Origin: Alphaproteobacteria bacterium | Lineage (GTDB): Bacteria > Pseudomonadota > Alphaproteobacteria > Rickettsiales > SXRF01 | DNA length: 51,113 nucleotides | Reading direction: 5' to 3' | Assembly: GCA_025360345.1 (NCBI GenBank) | Contig: JANYCJ010000170.1 | Location: 1 to 51,113 of the forward strand | Shown: piece by piece, positions 1 through 51,113 of the stretch | Position numbering within the stretch: position 1 is the stretch's first letter | How the letters are laid out: each line of letters begins with the position of its first letter | Made by a program: the position numbers and the translations under genes | Notes under the pieces: model-generated | What the model saw: only the letters and a program-made list of their open reading frames with translations | What the model was told of the DNA's origin: nothing | Database searches by the model: none

Positions 1-167
1 GCCTCATGCCCCAGCCCAGAAATGAAATACATCGCATCCACGAACGGGTTGCGCTGCTGCACCTCGCCGAAATCCACGAACAGCAAATGACGCACATGGT
101 TCAGCACCACCAGCCCCGCCGCCCCCCAGCGCGTCACATCCAGCAATGCCGAGAATTCTTTTTTCAT
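1..167 (-). CDS. Acyltransferase family 3 (OafA/ExoZ-like) membrane protein, N-terminal part; runs off the left edge
   Basis: Hand-translated from the ATG at 167: MKKEFSALLDVTRWGAAGLVVLNHVRHLLF...YFISGLGHEA. The LD..R..A...VV..H motif is typical of Acyl_transf_3. It starts 1 nt after the flippase stop. Confidence 0.75.
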   Translation of the reverse strand, partial: MKKEFSALLDVTRWGAAGLVVLNHVRHLLFVDFGEVQQRNPFVDAMYFISGLGHE

Positions 168-168
168 G

Positions 169-1602
169 CTAATGGATCACCGCGCTTTTCATGAACGCCA
201 CTTCTTCCTTCAGCCGCCGCAACTGCAGCACGCCACTGCTGCCCATGCATAAAAACATGATCGCCCCCGCCATCGCCAGCTGCGCAATATTGCCCAGCCC
301 CAGCGCCGCCTGCAAGGCGGTGAATAAACAAATCCCCGCGGCGGTCGCGCTCACCGGCACCAGCACCGCCCGCCAATACGCCCCGTAGCCGCATTCGATC
401 AGCGGCAGCGTCAGCATCAGCGTGCGCGGAGCATACAGCGTGAACACAATGCTATACGCCGCCCCCACCCATTCCAGCCCGAACCACACCGAAATCATCA
501 GCGTCACCACCCATAGCACGCCCGTCTCCACGGTTGCTCGCAGCTGGTAATCGGTGCGCCCCAGCACCATGCGTATCGTGCCGCACAGCCCCATGATCGC
601 CTGTATCGTGCAGGCGCAGGACACCAGCATGAACACCTGCCCCGACTGCATCCATTTTTCCGAAAGCAGCACCGTAAAGGCCGGCCGCCACGCCGCCGCC
701 ACCATCCCCATGCCCGGAACGATCACAATCGCCAGTATCCGCGTCAGCAAGAGGAAGGTAGCGCGTATCGCCGCCTTGTCTTCCTTCACCCGGCTCAGCT
801 TCGCGTAAAACACATATTGCAGCGGCCCGCTCACCAGCATCATCGGCATCCGCCCAAACTGGAACGCCATGGAATACACCCCCACCGCCGCCGCATCCAT
901 CACCTTGCCGATCACCAGGTTGTCAATCGAGCGCGTAAAAAACGTGATGCCATTCACGCTCAGCACATTGCGCCCAAACGCGATATGCTCGGAAACCTCC
1001 TTCACATTGATGGCAAATAGTGGCCTGAACGAAGAGAACCAGAACGTCGCCCCCGTCCGCACGCTATACTGCACAATCTGCTGAATCACCAATGCCCACG
1101 CACCCGCCCCGTGCCGGGCGGAAACCACCGCCGCCGTGATGCTAAGCACCACCCCCGCCACTTCCGTGCCCGCCAGTAATTTGAACCGCTGCGCCTGCTG
1201 CAGTTCCGCCCCCGAAATGGAGCAGATGGATTGCAAAAACACCACCCCCGCCAGCGCCATCACAATCGGCCCCAGCCTCGGCTCTTCGAACACCGCCGAA
1301 AAAATCGGTGCGCAGATAATCATGATCGCGGCCAGCCCGCCCCCCAGCATCACCGAAAGCCAGAAACACGTAGACCATGTCTGCCGCTCCGAAACCGGCG
1401 TGCGCACCAAAGACATGCCAATCCCCGCATCGGCGATCATCATCGCAAACAGCACAAACGGCATCGCCATCGCCACCACGCCATAATCTTCCGGCGACAA
1501 AATGCGCGACAGGATGGGTATCGCAAGGAACTGCGCCAGCAGCCGCACCACGCTGGAAAGCGACATCGCCGCCGTATCGAACAGGGTTTTCTTCAGCGAC
1601 AT
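169..1602 (-). CDS. Polysaccharide flippase (Wzx/PST family, ExoT-like)
   Basis: Many TM segments; ILSRILSPEDYGVVAMA and DNLVIGK...VGVYSMA motifs. Start moved to MSLKK (ATG 1602), just after the upstream GT stop. Confidence 0.88.
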   Translation of the reverse strand: MSLKKTLFDTAAMSLSSVVRLLAQFLAIPILSRILSPEDYGVVAMAMPFVLFAMMIADAGIGMSLVRTPVSERQTWSTCFWLSVMLGGGLAAIMIICAPIFSAVFEEPRLGPIVMALAGVVFLQSICSISGAELQQAQRFKLLAGTEVAGVVLSITAAVVSARHGAGAWALVIQQIVQYSVRTGATFWFSSFRPLFAINVKEVSEHIAFGRNVLSVNGITFFTRSIDNLVIGKVMDAAAVGVYSMAFQFGRMPMMLVSGPLQYVFYAKLSRVKEDKAAIRATFLLLTRILAIVIVPGMGMVAAAWRPAFTVLLSEKWMQSGQVFMLVSCACTIQAIMGLCGTIRMVLGRTDYQLRATVETGVLWVVTLMISVWFGLEWVGAAYSIVFTLYAPRTLMLTLPLIECGYGAYWRAVLVPVSATAAGICLFTALQAALGLGNIAQLAMAGAIMFLCMGSSGVLQLRRLKEEVAFMKSAVIH

Positions 1603-1609
1603 GCGGCCC

Positions 1610-2608
1610 TCATTTCGGCTTATACAGGCCGAGGGCCTTGCCCACCACCGCCTGCACCGCGTAATAAGGCAGCCACAGATACGCCCGCGCATCCCGCTTC
1701 GCCATCGTGCGCACCTCCTGGGGCATCCCGCCCCCCTTCGCCAGCCGCCGGAGCGTGTGAAACGCGATGTCGCGCTTATGCAGCGCAATATGGCGGTCGT
1801 TCCACTCCCGGTCCGAAGCGTTCAGCGCCACCGTCCTGCCGATCAGCGTATGCGCGCGCATATTGTCGATCAGCCGCTGCATATAGCCCGGCGTCTCCCA
1901 ACCCATATTGCTGAAATACAAATTAATGCCCGAGCCGCAATACACCATCTTCGCCGGTGAAAAACACACCCGCGCCCGCGCCACCAGCGTCAGGAAAAAA
2001 ATCACATCCTCGCCCGCATTGCGCACCGAAGTATCGAACAACAGCTCCGCCGCCACGCTGCGCCGGTACATCGCGGTAGAAATCTGGCACGGGAAATCCC
2101 GCAGCGTAAGTGTGGTCATCACGTCCCTGCTCACCGCGATAGGGTCAGCCCCCTTCGCTGCCGTGATAAGCGGCAGGATCAGCCCCCCATCCGCCGAGAA
2201 ATGCGACGCATGGTGCCCGTCGCGCTCATTATCGCAGAAATACAGGTCAAACCCCTGCTCCAGCGCCGCCACCGCCTTGGCCACATGCCCCCCATACCAG
2301 CTATCGTCGGAATCAAGGAACGCAATATAAGTAGTGTCCGCGGAAACGGCTCTCAGCGCCGTATTGCGCGCCGCCGCCACCCCACCATTGGGCTGCGAAA
2401 GAATTTTAAGTGAAAAAGGCGGTTGGAAAACAAGGCCTTCCACTTCACCGGCCACCGGCACGGGCGAAGCGTCGTCCACCACGATCACCTCCACCGCCAC
2501 CCCGCCGGGCAGCGCCTGTGCCAAAATAGAAGAAAGCGCCCGCCGCAAAATGCCGCTATCACGCTGATAATAAGGAATAATGACTGAAACCAGCATCACA
2601 TTCGCCAC
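1610..2608 (-). CDS. exoW: Glycosyltransferase family 2, ExoW-like
   Basis: VSVIIPYYQRDSGILRRALSSILAQ N-terminus as in rhizobial ExoW; VVDDASP, GGVAAARN, FLDSDD. Start could be ATG 2596. Confidence 0.75.
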   Translation of the reverse strand: MANVMLVSVIIPYYQRDSGILRRALSSILAQALPGGVAVEVIVVDDASPVPVAGEVEGLVFQPPFSLKILSQPNGGVAAARNTALRAVSADTTYIAFLDSDDSWYGGHVAKAVAALEQGFDLYFCDNERDGHHASHFSADGGLILPLITAAKGADPIAVSRDVMTTLTLRDFPCQISTAMYRRSVAAELLFDTSVRNAGEDVIFFLTLVARARVCFSPAKMVYCGSGINLYFSNMGWETPGYMQRLIDNMRAHTLIGRTVALNASDREWNDRHIALHKRDIAFHTLRRLAKGGGMPQEVRTMAKRDARAYLWLPYYAVQAVVGKALGLYKPK

Positions 2609-2768
2609 GTTAAAGGCACTCTCTTACAGCATTTTCCAAAGAGTTACAGCAAATTACTGCGCCCGCACCCCACGAAAAGCGCGAAAAACCGCCCTATATC
2701 CATGATAACGGTTGGTTTTTCCCCCCGTTTCCATTATGAAACCCCAGAAGCACAACAAGGGCCGCCCC

Positions 2769-3671
2769 GTGACCGATTTTTCCATCCTCATCTGCACCCG
2801 CAACCGCGCAGACAAATTGCAGAACACGCTCGCCTCCGTCGCAGCTGCCATCGCCCACGCCCCCTCCCTCTCCGTCGAAGTCCTCCTCGTGGATAACGGC
2901 TCCACCGACAACACCTCCGCCACCATAGCCCAGTGGGCCGCCTCCGTCCCCTTCCCGGTCAAAAACATCTTCGAAAAAACCCCCGGCCTTTCCGCCGCGC
3001 GCAACGCGGGCATCCGCGCCGCCACCGGGAATGTCGTGGCCTTCACCGACGACGACTGCACCCTGAACCCCGACTACCTCACCACACTCGCCCGCTACTA
3101 CGCCGCAGACACCACCCCCACCATCCGCGGCGGCAAGGTCGAGCTGGGCGACCCCACTGACATCCCCTACACCATCCTCCTCTGCCCCGAGCCGAAAAAG
3201 CTGCAATCCCCCATCTCCCCTTCCGGCTTCATCATCGGCGCCAACATGGCCATCCCCCAGTCCGTCTTGCACAGCACCGGCTTTTTCGACGAGCGCTTCG
3301 GCGCGGGCGCGCCCTTCAAGGCCGGTGAGGAAAGCGACTATATTTACCGCGCCTACCGCGCCGGAACGCCCGTGGAATACGTGCCTGACCTCATCGTCCA
3401 GCACTTCCATGGCCGTAAAGACAAAGCCGCCATCCACCAGCTCAGCCAGGGCTATTTCCTCGGCGGCGGCGCCATGTTCGCCAAGCACCTCACCGACCGC
3501 TTCCTCCTGCGCCACCTCTACTGGGACATCAAGGGCGCGCTGCGGGCATGGGCGAAAGGCGAAACCATCATGGACAAAGACCTCAACATCACCTACCGCG
3601 ACTATCTCTGCGCCACTTTTCGCGGCATGGCGCTCTATGGCAAACACCGCCTTTGCGGGGCCGGAAAATGA
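2769..3671 (+). CDS. Glycosyltransferase family 2
   Basis: ILICTRNR, LVDNGSTD, GLSAARNAG, FTDDDC, GANMA, FDERFGAG..GEE motifs. Start uncertain (GTG 2769 or ATG 2736). Confidence 0.85.
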   Translation: MTDFSILICTRNRADKLQNTLASVAAAIAHAPSLSVEVLLVDNGSTDNTSATIAQWAASVPFPVKNIFEKTPGLSAARNAGIRAATGNVVAFTDDDCTLNPDYLTTLARYYAADTTPTIRGGKVELGDPTDIPYTILLCPEPKKLQSPISPSGFIIGANMAIPQSVLHSTGFFDERFGAGAPFKAGEESDYIYRAYRAGTPVEYVPDLIVQHFHGRKDKAAIHQLSQGYFLGGGAMFAKHLTDRFLLRHLYWDIKGALRAWAKGETIMDKDLNITYRDYLCATFRGMALYGKHRLCGAGK

Positions 3672-4681
3672 CCACCAGCGCCGTCATCATCCAAACCCTT
3701 CAGGATAAAATCCACGCCCTCCTCGCCCCCCACATGCCCAGCGGCGGCAAGCTCGCCCTGCTGGATTTCCCCGACCACCCCAATGTCGGCGACAGCGCCA
3801 TCTGGCTCGGCGAAATCGCCTATCTCAAACGCTGGCACCGCACCACCCCGCGCTATGTCTGCACCGTGGAAAACTTCCGCCATGAAGACCTCCGCGCCGC
3901 CCTGCCCACCGGCCCCATCTTCCTCCACGGCGGCGGCAATTTCGGCGATGTCTGGCCCAAGCACCAGGACTTCCGCGAAATGATTATCAAGGAATACCCA
4001 GACCGCCCCATCATCCAGCTCCCCCAATCCATCCATTTTTCGGATGAGGCCAGCATCGCCCGCACCGCTGCCATCATCAACGCCCACCCCAACTTCACCC
4101 TGCTGGTGCGCGACCAGCACAGCTACGACCTCGCCAAAAAGCACTTCACCTGCAAAACCGAACTCAGCCCCGACATGGCCTTTTGCCTCGGTGCGCAAAC
4201 CCGCCACGGCCCGCTCCTGCACAAGCTGCTCCTGCTCCTGCGCACCGACCACGAAACCCAGACCGCCGCTCCCCCCGCCAATGACCTCCCCCCGGGCGCC
4301 TCCGTCGAAGACTGGCTGGAAGAAGACCCCCATATCAATGGCCGCATCCGTAAGCTCACCAAGCGCTACCTCCCCCTCCTCGGCCTCAAAGCCCTGGTGC
4401 GCGACTACCAGCGCGAAATGCTGTACCGCTTCCTCGCCGAAGACCGCGTCACCCGTGGCCTGCGCCAGCTTTCCTCCGCGCCCTATGTCATCACCGACCG
4501 CCTCCACGCCCATATCCTCTGCCTGCTGCTCAACATCCCCCATACCGTGCTGGACAATAACTACGGTAAAATTCGCCGCTTCTCCGAAGTCTGGACCCAG
4601 GATCTTGGCATTTTATCCCGCGCCCAGACCCTGCCCGAGGCAATAAATACATATAAATCAATGATGGCCCCCAAAGCATAG
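3668..4681 (+). CDS. Polysaccharide pyruvyl transferase (EpsO/YvfF-like)
   Basis: DFPDHPNVGDSAIWLGE, HGGGNFGD, QLPQSIHF, VRD, PDMAF, ITDRLHAHI, DNNYGKI. ATGA overlap with the upstream stop. Confidence 0.88.
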   Translation: MTTSAVIIQTLQDKIHALLAPHMPSGGKLALLDFPDHPNVGDSAIWLGEIAYLKRWHRTTPRYVCTVENFRHEDLRAALPTGPIFLHGGGNFGDVWPKHQDFREMIIKEYPDRPIIQLPQSIHFSDEASIARTAAIINAHPNFTLLVRDQHSYDLAKKHFTCKTELSPDMAFCLGAQTRHGPLLHKLLLLLRTDHETQTAAPPANDLPPGASVEDWLEEDPHINGRIRKLTKRYLPLLGLKALVRDYQREMLYRFLAEDRVTRGLRQLSSAPYVITDRLHAHILCLLLNIPHTVLDNNYGKIRRFSEVWTQDLGILSRAQTLPEAINTYKSMMAPKA

Positions 4682-4779
4682 GCGCAAGGCATGGCTTTAC
4701 TTCAGCGCGGATAACCTTTACAATACCGCAAGTTAAAACTTAGCCACCCCATACCCCCGAGTGTAACGCCCCAAAAAAA

Positions 4780-5739
4780 ATGAGTGCAACGACACCAACG
4801 CCGCAGGTCTGTATCATCATCGCTGCCTACAACGCCGAAAAAACCATCGCCCGCGCCGTGGCCTCCGCCCTCGCGCAAGGCGAAACCGCCGAAATCGTGG
4901 TGGTAGACGATGCCTCCACCGACCAGACCCTCGCCGCCGCCCTCTCCGCCGACGACGGCACACACCGCCTCAAGCTCCTCCGCCAGCCGCAAAACGCCGG
5001 CCCCTCCGCCGCCCGCAACCGCGCCATCGCCGAAAGCACAAGCCCATGGCTCGCCGTGCTCGATGCCGATGATTTCTTTCTTCCCGGCCGCCTCTGCGGC
5101 CTGCTCCGCCACGCCGAAAACGCGGACTTCATCGCCGATAATATGTGGCAGGTGCCCGAAACCGATATCAACGCCCCCCGCACCTCCCTGCTCGACCCCG
5201 CCCCCACCGCGCCCGAGCACGTGAATTTCGACCGCTTCGTGCTGTCAAACGTCACCCGCCCCGGCAAGCAGCGCGCCGAGCTGGGCTTCATCAAGCCCCT
5301 CATGCGCCGCAGCTTCCTCGACCGCCACAACCTCCGCTATCAGGAACATATGCGCCTCGGCGAAGATTTCGAACTATACGCCCGCGCCCTCGGCCTCGGC
5401 GCGCGTATGCTGCTCCTTCCCGCGCAGGGCTACATCTCCGTCGTCCGCCCCAACTCACTCAGCGGCCAGCACACCGAAACCGACCTCCTCAACCTGCGCG
5501 ACTGCGACCACGCCCTCCTCGCCAGCCTGCCCCTGAACACCTCCGCCAAACAGGCGCTCCGCCAGCATTACCTGAGCCTTGATTGCCGCCTGCAATGGCG
5601 CCTGCTCATCCTCGCCGTCAAGCACCGCAACGTGAAAGCCGCGCTCGCCACCTTCCTGCGCCCATGGCCCGTGCCGCTCTACCTCCTCCGCAAACTGGCC
5701 GAAACTTTCGCCCAGCGTATGCAGGGCGCCCCCGCATGA
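4780..5739 (+). CDS. exoU: Glycosyltransferase family 2, ExoU-like
   Basis: VCIIIAA..A..TIARAVASALA, ADDGT.RL, VLDADDFF.PGRL, DFIADN, ELGFIKPLMRR.FLD.H.LRY, RLGED, VVR.NSLSG.H: colinear with rhizobial ExoU as I recall it. Confidence 0.8.
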   Translation: MSATTPTPQVCIIIAAYNAEKTIARAVASALAQGETAEIVVVDDASTDQTLAAALSADDGTHRLKLLRQPQNAGPSAARNRAIAESTSPWLAVLDADDFFLPGRLCGLLRHAENADFIADNMWQVPETDINAPRTSLLDPAPTAPEHVNFDRFVLSNVTRPGKQRAELGFIKPLMRRSFLDRHNLRYQEHMRLGEDFELYARALGLGARMLLLPAQGYISVVRPNSLSGQHTETDLLNLRDCDHALLASLPLNTSAKQALRQHYLSLDCRLQWRLLILAVKHRNVKAALATFLRPWPVPLYLLRKLAETFAQRMQGAPA

Positions 5740-7325
5740 CCGGCCCCAGCTACAAGCGGAATTCCGCAGCCCCCCTGCTTGCCATCACCCTCGGCCTGCT
5801 GCTCATCGCCTTCCACCGTATGCGCGGCGACCTCCTCGTCGCGTGGTCGTCCGAAGATTACGGCCACGGCATGGTGATTCCCTTCGTCGCCGCGCTCATG
5901 GGCTGGCACATCCTCACCAGCCACCCGCAAAAACCCGCCCCTTCATGGCTCGGCCCCGCCGTCATGTTGCTCAGCGCCCTGTTCCTCCTTATCGCCGCCC
6001 TTGCCGCCTTTCAGGCCGCCGCGCATTACGGCTTCATCATCGCCCTCATCGCCTGTTCCCTTGCCTTCCTCGGCACGCGCGGCACATTCCTGCTCCTTCC
6101 CGCCTTTATCTACCTCTTCTTCGCCATCCCCCTGCCGCATCTTGTGTATGCAAATCTCTCGCAGGACCTCCAGCTCCTCTCCTCCACCCTGGGCGTAAAA
6201 CTCCTCGAAGCCCTCGGCATCAGCGTCTATCAGGAAGGAAACGTCATTGACCTCGGGCTTTATAAATTGCAGGTGGTGGAAGCCTGCAGCGGCCTTCGCT
6301 ACCTTTTCCCGCTGGTAAGCTTCGGCTACCTCGTGGCCTACCTGATGCAGGACGCCATGTGGAAACGCCTCGTCATCTTCGCCTCCGCCGTGCCCATCAC
6401 CATTTTCATGAACACCCTGCGCATTGCCCTGATCGGCGTCACCGTCGACAAGTGGGGCCCCTCCATGGCCGAGGGCCTCCTCCACCAGTTTGAAGGCTGG
6501 GTGGTGTTTTCCCTCTGTGTCGCCATCATGCTGGCCGAGGCCGCGTGGCTCATGAAAGCCACCGCTGGCCGCCACAAGGGCCATTTCCGCTTTGAAATTT
6601 TCGGCATCCCCTCGGGCCGTATGCTCAAATCCCCCCTCATCCCCCGCCCCGCCGCCCTTGCCACCTTCGGCCTTGCCGCGGCGCTCGCGGGCATTTTCGG
6701 CAGCGGCATGATCGAAGAACGCGCCGAAACCATCCCCGACCATCCCTCCTTCGCCACCTTCCCCGCAGATATTGACGGCTGGCACGCCACCGAGCAGGGC
6801 TTAAGCCCCGATATCCTGAACAGCCTCCAGCTTACCGATTACTGGCTGGCCGACTATACCCATGACGGCATCCCCTCCCCCGTCAACTTCTACATCGCCT
6901 ACTATGCCAGCCAGCGCATCGGCTCCTCCACCCATTCGCCTGCGCATTGCATTCCCGGCGGCGGCTGGCAGGTAGAAAAGAAATCCCTCCTCCCCGTCAC
7001 CTTGTCGGACGGCACCGTCATCACCGTCACCCGTATGCTCATCCGCCGCGCCGAGGCCGCCCAGCTGGTCTATTTCTGGTTTGACGAGCGCGGCCGCAAC
7101 ATCACCGAAACCTCTTATGCCAAATGGTACCTGTTCGTGGATTCCATCACCATGGGCAGGAGCGACGGCGCGCTCGTTCGCCTCGTCACCCCCGTGGACG
7201 CCACCGAAAAAACCGAAGACGCAGACACCCGCCTCCAGCATTTCATGGAGCTGGCGCATCCCGCGCTGGCCACCTTCATCCCCGGCCGTAACCTGAGCCT
7301 CCCACCAGAAAGCCCCACCCCATGA
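5736..7325 (+). CDS. xrtD: Exosortase D (VPLPA-CTERM-specific) with C-terminal EpsI domain
   Basis: Catalytic C-R-H in LQVVEACSGLRYLFPL, NTLRI and LLHQFEGW; EpsI-type HSPAHCIPGGGWQ and R.DGALVRL. A VPLPA-type target gene lies downstream. ATGA overlap at 5736. Confidence 0.88.
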   Translation: MTGPSYKRNSAAPLLAITLGLLLIAFHRMRGDLLVAWSSEDYGHGMVIPFVAALMGWHILTSHPQKPAPSWLGPAVMLLSALFLLIAALAAFQAAAHYGFIIALIACSLAFLGTRGTFLLLPAFIYLFFAIPLPHLVYANLSQDLQLLSSTLGVKLLEALGISVYQEGNVIDLGLYKLQVVEACSGLRYLFPLVSFGYLVAYLMQDAMWKRLVIFASAVPITIFMNTLRIALIGVTVDKWGPSMAEGLLHQFEGWVVFSLCVAIMLAEAAWLMKATAGRHKGHFRFEIFGIPSGRMLKSPLIPRPAALATFGLAAALAGIFGSGMIEERAETIPDHPSFATFPADIDGWHATEQGLSPDILNSLQLTDYWLADYTHDGIPSPVNFYIAYYASQRIGSSTHSPAHCIPGGGWQVEKKSLLPVTLSDGTVITVTRMLIRRAEAAQLVYFWFDERGRNITETSYAKWYLFVDSITMGRSDGALVRLVTPVDATEKTEDADTRLQHFMELAHPALATFIPGRNLSLPPESPTP

Positions 7326-9712
7326 AGACCAGCACCAAGATCGCCATCGCCTCCGCCATCGCCGTCGCGGCCTATGTTTCCCTGCACCGCGAAACCCCGC
7401 AGGTGCGCGAGCAGCGCTACCTCGCCCATGGCAACGAACTCTTCAACGCCGGGGAATATGAAAAAGCCCGCGTCGAATACCGCAACGCCGCCAAGCTCAT
7501 GCCCCTCGACCCCGAAATCAGCTACCGCTGGGGCATGGTCGATGAAGCGCAGGGCGACATCCGCAATGCCTTCGCCAACTATCTCCGCGCCGAGCAGCAG
7601 AACCCGCACTATGCCCCCGCCCTGCTCAAGCTCGCCCACTACCAGCTCGTGGTGGAGCAATACGGCGAAGTGCAGAAACGCCTCGATATCGTGCTCGCGG
7701 ATGATTCCGCCAACGCCGAGGCCCACGCCCTGAAAGCCTCCCTCCTTCTCCACCAGCACCAGTATGACGACGTCCGCAAGGAAATCGCATTGGCCACCGC
7801 CGCGGACCCCGGCAACATCACCGCCGCCTCCGTCCTCACCGGCCTCTACATCGCCGAAGGCGACATGGCCAAGGCCGAAGCCGCCGTGGACGACGGCATC
7901 GCCCACAACCCCAAAGACCTTTCGCTCCTCCTGCTGAAAGTGAAGATGTTCGAAAAACCCCTGAACCTGGAAAAAATCAACCAGGCCTATAACGACATCA
8001 TCAAGCTCCAGCCCAGCGACGTGCAGCTGCGCACCGTGCTGGCAGACATCTATATGCAGGGCGGCAGGCTCGACGACGCCGAAACCACCCTCCGCAGCGC
8101 CACGCATGACATGCCTGACAACTGGGACCTGAAACACCAGCTGGTCATGTTCCTCGGCCGCTACCGCAGCGTGGATGTCGCCGAAAAAGAAATCCAGTCC
8201 ATGATGCAGTCAGACTCCGACCATACCGAGCTGTATTTCTGGCTCACCGAGCTTTATATAGACCACAACCAGATTGACAAAGCCGTGGCCCTCCTCGAAC
8301 AGATCGTGGCCCGGGATGATTCCGACCGCCAGAGCCTGCTCGCCCGCTCATCCCTCGCCCGTATCAATTTCCGCAAAGGCAACAAGGAACTGGCCGAACA
8401 GCTGGTGAACGCCGTGCTCGCCAAAGCCCCCACGAATCCTGAAGCGCTTTATGTCCGCGCCAGCATCGCCACCGATGAGGCGCGCTACCAGAATGCGGTA
8501 AACGACCTGCGCCTTATCATCCGCAACAATCCCAAAAACGCTGACGCGCTCCAGCTTCTCGCTGAAGTGCTGCTGCTGCAGGGCTACACCGACCTCGCCA
8601 TCGAAACCCTCAATCAGGTGGTAGAGCTGAACCCCGCCAACTCGCCCGCGCAGGTGCGCCTCGCCCAGATGTATAACCAGAACCATGATCCCGAGCACGG
8701 CATGAAAATCCTCGATGCCGTCACGAAGCTGGACCCCGGCTACCCCGTCGCGTGGGAAAGCATGGCGCGCCTGGCCATCGGCATGAATGATTTTAAAACC
8801 GCCAACCTCGCCATCACCCATCTGCAGGGCTTTAAAGGGCAGGAGCAGGTGGCGCAGTTCCTTACCGGCCAGCTCGCCCAGGCCAGCGGCGACAAATCCG
8901 TTGCCCTCGGCACCTACGCCGAGATCATCAAAAAGGACCCCAAATCCCCCCTCGCTGAGCGCGCCGTGTTTGAAATGGTCGAAAAGCACCACTCTCCCGA
9001 AGAGCTCACTGCCACCTTGCAGCTCCTGAACTCCCTCAACACTGACAGCGCCTATATTAATACCATTATCGGTGAAACCTACATGGCACTGGAAAAGCCA
9101 GACCTGGCCCTTGCCGCGTTCGACAAGGCCATCGCCAACCACCCCGTCACCCAGGACGCCTACCTGAACCGCGCCAAGATGTATTATGATGCCGGGGACG
9201 AAGCTAAGGCTGTCGAACTCCTGAAACTGGCACATGACGCCAACACCAGCGACGTCCGCGCCGACCTCTTCCTTGCCGATGTGGACACCAAGAACGCCAA
9301 GTTCGCCGACGCCATCCAGCGTTATCAGGATCTGCTCGTGCGCTTCCCCGACCTCGATGTCGCCGCCAACAACATGGCATCCCTCATCGCCGACAATGAA
9401 TATACCGATGCCGCGCAGTTAGAAAAGGCCGCCAAGGCCGTTGAGCATTTCGCCGCTGGCAAGAACCAGAACTTCATTGACACCTTAAGCTGGGTCTATT
9501 ACCGCCAGGCCAAGTTCACTCAGGCCGAGTCGCTCATGGAGCATAATAGTAGCTTAGGCCCCCTAAGTCCTAACATGCACTATCATTATGGCGCCATTTT
9601 GATTGCCCGCGGTAATAAACCCAAGGCTAAAGATGAACTTCAAAAGGCTACTCTTAAGGAAGCCTCCCCTGAAATTGTCAAAAAGGCGCAGGAATTGTTA
9701 AAGGATATTTAG
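7322..9712 (+). CDS. TPR-repeat protein of the exosortase system (PrsT-like)
   Basis: N-terminal membrane anchor then TPR helices throughout (G...F..GEYEKARVEYRNA); C-terminal NN.A.L / DTL.WVYY / YHYG; directly after the exosortase. Confidence 0.8.
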   Translation: MKTSTKIAIASAIAVAAYVSLHRETPQVREQRYLAHGNELFNAGEYEKARVEYRNAAKLMPLDPEISYRWGMVDEAQGDIRNAFANYLRAEQQNPHYAPALLKLAHYQLVVEQYGEVQKRLDIVLADDSANAEAHALKASLLLHQHQYDDVRKEIALATAADPGNITAASVLTGLYIAEGDMAKAEAAVDDGIAHNPKDLSLLLLKVKMFEKPLNLEKINQAYNDIIKLQPSDVQLRTVLADIYMQGGRLDDAETTLRSATHDMPDNWDLKHQLVMFLGRYRSVDVAEKEIQSMMQSDSDHTELYFWLTELYIDHNQIDKAVALLEQIVARDDSDRQSLLARSSLARINFRKGNKELAEQLVNAVLAKAPTNPEALYVRASIATDEARYQNAVNDLRLIIRNNPKNADALQLLAEVLLLQGYTDLAIETLNQVVELNPANSPAQVRLAQMYNQNHDPEHGMKILDAVTKLDPGYPVAWESMARLAIGMNDFKTANLAITHLQGFKGQEQVAQFLTGQLAQASGDKSVALGTYAEIIKKDPKSPLAERAVFEMVEKHHSPEELTATLQLLNSLNTDSAYINTIIGETYMALEKPDLALAAFDKAIANHPVTQDAYLNRAKMYYDAGDEAKAVELLKLAHDANTSDVRADLFLADVDTKNAKFADAIQRYQDLLVRFPDLDVAANNMASLIADNEYTDAAQLEKAAKAVEHFAAGKNQNFIDTLSWVYYRQAKFTQAESLMEHNSSLGPLSPNMHYHYGAILIARGNKPKAKDELQKATLKEASPEIVKKAQELLKDI

Positions 9713-9936
9713 CTTTGACCCCTCTTATTAAAACACCATTAGGAGTAAATACCTCCGCGTAAAGAGAGCATAAAGATCATATTGTCCTTATTTATGGGTA
9801 ATTTATGGGTTTTTTATTTTCTAAAATTTTTCTCATAAAACACACAAAATAGTGCTTGCTGGTAAAGTAAACTTTTGCTATCAAGGCACCACGAAACATA
9901 AATCCGTCTACCCCTCTATATAAAAGAATTACCACG

Positions 9937-10590
9937 ATGAAACTCACCACCTTTGTAGCAACCGCTGCTTTCGTCGCAGTCAGCTCTGCCGCTTTCGCAG
10001 ACACGACCCCGACGAACTTCACTGGTTCTAACGTCTCCATGGGCCCGGTCCATGCAGGCCAGTACGGCAGCATCTCCAACCTTTACCAGACCCTGTTCAG
10101 CGTACCGCCGAACGTAGTGGGCGGCGGCAGCATTTTCGGCTTCCTGCCTTCTAACCTCACCATCACCTTCCCCTACTCGTTCACCGGCCTCATCGCTGGC
10201 AACCTGCAGGGCAACAGCCAGTATGATTACACCAACGGTGGCAATCACTACAACGGCTTCGGTTCGGCTGACAGCCAGCTGGGCTCTACCTCCAAAGGCT
10301 TCAAGAATAGCGTAGCTTCCGCTCCGCTGATCTTCGCATCCGCTGGCCTGAACGTAGCTAACCCCGGTACCAGCCATGGCACCGTGGTGTTCTCCAACCG
10401 TTCGACCTCGTTCGAAAGCTTTGAATCCATCTTCACTGGCTTGCTGACCCTGCGTCCTCGTGCCATCGGTTCTGCAACCTACGCAGTATCCACCATCCCG
10501 CTGCCTGCAGCCCTCCCCATGTTCGCCACTCTGCTGGCTGGCATGTTCGGCTTCGCTCGCAGCCGCAAGCGCAAGGCTCTCGCAGCCTAA
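9937..10590 (+). CDS. VPLPA-CTERM sorting-domain surface protein
   Basis: Signal peptide ending AFA; S/T/N/G-rich body; C-terminal IPLPAA + TM helix + basic tail RSRKRK. Confidence 0.88.
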   Translation: MKLTTFVATAAFVAVSSAAFADTTPTNFTGSNVSMGPVHAGQYGSISNLYQTLFSVPPNVVGGGSIFGFLPSNLTITFPYSFTGLIAGNLQGNSQYDYTNGGNHYNGFGSADSQLGSTSKGFKNSVASAPLIFASAGLNVANPGTSHGTVVFSNRSTSFESFESIFTGLLTLRPRAIGSATYAVSTIPLPAALPMFATLLAGMFGFARSRKRKALAA

Positions 10591-10602
10591 GCTTGTTAAG
10601 CT

Positions 10603-10637
10603 AAAAAAAAGCCGCCCCTCGCCGGGCGGCTTTTTTT
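10603..10637. terminator. Bidirectional intrinsic terminator
   Basis: A8-GCCGCCC-ctcgcc-GGGCGGC-T7 just after the VPLPA gene stop. Confidence 0.85.
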
Positions 10638-10870
10638 ATGCCTGCTATCCACTTTCCCCCTTCCCGCTCTGCCGCCCCCATGCCTAAATACCCCTATCAG
10701 GCCTGATAAAAAAAGCCCTCGCCCCCAAAGCGAGGCACAGGGTCGGCGACACCAACCTCACGCCCCTGCCAAGCGGAACCCGAAATGAGCGCGCTCATCT
10801 ATTGTAAAAGAACCAAAGCACACCCCTGCAATGCCGCAAAGCGGCCAGCCCTTAAAAAGCCAATATTAGG

Positions 10871-10995
10871 CGGGTGATGATTGGGGCGAGTGAAATGCAA
10901 GGCGCACCGGAGCGCAGGAACGCAGTGTAGCGCAAGCTACATGAGTATCCGAGCACCGGAGCAACGCCGCAGTTCGCCGCCCCAATCATCACCCG
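10871..10995. repeat. RPE1-like palindromic miniature element
   Basis: Perfect 18-bp terminal inverted repeat (CGGGTGATGATTGGGGCG / CGCCCCAATCATCACCCG). The core GGAGCGCAGGAACGCAGTGTAG..CTACATGAGTATCCGAGCACCGGAGCAACG resembles the Rickettsia palindromic element 1 core as I recall it. Confidence 0.7.
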
Positions 10996-11966
10996 TGGCA
11001 TTTTTTGTATTTTTTGCCGGAGCCGCAGAAGCACGGATCATTCCTGCCCAGCCGCACCGAGGCCATCTCCGCGAAAGAAAGCGTCTTCGCGTCATGCAGC
11101 AGCTCCCCGCGTATCGAGGCACTGGCCCCCACCGGCGGCGGCGGCAGCAGCTTCATGGCCTGCGCCAGCGGCTTCAGCGCGAAAGAAAGCCCAAGCGATG
11201 CTTCAAGCCCCTCCACGCGCGCCAGCAGCGCCTCCCGGGCCAGCGCGGCGCTATTGCAGCCAAACAGCACCTGGTTGCCCCGCTCCTCGTCGCGCACCGA
11301 AAATACCTGCGGAAAGCTTTCAATGATCGTGCGCTTCTTCAGCGCGTGCTGCGTGTCGTTGTCCAGCAGGTTGATGACCGTCACCCCCTCCGGCGTGAGC
11401 TTTTCCCGGCACAGCGCAAAAAACTCGCAGGTCGAAAAATCCCTCGGGCCGCTACCCACCCCGATAAACGCATCCACCACGATCATGTTATACGGCTCTG
11501 CCGCCGGGTGCTCCGCCAGCTTCCTGCGCCCGTCCTGAATGGAAATCTTCAGCCGCGCATCCTTGGCCACCCCGAAAAACCGCATCGCCACGTCCACCAC
11601 GTCGCGGTCAATATCCGCGCAGTCGATCACCGTTTCGGGCAGCACATGGTGCATCACCATGGGAATCCTCCCCCCGCCGAAGCCGATCACGTAAATCCGT
11701 TTCGGCGCCGGGTTCCACAGCAGCCCCAGCATCACCAGCCGCGAATAGGGCGACAGCAGGTGCAGCGGCGCCTCCAGCTCCATGCGCGATTGTATTTCCG
11801 CGTCGAGGTCGGCGTGGAAATACAGGTAAATCACCCCTTCGGATTTATAGACCAGTATATCGTTGTCTGATTCCGCCATGCGTAGCAAAATGCCGTCCGG
11901 CATCGCCCTTACCGGCGCCAGCCTCGCCTCAATCGCCTGAAGATTTTTCTCAGCCCATTCGCTCAT
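10989..11966 (-). CDS. Spermidine-synthase-like SAM-dependent methyltransferase with C-terminal SEC-C motif
   Basis: IYVIGFGGG, DIDRDVVDVAMRFF, QDGR, IVVDAF, EFF..C...L.P.G; ends in LGRNDPCFCGSGKKYKKCHG. Confidence 0.8.
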   Translation of the reverse strand: MSEWAEKNLQAIEARLAPVRAMPDGILLRMAESDNDILVYKSEGVIYLYFHADLDAEIQSRMELEAPLHLLSPYSRLVMLGLLWNPAPKRIYVIGFGGGRIPMVMHHVLPETVIDCADIDRDVVDVAMRFFGVAKDARLKISIQDGRRKLAEHPAAEPYNMIVVDAFIGVGSGPRDFSTCEFFALCREKLTPEGVTVINLLDNDTQHALKKRTIIESFPQVFSVRDEERGNQVLFGCNSAALAREALLARVEGLEASLGLSFALKPLAQAMKLLPPPPVGASASIRGELLHDAKTLSFAEMASVRLGRNDPCFCGSGKKYKKCHG

Positions 11967-11982
11967 ACGGCAATTTACCCGC

Positions 11983-12013
11983 AAAAACGCCCGGAAAGCA
12001 AGCCTTCCGGGCG
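11983..12013 (-). terminator. Intrinsic terminator downstream of dksA
   Basis: CGCCCGGAA-loop-TTCCGGGCG stem followed by T5 on the minus strand. Confidence 0.7.
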
Positions 12014-12092
12014 AATGTATTATAAAGAAAAATGGCTTCAGAAGTCGCTGTCCCGGGCTTCACCCGGCATAGTAGACTTCGGAAGCCGCTTT

Positions 12093-12512
12093 TTATTCTT
12101 CGTCGATATACTGTTTTTCCATGCGCTCGTGGCGCTCCTGCGCCTCGATGGTCATGGTGGCGATAGGGCGCGCTTCCAGCCGCTTGATGCCGATCGGCTC
12201 GCCGGTTTCTTCGCAGAAACCATAGGTGCTGTCGTCAATGCGCTTCAGCGCCGCGTCGATCTTGCCAATCAGCTTCAGGTAGCGGTTGCGGGTGCGCAGC
12301 TCCACACCGGCTTCCGTTTCCAGCGATGCGCGGTCGGACAAATCGGGCTCGCGCCAGTTTTCTTCCTTCAGGTTATTGATCGTTTCCTGCGATTCTTTCA
12401 GCAGCTCGTCGCGCCATGTGGTCAGCTTCAGGCGGAAATATTCCAGCTGCTTGGCGTTCATGTATTTTTCATTTTCGGTGGGCTGGTAGGTCTTGGACAT
12501 TTTAGCCGACAT
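12093..12512 (-). CDS. dksA: RNA polymerase-binding transcription factor DksA
   Basis: YMN.KQLEYFR.KL..W, PDLSDRASLE, KID.AL.RI...TYGFCEETGEPIGIKRLEARPIATMTIEAQERHE (alphaproteobacterial type). Confidence 0.95.
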   Translation of the reverse strand: MSAKMSKTYQPTENEKYMNAKQLEYFRLKLTTWRDELLKESQETINNLKEENWREPDLSDRASLETEAGVELRTRNRYLKLIGKIDAALKRIDDSTYGFCEETGEPIGIKRLEARPIATMTIEAQERHERMEKQYIDEE

Positions 12513-12663
12513 TAGAACCTCGATGGATGGTGCGAGTTAAACAGATTCCCAGTTGCATATCCGGCCTCTTAAGCGGGCGGTCATTAAAGCAGAGAGCTTA
12601 TGTAGCAAAACCCGGCGCAATTGCAATCAGATTAGTTACTACCCTTTAGCATTTAACGCTTGA

Positions 12664-13125
12664 TTACGCATTATCCGAAGAAAGCTGGGCCACCGATGCG
12701 GCCGCCATTTCGAGCTTGGCCAGCTCCACCGCCGTGCGAAGCTCAATGTCTTCCATGATGGCGATCAGCTGCGGATCAACAACCCCTTGTTTTTGTATCG
12801 AAAGCTGCCGCGCTATATCTTGCAGTGTGTGCGGCGGTATCGCCCCTGTTAAAATCTGCCTGCGCAGCTTGTCCAGCGAGTCCAGCATCGAATGCCCGTG
12901 CTGCACCATTTTGCGCTTATACACGTCCTCTTCCGAAATTTCCTGTAGCGCCAGAAGGTTATTCAGCGCCGACATCGGGGCGACATCGCTGGTGGCCTGC
13001 GTACTGCTGCCTTCCGGCGTTTCCGCCGCCGACAGCAGGTCTGAAAACAGCCCCGTCGCGTTCGCGCCCCGCTTTTTGTTCACGTTGCTGTTGGAGCTGA
13101 TAGTGCCGAAACCCGTAATCTTCAT
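12664..13125 (-). CDS. fliX: Flagellar assembly regulator FliX
   Basis: LLALQE...G..MLD.LD.L...IL.G and DPQL..IM.DIELR.AVELAKLE; conserved dksA-fliX / flgI divergent arrangement. Confidence 0.88.
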   Translation of the reverse strand: MKITGFGTISSNSNVNKKRGANATGLFSDLLSAAETPEGSSTQATSDVAPMSALNNLLALQEISEEDVYKRKMVQHGHSMLDSLDKLRRQILTGAIPPHTLQDIARQLSIQKQGVVDPQLIAIMEDIELRTAVELAKLEMAAASVAQLSSDNA

Positions 13126-13221
13126 AGCCGTCCTGGTTGCCTTCCTTCAATTGTATAGCAGCTTCCGCCCCGGGTAAACAAACCGTTTCCGCGCGGAGGC
13201 TTGCCGGGCCTCACAGCCCCG

Positions 13222-13239
13222 CGGCAATTTTTGCCTCCC
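13222..13239. promoter_or_regulatory. ftr-like enhancer (putative FlbD-type activator site)
   Basis: CGGCAATTTTTGCCTCCC, about 90 bp upstream of the flgI sigma54 promoter; 17/18 identical to the site at 30007. Confidence 0.65.
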
Positions 13240-13298
13240 GCCCTTAGCTTCCCTCCCGCGGCGCCCCTGCCGTTCTTCAATAAGCGCATGAAATATAT

Positions 13299-13313
13299 GC
13301 AATCGCCATGCCA
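13299..13313 (-). promoter_or_regulatory. sigma54 -24/-12 promoter facing fliX
   Basis: Minus strand TGGCATGGCGATTGC (GG-N10-GC). Confidence 0.6.
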
Positions 13314-13322
13314 CCGCCAAAC

Positions 13323-13337
13323 TGGCACAGGAATCGC
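13323..13337 (+). promoter_or_regulatory. sigma54 -24/-12 promoter of flgI operon
   Basis: TGGCACAGGAATCGC (GG-N10-GC), 30 nt before the flgI ATG. Confidence 0.75.
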
Positions 13338-13366
13338 TCCCTGTTCAGGAAAGCAGGAGAGACCTT

Positions 13367-14593
13367 ATGACCGAGAATACCACGCAACTTTGGGCCAGCA
13401 CCCGCGAAACCGCCGCTTACGAGCGCGACAAAACCTCCGACCAGATGATCCGCGTGGCCTTCCGCCTTTTTTACCTCACCCTGCTCTTCACCCTCATCAT
13501 GGGCAGCTACCTCCTCACCTCCACCCCCGCCCATGCCGAGTCCCGCATCAAGGACATCGTGAATTTCGAAGGCGTGCGCGACAACATGCTGATGGGCTAC
13601 GGCCTCGTCGTAGGCCTCAACGGCACCGGCGACAAGCTCACCAACTCCGCCTTCACCGAGCAGTCGCTCATCGCCTTCCTTGAGCGCCAGGGCGTAAACA
13701 CCCGCGGCACCTCCTTAAAAACCAAAAACGTCGCCGCCGTCACCGTCACCGCGCGCTTGCCCGCCTTTTCCCGCGCTGGCAGCAAAATCGACGTCACAGT
13801 AAGCGCCATGGGCGACGCCAAGGACTTAACCGGCGGCACCCTGCTGGCCACCCCGCTTTACGGCGCAGATGGCGAAGTCTACACCGTGGCGCAGGGCCAG
13901 ATCTCCATCGGCGGCTTCCGCGCCGCTTCCGACAGCGCCAACGTCACCATCTCCAAGGGCGTGCCCACCTCCGGCTTCGTGGCCAATGGCGGCATCGTGG
14001 AAAAAGAAGTGCAGTTTGCCCTCAACGACATGCCCGAACTCAAAATGGCCCTTAAAAACCCTGACGTCACCACCGCGCAGGCCATCGCCAACATCATCAA
14101 CCAGCAGGTCGGCCCCGGCCTCGCCTCCGTGAGCGATCCCGGCACCGTGGTGCTCACCGTGCCCGCCTCCTACCACAACAACGTCACTCAGCTCCTCGCC
14201 GACGTGGAGAAACTCTCCGTCGCCACCGACCAGGTCGCCCGCATCGTCATCGACGAATCCTCAGGCACCATCGTCATGGGTGAAAACGTCCGCATCGACA
14301 CCGTGGCCGTAGCGCAGGGCAACCTCATCGTGAAGGTCGAAGAGACCACCGCCGTCTCCCAGCCCGGCCCCCTTTCGCCGGAAGGTTCCCAGACCGTGAC
14401 CACGCAACTGAGCAATGTTTCCGTGACCGATTCCGGCCCCGGAAAGAATATGGCCGTCCTCCCTCGCGGCGCTACGCTTAAAGACCTCGTGGCAGGCCTC
14501 AACGCCCTGGGCGTGGCTCCGCGAGACCTCATCACCATCCTGCAGACCATCAAGGCCGCTGGCGCCCTGCAGGCTGAAATCCAGACCCGGTAA
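13367..14593 (+). CDS. flgI: Flagellar P-ring protein FlgI
   Basis: SRIKDI...GVRDN.L.GYGLVVGLNGTGD, KNVAAV.VTA.LP.F, RDLITILQ.IKAAGALQAE. Confidence 0.97.
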   Translation: MTENTTQLWASTRETAAYERDKTSDQMIRVAFRLFYLTLLFTLIMGSYLLTSTPAHAESRIKDIVNFEGVRDNMLMGYGLVVGLNGTGDKLTNSAFTEQSLIAFLERQGVNTRGTSLKTKNVAAVTVTARLPAFSRAGSKIDVTVSAMGDAKDLTGGTLLATPLYGADGEVYTVAQGQISIGGFRAASDSANVTISKGVPTSGFVANGGIVEKEVQFALNDMPELKMALKNPDVTTAQAIANIINQQVGPGLASVSDPGTVVLTVPASYHNNVTQLLADVEKLSVATDQVARIVIDESSGTIVMGENVRIDTVAVAQGNLIVKVEETTAVSQPGPLSPEGSQTVTTQLSNVSVTDSGPGKNMAVLPRGATLKDLVAGLNALGVAPRDLITILQTIKAAGALQAEIQTR

Positions 14594-14597
14594 TCGC

Positions 14598-14969
14598 ATG
14601 ATCAATGCCGCCACCACCGCCACCCTCTTCGCCAATCAGGCCGCCATCCCCGGCGCAACCCTGCCCAAGGCCGGCAAAATGACCGAAGCGCAGGCCACCA
14701 CCGCCTCCAAAGACTTCGAAGCCATGTTCTTAAGCGAAATGCTCGGCCAGATGTTCGGGGACTCCGTAGGCACCGACGCGTTTGGCGATGCCGACTCCTC
14801 CGAAATCTACAAAGGCATGATGGTAGATGCCTATGGCAAGGAGATCGGCAAGTCCGGTGGCATAGGAATTGCTGATTACGTTAAGAAGGAACTACTTAAA
14901 ATTCAGGAGACGAATGATGAACCAGGAACCAAGAACCTCGCAGCCCTCCGCTCCTATAAACGCTCCTAA
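14598..14969 (+). CDS. flgJ: Rod-binding protein (single-domain FlgJ)
   Basis: DFEAMFLSEML..M and GGIGIADYVKKELL; follows flgI. Confidence 0.85.
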   Translation: MINAATTATLFANQAAIPGATLPKAGKMTEAQATTASKDFEAMFLSEMLGQMFGDSVGTDAFGDADSSEIYKGMMVDAYGKEIGKSGGIGIADYVKKELLKIQETNDEPGTKNLAALRSYKRS

Positions 14970-15387
14970 GCTTAAAATTCAGGACGTTATCACCCTCACT
15001 GCCCGCCTCGCCCAGCTTCTGGCCGAGGAAGTGGACCTGCTGGGCGATATGAAAGTCCACCAGATTGAGGCCCTCCAGCAGGAAAAATTGTTCCTGGTCA
15101 GCGCCCTCGAAGCCCAGCGCAAACTGGTAGACAAGAACCCCTACCTCATCGAATCCATCCCCTCGCAGGACAAAAAAGACCTCGAGGAAGTGGTGGAAGT
15201 GTTCAACAACATCCTCGAAGAAAACCACCGCAAGCTGCTGATGGCCAAGGAAGTGAACCACAAGATCGTGGAAGCCATCACCGCCGTGGTCAAGGAAAAC
15301 ACCCAGACCCGCGCCTATGGCAGCAAGGGCGTCACCAACAAGATCCCGTACGAAACCCTCTCCGTAACCCTGAACAAGACCATTTAA
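14914..15387 (+). CDS. FlgN-like flagellar export chaperone
   Basis: Helical L..LL.EE..LL...KL pattern and terminal Y...G; lies between flgJ and flgK; AGGAGA RBS before ATG 14914/14917. Confidence 0.7.
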   Translation: MMNQEPRTSQPSAPINAPKLKIQDVITLTARLAQLLAEEVDLLGDMKVHQIEALQQEKLFLVSALEAQRKLVDKNPYLIESIPSQDKKDLEEVVEVFNNILEENHRKLLMAKEVNHKIVEAITAVVKENTQTRAYGSKGVTNKIPYETLSVTLNKTI

Positions 15388-15397
15388 AGAGCACCCC

Positions 15398-18121
15398 ATG
15401 GGCCTCTCAGTCGCACTCAATAATGCACTAACCGGGCTGAACGTAAACCAGCAGCAGCTGACCGTGCTGTCGCAGAACATCGCCAACGCCAACACCCCCG
15501 GCTACAGCAAGCAGACGGCCCAGCAGGACTCGGTATACCTCAATGGCGTGGGACAGGGCGTAAACATCACCCAGATCACCCGTAAGGTGGATGAATACCT
15601 GACCCAGGCCGTGCAGACGCAGGGCTCCATCGTGGCCAGCACCGGCGTGCTCGATGATTACAGCACCCGCATCCAGCTGCTGCTCGGCAACCCCGGCGAC
15701 AAGAACAGCATCGACTCCTATGTCAATACTTTCACCAACTCCGTGCAGTCGCTCGCCCAAACCCCGCAGAACACCACCCTCCAGCAAACCGCCGTCAATA
15801 ACGGCGTCACCCTCGCCACGCAGGTTTCCGGCCTCGGCACCTCGCTGCAAAACCTGCAGTTCAAGGCCGATCAGGATATTTCCTCCGCCGTAACGGCAGT
15901 CAACGTAGATCTCCAGCGCCTTTCAGACCTCAACCACCTCATTTCCGCAAACGTGGCCCTCGGCAAGTCCGTGGCCGAGCTGGAAGACCAGCGCGACAAA
16001 ACCGTGGCCGATGTCGGCCAGTATATCAATATCAGCACCTTCACCCAGAAAAACGGCAATTTGAGCGCCACCACCGGCAACGGCATCCCCATCCTCGACA
16101 ACAGCGCCTACCGGATCAGCTACACGCCTGCCGCCTCGGCTGCGTCGTTCGGGAACGGTACCACCCTTGGCGCCATCACCATCACCCGGCTCGACAGCAC
16201 CGGCAATCCTTCCGGCGAGCCCCTGACCCTCGCCAATGCCGGGCCGCCCTCCTCCATTTCCAGCGTTTTCACCTCCGGCAAGATCGCCGCCCTCATGGAA
16301 ATGCGCGACAGCCAGATCCCCGCCATCACCTCCCAGCTGGATAACCTCGCCAGCAACCTGCGCGACCAGATGAACGCCATCCACAACACCGGCTCAGGCT
16401 ATCCGGGCGCGAACAGCTTCACCGGCACCCGCGCCGTCTTCGCCCAGCAGGTGAACGAATGGTCCGGCCAGACCCGCATCGCCGTGCTGGATTCCAACGG
16501 CCAGCCCGTCGCCTCCCGCTATTCCGACGAGCCCAACGGCGCCCTGCCCCTGACCCTCGACCTCGCAAAAATGGACACCCAGAGCGGCGTGGGCAACCCC
16601 TCCGTGCAGGGCATAGTAGATGCCATCAACCAGTATTACGGCACTCCCCAGAACAAAACCGAGCTGGGCAACCTCAACAACATCCAGATCGCCTCCGACA
16701 GCGTCGCCATCCCCGCCACGCCCGCAAAATTCAATTTTGATTTCAACCTCAACAATATTTCCGGCAGCAGCGCGGGCTTCTACGTCACCAATGTCAGCGT
16801 CCAGAACAACAACGGCGTGGACATCACCTCGGTCAGCTCCACCAATTCCCAGTTCAGCCTCGACCCCGCCAACACCTATATCACCACCGCCGGCAGCAAC
16901 GTCGTCACCATCAACACCGCCTCCAGCAACAACCTGAGCGACGGGCAGATGGTGTACCTCACCACCCCTCCCGGCGGCCCCTATGACGGCATAAACGCCT
17001 CCGGCCTCGGCGGCTATTTCAAAATCTCTAACGTCACCGGCCACAGCTTCCAGATCACCGCGGCCGGCATCGCCGCCACCGGCACCACCTTCGGCGTGGC
17101 GGGCCAGACCGTCATCCCGCCTTATACCTCCGCCCTTTCCGGCTCTGACACCCGCACCGTGAGCAACGGCAGTTTCACCGCCGACCTCAGCGGCGACCCC
17201 GCCTCCCCCTTCTACACCGTCTCCGTCACCATGGGTGTGGACGATGGCTCCGGCGTGGTCAAAACCTCCGTGGTCAATTACCGAATCAACAACCAGCAGC
17301 CCAATATCCTCAACAAGCTGATCGGCGCCGACACCATCTCCGGCAACGGCAAGATCGTCGCCCCCACCAGCTACGCCCCCCTTGCGGTCGCCAAGCTGGT
17401 AGATGCCAATGGCAACGAACTGCCCAAGCGCAACGGCGTATACACCAATGAAGTGCCCGGCTACCTCCAGATCACCGCGGGCTCATCCACCTCCACCATC
17501 GCCATAGACAGCCTCGACAGCAAAGAGCTGGGCAACCCCACCGTAAGCCCCGTCGTTCCCGGCTCCAACCGCGGCTTCTCGCATTATTTCGACCTGAACG
17601 ACTTCTTCGCCAGCAACCATCCCATCAGCACGGGCGACACCCTCGCCGGCAGTGCCGTCAACCTTGCCGTGGAGCAGCGTTTCCGCAACGACCCCGGCCT
17701 CCTCTCCCTCGGCCAGATGATAAAGAGCCCCAACTCCATCAACCCTAATAACCCGCCGAACTACACCTACCAGCTCAACCCCGGCGATAGCAGCATCATC
17801 ACCAAGCTCGCCCAGCTGGCCGGCACCAATATAAACTTCGCCGCCGCCGGCGGCCTCGGCGCCACCGCCCAGACCCTCACCGGCTATGCCGGCCAGATCA
17901 TCGGCGGCACCTCGACCAACGCCGTCACCGCCAAGACCAACAGCACCAACGCCCAGGCCCTCCTGCAGGGCTACCAGGAAAATGCCAGCGCCGTCAGCGG
18001 CGTGAATCTCGACACCGAACTGGCCAACACCGTGATCTACCAGAACGCCTACAGCGCCTCTGCCCGCGTCATCACGGTCGCAAACCAGCTTTTCGACACT
18101 CTTTTACAATCGTTCCAGTGA
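15398..18121 (+). CDS. flgK: Hook-associated protein FlgK (extended, 907 aa)
   Basis: ALTGL...Q..L.V.SQNIANANTPGYSKQ N-terminus; VSGVNLDTELAN...YQNAYSASARVI C-terminus. Confidence 0.95.
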   Translation: MGLSVALNNALTGLNVNQQQLTVLSQNIANANTPGYSKQTAQQDSVYLNGVGQGVNITQITRKVDEYLTQAVQTQGSIVASTGVLDDYSTRIQLLLGNPGDKNSIDSYVNTFTNSVQSLAQTPQNTTLQQTAVNNGVTLATQVSGLGTSLQNLQFKADQDISSAVTAVNVDLQRLSDLNHLISANVALGKSVAELEDQRDKTVADVGQYINISTFTQKNGNLSATTGNGIPILDNSAYRISYTPAASAASFGNGTTLGAITITRLDSTGNPSGEPLTLANAGPPSSISSVFTSGKIAALMEMRDSQIPAITSQLDNLASNLRDQMNAIHNTGSGYPGANSFTGTRAVFAQQVNEWSGQTRIAVLDSNGQPVASRYSDEPNGALPLTLDLAKMDTQSGVGNPSVQGIVDAINQYYGTPQNKTELGNLNNIQIASDSVAIPATPAKFNFDFNLNNISGSSAGFYVTNVSVQNNNGVDITSVSSTNSQFSLDPANTYITTAGSNVVTINTASSNNLSDGQMVYLTTPPGGPYDGINASGLGGYFKISNVTGHSFQITAAGIAATGTTFGVAGQTVIPPYTSALSGSDTRTVSNGSFTADLSGDPASPFYTVSVTMGVDDGSGVVKTSVVNYRINNQQPNILNKLIGADTISGNGKIVAPTSYAPLAVAKLVDANGNELPKRNGVYTNEVPGYLQITAGSSTSTIAIDSLDSKELGNPTVSPVVPGSNRGFSHYFDLNDFFASNHPISTGDTLAGSAVNLAVEQRFRNDPGLLSLGQMIKSPNSINPNNPPNYTYQLNPGDSSIITKLAQLAGTNINFAAAGGLGATAQTLTGYAGQIIGGTSTNAVTAKTNSTNAQALLQGYQENASAVSGVNLDTELANTVIYQNAYSASARVITVANQLFDTLLQSFQ

Positions 18122-18135
18122 TAAGGATTTAGAAT

Positions 18136-19041
18136 ATGGTAGCGGTCGTATCCACCCTCTCGGTTCTGCAACGGACCATCGACGATGTGAGCAAAGTGCA
18201 GAACAACCTGCTCAACCAGCAGATCCAGCTTTCCAGCGGCCGCAAGTCGCAGGACTTCACCGGCATGGCCGACCAGTCCCAGCAATATCTCTCGCTAGAC
18301 GCGACGCTGGGCAAGAACGACCAGTACCTCAACGACAACCAGCTGATCGAAACCCGGCTAAACTCCACCGCCAATTCGCTCACCAATATTGTCACCATCG
18401 CCAACAGTATGCAGAGTCTCATCGCCCAGCGCCGCACCGGCGTGTCAAACACCGGCGCCTTCCATAACCAGCTCAACGGCCTGTGGCAGCAGCTCACCAC
18501 CGAGCTGAACGCATCTGTGAACAACCAGTATCTTTTCAGCGGCACCAAGACCAACGTGCCCGCCGTCAACACCGCAACTTTCCCCACCCTGCAAACCCCC
18601 GGCGTGCCCGACAGCGGCTACTATCAGGGCAGCGACCAGGATGTCACCGCCCTGCTCAAGGACGACACCGCCATCCAGTATAACGTGCGCGCCGACGCCC
18701 CCGCCTTCCAGAATCTTTTCGCCGCCCTCGCCATCGCCAAACAGGCCGACCAGAACAGCAGCGATAACGATTTCAAGAAAAGCTACGACGTGCTCCAGAA
18801 GGGCATCCAGGGCGTCATTTCCATTCAGGCGCAGGTGAACTCCAACAAGGTGCAGGCCACCACTGTGGACAGCAGCCTCAACAACCTTAAGCTCTACATG
18901 AAGGGCATCCAGGAAAACATCGGCAATACCGACGTGGTGAGCGTATCGACGCAAGTAGCGATTAATCAGGGCATATTGCAGGCAGCGTTTCAGGCCTTTG
19001 CCAAAATTAGCGCCTTGCGGCTTTCAGACTTTTTGAGATAA
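18136..19041 (+). CDS. flgL: Hook-associated protein FlgL
   Basis: QIQLSSGRK, NQYLFSGTKT..P, C-terminal LQAAFQAFAKISALRLSDFLR; follows flgK. Confidence 0.85.
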   Translation: MVAVVSTLSVLQRTIDDVSKVQNNLLNQQIQLSSGRKSQDFTGMADQSQQYLSLDATLGKNDQYLNDNQLIETRLNSTANSLTNIVTIANSMQSLIAQRRTGVSNTGAFHNQLNGLWQQLTTELNASVNNQYLFSGTKTNVPAVNTATFPTLQTPGVPDSGYYQGSDQDVTALLKDDTAIQYNVRADAPAFQNLFAALAIAKQADQNSSDNDFKKSYDVLQKGIQGVISIQAQVNSNKVQATTVDSSLNNLKLYMKGIQENIGNTDVVSVSTQVAINQGILQAAFQAFAKISALRLSDFLR

Positions 19042-19102
19042 CTTATTAACCAAATCATGATACCATCGGGTTCATGGTTATAGCAGACAGAAGGTGGTAT
19101 CT

Positions 19103-19579
19103 ATGCTAAATCAGTCCTTGCAATTATCGGGAAGCGTACCGTCAGCGATGGGAATGGAAACAATTAAGTCGCGCTTCGGTGAAATCACCGTGGACACGAA
19201 CAAGGCGATTATTTTTGCGCGCGGGATGCTCGGCATTCCCGACAAGCATCAGTTCGTGCTGGCCAATTTCCCCAATCCCAAAATGCAGCAATTCATGCTC
19301 CTCCAGTCGCTCGACGATACGGCGCTGTCCTTCATCACCCTGCCGCTGGACCTGAAAAACAGCATCATCTCCGCTTCCGACATCAGCATCGCCTGCCGCG
19401 ACCTGCAGATCGGGGAATCCAATGCCGCCATCCTGCTTATCGTAAACGTCCATCGCGGCGTGGATCAGGTAAAGCTCTCCGTAAACGCCCGCGCCCCCCT
19501 GATTGTGGATGCCGAGCGCAGGATCGGCGCCCAGCACGTCTTCCAGCACGACAATTACAAAGTGCAGCACATGCTCTAG
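19103..19579 (+). CDS. fliW: Flagellar assembly factor FliW
   Basis: I.SRFGEI.V....I.F.RGMLG.P....F.L, F.LLQSLDD..L.F, VNARAPLIV.....G.Q. Confidence 0.88.
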   Translation: MLNQSLQLSGSVPSAMGMETIKSRFGEITVDTNKAIIFARGMLGIPDKHQFVLANFPNPKMQQFMLLQSLDDTALSFITLPLDLKNSIISASDISIACRDLQIGESNAAILLIVNVHRGVDQVKLSVNARAPLIVDAERRIGAQHVFQHDNYKVQHML

Positions 19580-19621
19580 CTGCCCCCTTTGTAACTTTTT
19601 AAAGTTAAGGGCAATCGCAAT

Positions 19622-21238
19622 ATGGATGCGGCAACCAACCTTTTCGACGCTTATAAAAAAGCAGAAGGCCTGATTGCCGAAGGGAACCTGAGGGCCGCCG
19701 CCGACCTCTGCAAAGAGATGCTCGACGCCAACCCGAAATATCCCTACGGCTATCATCTCATGGCTTCGCTTTTCAGCGCCACCGGCACGTTCGAGCGCGC
19801 GGTCACCTTCTCACAGATGGCCACGCAACTGGCGCCGGATGTCTGCGCCTTCCATATGCAGCACGGCCAGCTGCTCTATTCGCTGGGCGAATTCGAGGCC
19901 GCAGCCGTTTCCTTCATGGCCGCCTTCCACATCGAGCCCAAAAACCCCATCATCATCCTGCTGCTCGCCAGCACCTTCACTGGCCGCGGCCAGTTTGAAG
20001 AGGCGCAAGGCCTGTTCATCCACGCCCGCATGATGTCCGACATCCCCGAAATCGACGAGCAGGAAGGCCTCTGCCACGTCCAGCAGGGCAACCAGAAAGA
20101 AGCCGAAATCCTTTTCGACCGCATCATCACCCGCTGCCCCGAATATATCTGGGGCCATATATATAAAGGGCATGTGCTCATGGCGCAGCGCAACCTGCCG
20201 CAGGCCGAGGCCTGCATGGCCCGCGCCCTGAAGCTCGACCCCGCCTCCTTCGAGGCCCTCTTCGCCCTCGCCGTGGTCAACGACTGGCAGGGCCAGAGCG
20301 AAATCGCCATCCGCTACGCCATGGAAGCCCTGAAAGCCCGCCCCCTCGGCTGGGAGTGCCACATGTTCTTAGGCTCCCTCCTCGTGCGTGAGCGCCACTA
20401 CGCCGAGGCGCATCAGGTGCTTGCCCAGGCCCTCACCATCCGCCCCCATGACCCTTATGTGCTGCAACTGTTGTTCATGGCCCTGCGCCTCAGCCAGCGC
20501 GAGCCAGACTTCCTCCGCTACATCCGCAAGCAGCTCGCCCGCCACCCCGGCAACGTGGTGCTGCTGCACTTCCAGTCCATCGCCGAGGGCGAACTGCCCG
20601 ACACCGCACCCAACGAATATGTGCAGGGCTATTTCGACGGCTTCTCCGAGCAGTACGACCACTACCAGCAGGACGTGCTGTCCTACCGCGCCCCCCGCGC
20701 GCTGGCCGAGGCGCTGAAGGAATGGACCGAAGACCACCACGGCGAGTTCCGCGACCTGCTCGACCTCGGCTGCGGCACCGGCCTCGCCGCAAACGCCCTG
20801 AAAGATGTCGTGCCCTACCGCGTCGGCGTGGATATTTCCTCGCGCATGGTGGCCAAGGCCCGCGGCAAGCAGCTCTATCACAGCCTCCATCTTTATGACA
20901 TGCTCCCCTTCATGCTCGAAAGCGAGCAGAGCTTCGACCTCGTCACCGCCACCGACGCGCTGTGCCATAGCGGCAACCTCTCCACCTTCCTCAAGGCCGC
21001 CCGCAATGTGCTGAACCCTAAAGGCCTGCTCGCCTTCACCGTCGAAAAAGATTTCCATGCCGAAAACTGGCGCCTCTGTGCCAATGGCCGCTACACCCAC
21101 GCCCCCCGCTATGTTCAGCAGGCACTTCTCAGCAAGGGCTACGAAATCCTCGCCCAGCACGAACACACCCTGCATATTGATAACAACATCGCCGCCACCG
21201 GTGTGCTTTTCATTGCCCGAAAAACACAAACCCACTAG
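19622..21238 (+). CDS. TPR-repeat SAM-dependent methyltransferase
   Basis: N-terminal TPRs; AP.EYV..YFD.FS..YD, LDLGCGTG, GVDISS.M..KA, FDLV.A.D, G.LAFTVE, GRY.H...YV. Confidence 0.88.
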   Translation: MDAATNLFDAYKKAEGLIAEGNLRAAADLCKEMLDANPKYPYGYHLMASLFSATGTFERAVTFSQMATQLAPDVCAFHMQHGQLLYSLGEFEAAAVSFMAAFHIEPKNPIIILLLASTFTGRGQFEEAQGLFIHARMMSDIPEIDEQEGLCHVQQGNQKEAEILFDRIITRCPEYIWGHIYKGHVLMAQRNLPQAEACMARALKLDPASFEALFALAVVNDWQGQSEIAIRYAMEALKARPLGWECHMFLGSLLVRERHYAEAHQVLAQALTIRPHDPYVLQLLFMALRLSQREPDFLRYIRKQLARHPGNVVLLHFQSIAEGELPDTAPNEYVQGYFDGFSEQYDHYQQDVLSYRAPRALAEALKEWTEDHHGEFRDLLDLGCGTGLAANALKDVVPYRVGVDISSRMVAKARGKQLYHSLHLYDMLPFMLESEQSFDLVTATDALCHSGNLSTFLKAARNVLNPKGLLAFTVEKDFHAENWRLCANGRYTHAPRYVQQALLSKGYEILAQHEHTLHIDNNIAATGVLFIARKTQTH

Positions 21239-21247
21239 GCTGCGGCC

Positions 21248-22414
21248 ATGACCACCGTAATACAAAATGCCGTGCTGTCGCGCTTCCAGTGCCTCGGCGA
21301 TAAATGCGAAGACACCTGCTGCCAGAACTGGTCCATGCAGGTAGACGCGCTCACCCGCGACCGCTATGCGCAGCAGGCCCCCGAACTTCTCGCCGCCATC
21401 GAGCCTGCCGCCGAAACGCCGTGGATCATGCGCAAGGACGCCGCCACCGGCTTTTGCGTAAAACTCGAAGGCGGCCTCTGCGGCATCCACCGCGATTACG
21501 GCAGCGCGTTTCTCGGCGATGCCTGCCATTTCTATCCCCGCGTCACCCGCAGTCTCGGCAGCAGCACGGTGATGACCGCCACCTTGTCCTGCCCTGAAAT
21601 CGCCCGCCTCAGCCTGTTCGAAGACCTGCCCTCTCCTTCACAGGTCACCATGCAGCGCCTCCCCGCCACCTTAAAAAACTACCTGCCACAAGGCATGGCC
21701 GAAATCGACGCGCTCGCTATCCACCACAGCTTCCACGCCGCCACCGCCGATGATGTCGATGCCGAATTGATTTTCCTGCGCATCGCCTGCGCCAGCCGCC
21801 AGTTGGAAAACCTCCCCGCCGCGAACTGGGCCATCCTCACCGGCTTTTATCTTCAGGACGCCGACCTCCGCCTCCCCGTCGCCCTGCGCGACATCAACGA
21901 TCCGTTTAACCTGCTGCACGCGCTCTGCGGCCTCATCGTCGCCTCGCACAAGCCCGCCAGCCCCCGCCTCCTGCAAACCATCGCAGATATGGAAACCGCC
22001 CTCGCCGCGAATCTCGATTGGGCAAACGTCGCCATCACCACCTCCGATGCCAGCATCCCCGCCCTCGAACATCTCCAGCGCAGCTGGTATGAAGAAGCAA
22101 AGCCTCTATACAATCCCATTCTTCGCCGCTGGCTCGCCATGCAGATATCTTTGCACCTCCACCCTTTCGGCGGCCTCGGCCACAACCTCGCCCAGCGCGT
22201 CACCCTCATGGGAATGCGCCTCGCCCTCGTCAAGCTCGCCCTCGCCTCCGCCCACGCCCTCCACGGCCCCCTCGCTCAGGATCACATCGTGCGCATCGTC
22301 CAAAGCCTGTCGCGTTTCCTCGACCATCTCGGCGATCCCGCTTTCTCCATGTCCATCGCCACCGAAACCGGATGGGACTCGGAAGCCCGTATGCACGGCC
22401 TTTTGCGTTTATAG
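21248..22414 (+). CDS. fliB: Flagellin lysine-N-methylase FliB
   Basis: FQCLGDKCEDTCC.NW...VD, C..L..GLC.IH...G...L...C..YPR, LSCPE.AR Cys cluster; immediately upstream of flagellin. Confidence 0.85.
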   Translation: MTTVIQNAVLSRFQCLGDKCEDTCCQNWSMQVDALTRDRYAQQAPELLAAIEPAAETPWIMRKDAATGFCVKLEGGLCGIHRDYGSAFLGDACHFYPRVTRSLGSSTVMTATLSCPEIARLSLFEDLPSPSQVTMQRLPATLKNYLPQGMAEIDALAIHHSFHAATADDVDAELIFLRIACASRQLENLPAANWAILTGFYLQDADLRLPVALRDINDPFNLLHALCGLIVASHKPASPRLLQTIADMETALAANLDWANVAITTSDASIPALEHLQRSWYEEAKPLYNPILRRWLAMQISLHLHPFGGLGHNLAQRVTLMGMRLALVKLALASAHALHGPLAQDHIVRIVQSLSRFLDHLGDPAFSMSIATETGWDSEARMHGLLRL

Positions 22415-22611
22415 CTTGCCCCCCTCCCGGATTGGCGCTAAACAGGGAATTGCCGAAGCTATTTCCAACCAAAAAAACCCAATAAAATTAATTTCCAGTA
22501 ATATATTTGGCAAAAAGAAGCGGGGAACGTAAAAAAATCAAAAAATAAAAACGTTATTTAACAGTGTAGTGCAGTCAAACTTATCATTTCCTGATATTTC
22601 GGCGCTTCATA

Positions 22612-22627
22612 TTAACGTAATTTTAAC
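22612..22627. promoter_or_regulatory. CtrA binding box upstream of flagellin
   Basis: TTAA-cgtaatt-TTAAC, an exact TTAA-N7-TTAAC match about 100 nt before the start. Confidence 0.75.
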
Positions 22628-22728
22628 CGTCCCCATGCAATGGTAAGGTATATGTGACCCGTGTGTGGGTCGCATGGTTAATGAAGGCATGTAGCTTTCG
22701 AATTTAAACATCCATGTAGGAGATGACC

Positions 22729-25700
22729 ATGAGTAACTCAATTAATACCAACATTTCCGCCTATTTTGCACAGGCGAATTTGACCACCGCATCCAATGAT
22801 GCTTCCTCATCCGTAGCCCGCCTTTCATCTGGTAACCGCATCGTAAAAGCGTCCGATGACGTGGCCTCACTCGCAACGGGTACTTCGCTCCTCTCCACGG
22901 TTAGCGCCTTGAAAGCCGCTCAGAGCAGCGCTTCGCAGGGTTCCAGCCTCCTCCAGGTGGCAGACGGCGCCCTCGCCCAGATCCAGAACATCTTGCAGCA
23001 GCAGAAGTCCATCGCCCTGCAGGCACGTTCCGGTTCGCTTACCAACTCGGATCGCGGCTTCTTGAACCAACAGTTCCAAGCTCTCGCCGACCAGATCAAC
23101 AGCCTCAGCGACTCCACCTCGTTCAACGGTGTATCGCTGATCAACGGCTCGCTCTCCAACTCCGCACTGGTAGATGACGTGACCACGCAGTCCAAGACTG
23201 CAACCGCCAGCATCAACCTGAGCACCAACCCCGTCGTAAGCGGTGACACCATCACCATCGCCGGCGTGCAGCTCACCGCTACCACCAGCGCAACCCCCAC
23301 TTCTCTCCAGTTCAAAATTGGCGCAACCGCTGCCGACACCGTTGGCAACCTTGCCGCCAAGCTGACTGCCCTCGCCGCAACGCCTACCTATGCCACCTCG
23401 CTCGGCAAGGCAAGCTTCACCGCCCTGGGTTCTCAGCTGCAGATCAACGCCCGCACGGGTGGTGAACTGGGCAACAACTTCGCCATCGACACCAGCGCAG
23501 CCAACAGCTCGCTCATCTCCGGCACCAAAGCCGTAGTTAGCGGCGCCTTCGGTGGTTCCACGGTGAACCTGTTTGCCAACACCGGCGCTTCGCTCGGTTT
23601 CACCAGCGCAACCGCGTCCATCACCTCTGCAACCCCTACTGCCGCCAGCCCCTTCAAAGGCGGCGACAGCATCACGGCAACCATCGGCGGCGGCACTTCG
23701 CAGTCGCTGTATACCCTTGCCAACGGTGACTCCCTGACCACCATCGTCAACGGGATCAACGTGAATGCCACCACCACCGGCATCCATGCTTCGCTCACCT
23801 TCGATGCTTCCAGCAAGCTGTATAACATCCAGCTGCACAGCAACAGTGCAACCGGCGCATTCGCCCTCAACGGCGGTGCAAACTTCTACAACGTGGGCGA
23901 CAAAACCCACGGCCTCAACGGCGCAACCCAGACCCAGACCCTGTTTACCAATGAATATGCGGTAAACAACGTCGTAGCTGGCAACACCGTTGTAGGTGCC
24001 TCGCTCGCCGCTCCCTTCGTAAACGGTGACAGCATCCAGATCTCGGTAGGTACCGGCTCCGCCGAAACCGTGGCAACCGTGGCAACCGGCGACAAGCTGG
24101 CCGATCTCGTGACCAAAATCAACGCCAGCGCAGGCTCCAAGACCCTTGGCCTCTCCGCAGCTTTGAGCAGCAACGGTCAGAACATCGACCTCACCTACTC
24201 CGATTCCACCGGCGCCAACAATCTGCTGATCAACGGCGGCACCAACTTCTTCAACACCGATGCCACCGGCCTGCGCAACACCAACGGTCTGAACAACCAT
24301 GTCAGCACGTTGAACCTGTTTGCTGCTGGCTATGCAACCTCCGCCACCGCAGTATCGGCAGCCACCTCGGCAACCGCAACGCCATTCCAGGATGGTGATA
24401 CGGTTTCGGTAACGGTTCCGGGCCTCAACAGCGGCAACCCCATCACCTTGGGTACCGTAAGTGCCAGCTCCACTCTTGCTGGCCTTGCAACGTCGATCAA
24501 TGCAAGCGCCAACGCACTTGCTAACGGCATCCATGCTGAAGTGGTTCAGGACTCCTCTGGCTTGTTCAACATCTCTCTGAATGTTGCTACAAACACAGCG
24601 GCGAACCTGACCTTTAGCGGCGGCACCAACTTCTTCGCTGGCGCTACCACGCATGGCATCAATCCGGCTGGCGCATCCACCTTCGGTGCACCAGACCAGA
24701 CCCAGAGCCTGTTCAACGCAACCTTCGCCGCAACGCTCACTGCCGGTCAAACGGTATCGAGCGCTGCAACCGCAACGGCTTCCGTGCCCTTCAAGCAGGG
24801 TGACACCTTAAGCGTCACCACCGCAAACGGCTCGGTAAATATTTCCACGGCTCTCGCAGCAGGTGATACCACCCTGCAAAAGATCGCGGACAATATCAAT
24901 GCCCGCGCAGTTGCCGGCCACACTGGCGTAACCGCAGCCTTGACCGCAGATGGTAAGAACATCAACCTTACCTCCGCTACCAAGATCCTGTCGTTCCAGG
25001 GCGGCACCAACTTCTATTCCAACGCTGCAGACACCACCGGTGTGGTGACCAACAGCGGCTTGAACAACAACGCAACCTCGATCGACCTGTTCAACCCCAC
25101 CCTGGCAGCTGCCATCAAGTCTGGTGCTAACCACGCTTATGTACTGTCGGCAGGTGCTTCAACGGCAACCATCCCCTTCAAAGATGGTGACGTTGTTACC
25201 CTTTCCGTCAACGGTGGCTCAACAATCAACATTTCGACCGCGCTTGCCGTAGGCACCACGGTCGATCAGCTGATTGCGAACATCAACGCAACTGCAACCG
25301 CGCAGGCTGCTGGTGTTCACGCAACGTTTGATGCTCAGGATAGCACGCACAGCAACATCAAACTTGTTGTCGATGGCCAGACCAATCAGGCGATCACTAA
25401 CCTGAAGATCTCCACTGCCAACATCAACACCACCAACCTCACGCCGTACACCACGGTAGTTAGCAACAACGTTCAGACTGCCGCTACGGCTACCACGGTG
25501 GGCACTGCCACCTCCACCACAGCCCTCCAGCAGGTCTATGGTCTCAATGGCGGTGAAAACACCGGCTTGGGTTATAACAGCGTGTCCGTGTCCGGCACGG
25601 TCGGCGACAATTTGCTGACCGCCCTGTCCCAGACGCCTGCCAAGATCCTGGTGAGCTTCCCCGACATCGACCCGGCAGCCTTGACGGCGACTGGCAACTT

Positions 25701-27165
25701 TGGTAGCGACGGCAGCGTGTACATCACCGCTGGCGGGCACAAATTTGCCTTCACCACCACGGTGTCTAACGCAAAAGCGGCTGATGAAATTACCATCGGC
25801 TCCACCTTGCGTGAAACCCTGGACAATGCTGTGGCAACCATCAACAACTACGCTCAGAACAATGCCGTCGGCAACGAAGCTTACGATCTGAACCAGATCA
25901 CGGTTTCGCGCAGCGGCAACTCCCTTGTCTTCCAGGGCAAAGGCCTGAGCAACCCCACCAAGTCCAACGGTGCGGCTCTCGACGCCATCACGGTAAGCGC
26001 AGGCTTCACCAACGGTGCCGTTTCGAGCAACTCCGGTCTCTTGAACAACGCCGCCGCGAACTTCGGCGTTGACGCAAGCGCACTGAGCAACAAGGACTTC
26101 AATGGCTTTATCAACGGGTTCAAGGCTTCGTTCACCGGTACGGCGAACACGGTCAACCTGTCGGTTAAAGTAGGTAACTATACCTACACCGCCAGCAACG
26201 TTCCAACGGCCCCCACCAGCAACACGACCATCCGCCTTACCTCGGACGTGTTGAATGATGGTTCCAGCGGCGGGTATTTCGATATCCAGCTCGCCGGAAA
26301 CCAGGGCCAGTCGGTCAATTCGGATCCTGACGCAAAAACCATTGAACAGCGTCTGAACCTGGCCTTCTCCAGCCTGAGCTTCTCCCAGACCCGTACCATC
26401 TCGACCTATAACGGCACGCAGTCTATCGTGTCCAATGGGGCCCGCATCGGTACGTTAATCGGCAGCAAAGTATCGGCACAGCTTGCCTCCTTCTCGGGCA
26501 ACAAGCTGACCGGTATCACGGTAACGGCACCCACCACCAGCAACGGCGACGCTAAGATCAGCCTGACCGTTGACGGTGAGGAGTTCCAGACCACTGCTGG
26601 CCTGGGCACAGAGCTTGGTGCAACCCAAACCTACCGCCTGACCAGCACGACCAACGCCAGCCACTTTATCGACTTCACGACTGGTTCATCCATTGACATC
26701 AGCACTGCCGCAAACGCTCAGGCAGTACAGAAAGCTTTGGGTGATGCCTTCGGAACCGCTAAAGGCGACGGCGCCCTGTCGTTCCAGGTGGGTGCAACCA
26801 GCAATGATACCATTGCTGTAAGCATCGGCAGCGCGAAGACCTCGCAGATTTACGATGGTCAGACGCTCGACGTAGCCACTCAGGAATCAGCCACCACGGC
26901 CAGCGCCGTGTTGGATGAGGCGATCAAGTCCGTCACGGCCCTCCGCGCAAGCGTGGGTGCGTATGGATCACGGTTTAACTTCGCATCAGCCGCTCTGCAG
27001 TCCAGCGTTCAGAATCAGGACGCTGCCCGTGCCCAGCTGCTCGATACGGATATCGCGCTCGAGTCGACAGCGTACGCGACATCGCAAGTTAAGCTACAAG
27101 CTGGTATCTCCGTTCTAGCCCAGGCGAATCAGGCCCTCCAGGCCCTCCTGAAGCTGATCGGTTAA
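22729..27165 (+). CDS. fliC: Giant flagellin (~1478 aa) with five internal repeat domains
   Basis: SINTNISA..AQ.NL...RLSSGNRI..ASDD N-terminus; FQVGA...D, LRA.VGA..SRF, D.DIA.E...VLAQANQ...LLKL C-terminus. AGGAG spacing favours ATG 22729. Confidence 0.96.
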   Translation: MSNSINTNISAYFAQANLTTASNDASSSVARLSSGNRIVKASDDVASLATGTSLLSTVSALKAAQSSASQGSSLLQVADGALAQIQNILQQQKSIALQARSGSLTNSDRGFLNQQFQALADQINSLSDSTSFNGVSLINGSLSNSALVDDVTTQSKTATASINLSTNPVVSGDTITIAGVQLTATTSATPTSLQFKIGATAADTVGNLAAKLTALAATPTYATSLGKASFTALGSQLQINARTGGELGNNFAIDTSAANSSLISGTKAVVSGAFGGSTVNLFANTGASLGFTSATASITSATPTAASPFKGGDSITATIGGGTSQSLYTLANGDSLTTIVNGINVNATTTGIHASLTFDASSKLYNIQLHSNSATGAFALNGGANFYNVGDKTHGLNGATQTQTLFTNEYAVNNVVAGNTVVGASLAAPFVNGDSIQISVGTGSAETVATVATGDKLADLVTKINASAGSKTLGLSAALSSNGQNIDLTYSDSTGANNLLINGGTNFFNTDATGLRNTNGLNNHVSTLNLFAAGYATSATAVSAATSATATPFQDGDTVSVTVPGLNSGNPITLGTVSASSTLAGLATSINASANALANGIHAEVVQDSSGLFNISLNVATNTAANLTFSGGTNFFAGATTHGINPAGASTFGAPDQTQSLFNATFAATLTAGQTVSSAATATASVPFKQGDTLSVTTANGSVNISTALAAGDTTLQKIADNINARAVAGHTGVTAALTADGKNINLTSATKILSFQGGTNFYSNAADTTGVVTNSGLNNNATSIDLFNPTLAAAIKSGANHAYVLSAGASTATIPFKDGDVVTLSVNGGSTINISTALAVGTTVDQLIANINATATAQAAGVHATFDAQDSTHSNIKLVVDGQTNQAITNLKISTANINTTNLTPYTTVVSNNVQTAATATTVGTATSTTALQQVYGLNGGENTGLGYNSVSVSGTVGDNLLTALSQTPAKILVSFPDIDPAALTATGNFGSDGSVYITAGGHKFAFTTTVSNAKAADEITIGSTLRETLDNAVATINNYAQNNAVGNEAYDLNQITVSRSGNSLVFQGKGLSNPTKSNGAALDAITVSAGFTNGAVSSNSGLLNNAAANFGVDASALSNKDFNGFINGFKASFTGTANTVNLSVKVGNYTYTASNVPTAPTSNTTIRLTSDVLNDGSSGGYFDIQLAGNQGQSVNSDPDAKTIEQRLNLAFSSLSFSQTRTISTYNGTQSIVSNGARIGTLIGSKVSAQLASFSGNKLTGITVTAPTTSNGDAKISLTVDGEEFQTTAGLGTELGATQTYRLTSTTNASHFIDFTTGSSIDISTAANAQAVQKALGDAFGTAKGDGALSFQVGATSNDTIAVSIGSAKTSQIYDGQTLDVATQESATTASAVLDEAIKSVTALRASVGAYGSRFNFASAALQSSVQNQDAARAQLLDTDIALESTAYATSQVKLQAGISVLAQANQALQALLKLIG

Positions 27166-27185
27166 TAACAGCGGAAAATGGAAAC

Positions 27186-27213
27186 CCCGGGGCTTACACC
27201 AGTAAGTCCCGGG
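27186..27213 (+). terminator. 12-bp hairpin between flagellin and flaG (no U-tract; partial terminator or mRNA stabiliser)
   Basis: CCCGGGGCTTAC-acca-GTAAGTCCCGGG. Confidence 0.5.
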
Positions 27214-27232
27214 CGATCCAAAGGAGAATGTT

Positions 27233-27616
27233 ATGGATTCAATAGGATTAAGTCCGCAAATCAAGCTGCCGACCTCAACCACGCAATCTGTTCAGTCTGC
27301 GTCCGCCCCTTCTGTGCCTGATTACGACGCGGTTTTCTTGCCAAAGGCCACCGATAATAGCCAGGTAACGTTTGACGCTCATGCAGTTGACCAGAGTCGC
27401 ACTGAAGCGGTCCTCAAAGCCGCCCAGCAGGTCGCTAACGTCTACGTTCTGGGAGACCAGACCTTTTCGCTCTTCAAGGATCCAACCGGCCAGTACATCA
27501 CCCGGTTCACCAACCTTCAGGACGGCAAGGTCACCTACATTCCTGAACCCACCCTCCTCGAGTTGAGTGGGCACAGGCCAGATACGACTAAGCCCGTATA
27601 TAATATTACGGCCTAG
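27233..27616 (+). CDS. flaG: FlaG-like protein
   Basis: Lies between fliC and fliD; F...D.TGQ....GKV..IP...LL pattern, divergent. Confidence 0.55.
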   Translation: MDSIGLSPQIKLPTSTTQSVQSASAPSVPDYDAVFLPKATDNSQVTFDAHAVDQSRTEAVLKAAQQVANVYVLGDQTFSLFKDPTGQYITRFTNLQDGKVTYIPEPTLLELSGHRPDTTKPVYNITA

Positions 27617-27620
27617 ACTT

Positions 27621-27635
27621 AGGCACGGTTATTGC
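27621..27635 (+). promoter_or_regulatory. sigma54 promoter of fliD-fliS
   Basis: AGGCACGGTTATTGC (GG-N10-GC). Confidence 0.7.
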
Positions 27636-27738
27636 TTGGTTATTGCTAAAGAACTAATTTCCGGTCGCAGCGACGCCGGTACAAGCCCGCCGCTGCGCCA
27701 AATTCAGCCTTAGCAAGTCGAATAAATCAGAGGATTCT

Positions 27739-29517
27739 ATGGTATCGTCAGTATCTCTCGGAACCTTTTTCACCAACTCAAACGGTCAGTCCGTTCTGGG
27801 CGGTGCCGGCGGTTCAGGCCTCGATACCGCTGCCCTGATGAAATCCCTCACCGATGCAAAGAAAGTCCCGGCCACCAAGGACCAGAACCAGATCACCCAG
27901 AACGGCAAGATCACAGCCGCCTTCACCAAATTCCAGAGCCTGCTGAGCGCTTTCCAAAGCTCCGCCGATGCCCTTCGCAACCCTCCCGGTGTTGCCAACG
28001 CGGCAAATAATGCCTTCAAATTCACCGTGCCCACCGTCGCCGTTCCCGGCGGCAACTATGTAAGCGTCACCTCCGCCGCGGGCGCCTCCCAGCAATCCTA
28101 CCAGATTTCAGACATCACCAGCGTGGCCACCGCCGCCCGCCAGAACAGCGGCGTGTTCAATGTACCCAACGCCGACAGCAACGCAGTTCCCGCCGCCAGC
28201 GGCAACCCTTCCTTTGGCCCCGGCAAGGTGACCATCGCCGGGCAGGACATCAATATCGCCGCAGGCGACACCATGAACGGGATCGCCGCGAAATTCAACG
28301 CCGTCTCCAGCGCCACGGGCATCAGCGCCTCCGTCATCTCTATTGACGCCACCCATTACCAGCTTTCCTTCGTGGCCACCAAAACCGGCGATAATGGCAA
28401 TTTCAACCTCTCTGCCGCCACCGACCCCGATGGCGCCCTCGCCAATATCGGCCTCACCGCGCCCGTTGCGGGCAACAACGCCATTTTCAAGCTCAACAAT
28501 GTGCCCATCACCCGCCAGACCAACTCCATTAGCGACGTTATCAGCGATGTGACCTTTAACATCCTCCAGACCACGCCGGATGCCGTCACCCCCTACACCG
28601 TGTCCATCAACCCTGACACCGCCACCATCCAGAACGTCATCAACAGCTTCGTAAGCAATTACAACGCCCTGAAAACCTTCCAGGCGCAGCAGACCCAGCT
28701 CAACAGCGACGGCACCTACGCTGATACCGCCCTGCTCGCCAATAACCAGACCTTCCTCACCTTGATGAATAACCTCAACTCCCAGATCAACACCCAGCTT
28801 GCCGGCACGGGCAACAACCCGCACAGCTTGGTGGATGTGGGCATTTCCTTCACAAACACCCCCGCTACCGACACCACGCCGGAAGTGGACAATACCCTGA
28901 CCGTCAACGATGGCACCCTCACCTCCGCCCTCCAGTCGAATTTCTCCGGGGTCGAAAAGCTCTTCGGCTTTAGCCTCACCACTGACAATCCGGACCTGAC
29001 CATTTTCAAGCACACCAACTCCCTCGCCGCCACCGACATCACCCTGACCATAGACCCCACCGTGGTTCCCCCGGTTTATAAAGCCACCTACGATACCGGC
29101 TCAGGCCCGCAAACCGTGGATCTCACCGCCGCCGCCATCGGCACTAACGTTACGGGCGTAAGCCTTACCGGCCCCTCTGGCAGCGCCCTCGAAGGCCTGC
29201 AATTGCTGTATGTCAGCGACAAGCCCGCCACCATCCACGCCTCCTTCGGCCAGGGCGTCGCCGACAAACTCTTTAACACCGCCGACGGCGCGCTCACCAC
29301 CAACACCGGCTCGCTGGCCATTGAGTTGCAATCCATCAAAGATGCAAATACCCGCTTGAATGGCGACATAGACAGCATCAACAAGCAGGTCAGCGTATAT
29401 CAGGATCAGCTCACTGCAAAATTTACCGCTTTGGAAGCCGCAATTTCTAAGGTAAACAGCTTGTTGAGCAGCCTCAACGCCAACGACACCGCCCGTTCCA
29501 ACCAAGCCCAGGGATAA
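27739..29517 (+). CDS. fliD: Flagellar filament cap FliD
   Basis: G.GSGLDT..L...L..A..P N-terminus, ITRQTNSISDVI..VTFN, FV..YN.L, L..KFTALE..IS C-terminus. Confidence 0.93.
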   Translation: MVSSVSLGTFFTNSNGQSVLGGAGGSGLDTAALMKSLTDAKKVPATKDQNQITQNGKITAAFTKFQSLLSAFQSSADALRNPPGVANAANNAFKFTVPTVAVPGGNYVSVTSAAGASQQSYQISDITSVATAARQNSGVFNVPNADSNAVPAASGNPSFGPGKVTIAGQDINIAAGDTMNGIAAKFNAVSSATGISASVISIDATHYQLSFVATKTGDNGNFNLSAATDPDGALANIGLTAPVAGNNAIFKLNNVPITRQTNSISDVISDVTFNILQTTPDAVTPYTVSINPDTATIQNVINSFVSNYNALKTFQAQQTQLNSDGTYADTALLANNQTFLTLMNNLNSQINTQLAGTGNNPHSLVDVGISFTNTPATDTTPEVDNTLTVNDGTLTSALQSNFSGVEKLFGFSLTTDNPDLTIFKHTNSLAATDITLTIDPTVVPPVYKATYDTGSGPQTVDLTAAAIGTNVTGVSLTGPSGSALEGLQLLYVSDKPATIHASFGQGVADKLFNTADGALTTNTGSLAIELQSIKDANTRLNGDIDSINKQVSVYQDQLTAKFTALEAAISKVNSLLSSLNANDTARSNQAQG

Positions 29518-29530
29518 GTGAAGGTTCTAT

Positions 29531-29998
29531 ATGAAGCAGAAATACCAGGCATATGCCGCCGCCACCCAAACCGTCGCCCGCACCAAGCAGATTGTCATGC
29601 TGTATGATGGTGTGATCCGTTTTGTCCAGCAGGCGAAAGATGCCATCCAGGCCAATCGTATTGAAGAACGCTACCACATGCTCACCAAGGCCACCGAAGT
29701 GCTGATGGGCCTGCAGGCGTGCCTCGATTTTGAAAACGGCGGCCACATCGCCCGCGTGCTCTATCATTTCTATTCCAATATCGACAGCCAGATTTTTGCC
29801 ATCCACCGCACCAACAGCGCGCAAGCCTGCGAAGACGTGATCGTGGAAATGAAAAAAATGCGCGATGTCTGGCAGGAAATAGACGAGTCCGGCGCCTTGG
29901 GCACGGCAGGCAGCGCAGCCCCGCAGGTTGCATCCCCGCAGGTGGAAAACGTTACCCCCGCCCCCGCTGCGGAACAAACCATCACCCTCTCCGCCTAA
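29531..29998 (+). CDS. fliS: Flagellin chaperone FliS
   Basis: IVMLYDG.IRF..QA, KA.....L...LDFE.GG.IA..L...Y, MRD.W.EI. Confidence 0.93.
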   Translation: MKQKYQAYAAATQTVARTKQIVMLYDGVIRFVQQAKDAIQANRIEERYHMLTKATEVLMGLQACLDFENGGHIARVLYHFYSNIDSQIFAIHRTNSAQACEDVIVEMKKMRDVWQEIDESGALGTAGSAAPQVASPQVENVTPAPAAEQTITLSA

Positions 29999-30006
29999 CG
30001 CCTCCC

Positions 30007-30024
30007 CGGCAGTTTTTGCCTCCC
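30007..30024. promoter_or_regulatory. ftr-like enhancer
   Basis: CGGCAGTTTTTGCCTCCC, about 95 bp upstream of the fliK sigma54 promoter. Confidence 0.65.
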
Positions 30025-30111
30025 CGCCGCAGAACTGCGTGCGGCGTGCTTCCCGCCATGCATTTTTGCCTGAAACCCGCAGCCACACAGCCGCTTGGCA
30101 AATCCCCTAAC

Positions 30112-30128
30112 TTGGCACGGCCCTTGCT
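30112..30128 (+). promoter_or_regulatory. sigma54 promoter of fliK-flgD-flgE
   Basis: TTGGCACGGCCCTTGCT, near-perfect consensus. Confidence 0.85.
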
Positions 30129-30163
30129 GACTCCTTAGAGAGCAATTATCTAAGGATGGCTTC

Positions 30164-32260
30164 ATGACCGTAGTTTCCAACGCCGCCGCACCGCAAGCAA
30201 CCGCCCCCCAGCAGGTACCGCAAACGGATGCCGCCAGCCAGAAAATAGACAAGGCCCGCGCCGACAGCTTCCTGTCCCTGCTGAACATTGGTACCGTTTC
30301 CGCGGATAACAGCCCCGCCCCGGTTAGCCATGACGCGCCCCGCCCCGCCCCGCGTGATAATCAAGCCCCGCGTGATGCGCAAACCCCGCCCGCCGCCAGC
30401 GCCCCCGCGCCGCAGGCCCCTCAACCCCCCGCACCCCGCCCCACCAGCACCGATGACAGCGCCGCCCCAGCGCCCCTGCCCCCGCGCAATGCGCCGCAAG
30501 CGGCCGCCCCGCGCCCGGAAAAAGCCGCAACTCAGGAAAAGCCCGCCGCCAGCAACGACAGCCAGAACACGCCGGCACAGGATGCCGCTCCGGCAAATCA
30601 AGCCAAGCCCTATGCCGCTGCAACCAGCACCACGGACAAAGGCGATGATGTCGCCACACGCCAGAAAAAAATCCGCGACCAGCTCAGCGGCCAGCTCGAT
30701 GCCATCAGCCAGATCCTACAGGCGCTGATAAACGCCCTCGCCGCCATCCAGCCTACCCCCGCCACGCCCGCAACCGGCGACGCCACAACCGCGCAAGCCG
30801 CCCCGGCAGCCATTACAGCCAGCGGTACGGCCACCCCCGCCGCAACGCCCGTCACAGACCTCGCCAGCCTCCTCGCTGGCCTCGCCACCCCCGCCGCCGC
30901 CACAGCGGCCGATGCCGCAGCCCCGGCCACGGCGCCCGCCGCCGCAGCCGCAACCGGCCAGATCGAAATTCCCGCCGCCCTGCTCACCCCTGTCGATCCC
31001 AAGGATGAAATCGCCCTGCTAAAAGACATTCAGGGATTGCTGAACCAGCTGCGCGATAATGTACAGGCCGTAGACACGGCAACCGCCCCGGCAGCAACCC
31101 CCGTCGCAACCGCCGCCACATCTCAGGCATCTGCCCAAACCGCCGTGCCGCAGGTTCAGGTGCAGGCCCCCGCCCCGGCGCAATCCCTGCAAACGCTGGT
31201 CACCAATGTCCAGCAGGATATTGCCGCCCTCGTGCAGCGCCTCGCGCAGGTTCCAGCAGGTGAAACGGCCACCGTCACCATCGAGCCTGCCGCTAAGGCC
31301 CCGCTCGCAGCCACACCTGCAGTCGCCCCGCAAAGCGCTACTGCCACCACGGATGCCACCCCCGTCCTGCCCGCAAGCGTTGACCTCACCAAGCCCCAAT
31401 CCGTCCTCGCCTTCTTAAAAGACAGCATTACCCAGGTGCGCGACCGGCTGCAATCCCTCCAGCAGGATAATGAAGCCGCCTACACACAAGCAAAAACCAC
31501 CCTGCAGCAACAATTCGAAGCCGCGCAGTCGAACTTCCGGCAAACCGCTTCTGCCGCTGCCATCACGGGCGCCAACGCCCCGGCCGTCGCCGCCACCGTT
31601 TCTGCCGCGGCCACCAGCACCGCGCCAGCGCCCGTGCAAACCCAGGCCCAGCCCGTCTCCATTGTCATCGCGCTGAGCCCGCAGGATACCAGCGGCGGCC
31701 AGACCGGCCAGCAGCAGGCGCAGGATCAGGGCCAAAGCCAGAACCAGCCTGCCCCCGTTGCCTCCGCAAGCGTTTCTCAGGCAGATAACGGCGTGGCGCG
31801 CACCGAAACCCCGAGCTTCGCCAAAACCGTGGCCCGCGCCGCTAATGTCCCGCTCACCGAGCAGGTTGCTCTTCAGGTGAAAAACGCCGTCAGCGACGGC
31901 ACTTCACGCATCCGCATCCAGCTCGACCCCGCCGATCTCGGCAAAATGGATATCAAGCTCAACGTGGACGCAGACGGCAAAACCAGCCTCAGCATCATGG
32001 TGGATAATAAAAGCACCCTCGACCTTCTCCAGCGTGATGCAGCAAGCCTCACCCGCACCCTGAACGAAGCCGGCCTCTCCGCCGATGGCAATTCCCTGAG
32101 CTTCAACCTGCGCGGCGGCCAGCAGCAGAACCAGGGCCAGCAGCAGGCCACCACCACCTACAAAAAATCCCAGCCCGAGGAAGATGAAACCGCCGTGCTG
32201 GGCGTCGTCACCCGCAATTATGCCGTCAACCTGTCCGACGGCCTCGATATCCAAATATAA
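30164..32260 (+). CDS. fliK: Hook-length control protein FliK
   Basis: P/A/T/Q-rich N-terminus; C-terminal IRIQLDPADLGKMDIKL...TLDLLQRD...L.R.L.EAGL......LSFNL; precedes flgD-flgE. Confidence 0.9.
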   Translation: MTVVSNAAAPQATAPQQVPQTDAASQKIDKARADSFLSLLNIGTVSADNSPAPVSHDAPRPAPRDNQAPRDAQTPPAASAPAPQAPQPPAPRPTSTDDSAAPAPLPPRNAPQAAAPRPEKAATQEKPAASNDSQNTPAQDAAPANQAKPYAAATSTTDKGDDVATRQKKIRDQLSGQLDAISQILQALINALAAIQPTPATPATGDATTAQAAPAAITASGTATPAATPVTDLASLLAGLATPAAATAADAAAPATAPAAAAATGQIEIPAALLTPVDPKDEIALLKDIQGLLNQLRDNVQAVDTATAPAATPVATAATSQASAQTAVPQVQVQAPAPAQSLQTLVTNVQQDIAALVQRLAQVPAGETATVTIEPAAKAPLAATPAVAPQSATATTDATPVLPASVDLTKPQSVLAFLKDSITQVRDRLQSLQQDNEAAYTQAKTTLQQQFEAAQSNFRQTASAAAITGANAPAVAATVSAAATSTAPAPVQTQAQPVSIVIALSPQDTSGGQTGQQQAQDQGQSQNQPAPVASASVSQADNGVARTETPSFAKTVARAANVPLTEQVALQVKNAVSDGTSRIRIQLDPADLGKMDIKLNVDADGKTSLSIMVDNKSTLDLLQRDAASLTRTLNEAGLSADGNSLSFNLRGGQQQNQGQQQATTTYKKSQPEEDETAVLGVVTRNYAVNLSDGLDIQI

Positions 32261-32278
32261 AACGAAGGAGTTTTTCGC

Positions 32279-32974
32279 ATGAGCACCACCCCCGTCACCG
32301 CACCATCCACTGTTGGCGCCATCTACGATCCCAAAACCGGCACGGTCCAGAAAACCAACGGCAATCAGGACCAGACCAATTTCCTGACCCTGCTCACCAC
32401 TCAGCTCAAAAACCAGGACCCCACCAACCCCACCGATACCAACCAGGTTACGCAGCAGATCGCGCTGCTGAGCGAAGTGCAGCAGCAAACCCAGTCCAAC
32501 GGTTACCTGCAGCAGCTCATCAGCCAGAATACGCAGTCGCAGGCCGGCAGCGCCGTGAACTATATCGGCAAGCAGATCGACGCCAGCGGCAATAGCGGCC
32601 AGCTCACCGGCGGCAAGGCAACCTTCGTCTACGAGCTTCCCGCAGGCGCCACCACCGCCACCGTCACCATTTCCGACAAAAGCGGCAAGCAAGTCTACAG
32701 CGGAACTGGCACGACAATTGCAGGACGTAACACAGTCATTTGGGACGGAAGCAATAGCGTAACAGGAACCACCATGGCCAACGGGCAATATAACTTCTCA
32801 GTAGTGGCAAAAGATGCAAACGGCAAAGACGTCGCCGCCACCACCCTCACCACCGGCGTGGTCAGCGCCGTGGAAACGGCCAACGGCGTCAACACCCTGT
32901 CACTCGGCAATATCAGCATCCCGCTGAATTCTGTTCTTTCCATCTATAACCCCGGCCAGCCCCCCTCGGCCTAA
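32279..32974 (+). CDS. flgD: Hook capping protein FlgD
   Basis: FLTLLTTQLKNQDPTNP.D......Q.A..S.V.Q, A.NYIGK, WDG. Confidence 0.95.
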   Translation: MSTTPVTAPSTVGAIYDPKTGTVQKTNGNQDQTNFLTLLTTQLKNQDPTNPTDTNQVTQQIALLSEVQQQTQSNGYLQQLISQNTQSQAGSAVNYIGKQIDASGNSGQLTGGKATFVYELPAGATTATVTISDKSGKQVYSGTGTTIAGRNTVIWDGSNSVTGTTMANGQYNFSVVAKDANGKDVAATTLTTGVVSAVETANGVNTLSLGNISIPLNSVLSIYNPGQPPSA

Positions 32975-33005
32975 ACCGTAATGTGAGCAACCAAGGAGAA
33001 ATACA

Positions 33006-35786
33006 ATGAGTCTATATGGAGCATTATACGCAGGCGTAGCAGGCTTGGGTTCTCAGAGTAACAAGCTCGGTGTTATTTCCGATAACATCGCCAACGTGAA
33101 CACCATCGGCTACAAGGCCAACAACGCGGTGTTTGAAACCCTCGTCACCTCTGCCAGCAACGTCACCGCCTACTCCCCCGGCGGCGTACTCGGCGGCAAC
33201 GACCAGCTGGTAGACACCCAAGGCCTGCTGCAAACCACCTCCTCGCCCACCGACGTAGCTATTTCCGGCGGCGGCTTCTTCGTCACCAACCAGAAAGCCG
33301 ACCAGAGCGGCTCCGTGGCCTTCACCCGCGCCGGTTCCTTCACGCAGGACGCGCAGGGCAATTTCCGCAACACCGCCGGCCTGTTCCTTCAGGCATGGCC
33401 GCTGGACAGGAACGGCAACCTCCCCGGCGCTCCCGGCAACCTCAACACCAACTCCGCCGCCAACATCTCCAGTTTGCAGACCGTCAACGTCCGCAACCTG
33501 ACCGGTACCGCCTCCCCCACCACCAATGTCGGCATCGGCGCCAACCTGAAGTCTTCGCAGGTGGCCTTCTCCGGCGCAGGCGGCACCGCCTCGCTGGACG
33601 TGTTCGACCTGTCGAACTCCCCGCTTAAAGGCAACGACGTCATCATCCCCAGCAGCGTGGATAAGCTCACCCGTGGCGATGCCTTCACCGTCGCCACCGG
33701 CGCAGGCCAGAGCTATATCTACAACTACGGCGGCCTCACCTTTGGCCGCAGCGTGCTCACCGGCGCACTGGGTGACAGCGGTGTAGCCCTCACCCCGACC
33801 TCGGTGAACCTCAACAACACCACGCAGGCCGTGGGCGCCAACGGCATCACCACCACGTCTACCACAGTAGGCGCATCCGTCGTGCGGGTGACTGTGGCCG
33901 CCACCGCCAACCTCCGCACCGGCGACTGGGTCACCATCACCGGCGCACCCGTAGCGGGCGTCGATGGCGTAAACCAGGCGCAGTTGAACGGCGCGCACCA
34001 GATCACCGTCACCGGCGCCACCACTTACACCTTCGTAAGCACCGGCACGGCGCTCACCGGCAACAGCACCGTCACCGGCGGCCCGGCCTCCTCCGCCCCC
34101 GACCCCTTCGCCATTGTAAACGGCTCCAAAGTGGTCACCGTCACCCAGATTGCCCATGGCCTGAACACCGGCGATGTGGTGAAATTCTCTGGCATCAGTG
34201 CTCCCGTCGGCAACGTGCCCGCTAACGAGCTGAACGACAGCTTCGTCATCACCTCGGTGGATGCCGACCACTACACCATCACCCTGCCTACCACCACCGC
34301 GAACTCAACCACGGCAGGAGGCACCGGCACCATCACCAACACGGAGCGCCCCTTCGCCGCCGCAGGCAAAATCCTCGACGCGGTAAATGCCTCGCAGCCT
34401 TTCCTCGGCACCACCGGCACGGCAGGCTTCACGCAGGCAGCGCTGAGCTTCACCATCACCACCGCCGCATCCGGCACCACCACCTTCACTTACACCCCCA
34501 CCGCGCCCAATGCGCAGCTGGGTCAGTTCAACAACCTCAACAACCTCGCCGACGCCATCAACAACGTCAGCGGCCTCACCTCCCGCGTGGTCGACGGCCA
34601 GATCTATATCGGGCCCAAAGACGCCAACGCAGCCGTGAGCTTCGCCAACGTCTCCACCATCGGCAACAGCGGCCCTCCAGTGAAAGCCGGTATCGACTGG
34701 GTCAAGGAACTGGGCCTCGCCCCCGTTTCCAGCGGCCTGAACCGTTTCAACTCGCTCCAGTCGCTGACCAACCTGGTGAACCTGTCCACCGGCCTGAACG
34801 CCACGCTTTCCAATCCTCTGGGCGCTTCATCGGTCAGCATCAACGTCACCGACCCGCTGGACACCATCAAGTTCACCGACAACAACAGCAATACTGGCAG
34901 CGTGCTGGCACAGCTGGGTCTGGTAACTTCGCTCAACGCCGGGGTATTCGCTCCTAAAACCACCGGCTCCCTCGGGCCGGCATACGACCCCGCCAACTCA
35001 GCGAAGAACATGGCCTCCGGCGCCATTCCCCCGCAGTTCAGCCGTCCCGTGACCGTGTATGACGCACTCGGCACCGCGCACAACCTGAACGTGGGCTTCC
35101 TGAAAACCAGCTCCAATGCATGGGCAGTGGAAGTATATGCACAGCCCGCCAGTGACGTGAATTCCGCATTGCCAAATGGCCAGATCGCCAGCGGCACGCT
35201 GTTGTTCAACGGTGACGGCTCCCTGCGCAGCATCAGCCAGTCTTTGCTCGGTGCGCTCAACGTCAACTGGACTAACGGCTCCGCAGCAACCGCCATCACC
35301 TACAACTGGGGCACGGCAGGCCAGCCTTTCGGCACGCCGAACGCCGCGGCCATTGGTAAAACCGACGGCATGAGCCAGTTCGATTCCGGTTACAACGTAA
35401 GCTTCGTGAACCAGAATGGTGCGCCCGTGGGCCAGCTCACCGGCATTGCCATTGATGCGAACGGCTTTATCTCCGCTAGCTACAGCAATGGTGAAACCTC
35501 CAAGCTGTATAAAATCCCCCTTGCCTCCTTCACCGATCCGAACAGCCTCACCAGCGCCTCGGGCAACGCCTACCAGCAATCGAACGGTTCCGGCGGTGTA
35601 AACCTCAAGGAAGCGGGCACCAGCGGCGTGGGTTCCTTCGCAGCAGGCTCGTTGGAATTATCCAACGTGGAATTGGCCAGCCAGCTCACCGATATGATCG
35701 TGGCCCAACGTGCGTATCAGGCAAATACAAAAGTAATTCAAACCGCCGATACGCTGCTCGACTCCCTCGACCAGCTCATCCGGTAA
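33006..35786 (+). CDS. flgE: Flagellar hook protein FlgE (extended, 926 aa)
   Basis: GV.GL..Q...L.VISDNIANVNTIGYK, D.AISGGGFF, FTRAGSF, VYDALG..H, LELSNVELA.QLTDMIVAQRAYQANTKVI. Confidence 0.96.
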   Translation: MSLYGALYAGVAGLGSQSNKLGVISDNIANVNTIGYKANNAVFETLVTSASNVTAYSPGGVLGGNDQLVDTQGLLQTTSSPTDVAISGGGFFVTNQKADQSGSVAFTRAGSFTQDAQGNFRNTAGLFLQAWPLDRNGNLPGAPGNLNTNSAANISSLQTVNVRNLTGTASPTTNVGIGANLKSSQVAFSGAGGTASLDVFDLSNSPLKGNDVIIPSSVDKLTRGDAFTVATGAGQSYIYNYGGLTFGRSVLTGALGDSGVALTPTSVNLNNTTQAVGANGITTTSTTVGASVVRVTVAATANLRTGDWVTITGAPVAGVDGVNQAQLNGAHQITVTGATTYTFVSTGTALTGNSTVTGGPASSAPDPFAIVNGSKVVTVTQIAHGLNTGDVVKFSGISAPVGNVPANELNDSFVITSVDADHYTITLPTTTANSTTAGGTGTITNTERPFAAAGKILDAVNASQPFLGTTGTAGFTQAALSFTITTAASGTTTFTYTPTAPNAQLGQFNNLNNLADAINNVSGLTSRVVDGQIYIGPKDANAAVSFANVSTIGNSGPPVKAGIDWVKELGLAPVSSGLNRFNSLQSLTNLVNLSTGLNATLSNPLGASSVSINVTDPLDTIKFTDNNSNTGSVLAQLGLVTSLNAGVFAPKTTGSLGPAYDPANSAKNMASGAIPPQFSRPVTVYDALGTAHNLNVGFLKTSSNAWAVEVYAQPASDVNSALPNGQIASGTLLFNGDGSLRSISQSLLGALNVNWTNGSAATAITYNWGTAGQPFGTPNAAAIGKTDGMSQFDSGYNVSFVNQNGAPVGQLTGIAIDANGFISASYSNGETSKLYKIPLASFTDPNSLTSASGNAYQQSNGSGGVNLKEAGTSGVGSFAAGSLELSNVELASQLTDMIVAQRAYQANTKVIQTADTLLDSLDQLIR

Positions 35787-35814
35787 GCCCTCCCTGATGC
35801 CCTGAAACGCTTAG

Positions 35815-35842
35815 TCCGCCTCGTGTTTTTACACGGGGCGGA
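35815..35842 (+). terminator. Hairpin after flgE
   Basis: TCCGCCTCGTGT-loop-ACACGGGGCGGA inside a longer CCCTGAT...ATCAGGG stem. Confidence 0.5.
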
Positions 35843-36045
35843 GGCGTATCAGGGCGGGACCAAATAGTTAACTATTTGTTTCTAATCGGTAACTCTTTAT
35901 TTATAGAAGTTGACAATGCTGGCAAAATTATCTACTAAGTTAAGTGTAATTGCATATCAGTCTTGCTATATGTAGATTTTTGATGCATTGATCTACGCTA
36001 CCATTTTTAAAATTAACACTTGAAGAAGCGCGCAAGGAACCCGAA

Positions 36046-36375
36046 ATGAAAAAGTTCGACCTGACCTCAAAACGGATCGGCCCCATCACCAGCAAGAAAA
36101 ACGCTGAGTCCGAGCCTGAAGTCATGAACATGATGCTGGACGCGCGCTACCTGCGCCAGTCCTCTTCCCTCATTCAAGACGCCCTGCAAAAAGGCTTCGA
36201 CGTGCTGCAGCTGGCCAACGGCGACATCGTCACCACCGGCACTAAAACCGTGGTCTACCAATACACCTGGGACCTCGAAAAAGGCAAGCTGGTAAAGACC
36301 AAGCCCGAAGGCAGCCGCAAAGCCCGCCGCCTCTCTATCGAAGAAGAGGAAGACACCGAGTCCGAAGACGCGTAA
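36046..36375 (+). CDS. DUF2671-like protein
   Basis: D..Y..Q.S.LI.D...KG.DV.QL.NGDI..T......Y.W..EKGK.VKT matches my recollection of Rickettsiales DUF2671 proteins. Confidence 0.6.
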   Translation: MKKFDLTSKRIGPITSKKNAESEPEVMNMMLDARYLRQSSSLIQDALQKGFDVLQLANGDIVTTGTKTVVYQYTWDLEKGKLVKTKPEGSRKARRLSIEEEEDTESEDA

Positions 36376-36401
36376 CCGCGCAAAGCTCCCAGACACGGCA
36401 T

Positions 36402-36433
36402 AAAGCCGCTACCTTCCCGGTAGCGGCTTTTTT
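36402..36433 (+). terminator. Intrinsic terminator
   Basis: AAAGCCGCTACC-ttccc-GGTAGCGGCTTTTTT. Confidence 0.85.
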
Positions 36434-36451
36434 CATGCGCCCAAGGAGCGT

Positions 36452-36489
36452 TTGACAGACCTATAATATGTCTATATTTATGGACATAT
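36452..36489 (+). promoter_or_regulatory. ars promoter and ArsR operator
   Basis: TTGACA at 36452; 11-2-11 inverted repeat ATATGTCTATA-TT-TATGGACATAT overlapping the arsR ATG. Confidence 0.7.
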
Positions 36490-36823
36490 GAATACGGATA
36501 GCGCCCTCAAAGCCTTCTCTTCCCTCTCGCAGGACACGCGGCTACGCGCCCTGCGCATCCTCGTCGCCCATGGCCGTGAAGGCATGGCGGCAGGCCAGCT
36601 TGGCAAGCAGCTCGGCATCCCCCATAACACCCTTTCCTTCCATCTGACCCATCTCTGCGCCGCGGGCCTCGCCAAATCACGCAACCATGGCCGCAGCGTC
36701 ATCTACAGCGCCAATCTCGATGCCCTGCAGGCGCTGGTGCGTTTCCTGCTCAAGGATTGCTGCCTGCTGGATAAATCCACCTGCTCCGGTGTTGAGCAAT
36801 TGATGAAAGCCTGCGCATGTTAA
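36488..36823 (+). CDS. arsR: ArsR/SmtB-family repressor
   Basis: F.SLSQ.TRL...R.LV..G.EG..AG.L...L..P..TLSFHL..L..AGL, GRS..Y.AN, FL..DCC. Confidence 0.9.
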   Translation: MNTDSALKAFSSLSQDTRLRALRILVAHGREGMAAGQLGKQLGIPHNTLSFHLTHLCAAGLAKSRNHGRSVIYSANLDALQALVRFLLKDCCLLDKSTCSGVEQLMKACAC

Positions 36824-37284
36824 ACGTCTTGTTCCTCTGCACCGGAAACTCCTGCCGCAGCATCATGGCTGAAGCCCTCCTGAAGCATCATGGCGGTGGC
36901 AGGTTCCGCGCCTTCAGCGCCGGCAGCTTTCCCTCCGGCACTGTCCACCCCCAAAGCCTCGCCACGCTTCGCCGCCACGGCATTTCACCGCTGGGCTATG
37001 AAAGCAAATCATGGGACGTGTTTGAAGACCTCACCGAGCTGCATATCGTCATAACCGTGTGCGATAATGCCGCGGGCGAAACCTGCCCCCTCTTCCCCGG
37101 AACCCCCGTCAAAGCCCATTGGGGTGTGCCCGACCCCGCCCATCTGCACGGCAGTCCAGCCGAAATTGAAGCAGGCTTCGACCGTGTATTCGCCATGCTG
37201 GAGCGCCGCGTCGCCGCGCTGCTCGCCCTGCCCCCGGAAACACTCACCGCCCGCGAGTTGCAGGCCATTGGCCAGCTTCCATGA
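36817..37284 (+). CDS. arsC: Arsenate reductase ArsC (LMW-PTPase type)
   Basis: VLFLCTGNSCRS, ITVCDNAAGETCP, HWGVPDP. Confidence 0.92.
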   Translation: MLNVLFLCTGNSCRSIMAEALLKHHGGGRFRAFSAGSFPSGTVHPQSLATLRRHGISPLGYESKSWDVFEDLTELHIVITVCDNAAGETCPLFPGTPVKAHWGVPDPAHLHGSPAEIEAGFDRVFAMLERRVAALLALPPETLTARELQAIGQLP

Positions 37285-37967
37285 ACCGCCCCCTCTTTCA
37301 GAAATGCCTCGCAGAAGCCATCGGCACCGCCGCGCTGGTCTTCTTCGGCTGCGGCAGCCTCATGCTGGAAGCGCGCCTCCCCGGCAGCATCCCGGCAGGC
37401 GTCATCCCCTTGGTGTTCGGCGCGGCGGTCGCTACCATGATCTATACCGTGGGCCACATCTCCGGCGCGCATTTCAACCCCGCCGTCACGCTGGCTTTCG
37501 CCCTCGCCCGCCATTTCCCCGCCCGTCAGGTGCTTCCCTATGGGCTGGCGCAGTGCCTGGGCGGCCTCGCTGCCATGTCCCTGCTTTATGTCCTGATGCC
37601 CGCGGGCGCATCCTACGGCGCAACCCTGCCCACCGTAAGCCCCGCCCCCGCCTTCCTGTGGGAGGTGGTGCTCTCTGCCTTCCTCATGTTCGTCATCACC
37701 GCCGTGGCAACCGACACCCGCGCCGAGGGCATGATGGCAGGCATCGCCATTGGCGCCATCGTGGCCTTATGCGCGTGCTTGGGCGGCCCTTTCACCGGCG
37801 CCTCCATGAATCCCGCCCGCTCATTGGCGCCTGCCCTGTTTCAGGGCGCATTGGGCACAGTATGGATTTACCTGAGCGCCCCCTTCATCGGCGCGGCCAT
37901 CGGCATATTCGCCTACCAGCTGGTTCGCTGCGAAACACTCCCCGCAGGTGGCACCGGCTGCTGCTGA
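37281..37967 (+). CDS. MIP-family aquaporin, probable arsenite channel
   Basis: SGAHFNPAVT and GASMNPARS motifs; coupled to arsC by ATGA overlap. Confidence 0.9.
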   Translation: MNRPLFQKCLAEAIGTAALVFFGCGSLMLEARLPGSIPAGVIPLVFGAAVATMIYTVGHISGAHFNPAVTLAFALARHFPARQVLPYGLAQCLGGLAAMSLLYVLMPAGASYGATLPTVSPAPAFLWEVVLSAFLMFVITAVATDTRAEGMMAGIAIGAIVALCACLGGPFTGASMNPARSLAPALFQGALGTVWIYLSAPFIGAAIGIFAYQLVRCETLPAGGTGCC

Positions 37968-37969
37968 TC

Positions 37970-38230
37970 CTAGTGGATATTGAGCTCGCCCTTGCAGATC
38001 ACGAAAGACGCGGGCTTGATAAGCTCTGCGCTGGCGATTTTCACCGAATGCAGCTTGCCCTCGATTTCCTTCTCCCAGAAGCCGAGGAACTTGTGCAGCA
38101 CGGGAAATTTCGGCGCAATGTCCAGCTCCTGCCAGATATAGCTTTGCAGCAGCGACGGGTGGTCGGGCAGGTGGTATAAAATCTCTGCCGTGGTCAGCCG
38201 GTAATCCTGCAGCATCAGTCCAAAGTCCAT
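37970..38230 (-). CDS. usg: Usg family protein
   Basis: YRLTTAEILYHLPDHPSLLQSYIWQ..D.AP.FP.L..FL.FW..E.EG.LHSV. Confidence 0.85.
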   Translation of the reverse strand: MDFGLMLQDYRLTTAEILYHLPDHPSLLQSYIWQELDIAPKFPVLHKFLGFWEKEIEGKLHSVKIASAELIKPASFVICKGELNIH

Positions 38231-38468
38231 ACCTCACACCCTCCTACCTGGGTCATCCTTGGCGCGTTCATTTGCCTATTATAACGCAGTTTTCCTTGTA
38301 TTTCAGTATAAATCGCTCCTAACGCACTGAAACAAAAAACGATTCATCAAACAAAAAACTGGCGCAAAACACAAAACCTGCTAAAATAAATGTCCTCCCC
38401 GCGCTTAAACATATTTACATTCCCTCCCGCATGGAATAAACCCACTTCACCTTTTTCCTGTGATGTCA

Positions 38469-38544
38469 GGGCCGTTAGCTCAGTCGGTAGAGCGGTTGAC
38501 TCTTAATCAATAGGTCGCTGGTTCGATCCCAGCACGGCCCACCA
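38469..38544 (+). tRNA. tRNA-Lys(CTT)
   Basis: 76 nt, GGGCCGT acceptor stem, anticodon arm with CT-CTT-AA loop, GTTCGA T-loop, encoded CCA. Confidence 0.96.
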
Positions 38545-38587
38545 TCAAATTCAAAGACTTATAATTCCCGTCAAAAAACGAAAAATG

Positions 38588-38609
38588 GCGGGGGTTAGGC
38601 GGGGGTTAG
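38588..38609 (+). repeat. Putative integrase arm-binding sites
   Basis: Tandem GCGGGGGTTAG x2. GGGGTTAG recurs at 46368 and 46379, and inverted at 46416. Confidence 0.7.
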
Positions 38610-38749
38610 AATGCATCCGGCATATCTCCCAGGTTTTCATATCCATTTCGTCTGTTGCTCCCTGTCGATAATTATCTTGTCGCTTGTCGCGCCCATACCC
38701 CTCTGTTAGTGTCCGCAACGAAGTAGCCGCAGTGGGCTGCTTCCGGGTG

Positions 38750-38915
38750 TAGTGATCCGTCTAAGAACGTTCTATGCGTCACGTCACGACGCTGCTTTCC
38801 GTCCCTTTGGGCCGGGAGGCGGCGGCGAGGTGCTGTGCAAGCAGTGCTTTGGATGTCCAAACTCCGGCTAAAGGCCGTCGCAATCGTTTCTTAGCGATTC
38901 ACTAACTCCCGCGCC
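38750..38915 (+). ncRNA. Candidate pseudoknotted structured RNA, copy A (family not recognised)
   Basis: Same helix order and conserved loop as copy B, with compensatory changes; upstream TTGTCG-N17-TAGTGT promoter-like site at 38684-38712. Confidence 0.65.
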
Positions 38916-38968
38916 ACCAGAGGGTCATTCCCTTCTGGCTGGCTTCTTGTGCCAGAGAAGGAGGAATC

Positions 38969-39769
38969 ATGTCATTAAAGCCTTGCCGCGAATGCGGGGA
39001 ACAAATCAGCTCACATGCGCGTAATTGCCCTAAGTGTGGGATCAAAAAACTAATCAATAAAAAAACATTATGGCTTCCTCTCGGCCTAGGGCTTTTTACT
39101 ATACCCATCGCATATACCTTTGCCCCACCGGTTACGGTACTGCGAGTCAAAGCGGAATTAGGGTTTGCCGAAGCGCAATATCGCTTCAGCCGTATCTATC
39201 ATAATGGTGATGGCGTACCGCAAAATTCTGAAGAGTCATTCAAGTGGCTTCAAAAAGCCGGTGAAGGCGGTAATGCGGAGGCACAAAAAAGTCTTGGTTT
39301 TATCTATCGAACCGGGGAAGAAATACCAAACGGCAAAGAAGTGGTGCGCGACGATGTAAAAGCAAAAGAATGGTATAAAAAGGCTGCGGCTCTCGGCGAT
39401 ACGGAAGCGCAATTTATTCTGGGCACGGTCTATCACGAAAGCCAGAATTTACCTACTCGCGAGGGCAGCTGTGCCTGGACAGTTATAACCGAGATTGGAC
39501 ACAGGCTCCAGGACGGAGCAAATGGCTTTGGCATTCCCGGTTCTGGTTCCTCAGTTCAATATTCCAATGGCGGTTTTCAAGTATCATATGATGAGGTTGA
39601 TGCAGTTACACATTCTCGTACAGGCGACAAGGTAATTATTTGCTTAATTGAAGCACCAAGAAACTGCCCAGCGGGCGACATTAGAGGTTACGCTTATATT
39701 ACAACCAATCTTCGGATAATGGAGTCGTGGATAATGGGTGACTCTTCGCATAGCTGCGGAGGTGCTTAA
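38969..39769 (+). CDS. Zinc-ribbon / TM / Sel1-repeat protein with a Cys-containing C-terminal domain
   Basis: CRECG..IS..A..CPKCG, one TM segment, AEAQY...Y..G.GV.QN..E...W..KA.E.G..EAQ..LG repeats; AAGGAGG RBS. Confidence 0.8.
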   Translation: MSLKPCRECGEQISSHARNCPKCGIKKLINKKTLWLPLGLGLFTIPIAYTFAPPVTVLRVKAELGFAEAQYRFSRIYHNGDGVPQNSEESFKWLQKAGEGGNAEAQKSLGFIYRTGEEIPNGKEVVRDDVKAKEWYKKAAALGDTEAQFILGTVYHESQNLPTREGSCAWTVITEIGHRLQDGANGFGIPGSGSSVQYSNGGFQVSYDEVDAVTHSRTGDKVIICLIEAPRNCPAGDIRGYAYITTNLRIMESWIMGDSSHSCGGA

Positions 39770-39813
39770 TTGCATGGGAAAGGATTATCAATGTCGCTAA
39801 AATCATTCATCCA

Positions 39814-39950
39814 TATCGTAAGTGGTCCTAGTGCACCGCTAAGCACTCTTCTTCCGTTATGGTCGAGGAGGCGCATGTGTATGTTCAAGCCTCGGCTAAA
39901 GACATGCGCGACCTCTCTTACGATAGTTTTACAAACTCCTCGATAACCAT
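39814..39950 (+). ncRNA. Candidate pseudoknotted structured RNA, copy B
   Basis: Helices TATCGTAAG/CTTACGATA, GCGCATGT/ACATGCGC and TCGAGGAG/CTCCTCGA (crossing); loop ATGTTCAAGCCTCGGCTAAAG. Confidence 0.65.
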
Positions 39951-39965
39951 CGCGGGAGAATTCAT

Positions 39966-40694
39966 ATGCCTAAATCAAAATGTTATGCCCTGATATGGGC
40001 GCCACTATTTTTATGGGGATGTGTAAACCCACAGGTGGAGGAGTATAAGCAACAGTGTGTCGCTGGTGCGCGAGAAACAGAAAAGACAACCCAAGGTAAA
40101 TCGGTCGCTCAATGGTCAAAAACTTATACGGCAAGCCCAGACACTAAACCAGCATACATGCGCGGTTTATCTAATTCAGCGCGCTCATGCGCAGAGGTTT
40201 TGAACGCAAGCCCCGATTTCCAACACGAAGTTGGTTTTTTAACAGGCTTTGCCGACTCAATTGAGAAGGAATACATGGGAAAAGAAAAAGCTCGATTCTT
40301 TAAGAAAGCTGACGGAAGAAAATTCTGTACGGGTCAGCAGAAAAACCCCATGGATAGCGAAATAGTCAGTTTTTTCTATTATCCTAACGCTATGCCATTG
40401 GATGATTGCATTTACATGCTGGCACCCAATGCAATGCCGCTTACTGTTATGCAAACATTGCCAGAAGGCGTTTTAGTTACTGCGCGATGGACGCAGGTGC
40501 CTGGAAAAATTATGTTTATATACAATGATAACAAGAAAGAAAATATGCTCGCAGACGGTGCGGGTGTTGCTCCAGGATATTTTGTTTATGCTGGAAAGTA
40601 TCCTTATGTTAGTATCACCGGCCATCGGAGCGTTTATGCCTTTCGGCGCATTGATAATCCATCAGAAGGAAATGCATTTTTCAGCGGATATTAG
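39966..40694 (+). CDS. Hypothetical lipoprotein
   Basis: Basic N-terminus, hydrophobic stretch, LWG|C lipobox; GGAG RBS. Confidence 0.7.
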   Translation: MPKSKCYALIWAPLFLWGCVNPQVEEYKQQCVAGARETEKTTQGKSVAQWSKTYTASPDTKPAYMRGLSNSARSCAEVLNASPDFQHEVGFLTGFADSIEKEYMGKEKARFFKKADGRKFCTGQQKNPMDSEIVSFFYYPNAMPLDDCIYMLAPNAMPLTVMQTLPEGVLVTARWTQVPGKIMFIYNDNKKENMLADGAGVAPGYFVYAGKYPYVSITGHRSVYAFRRIDNPSEGNAFFSGY

Positions 40695-41107
40695 CTTTTT
40701 ATAAAAGCATTATAAGCAATTGTAGCTTCTTCCAGCGTTATGGGTTCTGGGTGAAGCGTTTTGCAAGGAGAGCATGCAATTGAGTTTTCGATCCGTCCTT
40801 CGGTATAATAGATAAGCATCTGTAGGTTACGGGCATTCATGCAGGTTAAAGCATTTTTGAGCATGCCTACCGCGATTAATCTTGCTGGCGTAGTCATACC
40901 GTTTCCCATCTTTTCCAATCGGCGAAATTCGGTAGGAAGGTCCATGGGGTCGATCATCTGTTTTGCTAGATATTTTAGCTCGGCGCGGATTAAATAAAAT
41001 TCTTTCTTACCTTTACGTCCAGCCGCGGCAGCGTCCATAGATCTGGCGCCAAAACGAGTATGTGTTCCAAATTCGGCAATGTTTGGATTCCCACGATGAC
41101 TGGGCAT
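40691..41107 (-). CDS. Hypothetical protein, possibly terminase small-subunit-like
   Basis: GNPN...TRFG...AAAAGRKG N-terminus reminiscent of phage TerS-type proteins; follows the replication genes. Confidence 0.4.
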   Translation of the reverse strand: MPSHRGNPNIAEFGTHTRFGARSMDAAAAGRKGKKEFYLIRAELKYLAKQMIDPMDLPTEFRRLEKMGNGMTTPARLIAVGMLKNALTCMNARNLQMLIYYTEGRIENSIACSPCKTLHPEPITLEEATIAYNAFIKS

Positions 41108-41287
41108 TTTCAACCGTTCCTTATTTGCATCATCAAGGAATTTATCAATTTACCTAGAAGTTTTGGGTCAGAGATGTGCTAAGGTAAGCAATAGCAGGCA
41201 GGTAGATAGACTCAGGATGCGTTACCTACTGTAATATTCCTATACCCTTTCACGAAGAAAGCCAAATCTACCGAAGAATTCCATGTT

Positions 41288-42448
41288 TTATGTATGGCAC
41301 TCTTCGATATTATTGGCATCCTTCGCAGGGAGTAGTATCCACACCCACCCCTGATCCATACCTTGTTTCTTTGCTTTGATGCCCAATTCATCCTTAGCAC
41401 GCTTGATAGTACGCTGCGCTATGCAGGCATCGGCAGCCTGCTTATAAACCTCCTTTGCGCTTACAGGCCCTTCCGCCAATACCTCGCGCAAGAAATTTAT
41501 TGCATCCTGTAAAGCACTCTTTTCTTCTTTACCGTTCCCGGCCTGTCCTTGCTCCGCCAGCACATCATTAGCTGTTTGGTGAACGATGGCATCTTCCCAA
41601 ACGATATAAGAGGTTTCAATACCGCTTTTCAATGTACAGGGCTTTATACTGAAGGCTAGGCCAGTGCGATCATTGCCGATATTATTCTTGATGGGCAGAA
41701 ATAGACGACGGGAGGGTTCTGCGCTATCGGCACCGACAAAGAATGCCGCACGCGCCGCCGCAACAAAAGCCAGGCTGCCGGTGACGCGCATCATTGCTTC
41801 ATTACCAGCAGATTTATTCAAATGGGAGATACATACCAGTGCTACATTGCGCCGCGCTGCCATTTCAGCCAAAGGGGCTAACATGCCACGGACATCAGCA
41901 GTTTTATGACTATCTACGCCGCCCATATAGGCTGTAATAGGGTCAATCACTACCAGAGCAATATCAGGTTTTTCTTCAAGCAATTGATCGAGCCGTGCTA
42001 TATCTTCCTGTAAAGTAAAGCTTCTTTGTTGCGCCTTGCCTTCCTTATCCAGGCTGGACACTGAATCGAGAATAAAAATACGTTTAGAATCAGCGCCAGC
42101 CGCATCCATTCGAGGTCGGATAGTATCAGCAGCATCATCTTCAGCACTGAGGAAGGCCACGTCACCTAACTCGCAATTACCACCATTAGCGGGCCATCCA
42201 CCACCCGTAGTAACAATAGCCGCAAGACTAGCTGTAAGCTGGCTTTTCCCTAAACCGGGATTTCCGGCAATCATGGTGAGTTTTCCACGAGCTATCATCC
42301 TCGGCCACAACCAGTAAACTGGCTTTGGCTGAATATCAGACATGCGACGATAGTTGATGCCAGATTTTCCCACGCTGGCATTTTTCTTGGTTGATGTTTC
42401 TTCCCACGCGCTATCTGCTGCATTAAATGCATTTTCAGGCTTAATCAT
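41288..42448 (-). CDS. AAA_25 / RepA-like helicase
   Basis: Walker A GNPGLGKS, SAEDD...TI.PR..AAGAD, Walker B LVVIDP, HLNK, GSLAFVAAAR; ATGA-coupled to the primase. Confidence 0.88.
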   Translation of the reverse strand: MIKPENAFNAADSAWEETSTKKNASVGKSGINYRRMSDIQPKPVYWLWPRMIARGKLTMIAGNPGLGKSQLTASLAAIVTTGGGWPANGGNCELGDVAFLSAEDDAADTIRPRMDAAGADSKRIFILDSVSSLDKEGKAQQRSFTLQEDIARLDQLLEEKPDIALVVIDPITAYMGGVDSHKTADVRGMLAPLAEMAARRNVALVCISHLNKSAGNEAMMRVTGSLAFVAAARAAFFVGADSAEPSRRLFLPIKNNIGNDRTGLAFSIKPCTLKSGIETSYIVWEDAIVHQTANDVLAEQGQAGNGKEEKSALQDAINFLREVLAEGPVSAKEVYKQAADACIAQRTIKRAKDELGIKAKKQGMDQGWVWILLPAKDANNIEECHT

Positions 42449-43338
42449 ACGGTATACCTTTTGGCAATATCTGCCCAATCGAGACCGAACTTAGATGGCG
42501 TCACAATCCGAACTTCATGCCCCGCAGTGTGCCAGCGTTTTTCGCACCGTTGAGCGGCTATTAACCCTGCCTTATCGTAGTCAGCAAAAATGGTAAGACT
42601 TTCAATTCCCGGCAACACCGGAAAGTTGGCAATATTGCTAGCATCGACCGCTGCCCATACTGGACCCCAACCCGCTGCCATGACCGCCAAAGCGGTTTCA
42701 ATACCTTCTCCAATACCTAGCCCCAGCAACACATTAACATCATCAGTAAGGCGTATCACACCCCCTGTCTTGCGGTGTCCTTTCAGCAGCACCTTAGGGC
42801 GTTCCACCGGCGCTTTACCGCTACCGTCTTCTAGAAGCAGTGTAAAATGAAGGGAGAGGGGTTTTCCTGTTAAAGCGTCCGTGATACGCGCCACCATTGC
42901 CGGATACCATGATTTTTTCGCAGGCAAAAATCGCAGGTCAGCATGGTTTGGAATTAAGCAGCCTCGGCTACGCAAATAACTTTCTGCCGGGGTTCCGATG
43001 ATAGGTATGGTTGATCGCCAGTTATGATCGGCACGCTCAGACCATTCAAGCGAATTGCCACGGATGGTCGCTTCATTTGTTTTGAGTTGTTTGCCAACTA
43101 TATGAAGCCGCTTCATATTAGCACCGTCAATTAATCCCATTCGGCGCAGTGCTGTAAACACGTCACGCGCATCACAACCCGCGAAGCAATGCACCAGCAG
43201 ACGTCCACCGTCTCCATCGGCGACACTTAACGACGGGTTATGATCATCATGGGCAGGACAAGGTATCAACCAACCATTGCCGTTTTTTATGCCGCCAAGA
43301 ACGCGGGCTAAGGCTTCCGCAATGACCTTGTAATCCAT
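42445..43338 (-). CDS. Primase-like protein (zinc finger + Toprim)
   Basis: CPAHDDHNPSLS...HCFAGC zinc finger, YLRSRG, IGEGIETALA, IFADYD, DWAD. Confidence 0.88.
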   Translation of the reverse strand: MDYKVIAEALARVLGGIKNGNGWLIPCPAHDDHNPSLSVADGDGGRLLVHCFAGCDARDVFTALRRMGLIDGANMKRLHIVGKQLKTNEATIRGNSLEWSERADHNWRSTIPIIGTPAESYLRSRGCLIPNHADLRFLPAKKSWYPAMVARITDALTGKPLSLHFTLLLEDGSGKAPVERPKVLLKGHRKTGGVIRLTDDVNVLLGLGIGEGIETALAVMAAGWGPVWAAVDASNIANFPVLPGIESLTIFADYDKAGLIAAQRCEKRWHTAGHEVRIVTPSKFGLDWADIAKRYTV

Positions 43339-43346
43339 GGCTAGCC

Positions 43347-43568
43347 TTACTCTGCTGCGCTTATAGTACGTGATGTAAGGAAGCGTTCTACCGCTTCACG
43401 CTTATAACGCACTAAACGGCCTACCTTGATATATTCCAGCTCAGGGTATCGTTTGGTTGAGCGCCATACCTCTAAAGTATGGGCGCTTTTCAGGTCAAGT
43501 AAACGCGCCGTTTCTTCAGAGGTAAGAAGGTTTCTATCGGTGAAATTTGTAGAAGTTATTGTAGCCAT
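43347..43568 (-). CDS. AlpA/excisionase-like HTH protein
   Basis: LLT..E.A..L.....TL..WR......L.YIKVGRLVRY....V..FL; AAGGA RBS. Confidence 0.85.
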   Translation of the reverse strand: MATITSTNFTDRNLLTSEETARLLDLKSAHTLEVWRSTKRYPELEYIKVGRLVRYKREAVERFLTSRTISAAE

Positions 43569-43737
43569 GATGAACATCCTTTGGTTAGGTTAAAGATGTT
43601 CAGATAATATGCATAAAATCTAGAGTGTCAGCCCCGCCAGCGGTTCAAGGGATACCCCTCGGAGGGGGCGGAGGGGACAGGCGACGACAACCACCGTTAT
43701 CATTAATCGATACTGCTGCTGCCTTTAGTAAAAGCAT

Positions 43738-44199
43738 TTATGCAGGTGGAGTGGCATCCTTATTGCGGTCAATGTATGCAATTACACGCCGACATAGCGC
43801 AACGAATTCATCATGATTCAAATCATTTTTTGCATCATTCGTGCGCCAGCCACAGATTTTAAAATCTGCTTCGCCGAGGCCGTCGCCGACATGATCGACA
43901 GTTGGTAGCAGAGCTAGCGATTTCTTATAATGACGGCCATGAGCTTTTGATTCATCGTTATTATATTGACGAATTAAAGACCAATCGAGATTTTCGCCGG
44001 TGTAATAATCAGCGCCATCAGAGACAACAACAGCCGTATGAATTGCTATTTTATAGGACTCATTGGTCGCTGTCACATTGCCGCGCTTCCGATCACGTTT
44101 CACATGAGCAACGGCTTTCCTATGAAGCCATTTTTCATAATTATCCTGCGTTAGCAATGTAGATAGAAATGTGGGAAGTTTATATTTACGTTCAGTCAT
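43738..44199 (-). CDS. Hypothetical protein with HNH-like nuclease motif
   Basis: DYYTGE.L...PTVDH...ICGWRTNDAKND....EF...C. Confidence 0.55.
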   Translation of the reverse strand: MTERKYKLPTFLSTLLTQDNYEKWLHRKAVAHVKRDRKRGNVTATNESYKIAIHTAVVVSDGADYYTGENLDWSLIRQYNNDESKAHGRHYKKSLALLPTVDHVGDGLGEADFKICGWRTNDAKNDLNHDEFVALCRRVIAYIDRNKDATPPA

Positions 44200-44225
44200 T
44201 ATTAGTCATTCACCTCATCCCACAG

Positions 44226-44915
44226 CTATTTACTATTGCCGCCTTGCCTTGCAACGGGACAGCGAATAATTGTATCCATCATATCGGCGCGTGATTTACT
44301 GAATCCGGCTATACCGCGCTTTTTTGCCTCTTCCATAAGCCAATTTACAACCGAATTTTTAAACGGAGCCTTGCTAGCATCAGGCTTGGTTAGATCGTAA
44401 TCTTTCCAAAATTTTTCTACCGCATCATGCATCAGTTCCATATCCGGCGTACAGTATGAGAGTTTTGCTTTATGTTGTTTTGGAACGTTTTGATTTATAG
44501 TGACTTCGTGTTGTTTGATAATCTCGGCTAGCGCAGGCGGAATAGTAAAGTGCTTGCTTTTTGCCCACCCAATCCATTTCTGGCGATGGCATTTAAGATT
44601 GTGATATTGGCCTAACCAATCAATTTCACGATGGCCTAACTCATTCATAGCTATAGTGGTAAAATCGATGTAGCTCTGCCGAAGTTGAGTGTCGCTAATA
44701 TATTTTAACTGTGTGCCGCCACAATCTAATGGCTCGAACCCATGTATCAGCGCTGCCGCTTCCCATAATGTCCAATCATTTTTTCTTGTCCAGAAATCGT
44801 AACGAGGGTTAAGATTTTCGGGAGGCACGTTTTTAGCCGTGAGATGAGCATTCTGTAGCAATTCAAAATAATTTATATCTGAAGTGGGGGTATCTTTTTT
44901 GGGTTTGTTGCTCAT
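44226..44915 (-). CDS. Hypothetical protein
   Basis: 229-aa ORF coupled to the integrase stop; WTLWEAAALIHG.EP motif seen in island proteins. Confidence 0.65.
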   Translation of the reverse strand: MSNKPKKDTPTSDINYFELLQNAHLTAKNVPPENLNPRYDFWTRKNDWTLWEAAALIHGFEPLDCGGTQLKYISDTQLRQSYIDFTTIAMNELGHREIDWLGQYHNLKCHRQKWIGWAKSKHFTIPPALAEIIKQHEVTINQNVPKQHKAKLSYCTPDMELMHDAVEKFWKDYDLTKPDASKAPFKNSVVNWLMEEAKKRGIAGFSKSRADMMDTIIRCPVARQGGNSK

Positions 44916-46348
44916 TTTTTCCTCATCGCAATTACTTCCGCCGATGGCATCACACCCGCCGCGCCGAATATGGCGGTGAGGGCTTTATTCCGCGCCTGTA
45001 TCACAGGGTCTTGTTGCAGGCGTGAATAGACAGCGGTAGCAGTTGCCGATTTATGATTAAGCTGCCGTCCGATAATAACTGTGGATGCGCCTGTGCCTGC
45101 CATCCAGCTGCCGAGTGTGCGCCGCAGGTCATGGATACGGAGATTACGTAGGCCGAGGGCAGTGATATCCAGTTTCAGCTTATTAGCTATATCCCGGTAT
45201 TCTGATATTGCCTGCCCCAGCCTGCCGATAGCTTCGATTTTAGCTTCCTGTATTTTTTCTATGTCCCATTTGTTAGTCTCAGCGATTAGCCCGATAAGCT
45301 GAAATAGCTCTGTCCGCGCTAATATGCGTTCCCAGCCCTTGCGGGGTTCGACAAGATGCCCGGCGCTGCCAGCGCTGGGGAATACCCATTTGCTGGCATT
45401 AGCGGCTAACTTTACCTCATATTCCCCGGCATCTTTATCGGCTGCCCTGGCCTTGTATTCTTTGATTTTGGCTTTACGGTTTTCCAGTATCCGCAGCATG
45501 GCGCCCTGTGTGTCATCTAGCGATATAATTTGCGGAGTGCCGTTCTTGGTTTCCGGTATGCGCCATTCTTTGCGCTCGAAGCTGATCTCATCCCAACGCA
45601 TTGCCATCAAATTGGATCGCCGGACGCCGGTCAGTAACAATAGCATGAAATAATCCTGTAATAATTCGCTGGGCTCATGCGCCAATGACTCGAAAAATAC
45701 AGGCAATTCCTCCGATTGAATGAAGCGGTCGCGGGATTTCTCTGGAAATTTACGAATGCCCTGAGCAGGGTTTTGCTTGTTCCATAACCCCCATTCGATG
45801 GCTCGCCCGAATACGCCGCTGATAAGCGCCAATACGCGATTGGCAATGATAGGGCGGGTCTTACCAAGATCGGAATGCAAATTCGCTATATCTGTCTTTG
45901 TGATACGGGACAGCTTGCGCGAACTGATTTTGGTATAATCCTGAATATAGCGCCGGTAGTTGTGATGATCGGCTTCCCAGCTCTTTTTATGCGGCTTTGC
46001 CCAACGTTCAAGATATACGTCAAAAAGTTGCTTGAACGTCATTTCCGCTTTATCTGCCCGTATAGCATCATTGGGGTTTTCTTTGTTAGCGATGGCCGCA
46101 TTGATCGTCGTCGCTTTTTCCCGCGCTTTTTCTATGGATAAGTCAGGAAACCGCCCCAGCGTCACCCGTTCCGGCTTACCTTCAGTGGAAACCCACCGAT
46201 AAACGCTGAAAGTCTTAACGCCATTGCCGGTGACGCGTAATTGCAGGCCGTTAATCTTGGAATCATGATAGGTATCACGATCCCCCATTTTCGGCAGGGG
46301 TAACCCCTCTATATTACTCTTATTAAAAGTGATAATCCTCTTTGCCAT
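44912..46348 (-). CDS. int: Tyrosine integrase (P4-like, N-terminal arm-binding domain)
   Basis: D....GL.LRV...G.K.F...R.TLG.FP.LS...AR arm domain; catalytic R (TGVRR), K (TKNG), HDLRR, LNH, Y. Confidence 0.93.
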   Translation of the reverse strand: MAKRIITFNKSNIEGLPLPKMGDRDTYHDSKINGLQLRVTGNGVKTFSVYRWVSTEGKPERVTLGRFPDLSIEKAREKATTINAAIANKENPNDAIRADKAEMTFKQLFDVYLERWAKPHKKSWEADHHNYRRYIQDYTKISSRKLSRITKTDIANLHSDLGKTRPIIANRVLALISGVFGRAIEWGLWNKQNPAQGIRKFPEKSRDRFIQSEELPVFFESLAHEPSELLQDYFMLLLLTGVRRSNLMAMRWDEISFERKEWRIPETKNGTPQIISLDDTQGAMLRILENRKAKIKEYKARAADKDAGEYEVKLAANASKWVFPSAGSAGHLVEPRKGWERILARTELFQLIGLIAETNKWDIEKIQEAKIEAIGRLGQAISEYRDIANKLKLDITALGLRNLRIHDLRRTLGSWMAGTGASTVIIGRQLNHKSATATAVYSRLQQDPVIQARNKALTAIFGAAGVMPSAEVIAMRKK

Positions 46349-46505
46349 ACCAGCCCTTTCATCTATGGGGGTTAGTTCGGGGTTAGGAGGAGTGTGCAGT
46401 TTCAATAATTTTTACCTAACCCCATAGAGGTTTTGATAGCGGTAAGATATAGTTCTGTAAAGTATTATTGAGATTGATAAATCAACGTGCCGCATCTATA
46501 ACAGA

Positions 46506-46553
46506 GACTCTTAATCAATAGGTCGCTGGTTCGATCCCAGCACGGCCCACCAT
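46506..46553 (+). repeat. att site: duplicated 3' part of tRNA-Lys
   Basis: GACTCTTAATCAATAGGTCGCTGGTTCGATCCCAGCACGGCCCACCAT, identical to 38498-38545. Confidence 0.95.
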
Positions 46554-46601
46554 AGAACCCCGGCACACCAGGACACTTCTTACTTCAATTGAAAAATGCA
46601 C

Positions 46602-47879
46602 TTATGCGCTGCAGGCCTCTTGCAGCCAGCTGCGCCTGGGCACGCCACCCAGCATCCCGCTGATGGCCTCGCTCACCTCCCGCCCTGCATGGGCGCGTAT
46701 GCGGAAACTGCGCCCCGGCGGCGCGCTCAATGCGCGCATCAGGCAGTCTTCGACTGCCTCCATGCTTCCCGCCGACAGCGAGATACCCAACGCCTCCAGC
46801 GGCTTCAGGTGCGGCGTCACGGCGTAATCCACCGACACCACCGCCTTGCCGATGCAGGCCGCCTCCAGCCCCACCGTGGAGTTGATGGTAACGCAGCAAT
46901 CACTGGCATGAAGCAGCATCGCCAACTCCTCGCCTCCCGTGCTGGTATACACCTGCGGGCTACGGATCGCCCGCCGCCTTTCGCTGGGGTGGAACCGCGC
47001 CACAAGCCGCCATTCGGGGTGCTTTTGCAGCAGGCGCAGCAGCTCGGCTTCCACCGCTTCAGGCAGCGCTTCATGGCCGGGCAGCTGGGGGTTGCTCGCC
47101 CAGAGTATGACCGGGTTATTTTCCCAGCCCTGCGCCTCGAGGAAGGCCTTCGCCCGTCCCTGCCATACAGTGTCGGACAAATGGTCCAGCGCCGGGTTGC
47201 CCGTCACCACGATATCTTCCGCAGGCCTTCCCTGCGCCACGAGATAGTCGCGCGTAATCTCCGAAAACACCAGCAGCAGGTCGGCATAATGTGCATCCAC
47301 CGCCCACGGGCAGGAAGGTCCGAACAAATCGATCATGATCGCCGCCGGAATACCCAGTTGTCGCGCCGCTATCACCGCCGCCTTTTCCGCCCTCGGCGCG
47401 CTGCTGACCACCACCACGTCCGGCGCATATTTCAATAGCGCCCGCGTCATGACCGTCACCGGCTCAAATCCCTGCCGGTTTTTCCGGGCATACAGCTCCG
47501 CGGCCTCGTTTTTGCCCAGACGCCATTCCAGGTCCCGGTAAGACAGCCCCAGATACGCCCGTGTTTCCGCCTCGTCGATAGGCGGCGTCGGCAGGTCCGC
47601 GCTGAGGATTTTTCCCAGCGCAAGCGCCTCCTCGTCCCCCGGCTCAACCAGATCGGCAAACCCGATATACGCCATGCCCAGCCTGCGCATCACCGGCTGC
47701 GCCGTGGTAAGCGCCAGCACCACGCATTCACAGCCCTGCGCCTGCAGCTGCCTGATAACCGGAATTTGCATCTGGATATGCGCGCCGCCATAAGCGACGA
47801 AAAAAGCGCGCTTGCCATAAAGCGGTTTTTGCACGCGCAATGGCAGGTAGTAATGTAGCCCGGATAACGCGATGTTCAT
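46602..47879 (-). CDS. GT-B fold protein (glycosyltransferase / UDP-GlcNAc 2-epimerase-like)
   Basis: YGGAH, IVVTGNPALD, RFHPSE, VTINSTVGLEAACIGK motifs. Confidence 0.65.
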   Translation of the reverse strand: MNIALSGLHYYLPLRVQKPLYGKRAFFVAYGGAHIQMQIPVIRQLQAQGCECVVLALTTAQPVMRRLGMAYIGFADLVEPGDEEALALGKILSADLPTPPIDEAETRAYLGLSYRDLEWRLGKNEAAELYARKNRQGFEPVTVMTRALLKYAPDVVVVSSAPRAEKAAVIAARQLGIPAAIMIDLFGPSCPWAVDAHYADLLLVFSEITRDYLVAQGRPAEDIVVTGNPALDHLSDTVWQGRAKAFLEAQGWENNPVILWASNPQLPGHEALPEAVEAELLRLLQKHPEWRLVARFHPSERRRAIRSPQVYTSTGGEELAMLLHASDCCVTINSTVGLEAACIGKAVVSVDYAVTPHLKPLEALGISLSAGSMEAVEDCLMRALSAPPGRSFRIRAHAGREVSEAISGMLGGVPRRSWLQEACSA

Positions 47880-48181
47880 GCTGCCCTCACCACCGCAGAT
47901 TTCCTCAGCAGGTCAGCGAAATCAAGGCTGAGTGGGCATTATGAGGGTTTTTTAATCAAAGCCTGCCCACTTCTTAAACACTGCCCTCTTCACGCAAAAG
48001 ACTAGTTTCTGAGGCAATTGCCCACTTCTGGGTAATTGTGCCTATGCCCTTGCGTGAGGAAAAACAGGGTTAAAAATGAAAATTCCCTCATTGGCACAAA
48101 CGGCAGGAACTTTTAAGGCTTTAGTAACACAAAGTCAGGAACAACCCCAAAAAACCGCCCAGCGCTTTACGCTAAAATAGC

Positions 48182-48208
48182 GAAGGGCGGCCCGATGGGC
48201 CGCCCTTC
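48182..48208 (-). terminator. Hairpin terminator after prepilin gene
   Basis: GAAGGGCGGCCC-gat-GGGCCGCCCTTC. Confidence 0.7.
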
Positions 48209-48227
48209 CCCACAGATTTAGATAGAA

Positions 48228-49061
48228 CTAATTGAAGCGGAACCGCACCGAGCAGGAAGGATCCGTACCCCCTGAAGTAATCGAGCGGTTATAGGTATTG
48301 GTCGGGTCGGTCGCAGTCGCGCCCACTTCGCAGGTATTGGGCGTAGAGGGGGTAGCAGCGCTTGGCAAACCGTTGACCCCGTTCGTAGCGCCGGTATCGC
48401 GCGCAATCACAATCCCGGTATTGGGCTGGCCGTCATCCAGCTTGGTATCCATGCCAAACGCCTGGATGGGGCTCACGCCCGTGCCGCCAAATGTATAAGC
48501 GGGCGCAGCGGTAATGCTGGATACCGGGGCCAGCTGGAAGTAATTGATGCCCGAAGCGGAATACACAATGAAAAGATTCTGCCCGGTAAGCTTCGACGTA
48601 GGCAGCGACTGGCTAGGCGTGGTGACCGTGCCGGTTACTTTACCCGTGGTCGTCACGATAAGGCTGTTAGATACGCTGCCCAGCGCGCCATCCACCAGGT
48701 TCGCATCCGACAGGTGCCGCCAGAATACCAGCGTTTCGCCCACAGGGTCGGTCACGGTTGCCGCGCCGCCTTCAATCAGCCCGTTGCCGTCGCCCTGCCC
48801 AACCGTAGAAACGTTGGAAAGCGTAAACAGGTTAAAATAGGCTGCGGAATTTTGCGTAAGGTCGCCCGGGATGCCGTCGAACTTGGTGCGGAAAGTGTTC
48901 ACGGCGGAGTTGTATTTTTCCACCTGCCCGATGGTGGCGCGCACTTCAGCGGCGCGAATCAAATCTTGTCCCACAAGAATCCCACCAATAATCAGGCCGA
49001 TAATCACCAGCACAATGGATAATTCGAGTAAGGTAAAACCGGCGTTACGTAAGGTTTTCAT
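48228..49061 (-). CDS. Type IV prepilin-like protein (N-terminal cleavage/methylation domain)
   Basis: AG|FTLLELSIVLVIIGLIIGGILVG; F..K...IPGD; D.KLDDG.P.TG; C-terminal Cys pair. Confidence 0.88.
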   Translation of the reverse strand: MKTLRNAGFTLLELSIVLVIIGLIIGGILVGQDLIRAAEVRATIGQVEKYNSAVNTFRTKFDGIPGDLTQNSAAYFNLFTLSNVSTVGQGDGNGLIEGGAATVTDPVGETLVFWRHLSDANLVDGALGSVSNSLIVTTTGKVTGTVTTPSQSLPTSKLTGQNLFIVYSASGINYFQLAPVSSITAAPAYTFGGTGVSPIQAFGMDTKLDDGQPNTGIVIARDTGATNGVNGLPSAATPSTPNTCEVGATATDPTNTYNRSITSGGTDPSCSVRFRFN

Positions 49062-49154
49062 AGTGTGTCCTATAGTGAAGCATAAATAAATTTTATGCTG
49101 GCTTTACAATATGCCTAAAGCATATAGCCCCTAAAATTCCGTGAGTAAAGTCTA

Positions 49155-50225
49155 TTACTTGTGGTCACTTCCCACCGCATCGGCAACGCTGCGGTAGCCA
49201 TCCTTCGCCAGCAGCGCCGAAAGCCCGCGCGTGATTGCCCCCACCGCGCCGAAGCCTTGGTACACAAGCGCCGTGTACATCTGCACAAGGCTTGCGCCTG
49301 CGCGTATTTTCGCATAAGCGTCCTCCGCGTTCGCAATGCCGCCCACCCCCACCAGCGGCATCGCCCCGCGCGTCAGCCGGTAAAAATGCGCGAGGCTTTC
49401 ATGGGCCAGCGGCAGCAGCGGCAACCCGCTCAATCCCCCCGCCTCGCCCTTATGGCAGCTGCGCAAATGCGCCGGGCGTGACAAGGTCGTATTGCTCACG
49501 ATCAGCCCGTCCATGCCATGCGCCATCACCACGTCCGCCACATCTTCGCGCTCCTGCGCCGAAAGGTCGGGCGCCACTTTCAGCAGCAGCGGCACGTGCC
49601 TGCCGTCGCGCGCCTTACACGTTTCGCGCTCGCGCAGTAAAGCTGAAAGCAGTTGCTCCAGCGCGTCGCGGTGCTGCAAATCGCGCAGGCCCTGCGTATT
49701 GGGCGAGGAAATATTCACCGTCACATAATCGGCCATGCCATGCACCGCCCGCAAGCCCGTCACGTAATCCGCCACCGCGTCCATCGCGTCCTTGTTCTTG
49801 CCAATATTGGCCCCCGCCACCCCCAGCGAGGCATTCCGCTTCCGCAACCGCGCTGTAAAATCCACCAGCCCATCGTTATTGAACCCCAGCCGGTTAATCA
49901 CCGCCCGGTCTTCCTTCAGCCGGAAAATGCGCTGGCGCGGGTTGCCCTCCTGCGCCAGCGGCGTCACCGTGCCGCATTCCACGAAACCGAATCCCTGCGT
50001 CAGCAACCCGTCCACCGCCACCGCGTTTTTATCGAATCCTGCCGCAAGCCCTAGCGGGTTGGGAAAACGCAAGCCCCACAGTGTCATCTCAAGCGTGGCG
50101 TCCTGCGTATTTTTCGCCGCCGGCACCAGCCCGCGGCCCAGCGCATAAAGCCCAAGCTGGTGCGCGGCCTCCGGCGGCAGCATATGGATCAGCGGTCGTA
50201 ATAGGGGGAAAAAATCAGGCATCAT
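49155..50225 (-). CDS. pyrD: Quinone-dependent dihydroorotate dehydrogenase
   Basis: NPLGLAAGFDKN, INRLGFNN.G, NIGKNK, VNISSPNT.GLR, KVAPDL, GGLSG.PL. Confidence 0.96.
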   Translation of the reverse strand: MMPDFFPLLRPLIHMLPPEAAHQLGLYALGRGLVPAAKNTQDATLEMTLWGLRFPNPLGLAAGFDKNAVAVDGLLTQGFGFVECGTVTPLAQEGNPRQRIFRLKEDRAVINRLGFNNDGLVDFTARLRKRNASLGVAGANIGKNKDAMDAVADYVTGLRAVHGMADYVTVNISSPNTQGLRDLQHRDALEQLLSALLRERETCKARDGRHVPLLLKVAPDLSAQEREDVADVVMAHGMDGLIVSNTTLSRPAHLRSCHKGEAGGLSGLPLLPLAHESLAHFYRLTRGAMPLVGVGGIANAEDAYAKIRAGASLVQMYTALVYQGFGAVGAITRGLSALLAKDGYRSVADAVGSDHK

Positions 50226-50258
50226 GGCATCCAGTCATCAGGCAAAAACTGCCCCATG

Positions 50259-50627
50259 CTAATCGCCCGGGTTAAAAATGGAAAGCAGCAGTTTGGCATC
50301 TTCTTCCGACAGGCTTGCCCGGCCCGCCTTCACTGGCGGCAACACCGCTTCGCGAGGCATGTCAGGCTCCTCGGCGGGTAAGGCGGTGGCTTCGCCCACC
50401 GGCGCGGAAGCGGCATTAACGGGTTTCAGCGGCATCATCTTCGCGGCTTTGCGCGGCGGCAGCGGAAAAAACCGCGCTTCCCCCGTGGGCGGGTGCGGCG
50501 CGCTCGTTTGATGCATGGGCGTGAAGCTGCCCTGCGGCGCAAGCAACTGCGGCACCGAAGCCGAAACCGTCAGCGGCCACAGCGCCGCCACGGCACAAAA
50601 GCATTTCCCCCACCACCGCATCGTCAT
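50259..50627 (-). CDS. Hypothetical exported Pro-rich protein
   Basis: Signal-peptide-like N-terminus (…VSA); codirectional with pyrD. Confidence 0.5.
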   Translation of the reverse strand: MTMRWWGKCFCAVAALWPLTVSASVPQLLAPQGSFTPMHQTSAPHPPTGEARFFPLPPRKAAKMMPLKPVNAASAPVGEATALPAEEPDMPREAVLPPVKAGRASLSEEDAKLLLSIFNPGD

Positions 50628-50699
50628 TCCCCCGCAAAAATTAATCAGACCCGGTAATGCAAATCCCGTGCCGCCCCAAAAAGCACACCTGAAAAATAA

Positions 50700-50781
50700 T
50701 CACTACATCTAGTGTTTTTAAAGTTTTTAATTAATGCTATTTATGGTGTAAATACATAAAATGAAACACAATATAATGTTT
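50700..50781. promoter_or_regulatory. Three NrdR-box-like palindromes
   Basis: TCACTACATCTAGTGT (50700), ATGCTATTTATGGTGT (50734), ACACAATATAATGTTT (50766); spacing 34 and 32 bp. Confidence 0.5.
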
Positions 50782-50824
50782 TTGAATCGTGGGTCAGGTG
50801 CATAGGTTTTTGTCGTTTCCACGT

Positions 50825-51113
50825 ATGCGTTTAAAGCGCGTTTTTCACATGGCCATCATTGCCGCTGTAAGCGGCCAATGCCTTATTGACAGCGCTTCTG
50901 CCGACCCCCCGCCCTCCCACGATTCCCCTGCGAAAAAGATCATAATCCCCCCCCTCCCCGAGAGCACTTCCCCCCGTCAGGAAGCGCCCCATGCTGCCTT
51001 GAAATTCAACAAACAAGATTTTGTACCCATCCCCGACATGGTGGACATGCCGGTTGATGAATCCGCTCCCGCCGCCAAATCCCCCCTGCCCCCCCTTCGC
51101 GTCAAACCGGCTA
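50825..51113 (+). CDS. Exported Pro-rich protein, N-terminal part; runs off the right edge
   Basis: Hand-translated open frame MRLKRVFHMAIIAAVSGQCLIDSASA|DPPPSHD... with no stop before the window end. Confidence 0.55.
   Translation, partial: MRLKRVFHMAIIAAVSGQCLIDSASADPPPSHDSPAKKIIIPPLPESTSPRQEAPHAALKFNKQDFVPIPDMVDMPVDESAPAAKSPLPPLRVKPA

What the first reader, a model, noticed from the sequence alone, without database searches (positions are those of the whole stretch)
38684..40694. Cassette-like array: promoter - [element + envelope gene] - [element + envelope gene]
Seen: one promoter-like site (TTGTCG-N17-TAGTGT, 38684-38712), element A, a membrane-anchored Sel1 protein, element B, then a lipoprotein. 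All lie on the strand opposite the satellite core. Element B ends about 5 nt before the GGAG RBS; element A is followed by two short hairpins and AAGGAGG. Inference: the element may define exchangeable gene units (a folded-ssDNA recombination site analogous to integron attC, which it does not otherwise resemble), process a polycistronic mRNA, or control translation of each cargo gene. This could be an undescribed cargo capture/expression system.
Basis: inference. Interest (0 to 1): 0.75.

Follow-up and report, generated by a model that had tools for sequence, protein, structure and literature searches.

The report
Folded leader RNAs before cargo genes
Each of the two envelope-protein genes at one end of this small integrated element is preceded by a copy of a large folded RNA leader, a long uncatalogued relative of the little-understood sRNA-Xcc1, which most likely switches its gene on or off and is not a DNA recombination site.

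Summary
Two diverged copies of one structured element (A about 38720-38951, B about 39814-39949, + strand) each precede an envelope-protein gene. They lie at the tRNA-Lys end of an 8-kb integrase/primase island (38545-46552).

The element is RNA, not an attC-like DNA site. On 25 homologues, 92.8% of cells in six helices are paired and 28 of 39 pairs show compensatory changes. There are G-U pairs on the sense strand and two pseudoknot-type long-range helices with locus-specific sequence.

It is not island-specific. A covariance model finds it in 66 of 151 genomes of the order (up to 25 copies) and in 24 of 151 sampled alphaproteobacterial genomes. It always points at an ORF that starts a median 46 nt downstream. 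The genes are diverse: lipoproteins, pilins, nucleases, recombinases.

The core is a sub-threshold relative of Rfam sRNA-Xcc1 (RF02221). That RNA is reported upstream of genes in integron cassettes, phages and islands.

Best reading: a two-state cis-acting leader. P1/P2 compete with an alternative hairpin, and the choice affects an overlapping terminator and the Shine-Dalgarno sequence. The trigger is unknown.

Earlier notes of this scan describe the same family on other DNA (95 notes).

The parts
38469..38544 (+). tRNA-Lys(CTT). Its last 23 nt (38522-38544) form the left copy of the island's direct repeat (attL).
   Evidence: ARAGORN; Rfam tRNA 74.3 bits; 23-nt exact repeat
38684..38712 (+). 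Promoter-like site TTGTCG-N17-TAGTGT for leader A. It is weak by the E. coli consensus but lies at the family-typical distance.
   Evidence: Sequence; not reported by the consensus scan; TTG enrichment at -77..-70 from the P5 strand in 88 homologues
38720..38743 (+). P0: 5'-terminal hairpin of leader A. A hairpin directly upstream of Pa is visible by eye in the homologues shown; its sequence varies between them.
   Evidence: RNAfold MFE; hairpins seen by eye in homologues; not tallied
38744..38769 (+). 5' domain of leader A. It holds the Pa hairpin (38744-38759), whose loop TAGTGA (38750-38755) is the P6 5' strand, and the barcode strand X CTAAGAACG (38761-38769), which is the P5 5' strand.
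   Evidence: Cognate versus non-cognate complementarity; pair counts for P5 and P6
38776..38801 (+). Pseudoknot hairpin S2 (GCGTC/GACGC, 38776-38792) and the linker CGCTGCTTTCCG (38790-38801). The linker can pair with the 5' strands of P1 and P2 to form the alternative (Alt) hairpin.
   Evidence: S1 pair counts; Alt duplex of -23.8 kcal/mol in A; the MFE of A uses it
38808..38916 (+). Core of leader A (the sRNA-Xcc1-like domain). P1 is 38808-38818 with 38906-38916. P2 is 38819-38826 with 38874-38881. There is an extra insert hairpin at 38829-38850. The invariant loop UGUCCAA-P3-UAAAG is at 38854-38873. X' is 38885-38894, L' is 38899-38904, and CCA is at 38917-38919.
   Evidence: R1 77.3 bits; pair counts; alignments
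38913..38951 (+). Imperfect terminator-like hairpin with a weak T tail (TTCTTGTG). Its 5' arm overlaps the outer part of the P1 3' strand.
   Evidence: Sequence and fold. It is conserved with a better T tail in L157. Terminator-like sites occur in 51 of 89 homologues; A itself did not pass that ungapped criterion.
38969..39769 (+). Cargo gene 1: zinc-ribbon / transmembrane / Sel1-repeat protein, 266 aa. Its SD, AAGGAGG, is at 38958-38964.
   Evidence: ORF list; Pfam; PHROGs, unknown function only
39814..39949 (+). Leader B, a truncated copy without promoter, P0, Pa or P6. X is 39814-39822. S2 is 39830-39847. P1 is 39860-39870 with 39936-39946. P2 is 39871-39878 with 39902-39909. The core loop is 39882-39901, X' is 39917-39925, and CCA is at 39947-39949. 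No terminator follows.
   Evidence: R1 73.0 bits at 39860-39946; alignment; 82.8% identity over 128 nt to L226
39954..40694 (+). SD GGGAG (39954-39958) and cargo gene 2, a lipoprotein-like protein of 242 aa (39966-40694). In the predicted MFE the SD pairs with the P1 3' strand of B (39936-39939).
   Evidence: ORF list; no family in Pfam, PHROGs or PADLOC; SD unpaired probability 0.003
40691..46405 (-). Island backbone: a 140-aa protein of unknown function, an AAA_25 helicase (41288-42478), a DUF7146/Toprim primase (42445-43338), two proteins of unknown function, and a tyrosine integrase (44912-46405).
   Evidence: Pfam; PHROGs
46530..46552 (+). Right copy of the 23-nt direct repeat of the tRNA 3' end (attR). 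It sets the island as 38545-46552.
   Evidence: Exact second match, 0 expected; the GC drop to 0.43-0.50 ends near here

Best explanation
Elements A and B are two copies of a large cis-acting 5'-leader RNA. A full copy is about 200-230 nt; B is a shorter internal copy. The family is a long alphaproteobacterial branch of the sRNA-Xcc1 family.

Transcription probably starts at the weak promoter at 38684-38712 and runs through A, gene 1, B and gene 2.

Each leader can adopt two states.
- State 1: the closing stem P1 and helix P2 form. The 5' domain may dock on the core through the locus-specific helices P5 and P6.
- State 2: the conserved linker pairs with the 5' strands of P1 and P2 (the Alt hairpin). 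The terminator can then form, or the freed P1 3' strand can cover the GGGAG ribosome site, so the gene is silent.

Shown here: the fold and its covariation, the fixed orientation and spacing to the ORF, the overlap with the terminator, and the complementarity to the SD.

Inferred: that the two states alternate, which state is 'on', and what flips them. Candidates are co-transcriptional kinetics, a shared protein or ligand that binds the invariant loops, or RNase P cleavage at the tRNA-like P1+CCA end, as recalled for the phage c4 and P4 CI RNAs.
For: Real RNA structure. On 25 homologues, 92.8% of cells are paired, against 74.9% in shuffles and about 40% when the partner columns are slid. 28 of 39 pairs carry compensatory changes. 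The covariation score is 0.530 against 0.187, with 0 of 500 shuffles as high.

The P5 barcode helix is locus-specific. The longest cognate complement averages 8.1 nt (91 of 94 are 7 nt or more). Non-cognate pairs average 5.3 nt (1129 of 8742 are 7 nt or more).

Leader geometry. In 83 copies with a Shine-Dalgarno-preceded ORF, the start codon lies a median 46 nt after the model end (interquartile range 41-52.5).

Terminator. A terminator-like hairpin lies between core and start codon in 51 of 89 copies, against 5 of 89 shuffles. Its stem starts a median 6 nt before the model end, so it overlaps P1.

Anti-SD. The best TIR match to the P1 3' strand is GGGAG, GGGAGT or GGGAGTT in 30 of 83 copies. 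The mean is 5.52 nt, against 4.14 for a reversed control.

Alt hairpin. The cognate duplex averages -19.6 kcal/mol, against -17.05 for non-cognate pairs and -14.3 for a reversed control. A gives -23.8 and B gives -15.7.

Window copies. In B's predicted MFE the SD is paired to the P1 3' strand (unpaired probability 0.003) and Alt forms. B has neither promoter nor terminator and sits in a 196-nt gap inside the operon.

Family context. The family is found in 66 of 151 genomes of the order and 24 of 151 of the class. Rfam sRNA-Xcc1 matches the core at 27.8-38.6 bits in 7 of 9 homologous loci. Passages read in papers place sRNA-Xcc1 upstream of symE in Xanthomonas cassettes (10.1101/2025.06.18.660453) and upstream of an ORF6N gene in APSE phages. 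They also report five copies about 380 nt apart on one strand in a Xylella island (PMC12189769).
Against: There is no expression data. No RNA run was listed for this DNA, so the transcript ends, the promoter and the switching are all predictions.

Cognate preference for the Alt hairpin is modest. The cognate is in the best 10% for only 22 of 93 copies, so part of its stability may be a by-product of the conserved G+C-rich strands.

The SD/P1-3' complementarity is generic (non-cognate mean 5.11 against cognate 5.52). It could partly reflect that P1 simply contains an SD-like word.

Only 51 of 89 copies have a terminator by my criterion. A's T tail is weak and A did not pass that criterion.

P5 and P6 cross P1, and only 2 nt link L' to P1. 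Whether all these helices coexist or alternate is not settled.

The downstream genes give no clue to a signal: 48 of 69 have no Pfam family.

The literature treats sRNA-Xcc1 as a trans-acting sRNA. An 88-nt species was mapped in X. campestris (PMC2996969).
Confidence: 0.65

Rival explanations
1. Stand-alone small RNA genes. Each element is a trans-acting sRNA, as sRNA-Xcc1 is described, with its own promoter and terminator. The neighbouring envelope genes are expressed independently or only by leakage.
For: - An 88-nt sRNA-Xcc1 with mapped ends and a Northern band of about 100 nt was reported in X. campestris (PMC2996969).
- 51 of 89 copies end in a terminator-like hairpin.
- A promoter-like TTG peak lies upstream.
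- The A element is 93.1% identical over 216 nt to one in L157, while both flanks are unrelated. This behaves like a self-contained module.
- Canonical Xcc1 copies carry a loop complementary to a target site.
Against: - The start codon follows at a tightly fixed distance (interquartile range 41-52.5 nt), and orientation is always towards the ORF.
- B has no promoter and no terminator, and ends 7 nt before the SD.
- 38 of 89 copies lack a terminator.
- In the alphaproteobacterial branch the barcode strands pair only with the RNA's own 5' domain. No cognate downstream target was found: 8 of 93 against 590 of 8556 for non-cognate.
Confidence: 0.15
2. A true metabolite or second-messenger riboswitch. 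The invariant loops form a ligand pocket, and ligand binding stabilises P1/P2. The result is a regulon of surface, nuclease and mobile-element genes that answers to one small molecule.
For: - There are invariant unpaired nucleotides (UAUGUCCA...UAAAG, GGAGG) inside covarying helices.
- There is an expression platform with a terminator overlapping P1, and an alternative hairpin.
- Some genomes hold many copies: 25, 15 and 12.
Against: - The downstream genes share no pathway or transporter that would point to a ligand.
- The locus-specific barcode helices P5 and P6 are unusual for riboswitches. As recalled, they are typical of antisense or immunity RNAs such as c4 and CI.
- Canonical relatives pair with their own translation start region, which is an RNA-RNA mechanism.
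Confidence: 0.12
3. A DNA-level element. This is the reader's attC-like folded single-strand recombination site, or another mobile-DNA end, that delimits exchangeable element-plus-gene cassettes.
For: - Homology between the window and L157 or L140 starts and stops sharply at the element's ends. The cargo genes differ: Sel1 protein, lipoprotein, superinfection-immunity protein.
- 6 of 89 fetched stretches hold two same-strand copies 0.13-1.2 kb apart.
- Relatives occur in integron cassettes and islands.
- The cargo looks like typical cassette content: small unknown proteins, nucleases, a toxin.
Against: - G-U pairs lie on the sense strand, and the minus strand is not structured.
- The fold is pseudoknotted and not palindromic.
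- P3 has a UNCG-type loop in several homologues (UUCG in L009, UCCG in window A and L003; CUCG in window B is not UNCG), and a terminator and RBS coupling are present.
- There is no integron integrase, and no recombinase is shared between loci. The neighbours are tyrosine integrase, serine recombinase or none.
- 83 of 89 stretches have one copy.
- In Xanthomonas the RNA is cargo inside ordinary attC-bounded cassettes.
Confidence: 0.04

Closest known systems
sRNA-Xcc1 (Rfam RF02221). An 88-nt RNA of Xanthomonas campestris, also annotated in integron cassettes, Xylella islands and APSE phages.
   Same: - The core architecture matches: a closing stem, P2, a small P3 hairpin in a purine-rich loop, and a 3' segment presented before the closing strand. 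cmscan aligns model positions 1-87 onto exactly this domain in 7 of 9 homologous loci.
- My model finds 13 of 25 canonical loci at the same place.
- Both lie on mobile DNA, in multiple copies, upstream of a gene and co-oriented with it.
- Canonical copies also have the upstream Pa/X domain paired to the core. The longest upstream-to-core complement averages 7.88 nt for cognate pairs against 5.82 for non-cognate.
   Different: - Scores are below Rfam's cut-off: 27.8-38.6 bits against 53. The window's own copies give no hit even at E<=10, and the own genome gives none at E<=0.01.
- The Rfam model and the papers I read cover only the core of about 87 nt and call it a trans-acting sRNA. Here the unit is a leader of about 200 nt with a pseudoknotted 5' domain.
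- In canonical copies the barcode loop matches the start region of the downstream gene (14 of 24 against 17 of 552). In the alphaproteobacterial branch it does not; there the closing stem itself carries an SD/anti-SD pair.
Phage P1/P7 c4 antisense RNA and satellite P4 CI RNA (Rfam RF01695 C4, RF01394 isrK).
   Same: This is a working likeness, recalled from Citron & Schuster 1990 and later work and not read here. In those systems a short RNA embedded in the leader of the operon it controls carries specificity segments. The segments are complementary to one site upstream and one site downstream on the same transcript, and the RNA is released by RNase P from a tRNA-like stem ending in CCA.

Here there are two barcode segments (L', X') in the core and matching L and X upstream. 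Downstream copies flank the SD in canonical Xcc1. CCA follows the closing stem in 81 of 94 copies. The host element here is a P4-style integrase/primase island.
   Different: - There is no covariance-model match to C4 or isrK at E<=10 in the window or at E<=1 in 9 homologous loci.
- The downstream target sites are missing in the alphaproteobacterial branch.
- Processing is untested.
- The RNA precedes envelope and accessory genes, not an antirepressor or replication operon.
Integron attC sites.
   Same: A repeated structured element lies next to each of several small, unrelated, horizontally moving genes. Relatives are found in integron arrays.
   Different: The element lies upstream of the gene with RBS coupling. 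It folds on the sense strand with G-U pairs. It is not an imperfect palindrome. No IntI is present. Most loci hold a single copy.
Terminator/anti-terminator and SD-sequestering leader RNAs (riboswitches, attenuators).
   Same: It has a conserved folded sensor domain, a closing stem that competes with a terminator and with an SD-masking pairing, and an alternative hairpin.
   Different: No ligand or coherent regulon can be inferred. The locus-specific long-range helices have no counterpart in known riboswitch classes (recalled).

Membership tests
sRNA-Xcc1 (RF02221) | Score at or above the curated gathering threshold (53 bits) | tested here: not met
   The window gives no RF02221 hit at E<=10. 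The own genome gives 0 matches at E<=0.01. Better-scoring homologues reach 27.8-38.6 bits. Same-family genomes reach 27.8-46.1 bits.
sRNA-Xcc1 (RF02221) | Core secondary structure: a closing stem enclosing P2/P3 and a 3' hairpin or segment | tested here: met
   cmscan aligns model positions 1-87 end to end on the P1..P1' domain. P1, P2 and P3 are 94.7%, 99.5% and 98.7% paired, and 7 of 10 P1 pairs and 7 of 8 P2 pairs show compensatory changes. R1 reciprocally hits 13 of 25 canonical loci at 16.5-36.8 bits.
sRNA-Xcc1 (RF02221) | Loop segment complementary to the translation start region of the adjacent downstream gene (found here for canonical members) | tested here: not met
   Canonical members: 14 of 24 cognate pairs are 7 nt or more, against 17 of 552 non-cognate. 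Alphaproteobacterial branch including the window: mean 4.55 against 4.32, no signal; over 140 nt downstream, 8 of 93 against 590 of 8556.
sRNA-Xcc1 (RF02221) | Location on mobile DNA, upstream of a gene and co-oriented with it | tested here: met
   The window's copies lie in an island bounded by 23-nt repeats.
Integron attC | Integron integrase (IntI) and attI nearby | tested here: not met
   TIGR02249 scores at best 75.2 bits against a cut-off of 265 in the own assembly, which is 80% complete. The island's integrase is of the P4 type with an Arm-DNA-bind_3 domain.
Integron attC | A single imperfect palindrome that folds as ssDNA (bottom strand) | tested here: not met
   The structure has six helices, including crossing ones. 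A G-U pair on the sense strand is found in 13 of 25 sequences at one P2 position. The minus-strand folds have z = 0.42 and -1.20.
Integron attC | Occurs in arrays, one per cassette | tested here: not met
   6 of 89 fetched stretches of 1.2-6 kb (plus the whole 51-kb window) hold two copies, and none holds more. The copies in genomes lie scattered over many contigs.
C4 / CI antisense RNAs (RF01695, RF01394) | Covariance-model similarity | tested here: not met
   No C4 or isrK match at E<=10 in 38540-40100, nor at E<=1 in 9 homologous loci.
C4 / CI antisense RNAs (RF01695, RF01394) | Specificity segments complementary to sites upstream and downstream on the same transcript (feature recalled) | tested here: inconclusive
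   The upstream sites are present and covary. The downstream sites are present only in canonical Xcc1 and not in this branch.
C4 / CI antisense RNAs (RF01695, RF01394) | Release by RNase P from a tRNA-like stem plus CCA (feature recalled) | not testable with these tools
   Only the sequence feature could be checked: CCA lies within 6 nt of the model end in 81 of 94 copies.
Riboswitch | Aptamer with an expression platform that forms mutually exclusive structures | tested here: inconclusive
   The terminator overlaps P1 in 51 of 89 copies. The Alt hairpin is stable but has only a modest cognate preference.
Riboswitch | Specific small-molecule binding and a coherent regulon | tested here: not met
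   The regulon is incoherent. 21 of 69 downstream proteins have a Pfam hit, spread over 13 kinds of domain (14 Pfam families). Ligand binding cannot be tested here.

The most novel reading that the evidence does not exclude
The long leader is a portable, barcoded expression module of mobile DNA in Pseudomonadota. It would be a c4/CI-like self-addressed riboregulator that travels as a discrete unit of about 215 nt. Whatever accessory gene lands behind it (exclusion lipoproteins, nucleases, toxins, recombinases, pilins) would come under one shared, still unknown signal. Its sharp homology boundaries would also serve as the recombination joints at which cargo genes are swapped between islands. 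If so, sRNA-Xcc1 as catalogued is only the processed 3' half of this larger RNA.
Probability: 0.2. Interest if true: 0.85.

Novelty: new variant of a known kind. Interest (0 to 1): 0.58.

Why it matters
A complex folded RNA of about 200 nt sits in front of surface, nuclease, pilin and recombinase genes. It is found in 66 of 151 genomes of one alphaproteobacterial order (up to 25 copies) and in 24 of 151 genomes sampled across the class. It is absent from Rfam as such and from the papers I could search.

It links three poorly connected things: the little-understood sRNA-Xcc1 of plant pathogens and integron cassettes; the classic c4/CI immunity RNAs of P1 and P4, by architecture only; and the regulation of accessory 'moron' genes on small integrative elements.

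If the two-state model holds, it defines a large post-transcriptional regulon of horizontally acquired envelope and defence genes in Micavibrio-like bacteria. It would also give a testable reason why sRNA-Xcc1 always lies just upstream of a gene.

For genome annotation, it explains many long 'empty' 5' regions and offers a marker for cargo genes on islands.

Tried and rejected
- Rfam at gathering thresholds over the whole window found only the tRNA. Rfam at E<=10 on 38540-40100 gave only chance miRNA and histone hits.
- An exact-motif scan of viral contigs gave 4 loci. Two were real (L003 and L005, the same sequence type) and two were coding look-alikes. A relaxed viral scan gave 117 or more stretches, of which only one (L017, on the same contig as L003) had the P2 pairing. 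The element is therefore rare in IMG/VR.
- A pattern search in 44 genomes of the family gave only one true extra hit, G013. The covariance model later found more.
I used an 85-position core model and tested the 5' domain with pair counts and cognate/non-cognate scripts.
- The first pair count used one bracket type for crossing helices and mis-paired them. It was redone correctly.
- Sequencing runs: no RNA holder was listed.
- The consensus promoter scan found 0 sites. It is tuned to E. coli-type promoters.
- PADLOC gave no hit for the two cargo proteins or the three unknown island proteins. PHROGs gave only unknown-function families for the Sel1 protein.
- A search for a cognate downstream target of the barcode strands in the alphaproteobacterial branch found no signal.
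- attC or integron reading: rejected.
- Chen et al. 2011 (RNA Biol 8:947), the main sRNA-Xcc1 paper, is not held. I know only its title, from the reference lists seen.
- Searches for 'Micavibrio' with 'noncoding RNA' or 'riboswitch', and passages of PMC3189940, gave no description of this RNA.
- Searches for 'sRNA-Xcc1' (24 papers) and for 'sRNA-Xcc1' with 'C4 antisense' (3 papers) gave no paper that, in the parts I saw, describes the long 5' domain or a leader role.
- Supplementary files were not consulted.


Full report
WHAT IS THERE

The window holds a tRNA-Lys(CTT) at 38469-38544. The last 23 nt of that tRNA recur exactly at 46530-46552, where 0 matches are expected by chance. Between the two repeats the G+C content falls from about 0.6 to 0.43-0.50.

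The 8-kb stretch 38545-46552 is therefore an integrated element. On its minus strand it carries an AAA_25 helicase, a DUF7146/Toprim primase, three small proteins of unknown function and a tyrosine integrase. On its plus strand, next to the tRNA, are the two genes of the finding:
- a zinc-ribbon / transmembrane / Sel1 protein (38969-39769);
- a lipoprotein-like protein with no family in Pfam, PHROGs or PADLOC (39966-40694).

THE REPEAT IS REAL

Each gene is preceded by a copy of one element. The 21-nt core ATGTYCAARCYYCGGCTAAAG occurs twice in the window, with 0.01 expected. It also occurs only twice in the 2.49-Mb assembly, which is 80% complete. The sense strands of the two copies fold better than shuffles (z = -3.3, -2.4 and -2.2). 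Their complements do not (z = 0.42 and -1.2).

RELATIVES AND STRUCTURE

I collected relatives from four sources.
- Viral contigs: 4 loci, of which 2 were true.
- One genome per species: 10 of 10 loci were true. All are alphaproteobacterial MAGs by their record titles, for example Micavibrio sp..
- Metagenomes: 17 of 21 loci were true; L141, L142, L150 and L156 were chance hits.
- One genome of the window's own family.

From 5' to 3' the element has:
- a variable 5' hairpin, P0;
- a hairpin Pa (consensus GGGGCUUnnnAACCCC);
- an 8-10-nt strand X;
- a small pseudoknot (S1, S2);
- a conserved linker (GCCGCUUCUCGG);
- a 10-bp closing stem P1, whose 5' strand is SD-like (GGGAGG) and whose 3' strand is anti-SD-like (AACUCCC);
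- an 8-bp helix P2;
- the invariant loop UAUGUCCA-[P3]-UAAAG;
- after P2, the strands X' and L', which pair back to X (helix P5) and to the loop of Pa (helix P6).

On a 25-sequence MAFFT alignment, 92.8% of cells in these helices are paired. The figure is 74.9% in column shuffles and 37-43% when the partner columns are slid. 28 of 39 pairs show changes on both sides. The covariation score is 0.530 against 0.187, and 0 of 500 shuffles reach it. P5 and P6 cross P1, so the fold is pseudoknotted; my first count mis-nested them. One P2 pair is G-U in 13 of 25 sequences, which fixes the folded strand as the sense strand.

The sequence of P5 is specific to each locus. The longest perfect complement between a copy's own upstream region and its own X' region averages 8.1 nt, and 91 of 94 copies reach 7 nt or more. 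For mismatched pairs of copies the mean is 5.3 nt, and 1129 of 8742 reach 7 nt or more.

In the window, copy A has all parts plus an extra hairpin inserted after P2. That insert is shared with L140, L145 and L157. Copy B keeps X, S1/S2, the linker and P1-P3, but lacks P0, Pa and P6.

DISTRIBUTION

I therefore built an 85-position model of the P1..P1' core (R1).
- It finds the two window copies and nothing else in the own genome.
- It finds the RNA in 66 of 151 genomes sampled from the window's order, covering 53 of 105 genera. Some genomes have 25, 15 or 12 matches.
- It finds the RNA in 24 of 151 genomes sampled one per family across the class. That tally includes one genome flagged unpublished; without it the count is 23 of 150.

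The element is thus a widespread chromosomal and mobile-element RNA, not a feature of this island.

In 89 fetched stretches it matched 95 times (94 distinct cores, one of them the window). Six stretches hold two same-strand copies 135-1186 nt apart: the window, L147, L166, L169, L192 and L216. The other 83 hold one copy each.

WHAT FOLLOWS THE ELEMENT

In 83 copies with an SD-preceded ORF, the start codon lies a median 46 nt after the model end (interquartile range 41-52.5).

I scanned 69 of the 88 downstream proteins against Pfam. I left out near-duplicate paralogues and the window's two proteins, which were already scanned. Of the 69, 48 have no family and 21 do. The families are:
- prepilin-type N_methyl (5);
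- DUF2726 nuclease-like (3);
- GIY-YIG (3);
- one each of large serine recombinase, Mrr_cat, superinfection immunity protein, RTX repeats, OMP beta-barrel, SecF, PAP2, zinc ribbon, DUF4379/CapR and DUF2569.

By eye, many of the rest start with signal-peptide or lipoprotein sequences.

A terminator-like hairpin with a T run lies between core and start codon in 51 of 89 copies, against 5 of 89 shuffled controls. Its stem begins a median 6 nt before the model end, so it overlaps the outer pairs of P1.

The part of the translation start region that best matches the P1 3' strand is GGGAG, GGGAGT or GGGAGTT in 30 of 83 copies. The mean match is 5.52 nt, against 4.14 for a reversed control. It is 5.11 for non-cognate copies, so this pairing is generic and not locus-specific.

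The conserved linker is complementary to the 5' strands of P1 and P2. The cognate duplex averages -19.6 kcal/mol, against -17.05 for non-cognate pairs and -14.3 for a reversed control. The cognate ranks in the best tenth for 22 of 93 copies.

For the window itself:
- A's linker duplex is -23.8 kcal/mol and is used in A's minimum-energy fold.
- B's minimum-energy fold has the linker hairpin, and has the SD (39955-39958) paired to the P1 3' strand, with an unpaired probability of 0.003.

PROMOTER

Across 88 homologues, however, TTG is enriched in a single zone 70-77 nt upstream of strand X. That zone has 39 occurrences in one 5-nt bin, against 4-21 in the others. A's TTG is at -77. Good TTGACN-N16-17-TAnnnT sites are visible there in L138, L009 and others. 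B has none and begins 45 nt after the stop codon of gene 1. One promoter serving two leader-gene units is therefore a fair reading, though still a prediction.

RELATION TO KNOWN RNAs

The window copies match nothing in Rfam. Nine better-scoring homologous loci, however, gave consistent sub-threshold matches to sRNA-Xcc1 (RF02221). Seven of the nine loci matched at 27.8-38.6 bits against a cut-off of 53. The alignments run end to end on exactly the P1..P1' core.

RF02221 itself is common elsewhere in Pseudomonadota: 24 of 151 sampled genomes score over the cut-off. My model hits 13 of 25 such canonical loci at the same position with 16.5-36.8 bits. I therefore regard the window's RNA as a divergent branch of the same superfamily, but not as a member by Rfam's criterion.

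Passages I read in papers say the following.
- sRNA-Xcc1 is an 88-nt RNA with mapped ends in X. campestris 8004 (PMC2996969).
- The most widespread Xanthomonas integron cassette carries symE with sRNA-Xcc1 upstream of it, and both are oriented against the cassette promoter (bioRxiv 10.1101/2025.06.18.660453).
- Xylella fastidiosa Temecula1 has seven copies. Five of them lie about 380 nt apart on one strand of a genomic island (PMC12189769).
- Some APSE phages carry a copy upstream of an ORF6N gene (bioRxiv 10.1101/2020.03.17.996009).

The key paper, Chen et al. 2011, is not held.

Looking at the 25 canonical loci myself, I found that they too have the upstream Pa/X domain. The upstream-to-core complement averages 7.88 nt for cognate pairs against 5.82 for non-cognate. 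In addition, their X' loop is complementary to the stretch between the SD and the start codon of their own downstream gene: 14 of 24 cognate pairs reach 7 nt or more, against 17 of 552 non-cognate. The alphaproteobacterial branch lacks this downstream target.

This layout has specificity segments in an embedded RNA, matching sites upstream, and (in canonical members) matching sites at the ribosome site downstream. As I recall it, this is the layout of the P1/P7 c4 and P4 CI immunity RNAs, which RNase P releases from a tRNA-like stem ending in CCA. Here CCA follows the closing stem in 81 of 94 copies. No covariance-model similarity to C4 or isrK was found, so this is a working likeness and not membership.

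MODULARITY

Copy A (38736-38948) is 93.1% identical over 216 nt to an element in metagenome locus L157, and 77.7% identical over 215 nt to one in L140. Homology begins at Pa and stops just after the terminator hairpin. Both flanks are unrelated. The cargo genes differ: a lipoprotein in L157 and a superinfection-immunity protein in L140.

Copy B is 82.8% identical over 128 nt to a copy in another genome (L226). The window's lipoprotein has no relative among the fetched loci.

So the RNA module and its cargo have separate histories.

VERDICT

The attC-like site does not fit: the sense strand folds with G-U pairs, the fold is not a palindrome, there is no IntI, and most loci hold a single copy. 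Processing remains possible.

I commit to a two-state cis-acting leader, in which P1/P2 compete with the linker hairpin and the outcome is read out through the overlapping terminator and the SD. My confidence is about 0.65 for the leader role and lower for the direction of the switch. The trigger is unknown.

Earlier notes of this scan (95 notes in at least 84 genomes) describe the same family on other DNA. They reach the same closest relative. I read them only after my own Rfam result. Two of them prompted the c4 comparison.

Noticed in passing
window 38522-38544 and 46530-46552: Exact 23-nt direct repeats of the tRNA-Lys 3' end bound an 8.0-kb integrative element. The integrase lies at the end far from the intact tRNA, and the cargo genes lie next to the tRNA.
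   Followed up: partly
window 36488-37967: An arsenic-resistance-like cluster lies just upstream of the island. It comprises an ArsR-like ORF 36488-36823, an ArsC-like ORF 36817-37284 and a MIP/aquaglyceroporin 37281-37967 (Pfam MIP E=3.3e-53). A Usg-family gene follows at 37970-38230 on the minus strand. The ArsR and ArsC labels come from reading the translations only.
   Followed up: no
window 1-38000: GC skew is strongly and uniformly negative (-0.1 to -0.33 per kb) across the host part of the window, although most long ORFs are on the + strand.
   Followed up: no
L237-L261 (canonical sRNA-Xcc1 loci): In canonical sRNA-Xcc1 the hairpin loop after P2 is complementary to the 7-10 nt between the SD and the start codon of the gene just downstream. 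The same word recurs upstream of the RNA. This suggests a self-addressed, c4-like riboregulator, not a free trans-acting sRNA.
   Followed up: partly
L003, L165, L176, L186: The leader sits directly in front of a large serine recombinase gene (Resolvase + Recombinase domains) in several genomes and one viral contig.
   Followed up: no
G105 loci L197-L203 and L162: One genome has 25 model matches. Several precede paralogous proteins of about 160 to over 420 aa (some cut off at the stretch end) with a prepilin N-methylation motif that lies 45-65 residues from the predicted start.
   Followed up: no
L157 2419-2634 versus window 38736-38948: The leader modules are 93% identical while both flanks are unrelated and the cargo genes differ. 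This implies recent exchange of the RNA module or of its neighbours.
   Followed up: partly
end of P1 in 94 homologues; window 38917-38919 and 39947-39949: CCA directly follows the closing stem in 81 of 94 copies. Together with the stem this resembles a tRNA acceptor end and so a possible RNase P substrate.
   Followed up: partly
L169 (= L131) 1501-1588 and 1636-1720; L166 1218-1302 and 1501-1585: Two loci carry tandem copies only 135-283 nt apart with no ORF between them. The second or first copy scores low (35-39 bits). In L169 the pair precedes secF.
   Followed up: no
window 38676-38689: The -35-like hexamer TTGTCG is itself duplicated in tandem (TTGTCGCTTGTCG).
   Followed up: no

What the first reader, a model, noticed from the sequence alone, without database searches (positions are those of the whole stretch)
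38750..39950. Two covarying copies of an unrecognised pseudoknotted RNA/ssDNA element, each heading a cargo gene in the island
Seen in sequence: 38750-38915 (A) and 39814-39950 (B) share one architecture although their stem sequences differ. (i) A long outer helix: A TAGTGA..CTAAGAACGTT with AATCGTTTCTTAG..TCACTA; B TATCGTAAGTGGTC with GACCTCTCTTACGATA. (ii) CTA, a small hairpin (A GCGTC/GACGC; B AGTGC/GCACT), then TTCCGT. (iii) A GGAG strand pairing with CTCC beyond the outer helix, i.e. a pseudoknot (A CGGGAG/CTCCCG; B TCGAGGAG/CTCCTCGA). (iv) An 8-bp inner helix with compensatory changes (A GCGGCGGC/GCCGTCGC; B GCGCATGT/ACATGCGC) closing a loop that is 17/21 identical (ATGTCCAAACTCCGGCTAAAG vs ATGTTCAAGCCTCGGCTAAAG); A has an extra hairpin in this loop. 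TTCCG could also pair with the loop CGG. G-T pairs in the stems favour a + strand RNA. Inference: conserved unpaired nucleotides on a covarying pseudoknot suggest a ribozyme, riboswitch or protein-binding RNA. I cannot assign it to a family from memory.
Basis: partly seen in the sequence, partly recalled or inferred. Interest (0 to 1): 0.92.

Follow-up and report, generated by a model that had tools for sequence, protein, structure and literature searches.

The report
Distant sRNA-Xcc1-type leader RNAs
The two look-alike stretches are real, heavily knotted leader RNAs placed in front of two cargo genes of a small mobile island, and they turn out to be distant, so far unannotated relatives of a known mobile-element small RNA (sRNA-Xcc1) that carry an extra upstream domain.

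Summary
A (about 38720-38943) and B (39814-39949) fold much better on the + strand than shuffles. They belong to a large family: a covariance model built from relatives finds both copies and nothing else in the own genome. It also matches 27 of 44 genomes of the family, 68 of 151 of the order, 26 of 151 of the class and 18 of 151 of the phylum sampled, and 57 IMG/VR viral contigs. The outer helix, the 8-bp inner helix, its small hairpin and the GGAG/CUCC pairing all covary (96.7% of cells paired against 69.1% in shuffles; repeated on viral copies).

It is not family-less. The 3' ~90 nt of relatives matches Rfam RF02221 (sRNA-Xcc1) end to end but below threshold (13 of 20 loci).

New here are a conserved 5' domain that pairs with the sRNA's variable loop, a promoter-like motif at a fixed distance, and a layout like the P4 CI and P1 C4 RNAs.

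I read it as a cis-acting leader that gates the downstream gene. The mechanism is inferred. Verdict: a new variant of a known kind.

The parts
38469..38544 (+). tRNA-Lys(CTT); its 3' part (38498-38545) is the left copy of the island's 48-nt direct repeat
   Evidence: ARAGORN; Rfam; repeat
38684..38712 (+). Promoter-like site of A: TTGTCG, 17 nt, TAGTGT with TG before it. Weak (8 of 12) and not called by the consensus scan.
   Evidence: Sequence, coordinates. Family-level motif at a fixed distance: 46 of 92 against 3.6% in shuffles. Against: 0 promoter-like sites.
38720..38743 (+). A: P0, a 5'-terminal hairpin (38720-38728 with 38735-38743). A hairpin of variable sequence sits here in most relatives.
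   Evidence: By eye; coordinates; not counted with a tool
38744..38769 (+). A: 5' domain. g1 (38744-47) pairs with c1 (38756-59). P1-extension 5' strand 38749-55. P1 5' strand 38761-69.
   Evidence: g1:c1 predicted by RNAalifold, (columns 2-5 with 14-17). P1. P1 extension by eye and by the upstream complementarity test (39 of 66).
38767..38792 (+). A: small H-type pseudoknot. S1 38767-70 with 38781-84; S2 38776-80 with 38788-92.
   Evidence: S1: helix 2. S2: by eye.
38795..38818 (+). A: pyrimidine strand c2 (38795-38801) and SD-like strand g2 (38809-38818). The two can form a local hairpin.
   Evidence: MFE fold; coordinates
38819..38881 (+). A: P3 (38819-26 with 38874-81) encloses a 26-nt A-specific hairpin (38827-52), the conserved strand AUGUCCAA (38853-60), and P3a plus UAAAG (38861-73).
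   Evidence: (helices 4, 5)
38885..38919 (+). A: P1 3' strand (38885-94), P1-extension 3' strand (38898-38906), c3 (38906-15, pairs with g2 as the closing helix of the sRNA-Xcc1-like domain), then ACCA (38916-19).
38913..38943 (+). A: terminator-like hairpin (38913-24 with 38930-43, then a U-rich run). It overlaps the 3' end of c3.
   Evidence: Sequence. Similar hairpins in relatives. Not called by the scan.
38958..39769 (+). SD (38958-64) and gene 1 (38969-39769, 266 aa): zinc ribbon, membrane span, Sel1 repeats
39814..39860 (+). B: P1 5' strand (39814-22), S1 (39823-26 with 39835-38), S2 (39831-34 with 39843-46), c2 (39846-55). B lacks P0 and g1:c1 and has no consensus promoter.
39861..39913 (+). 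B: g2 (39861-70), P3 (39871-78 with 39902-09), conserved GUAUGUUCAA (39879-88), P3a (39889-96), UAAAG (39897-39901), GACC (39910-13).
39917..39949 (+). B: P1 3' strand (39917-25), P1-extension 3' strand (39926-35), c3 (39936-45, 10 bp with g2), ACCA (39946-49).
39954..40694 (+). SD GGGAG (39954-58), complementary to c3, and gene 2 (39966-40694, 242 aa, lipoprotein-like N-terminus, no Pfam family).
40691..46553 (-). Rest of the 8-kb island: AAA_25 ATPase 41288-42478, Toprim/DUF7146 primase 42445-43338, HTH_17 43347-43577, tyrosine integrase 44912-46405, right repeat 46506-46553.

Best explanation
A and B are two diverged copies of a widespread, promoter-proximal 5' leader RNA of mobile-element genes.

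Architecture (shown by covariation):
- The 3' ~90-100 nt (g2 to RCCA) is a remote homologue of the sRNA-Xcc1 family. It is a three-way junction closed by the 9-10 bp g2:c3 helix.
- In front of it lies a 5' domain not covered by the 87-position Rfam model and not mentioned in the passages I read. It consists of a terminal hairpin, g1:c1, a small H-type pseudoknot and a strand that pairs with the sRNA's hypervariable loop (P1).

Function (inferred):
- The leader gates its own downstream gene through competing pairings of three SD-like G strands and three anti-SD-like C strands.
- When g2 holds c3, the SD of gene 2 (B) is free and the terminator-like hairpin of A loses its base.
- When c2 holds g2, c3 can cover the SD, or the terminator can form.
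- As in Xanthomonas, an ~88-nt RNA is probably released from the leader, perhaps by cleavage at the foot of the closing helix (U before G, RCCA after the helix). That is the layout of the P4 CI and P1 C4 RNAs.
For: Family and structure:
- R2 finds only A and B in the own genome. It finds 1-21 copies per genome in relatives.
- Covariation: 96.7% of cells paired against 69.1% in shuffles and 36-41% when slid; 26 of 29 pairs changed on both sides.
- Replicated on 52 distinct viral copies that were not used to build the model: 93.5% against 69.5%.

Link to sRNA-Xcc1:
- Full-length RF02221 alignments of 26-40.6 bits in 13 of 20 relatives' loci.
- The Rfam closing helix, stem 2 and hairpin 3 map onto g2:c3, P3/P3a and the P1 3' strand.
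- Sub-threshold RF02221 hits overlap the R2 hits in G014, G412 and G011.
- Bona fide RF02221 loci show the same upstream g1:c1 and complementary strand (14 of 20 at p <= 0.05).

Leader role:
- An SD-linked ORF on the same strand lies within 260 nt in 62 of 68 instances.
- A promoter-like motif occurs in 46 of 92 instances against 3.6% of shuffles, peaking 54-57 nt before g1.
- Two kinds of 3' platform are joined to the same core.
- In L050, g2, c3 and the SD change together.

Known biology:
- sRNA-Xcc1 is an 88-nt RNA seen on a Northern blot with mapped ends (PMC2996969, passages).
- It lies upstream of symE in integron cassettes (10.1101/2025.06.18.660453, passages) and upstream of an ORF6N gene in APSE phage (10.1101/2020.03.17.996009, passages).
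Against: - A and B give no RF02221 hit at E <= 10. The own genome gives none at E <= 0.01. The relatives stay below the 53-bit cut-off.
- R2 scores bona fide RF02221 loci only 11.5-26.1 bits (14 of 20 loci at E <= 1).
- The consensus scan finds no promoter-like and no terminator-like site in 38545-40000. B has no consensus promoter.
- A second, downstream copy of the target strand, which the C4/CI layout needs, is at chance level in the window's group (3 of 66). It is present in only 6 of 20 canonical loci at p <= 0.05.
- The link between c3 and SD length is weak: a 4-G SD occurs in 10 of 35 cases with 4 C and 0 of 9 with 3 C. Any SD is complementary to a CUCC strand.
- The hairpin-3 stem (P4) has only moderate support: 85.3% against 79.5%.
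- No transcript, processing or regulation data exist for this organism.
Confidence: 0.6

Rival explanations
1. A riboswitch for a small molecule, ion or second messenger. It would control a regulon of envelope and mobile-element genes, with the conserved P3/P3a internal loop as the binding pocket.
For: - Conserved unpaired nucleotides sit on covarying helices.
- Both SD-type and terminator-type platforms follow the same core.
- There are up to 21 copies per genome before heterogeneous genes, as with second-messenger switches (the comparison is recalled).
Against: - No gene class points to a ligand: at least 35 of 57 downstream proteins match no Pfam family, and the rest are recombinases, pilin-like and envelope proteins.
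- The element travels with phages and islands.
- The related RNA is a discrete 88-nt sRNA (PMC2996969, passages).
- The hypervariable, copy-specific P1 is not expected of an aptamer.
Confidence: 0.12
2. A free-standing trans-acting sRNA gene that regulates distant mRNAs, possibly through Hfq, as sRNA-Xcc1 is described in the literature. Its position before a gene would be incidental.
For: - The title of Chen et al. 2011 (seen only as a reference) calls sRNA-Xcc1 trans-acting.
- Target predictions and abundance in vesicles are reported for the Xylella copies (PMC12189769, passages).
Against: - The constant orientation and short distance to an SD-linked ORF (62 of 68).
- The conserved 5' domain and the promoter-like motif upstream of the sRNA part.
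- A seed that changes from copy to copy and matches its own upstream strand (39 of 66 and 14 of 20).
Confidence: 0.12
3. A protein-binding leader. The repeated GGA-containing G strands (g2 and the SD) and the twice-occurring GUAUG(G/U)UC motif would be sites for a CsrA/RsmA-type or element-encoded RNA-binding regulator.
For: Conserved single-stranded motifs and SD-like strands are present. That two GGA sites are typical of CsrA targets is recalled, not tested.
Against: No partner protein co-occurs in the loci examined. The elaborate covarying fold is more than such sites need. This rival was not tested.
Confidence: 0.08
4. A self-cleaving ribozyme, or a DNA-level element (an attC-like recombination site, or a MITE whose outer helix is a terminal inverted repeat).
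For: - Multi-copy, often in tandem before small cassette-like genes.
- sRNA-Xcc1 occurs inside integron cassettes (10.1101/2025.06.18.660453, passages).
Against: - No Rfam ribozyme hit.
- The stems vary while the loops are conserved, the opposite of a MITE.
- G-U pairs fit only the + strand, and folding is significant only on the + strand.
- No attC core sites were seen by eye.
Confidence: 0.04

Closest known systems
sRNA-Xcc1 (Rfam RF02221; Xanthomonas campestris 88-nt sRNA, also in Xylella and APSE phage)
   Same: - The same three-way junction: closing helix, a long stem with an internal loop and a small hairpin, and a third hairpin whose loop is the variable strand.
- The same habitat: integron cassettes, islands and phages, just upstream of a gene (passages in 10.1101/2025.06.18.660453, 10.1101/2020.03.17.996009, PMC12189769).
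- Multi-copy.
- Canonical loci also carry the upstream complementary strand.
   Different: - A and B score nothing with the Rfam model. Relatives reach 26-40.6 bits against a cut-off of 53.
- The conserved loop sequence differs.
- The family here includes about 60-100 nt of conserved 5' domain that the 87-position Rfam model does not cover.
- Canonical loci have a U-run terminator-like hairpin between the 5' domain and the sRNA, and often a second target copy at the RBS. The window's group has neither.
P4 CI RNA with seqA/seqC, and P1/P7 C4 RNA (leader-encoded, processed antisense immunity RNAs)
   Same: - A short structured RNA embedded in the untranslated leader of a mobile-element operon, with a complementary sequence upstream (PMC4825925, passage on CI, seqA and seqC).
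- CI and C4 are hairpin-like RNase P substrates (PMC5499578, passage). Here a 9-10 bp helix is preceded mostly by U and followed by RCCA.
- The window's island has P4-like genes: integrase, HTH_17 and a Toprim primase.
   Different: - No Rfam C4 (RF01695) hit.
- No downstream target copy in the window's group.
- A and B head cargo genes, not the replication operon.
- Processing is untested.
Translational and transcriptional riboswitches with pseudoknotted aptamers
   Same: - A pseudoknot whose 3' strand is shared with an SD-sequestering or terminator hairpin.
- Conserved junction nucleotides.
   Different: - No ligand-related gene association.
- A copy-specific hypervariable helix.
- Mobile-element habitat.

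Membership tests
Rfam RF02221 sRNA-Xcc1 | Score at or above the curated gathering cut-off (53 bits) | tested here: not met
   Window: no hit at E <= 10. Own genome: 0 at E <= 0.01. Relatives: 26-40.6 bits in 13 of 20 loci.
Rfam RF02221 sRNA-Xcc1 | Three-way junction: a closing helix of about 9 bp, stem 2 with an internal loop and a terminal hairpin, and hairpin 3 | tested here: met
   The mapping is shown. g2:c3, P3 and P3a covary. The hairpin-3 stem has only moderate support (85.3% against 79.5%).
Rfam RF02221 sRNA-Xcc1 | A discrete sRNA of about 88 nt with mapped ends | not testable with these tools
   No RNA run was listed for the window. Ends are known only for Xcc 8004 (PMC2996969, passages).
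Rfam RF02221 sRNA-Xcc1 | Lies on mobile elements directly upstream of a gene | tested here: met
   Island bounded by a 48-nt repeat; 57 viral contigs; an ORF within 260 nt in 62 of 68 instances.
C4 / CI antisense leader RNAs (Rfam RF01695) | Sequence and structure match to the family model | tested here: not met
   No RF01695 hit at E <= 10 in the window or at E <= 5 in 20 loci.
C4 / CI antisense leader RNAs (Rfam RF01695) | Complementary target sites both upstream and downstream of the sRNA | tested here: not met
   Window's group: upstream 39 of 66, downstream 3 of 66 (chance level). Canonical RF02221 loci: upstream 14 of 20, downstream 6 of 20.
C4 / CI antisense leader RNAs (Rfam RF01695) | 5' end made by RNase P at an acceptor-like helix followed by RCCA | not testable with these tools
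   Only the sequence features are seen: a helix, mostly U before it, RCCA after it.
Riboswitch | A conserved, covarying aptamer joined to alternative expression platforms | tested here: inconclusive
   Core covariation is strong. The platforms were seen by eye. The c3-SD link is weak.
Riboswitch | Consistent association with genes of one pathway or transporter | tested here: not met
   At least 35 of 57 downstream proteins match no Pfam family. The rest are 4 serine recombinases, 4 pilin-like proteins and single others.
Integron attC site / MITE | Conserved terminal or core sites with a variable interior; acts as DNA on either strand | tested here: not met
   The stems vary and the loops are conserved. 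Folding is + strand specific. The orientation to the gene is fixed.

The most novel reading that the evidence does not exclude
The sRNA-Xcc1 superfamily may be a self-contained, portable gene-expression cassette: promoter, 5' decoy strand, and a processed sRNA with a private, copy-specific seed. It would travel with phage, island and integron cargo genes across at least two classes of Pseudomonadota. Each copy would regulate only its own gene. The sRNA would be released by RNase P from a tRNA-acceptor mimic (a 9-10 bp helix followed by RCCA). The window's group would be a derived form in which the seed's RBS target has been replaced by an anti-SD strand or a terminator.
Probability: 0.22. Interest if true: 0.75.

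Novelty: new variant of a known kind. Interest (0 to 1): 0.55.

Why it matters
sRNA-Xcc1 has been in Rfam for over a decade as a Xanthomonas virulence-linked sRNA. The passages I read give no mechanism for it.

If the reading here is right:
- The family is far wider than its curated model shows. In the same 151-genome phylum sample, RF02221 passed its cut-off in 24 genomes, and the R2 model matched further copies that lie below that cut-off, mostly in the window's own class.
- The family is common on phage contigs.
- The sRNA is the 3' half of a larger pseudoknotted leader that carries its own complementary strand.

That gives a directly testable model: cis gating of accessory genes such as lipoproteins, pilin-like proteins, recombinases and antirepressor-like proteins, in the manner of the P4 CI and P1 C4 RNAs. 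It also suggests a set of naturally orthogonal RNA regulators. In practice it shows that annotation with RF02221 misses whole lineages.

Tried and rejected
- **Model from B alone (R1):** it found B-type relatives but not A. It was superseded by R2.
- **Three-block pattern in genome contigs:** 11 hits in unrelated taxa. None has the helices, and about 20 are expected by chance by my own estimate.
- **blastn against plasmids:** 643 IncF-type records match 38-41 nt of A. The match is a GC hairpin near the IncFII repA region with no wider likeness. Chance. B gave no match.
- **blastn against phages:** two relatives gave no match.
- **The search for related loci with gene 2 in viral contigs:** no relative.
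- **Inner GGTC/GACC pairing (P1b):** not better than shuffles.
- **TTCCG with the loop CGG:** rejected, because that CGG is in the P3a stem.
- **A leader peptide read from the conserved AUG to UAA:** the frame is not kept, because P3a varies in length. Rejected.
- **tmRNA or a tRNA T-arm:** no ARAGORN or Rfam support.
- **Downstream repeats of the P1 5' strand in the window's group:** none.
- **Taxon:** The protein-atlas search gave only Pseudomonadota, and NCBIfam was not diagnostic. The class is undetermined.
- **RNA evidence:** no RNA holder was listed.
- **Novelty searches:**. One search found 24 papers that hold 'sRNA-Xcc1'. I read passages in four of those 24 (PMC2996969, PMC12189769, 10.1101/2025.06.18.660453, 10.1101/2020.03.17.996009). 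I also read passages in PMC5499578 and PMC4825925, both from the listing. None of these passages describes the 5' domain.
Full report
**What is there.** The window holds a tRNA-Lys(CTT) gene at 38469-38544. Its last 48 nt recur exactly at 46506-46553, which bounds an 8-kb island. The island encodes a tyrosine integrase (44912-46405, -), an HTH_17 protein, a Toprim/DUF7146 primase and an AAA_25 ATPase. This gene set resembles that of P4-type satellites; that comparison is recalled. At the tRNA end lie two + strand genes. One encodes a zinc-ribbon/membrane/Sel1 protein (38969-39769). The other encodes a lipoprotein-like protein with no Pfam family (39966-40694). Element A precedes the first gene and element B the second.

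- The + strands fold far better than dinucleotide shuffles: A z -4.09 (0 of 200 as good), B z -3.65 (1 of 200). The - strands do not: z -1.74 and -1.51.
- A direct comparison of A with B is not convincing on its own. The best shared block is 19 of 24 nt, and a covariance model made from B alone does not find A.
- BLAST of 38546-40000 against 150 relatives' genomes returned many hits that coincide with A or B at 70-87% identity.
- Model R2, built from 26 of these, finds exactly two places in the own genome (2.49 Mb, 80% complete): B (141.7 bits) and A (38759-38912, 50.4 bits, E 1.4e-9).

**Distribution.** R2 matches:
- 27 of 44 genomes of the family, 62 matches, 1-5 per genome.
- 68 of 151 genomes sampled from the order, 52 of 105 genera, up to 21 copies per genome.
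- 26 of 151 genomes sampled from the class. This tally includes the unpublished G226.
- 18 of 151 genomes sampled from the phylum, including other classes.
- A strict pattern drawn from the alignment hit 57 IMG/VR viral contigs. I estimate about one hit by chance. All 57 were confirmed by R2 (58 matches).

**Structure.** On 68 distinct sequences (alignment A8) I counted P1, S1, P3, P3a and four pairs of the long-range g2:c3 helix.
- 96.7% of cells pair, against 69.1% in column shuffles and 36-41% when the partners are slid.
- 26 of 29 pairs show changes on both sides. The covariation score is 0.742 against 0.212 (0 of 500 shuffles reach it).
- S1 and g2:c3 were not part of the model's structure, so the alignment was not fitted to them.
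- The result repeats on 52 distinct viral copies: 93.5% against 69.5%.
- By eye the element also has four further features: a 5'-terminal hairpin P0; a g1:c1 stem, also predicted by RNAalifold; an outward extension of P1; and a second stem S2 that makes S1/S2 an H-type pseudoknot.
- A carries a unique 26-nt hairpin inside the P3 loop.
- B lacks P0 and g1:c1.

**Leader context.**
- In 62 of 68 instances an ORF with an SD follows on the same strand within 260 nt.
- A promoter-like motif (TTG.., 17-20 nt, TAnnnT) occurs in 46 of 92 instances against 3.6% of shuffles. In 30 of the 46 it starts 54-57 nt before g1.
- In the window itself the consensus scan calls no promoter and no terminator. A's site is weak (8 of 12), and B has none, so B may be read through from gene 1.
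- Two kinds of 3' end follow the core. In one, an SD lies 8-12 nt after RCCA and is complementary to c3 (as in B). In the other, a hairpin plus U-run has a 5' arm that overlaps c3 (as in A).

**Downstream genes.**
- Of 57 downstream proteins scanned, 4 are large serine recombinases and 4 are pilin-like. Single ones are Sel1, OMP, BamE-like and a methyltransferase. At least 35 match no Pfam family.
- Some match PHROGs of unknown function.
- About 17 of 62 begin like lipoproteins, by eye.
- A 93-aa family recurs in 9 cases.
- In another class the gene has an N-terminus that I read by eye as BRO-N/antirepressor-like; this was not scanned. An XRE-type regulator also occurs.
- Viral copies show the same mix.

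**What it is.** Rfam gave nothing for the window. A permissive scan of 20 relatives' loci gave one consistent answer: RF02221 sRNA-Xcc1, matched over model positions 1-87, at 26-40.6 bits in 13 of 20 loci.
- Stem 2 maps to P3/P3a.
- The loop of hairpin 3 maps to the 3' strand of P1.
- RF02221 matches 41 of 151 phylum genomes at E <= 0.01, 24 of them over the cut-off and mostly in another class. It matches none of the 14 control genomes and nothing in the own genome.
- Its sub-threshold hits in G014, G412 and G011 overlap R2 hits.
- R2 in turn scores 14 of 20 bona fide loci, but weakly (11.5-26.1 bits).
- So A and B fail the curated membership test but are linked to the family through intermediates.

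**Literature.**
- sRNA-Xcc1 is an 88-nt RNA found by cDNA cloning, seen on a Northern blot, with mapped ends (PMC2996969, passages).
- It lies upstream of symE in the most widespread Xanthomonas integron cassette (10.1101/2025.06.18.660453, passages).
- It lies upstream of an ORF6N gene in APSE phages (10.1101/2020.03.17.996009, passages).
- It occurs seven times in Xylella Temecula1. In another Xylella strain it lies beside C4 and IsrK annotations (PMC12189769, passages).
- Chen et al. 2011 was not available to me.

**The new part.** Bona fide RF02221 loci also have a TTGAC-type box, g1:c1 and a strand complementary to the sRNA's variable region upstream.
- The exact-match test is positive in 14 of 20 canonical loci and in 39 of 66 of the window's group.
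- In 6 of 20 canonical loci at p <= 0.05, and in more by eye, a second copy of that strand sits at the RBS of the downstream gene. In the window's group it does not (3 of 66, chance level).
- Upstream complement, then sRNA, then downstream complement is the layout of P4 CI with seqA and seqC (PMC4825925, passage).
- CI and C4 are hairpin-type RNase P substrates (PMC5499578, passage).
- Here the closing helix is mostly preceded by U and followed by RCCA.

**Mechanism (inferred).** Three SD-like G strands (g1, g2 and the SD) and three anti-SD-like C strands (c1, c2, c3) can pair in alternative ways.
- With g2:c3 formed, the SD of gene 2 is free, and the hairpin after A loses its base.
- With c2:g2 formed (the MFE fold), c3 can take the SD, or the terminator-like hairpin can form.
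- The support is indirect. In L050, g2, c3 and the SD change together, but the general link is weak.
- What sets the balance is open. It could be processing, the released sRNA acting on nascent leaders, a protein or a ligand.

**Verdict.** This is a real and widespread structured RNA. The family is not unknown, but this lineage is beyond the reach of the Rfam model. The 5' domain, the promoter link and the C4/CI-like logic were not described in the passages I could read.

Noticed in passing
window 38668-38687 and 39620-39639: A 20-nt inverted repeat, 90% complementary. One arm overlaps A's promoter-like -35 region and the other lies inside gene 1. By my own rough estimate about 0.01 such repeats are expected by chance in 4 kb.
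   Followed up: no
window 39782-39793 and 40649-40660: A 12-nt perfect inverted repeat (part of a 25-nt, 76% repeat) brackets element B plus gene 2. It may be chance (about 0.5 expected).
   Followed up: no
window 22723-27165 and 33006-35786: A giant flagellin-like protein of 1480 aa and a 926-aa FlgE-like hook protein lie in a flagellar cluster. A VPLPA-CTERM exosortase XrtD lies at 5583-7325.
   Followed up: partly
L044, L046, L063, L065, L073, L094, L095, L096, L108 (downstream ORFs): A recurrent protein family of about 93 aa with no Pfam match follows the leader in 9 of 57 cases. A further family of about 170-210 aa recurs behind a variant leader in viral contigs (L141, L143, L151, L152, L156, L162, L163, L174, L185, L188).
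   Followed up: no
L113 (G148:C20:1-3000): Leader plus a 141-aa membrane-protein gene are duplicated in tandem 879 nt apart. This shows that the leader-gene unit duplicates as a block.
   Followed up: partly
L132 2768-3128: Weak, sub-threshold matches to a CRISPR repeat family (RF01322, 24.5-26.5 bits against a cut-off of 45) recur at about 65-nt spacing some 1.2 kb from a leader copy.
   Followed up: no
L191-L210, about 60-90 nt upstream of the RF02221 match: In canonical sRNA-Xcc1 loci a hairpin plus U-run (terminator-like) separates the 5' complementary domain from the sRNA. The 5' domain may therefore also exist as a separate short transcript.
   Followed up: no
window 39770-39946: A 58-aa TTG ORF overlaps element B. 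It has no Pfam family, and the covariation pattern argues for RNA rather than coding sequence.
   Followed up: partly
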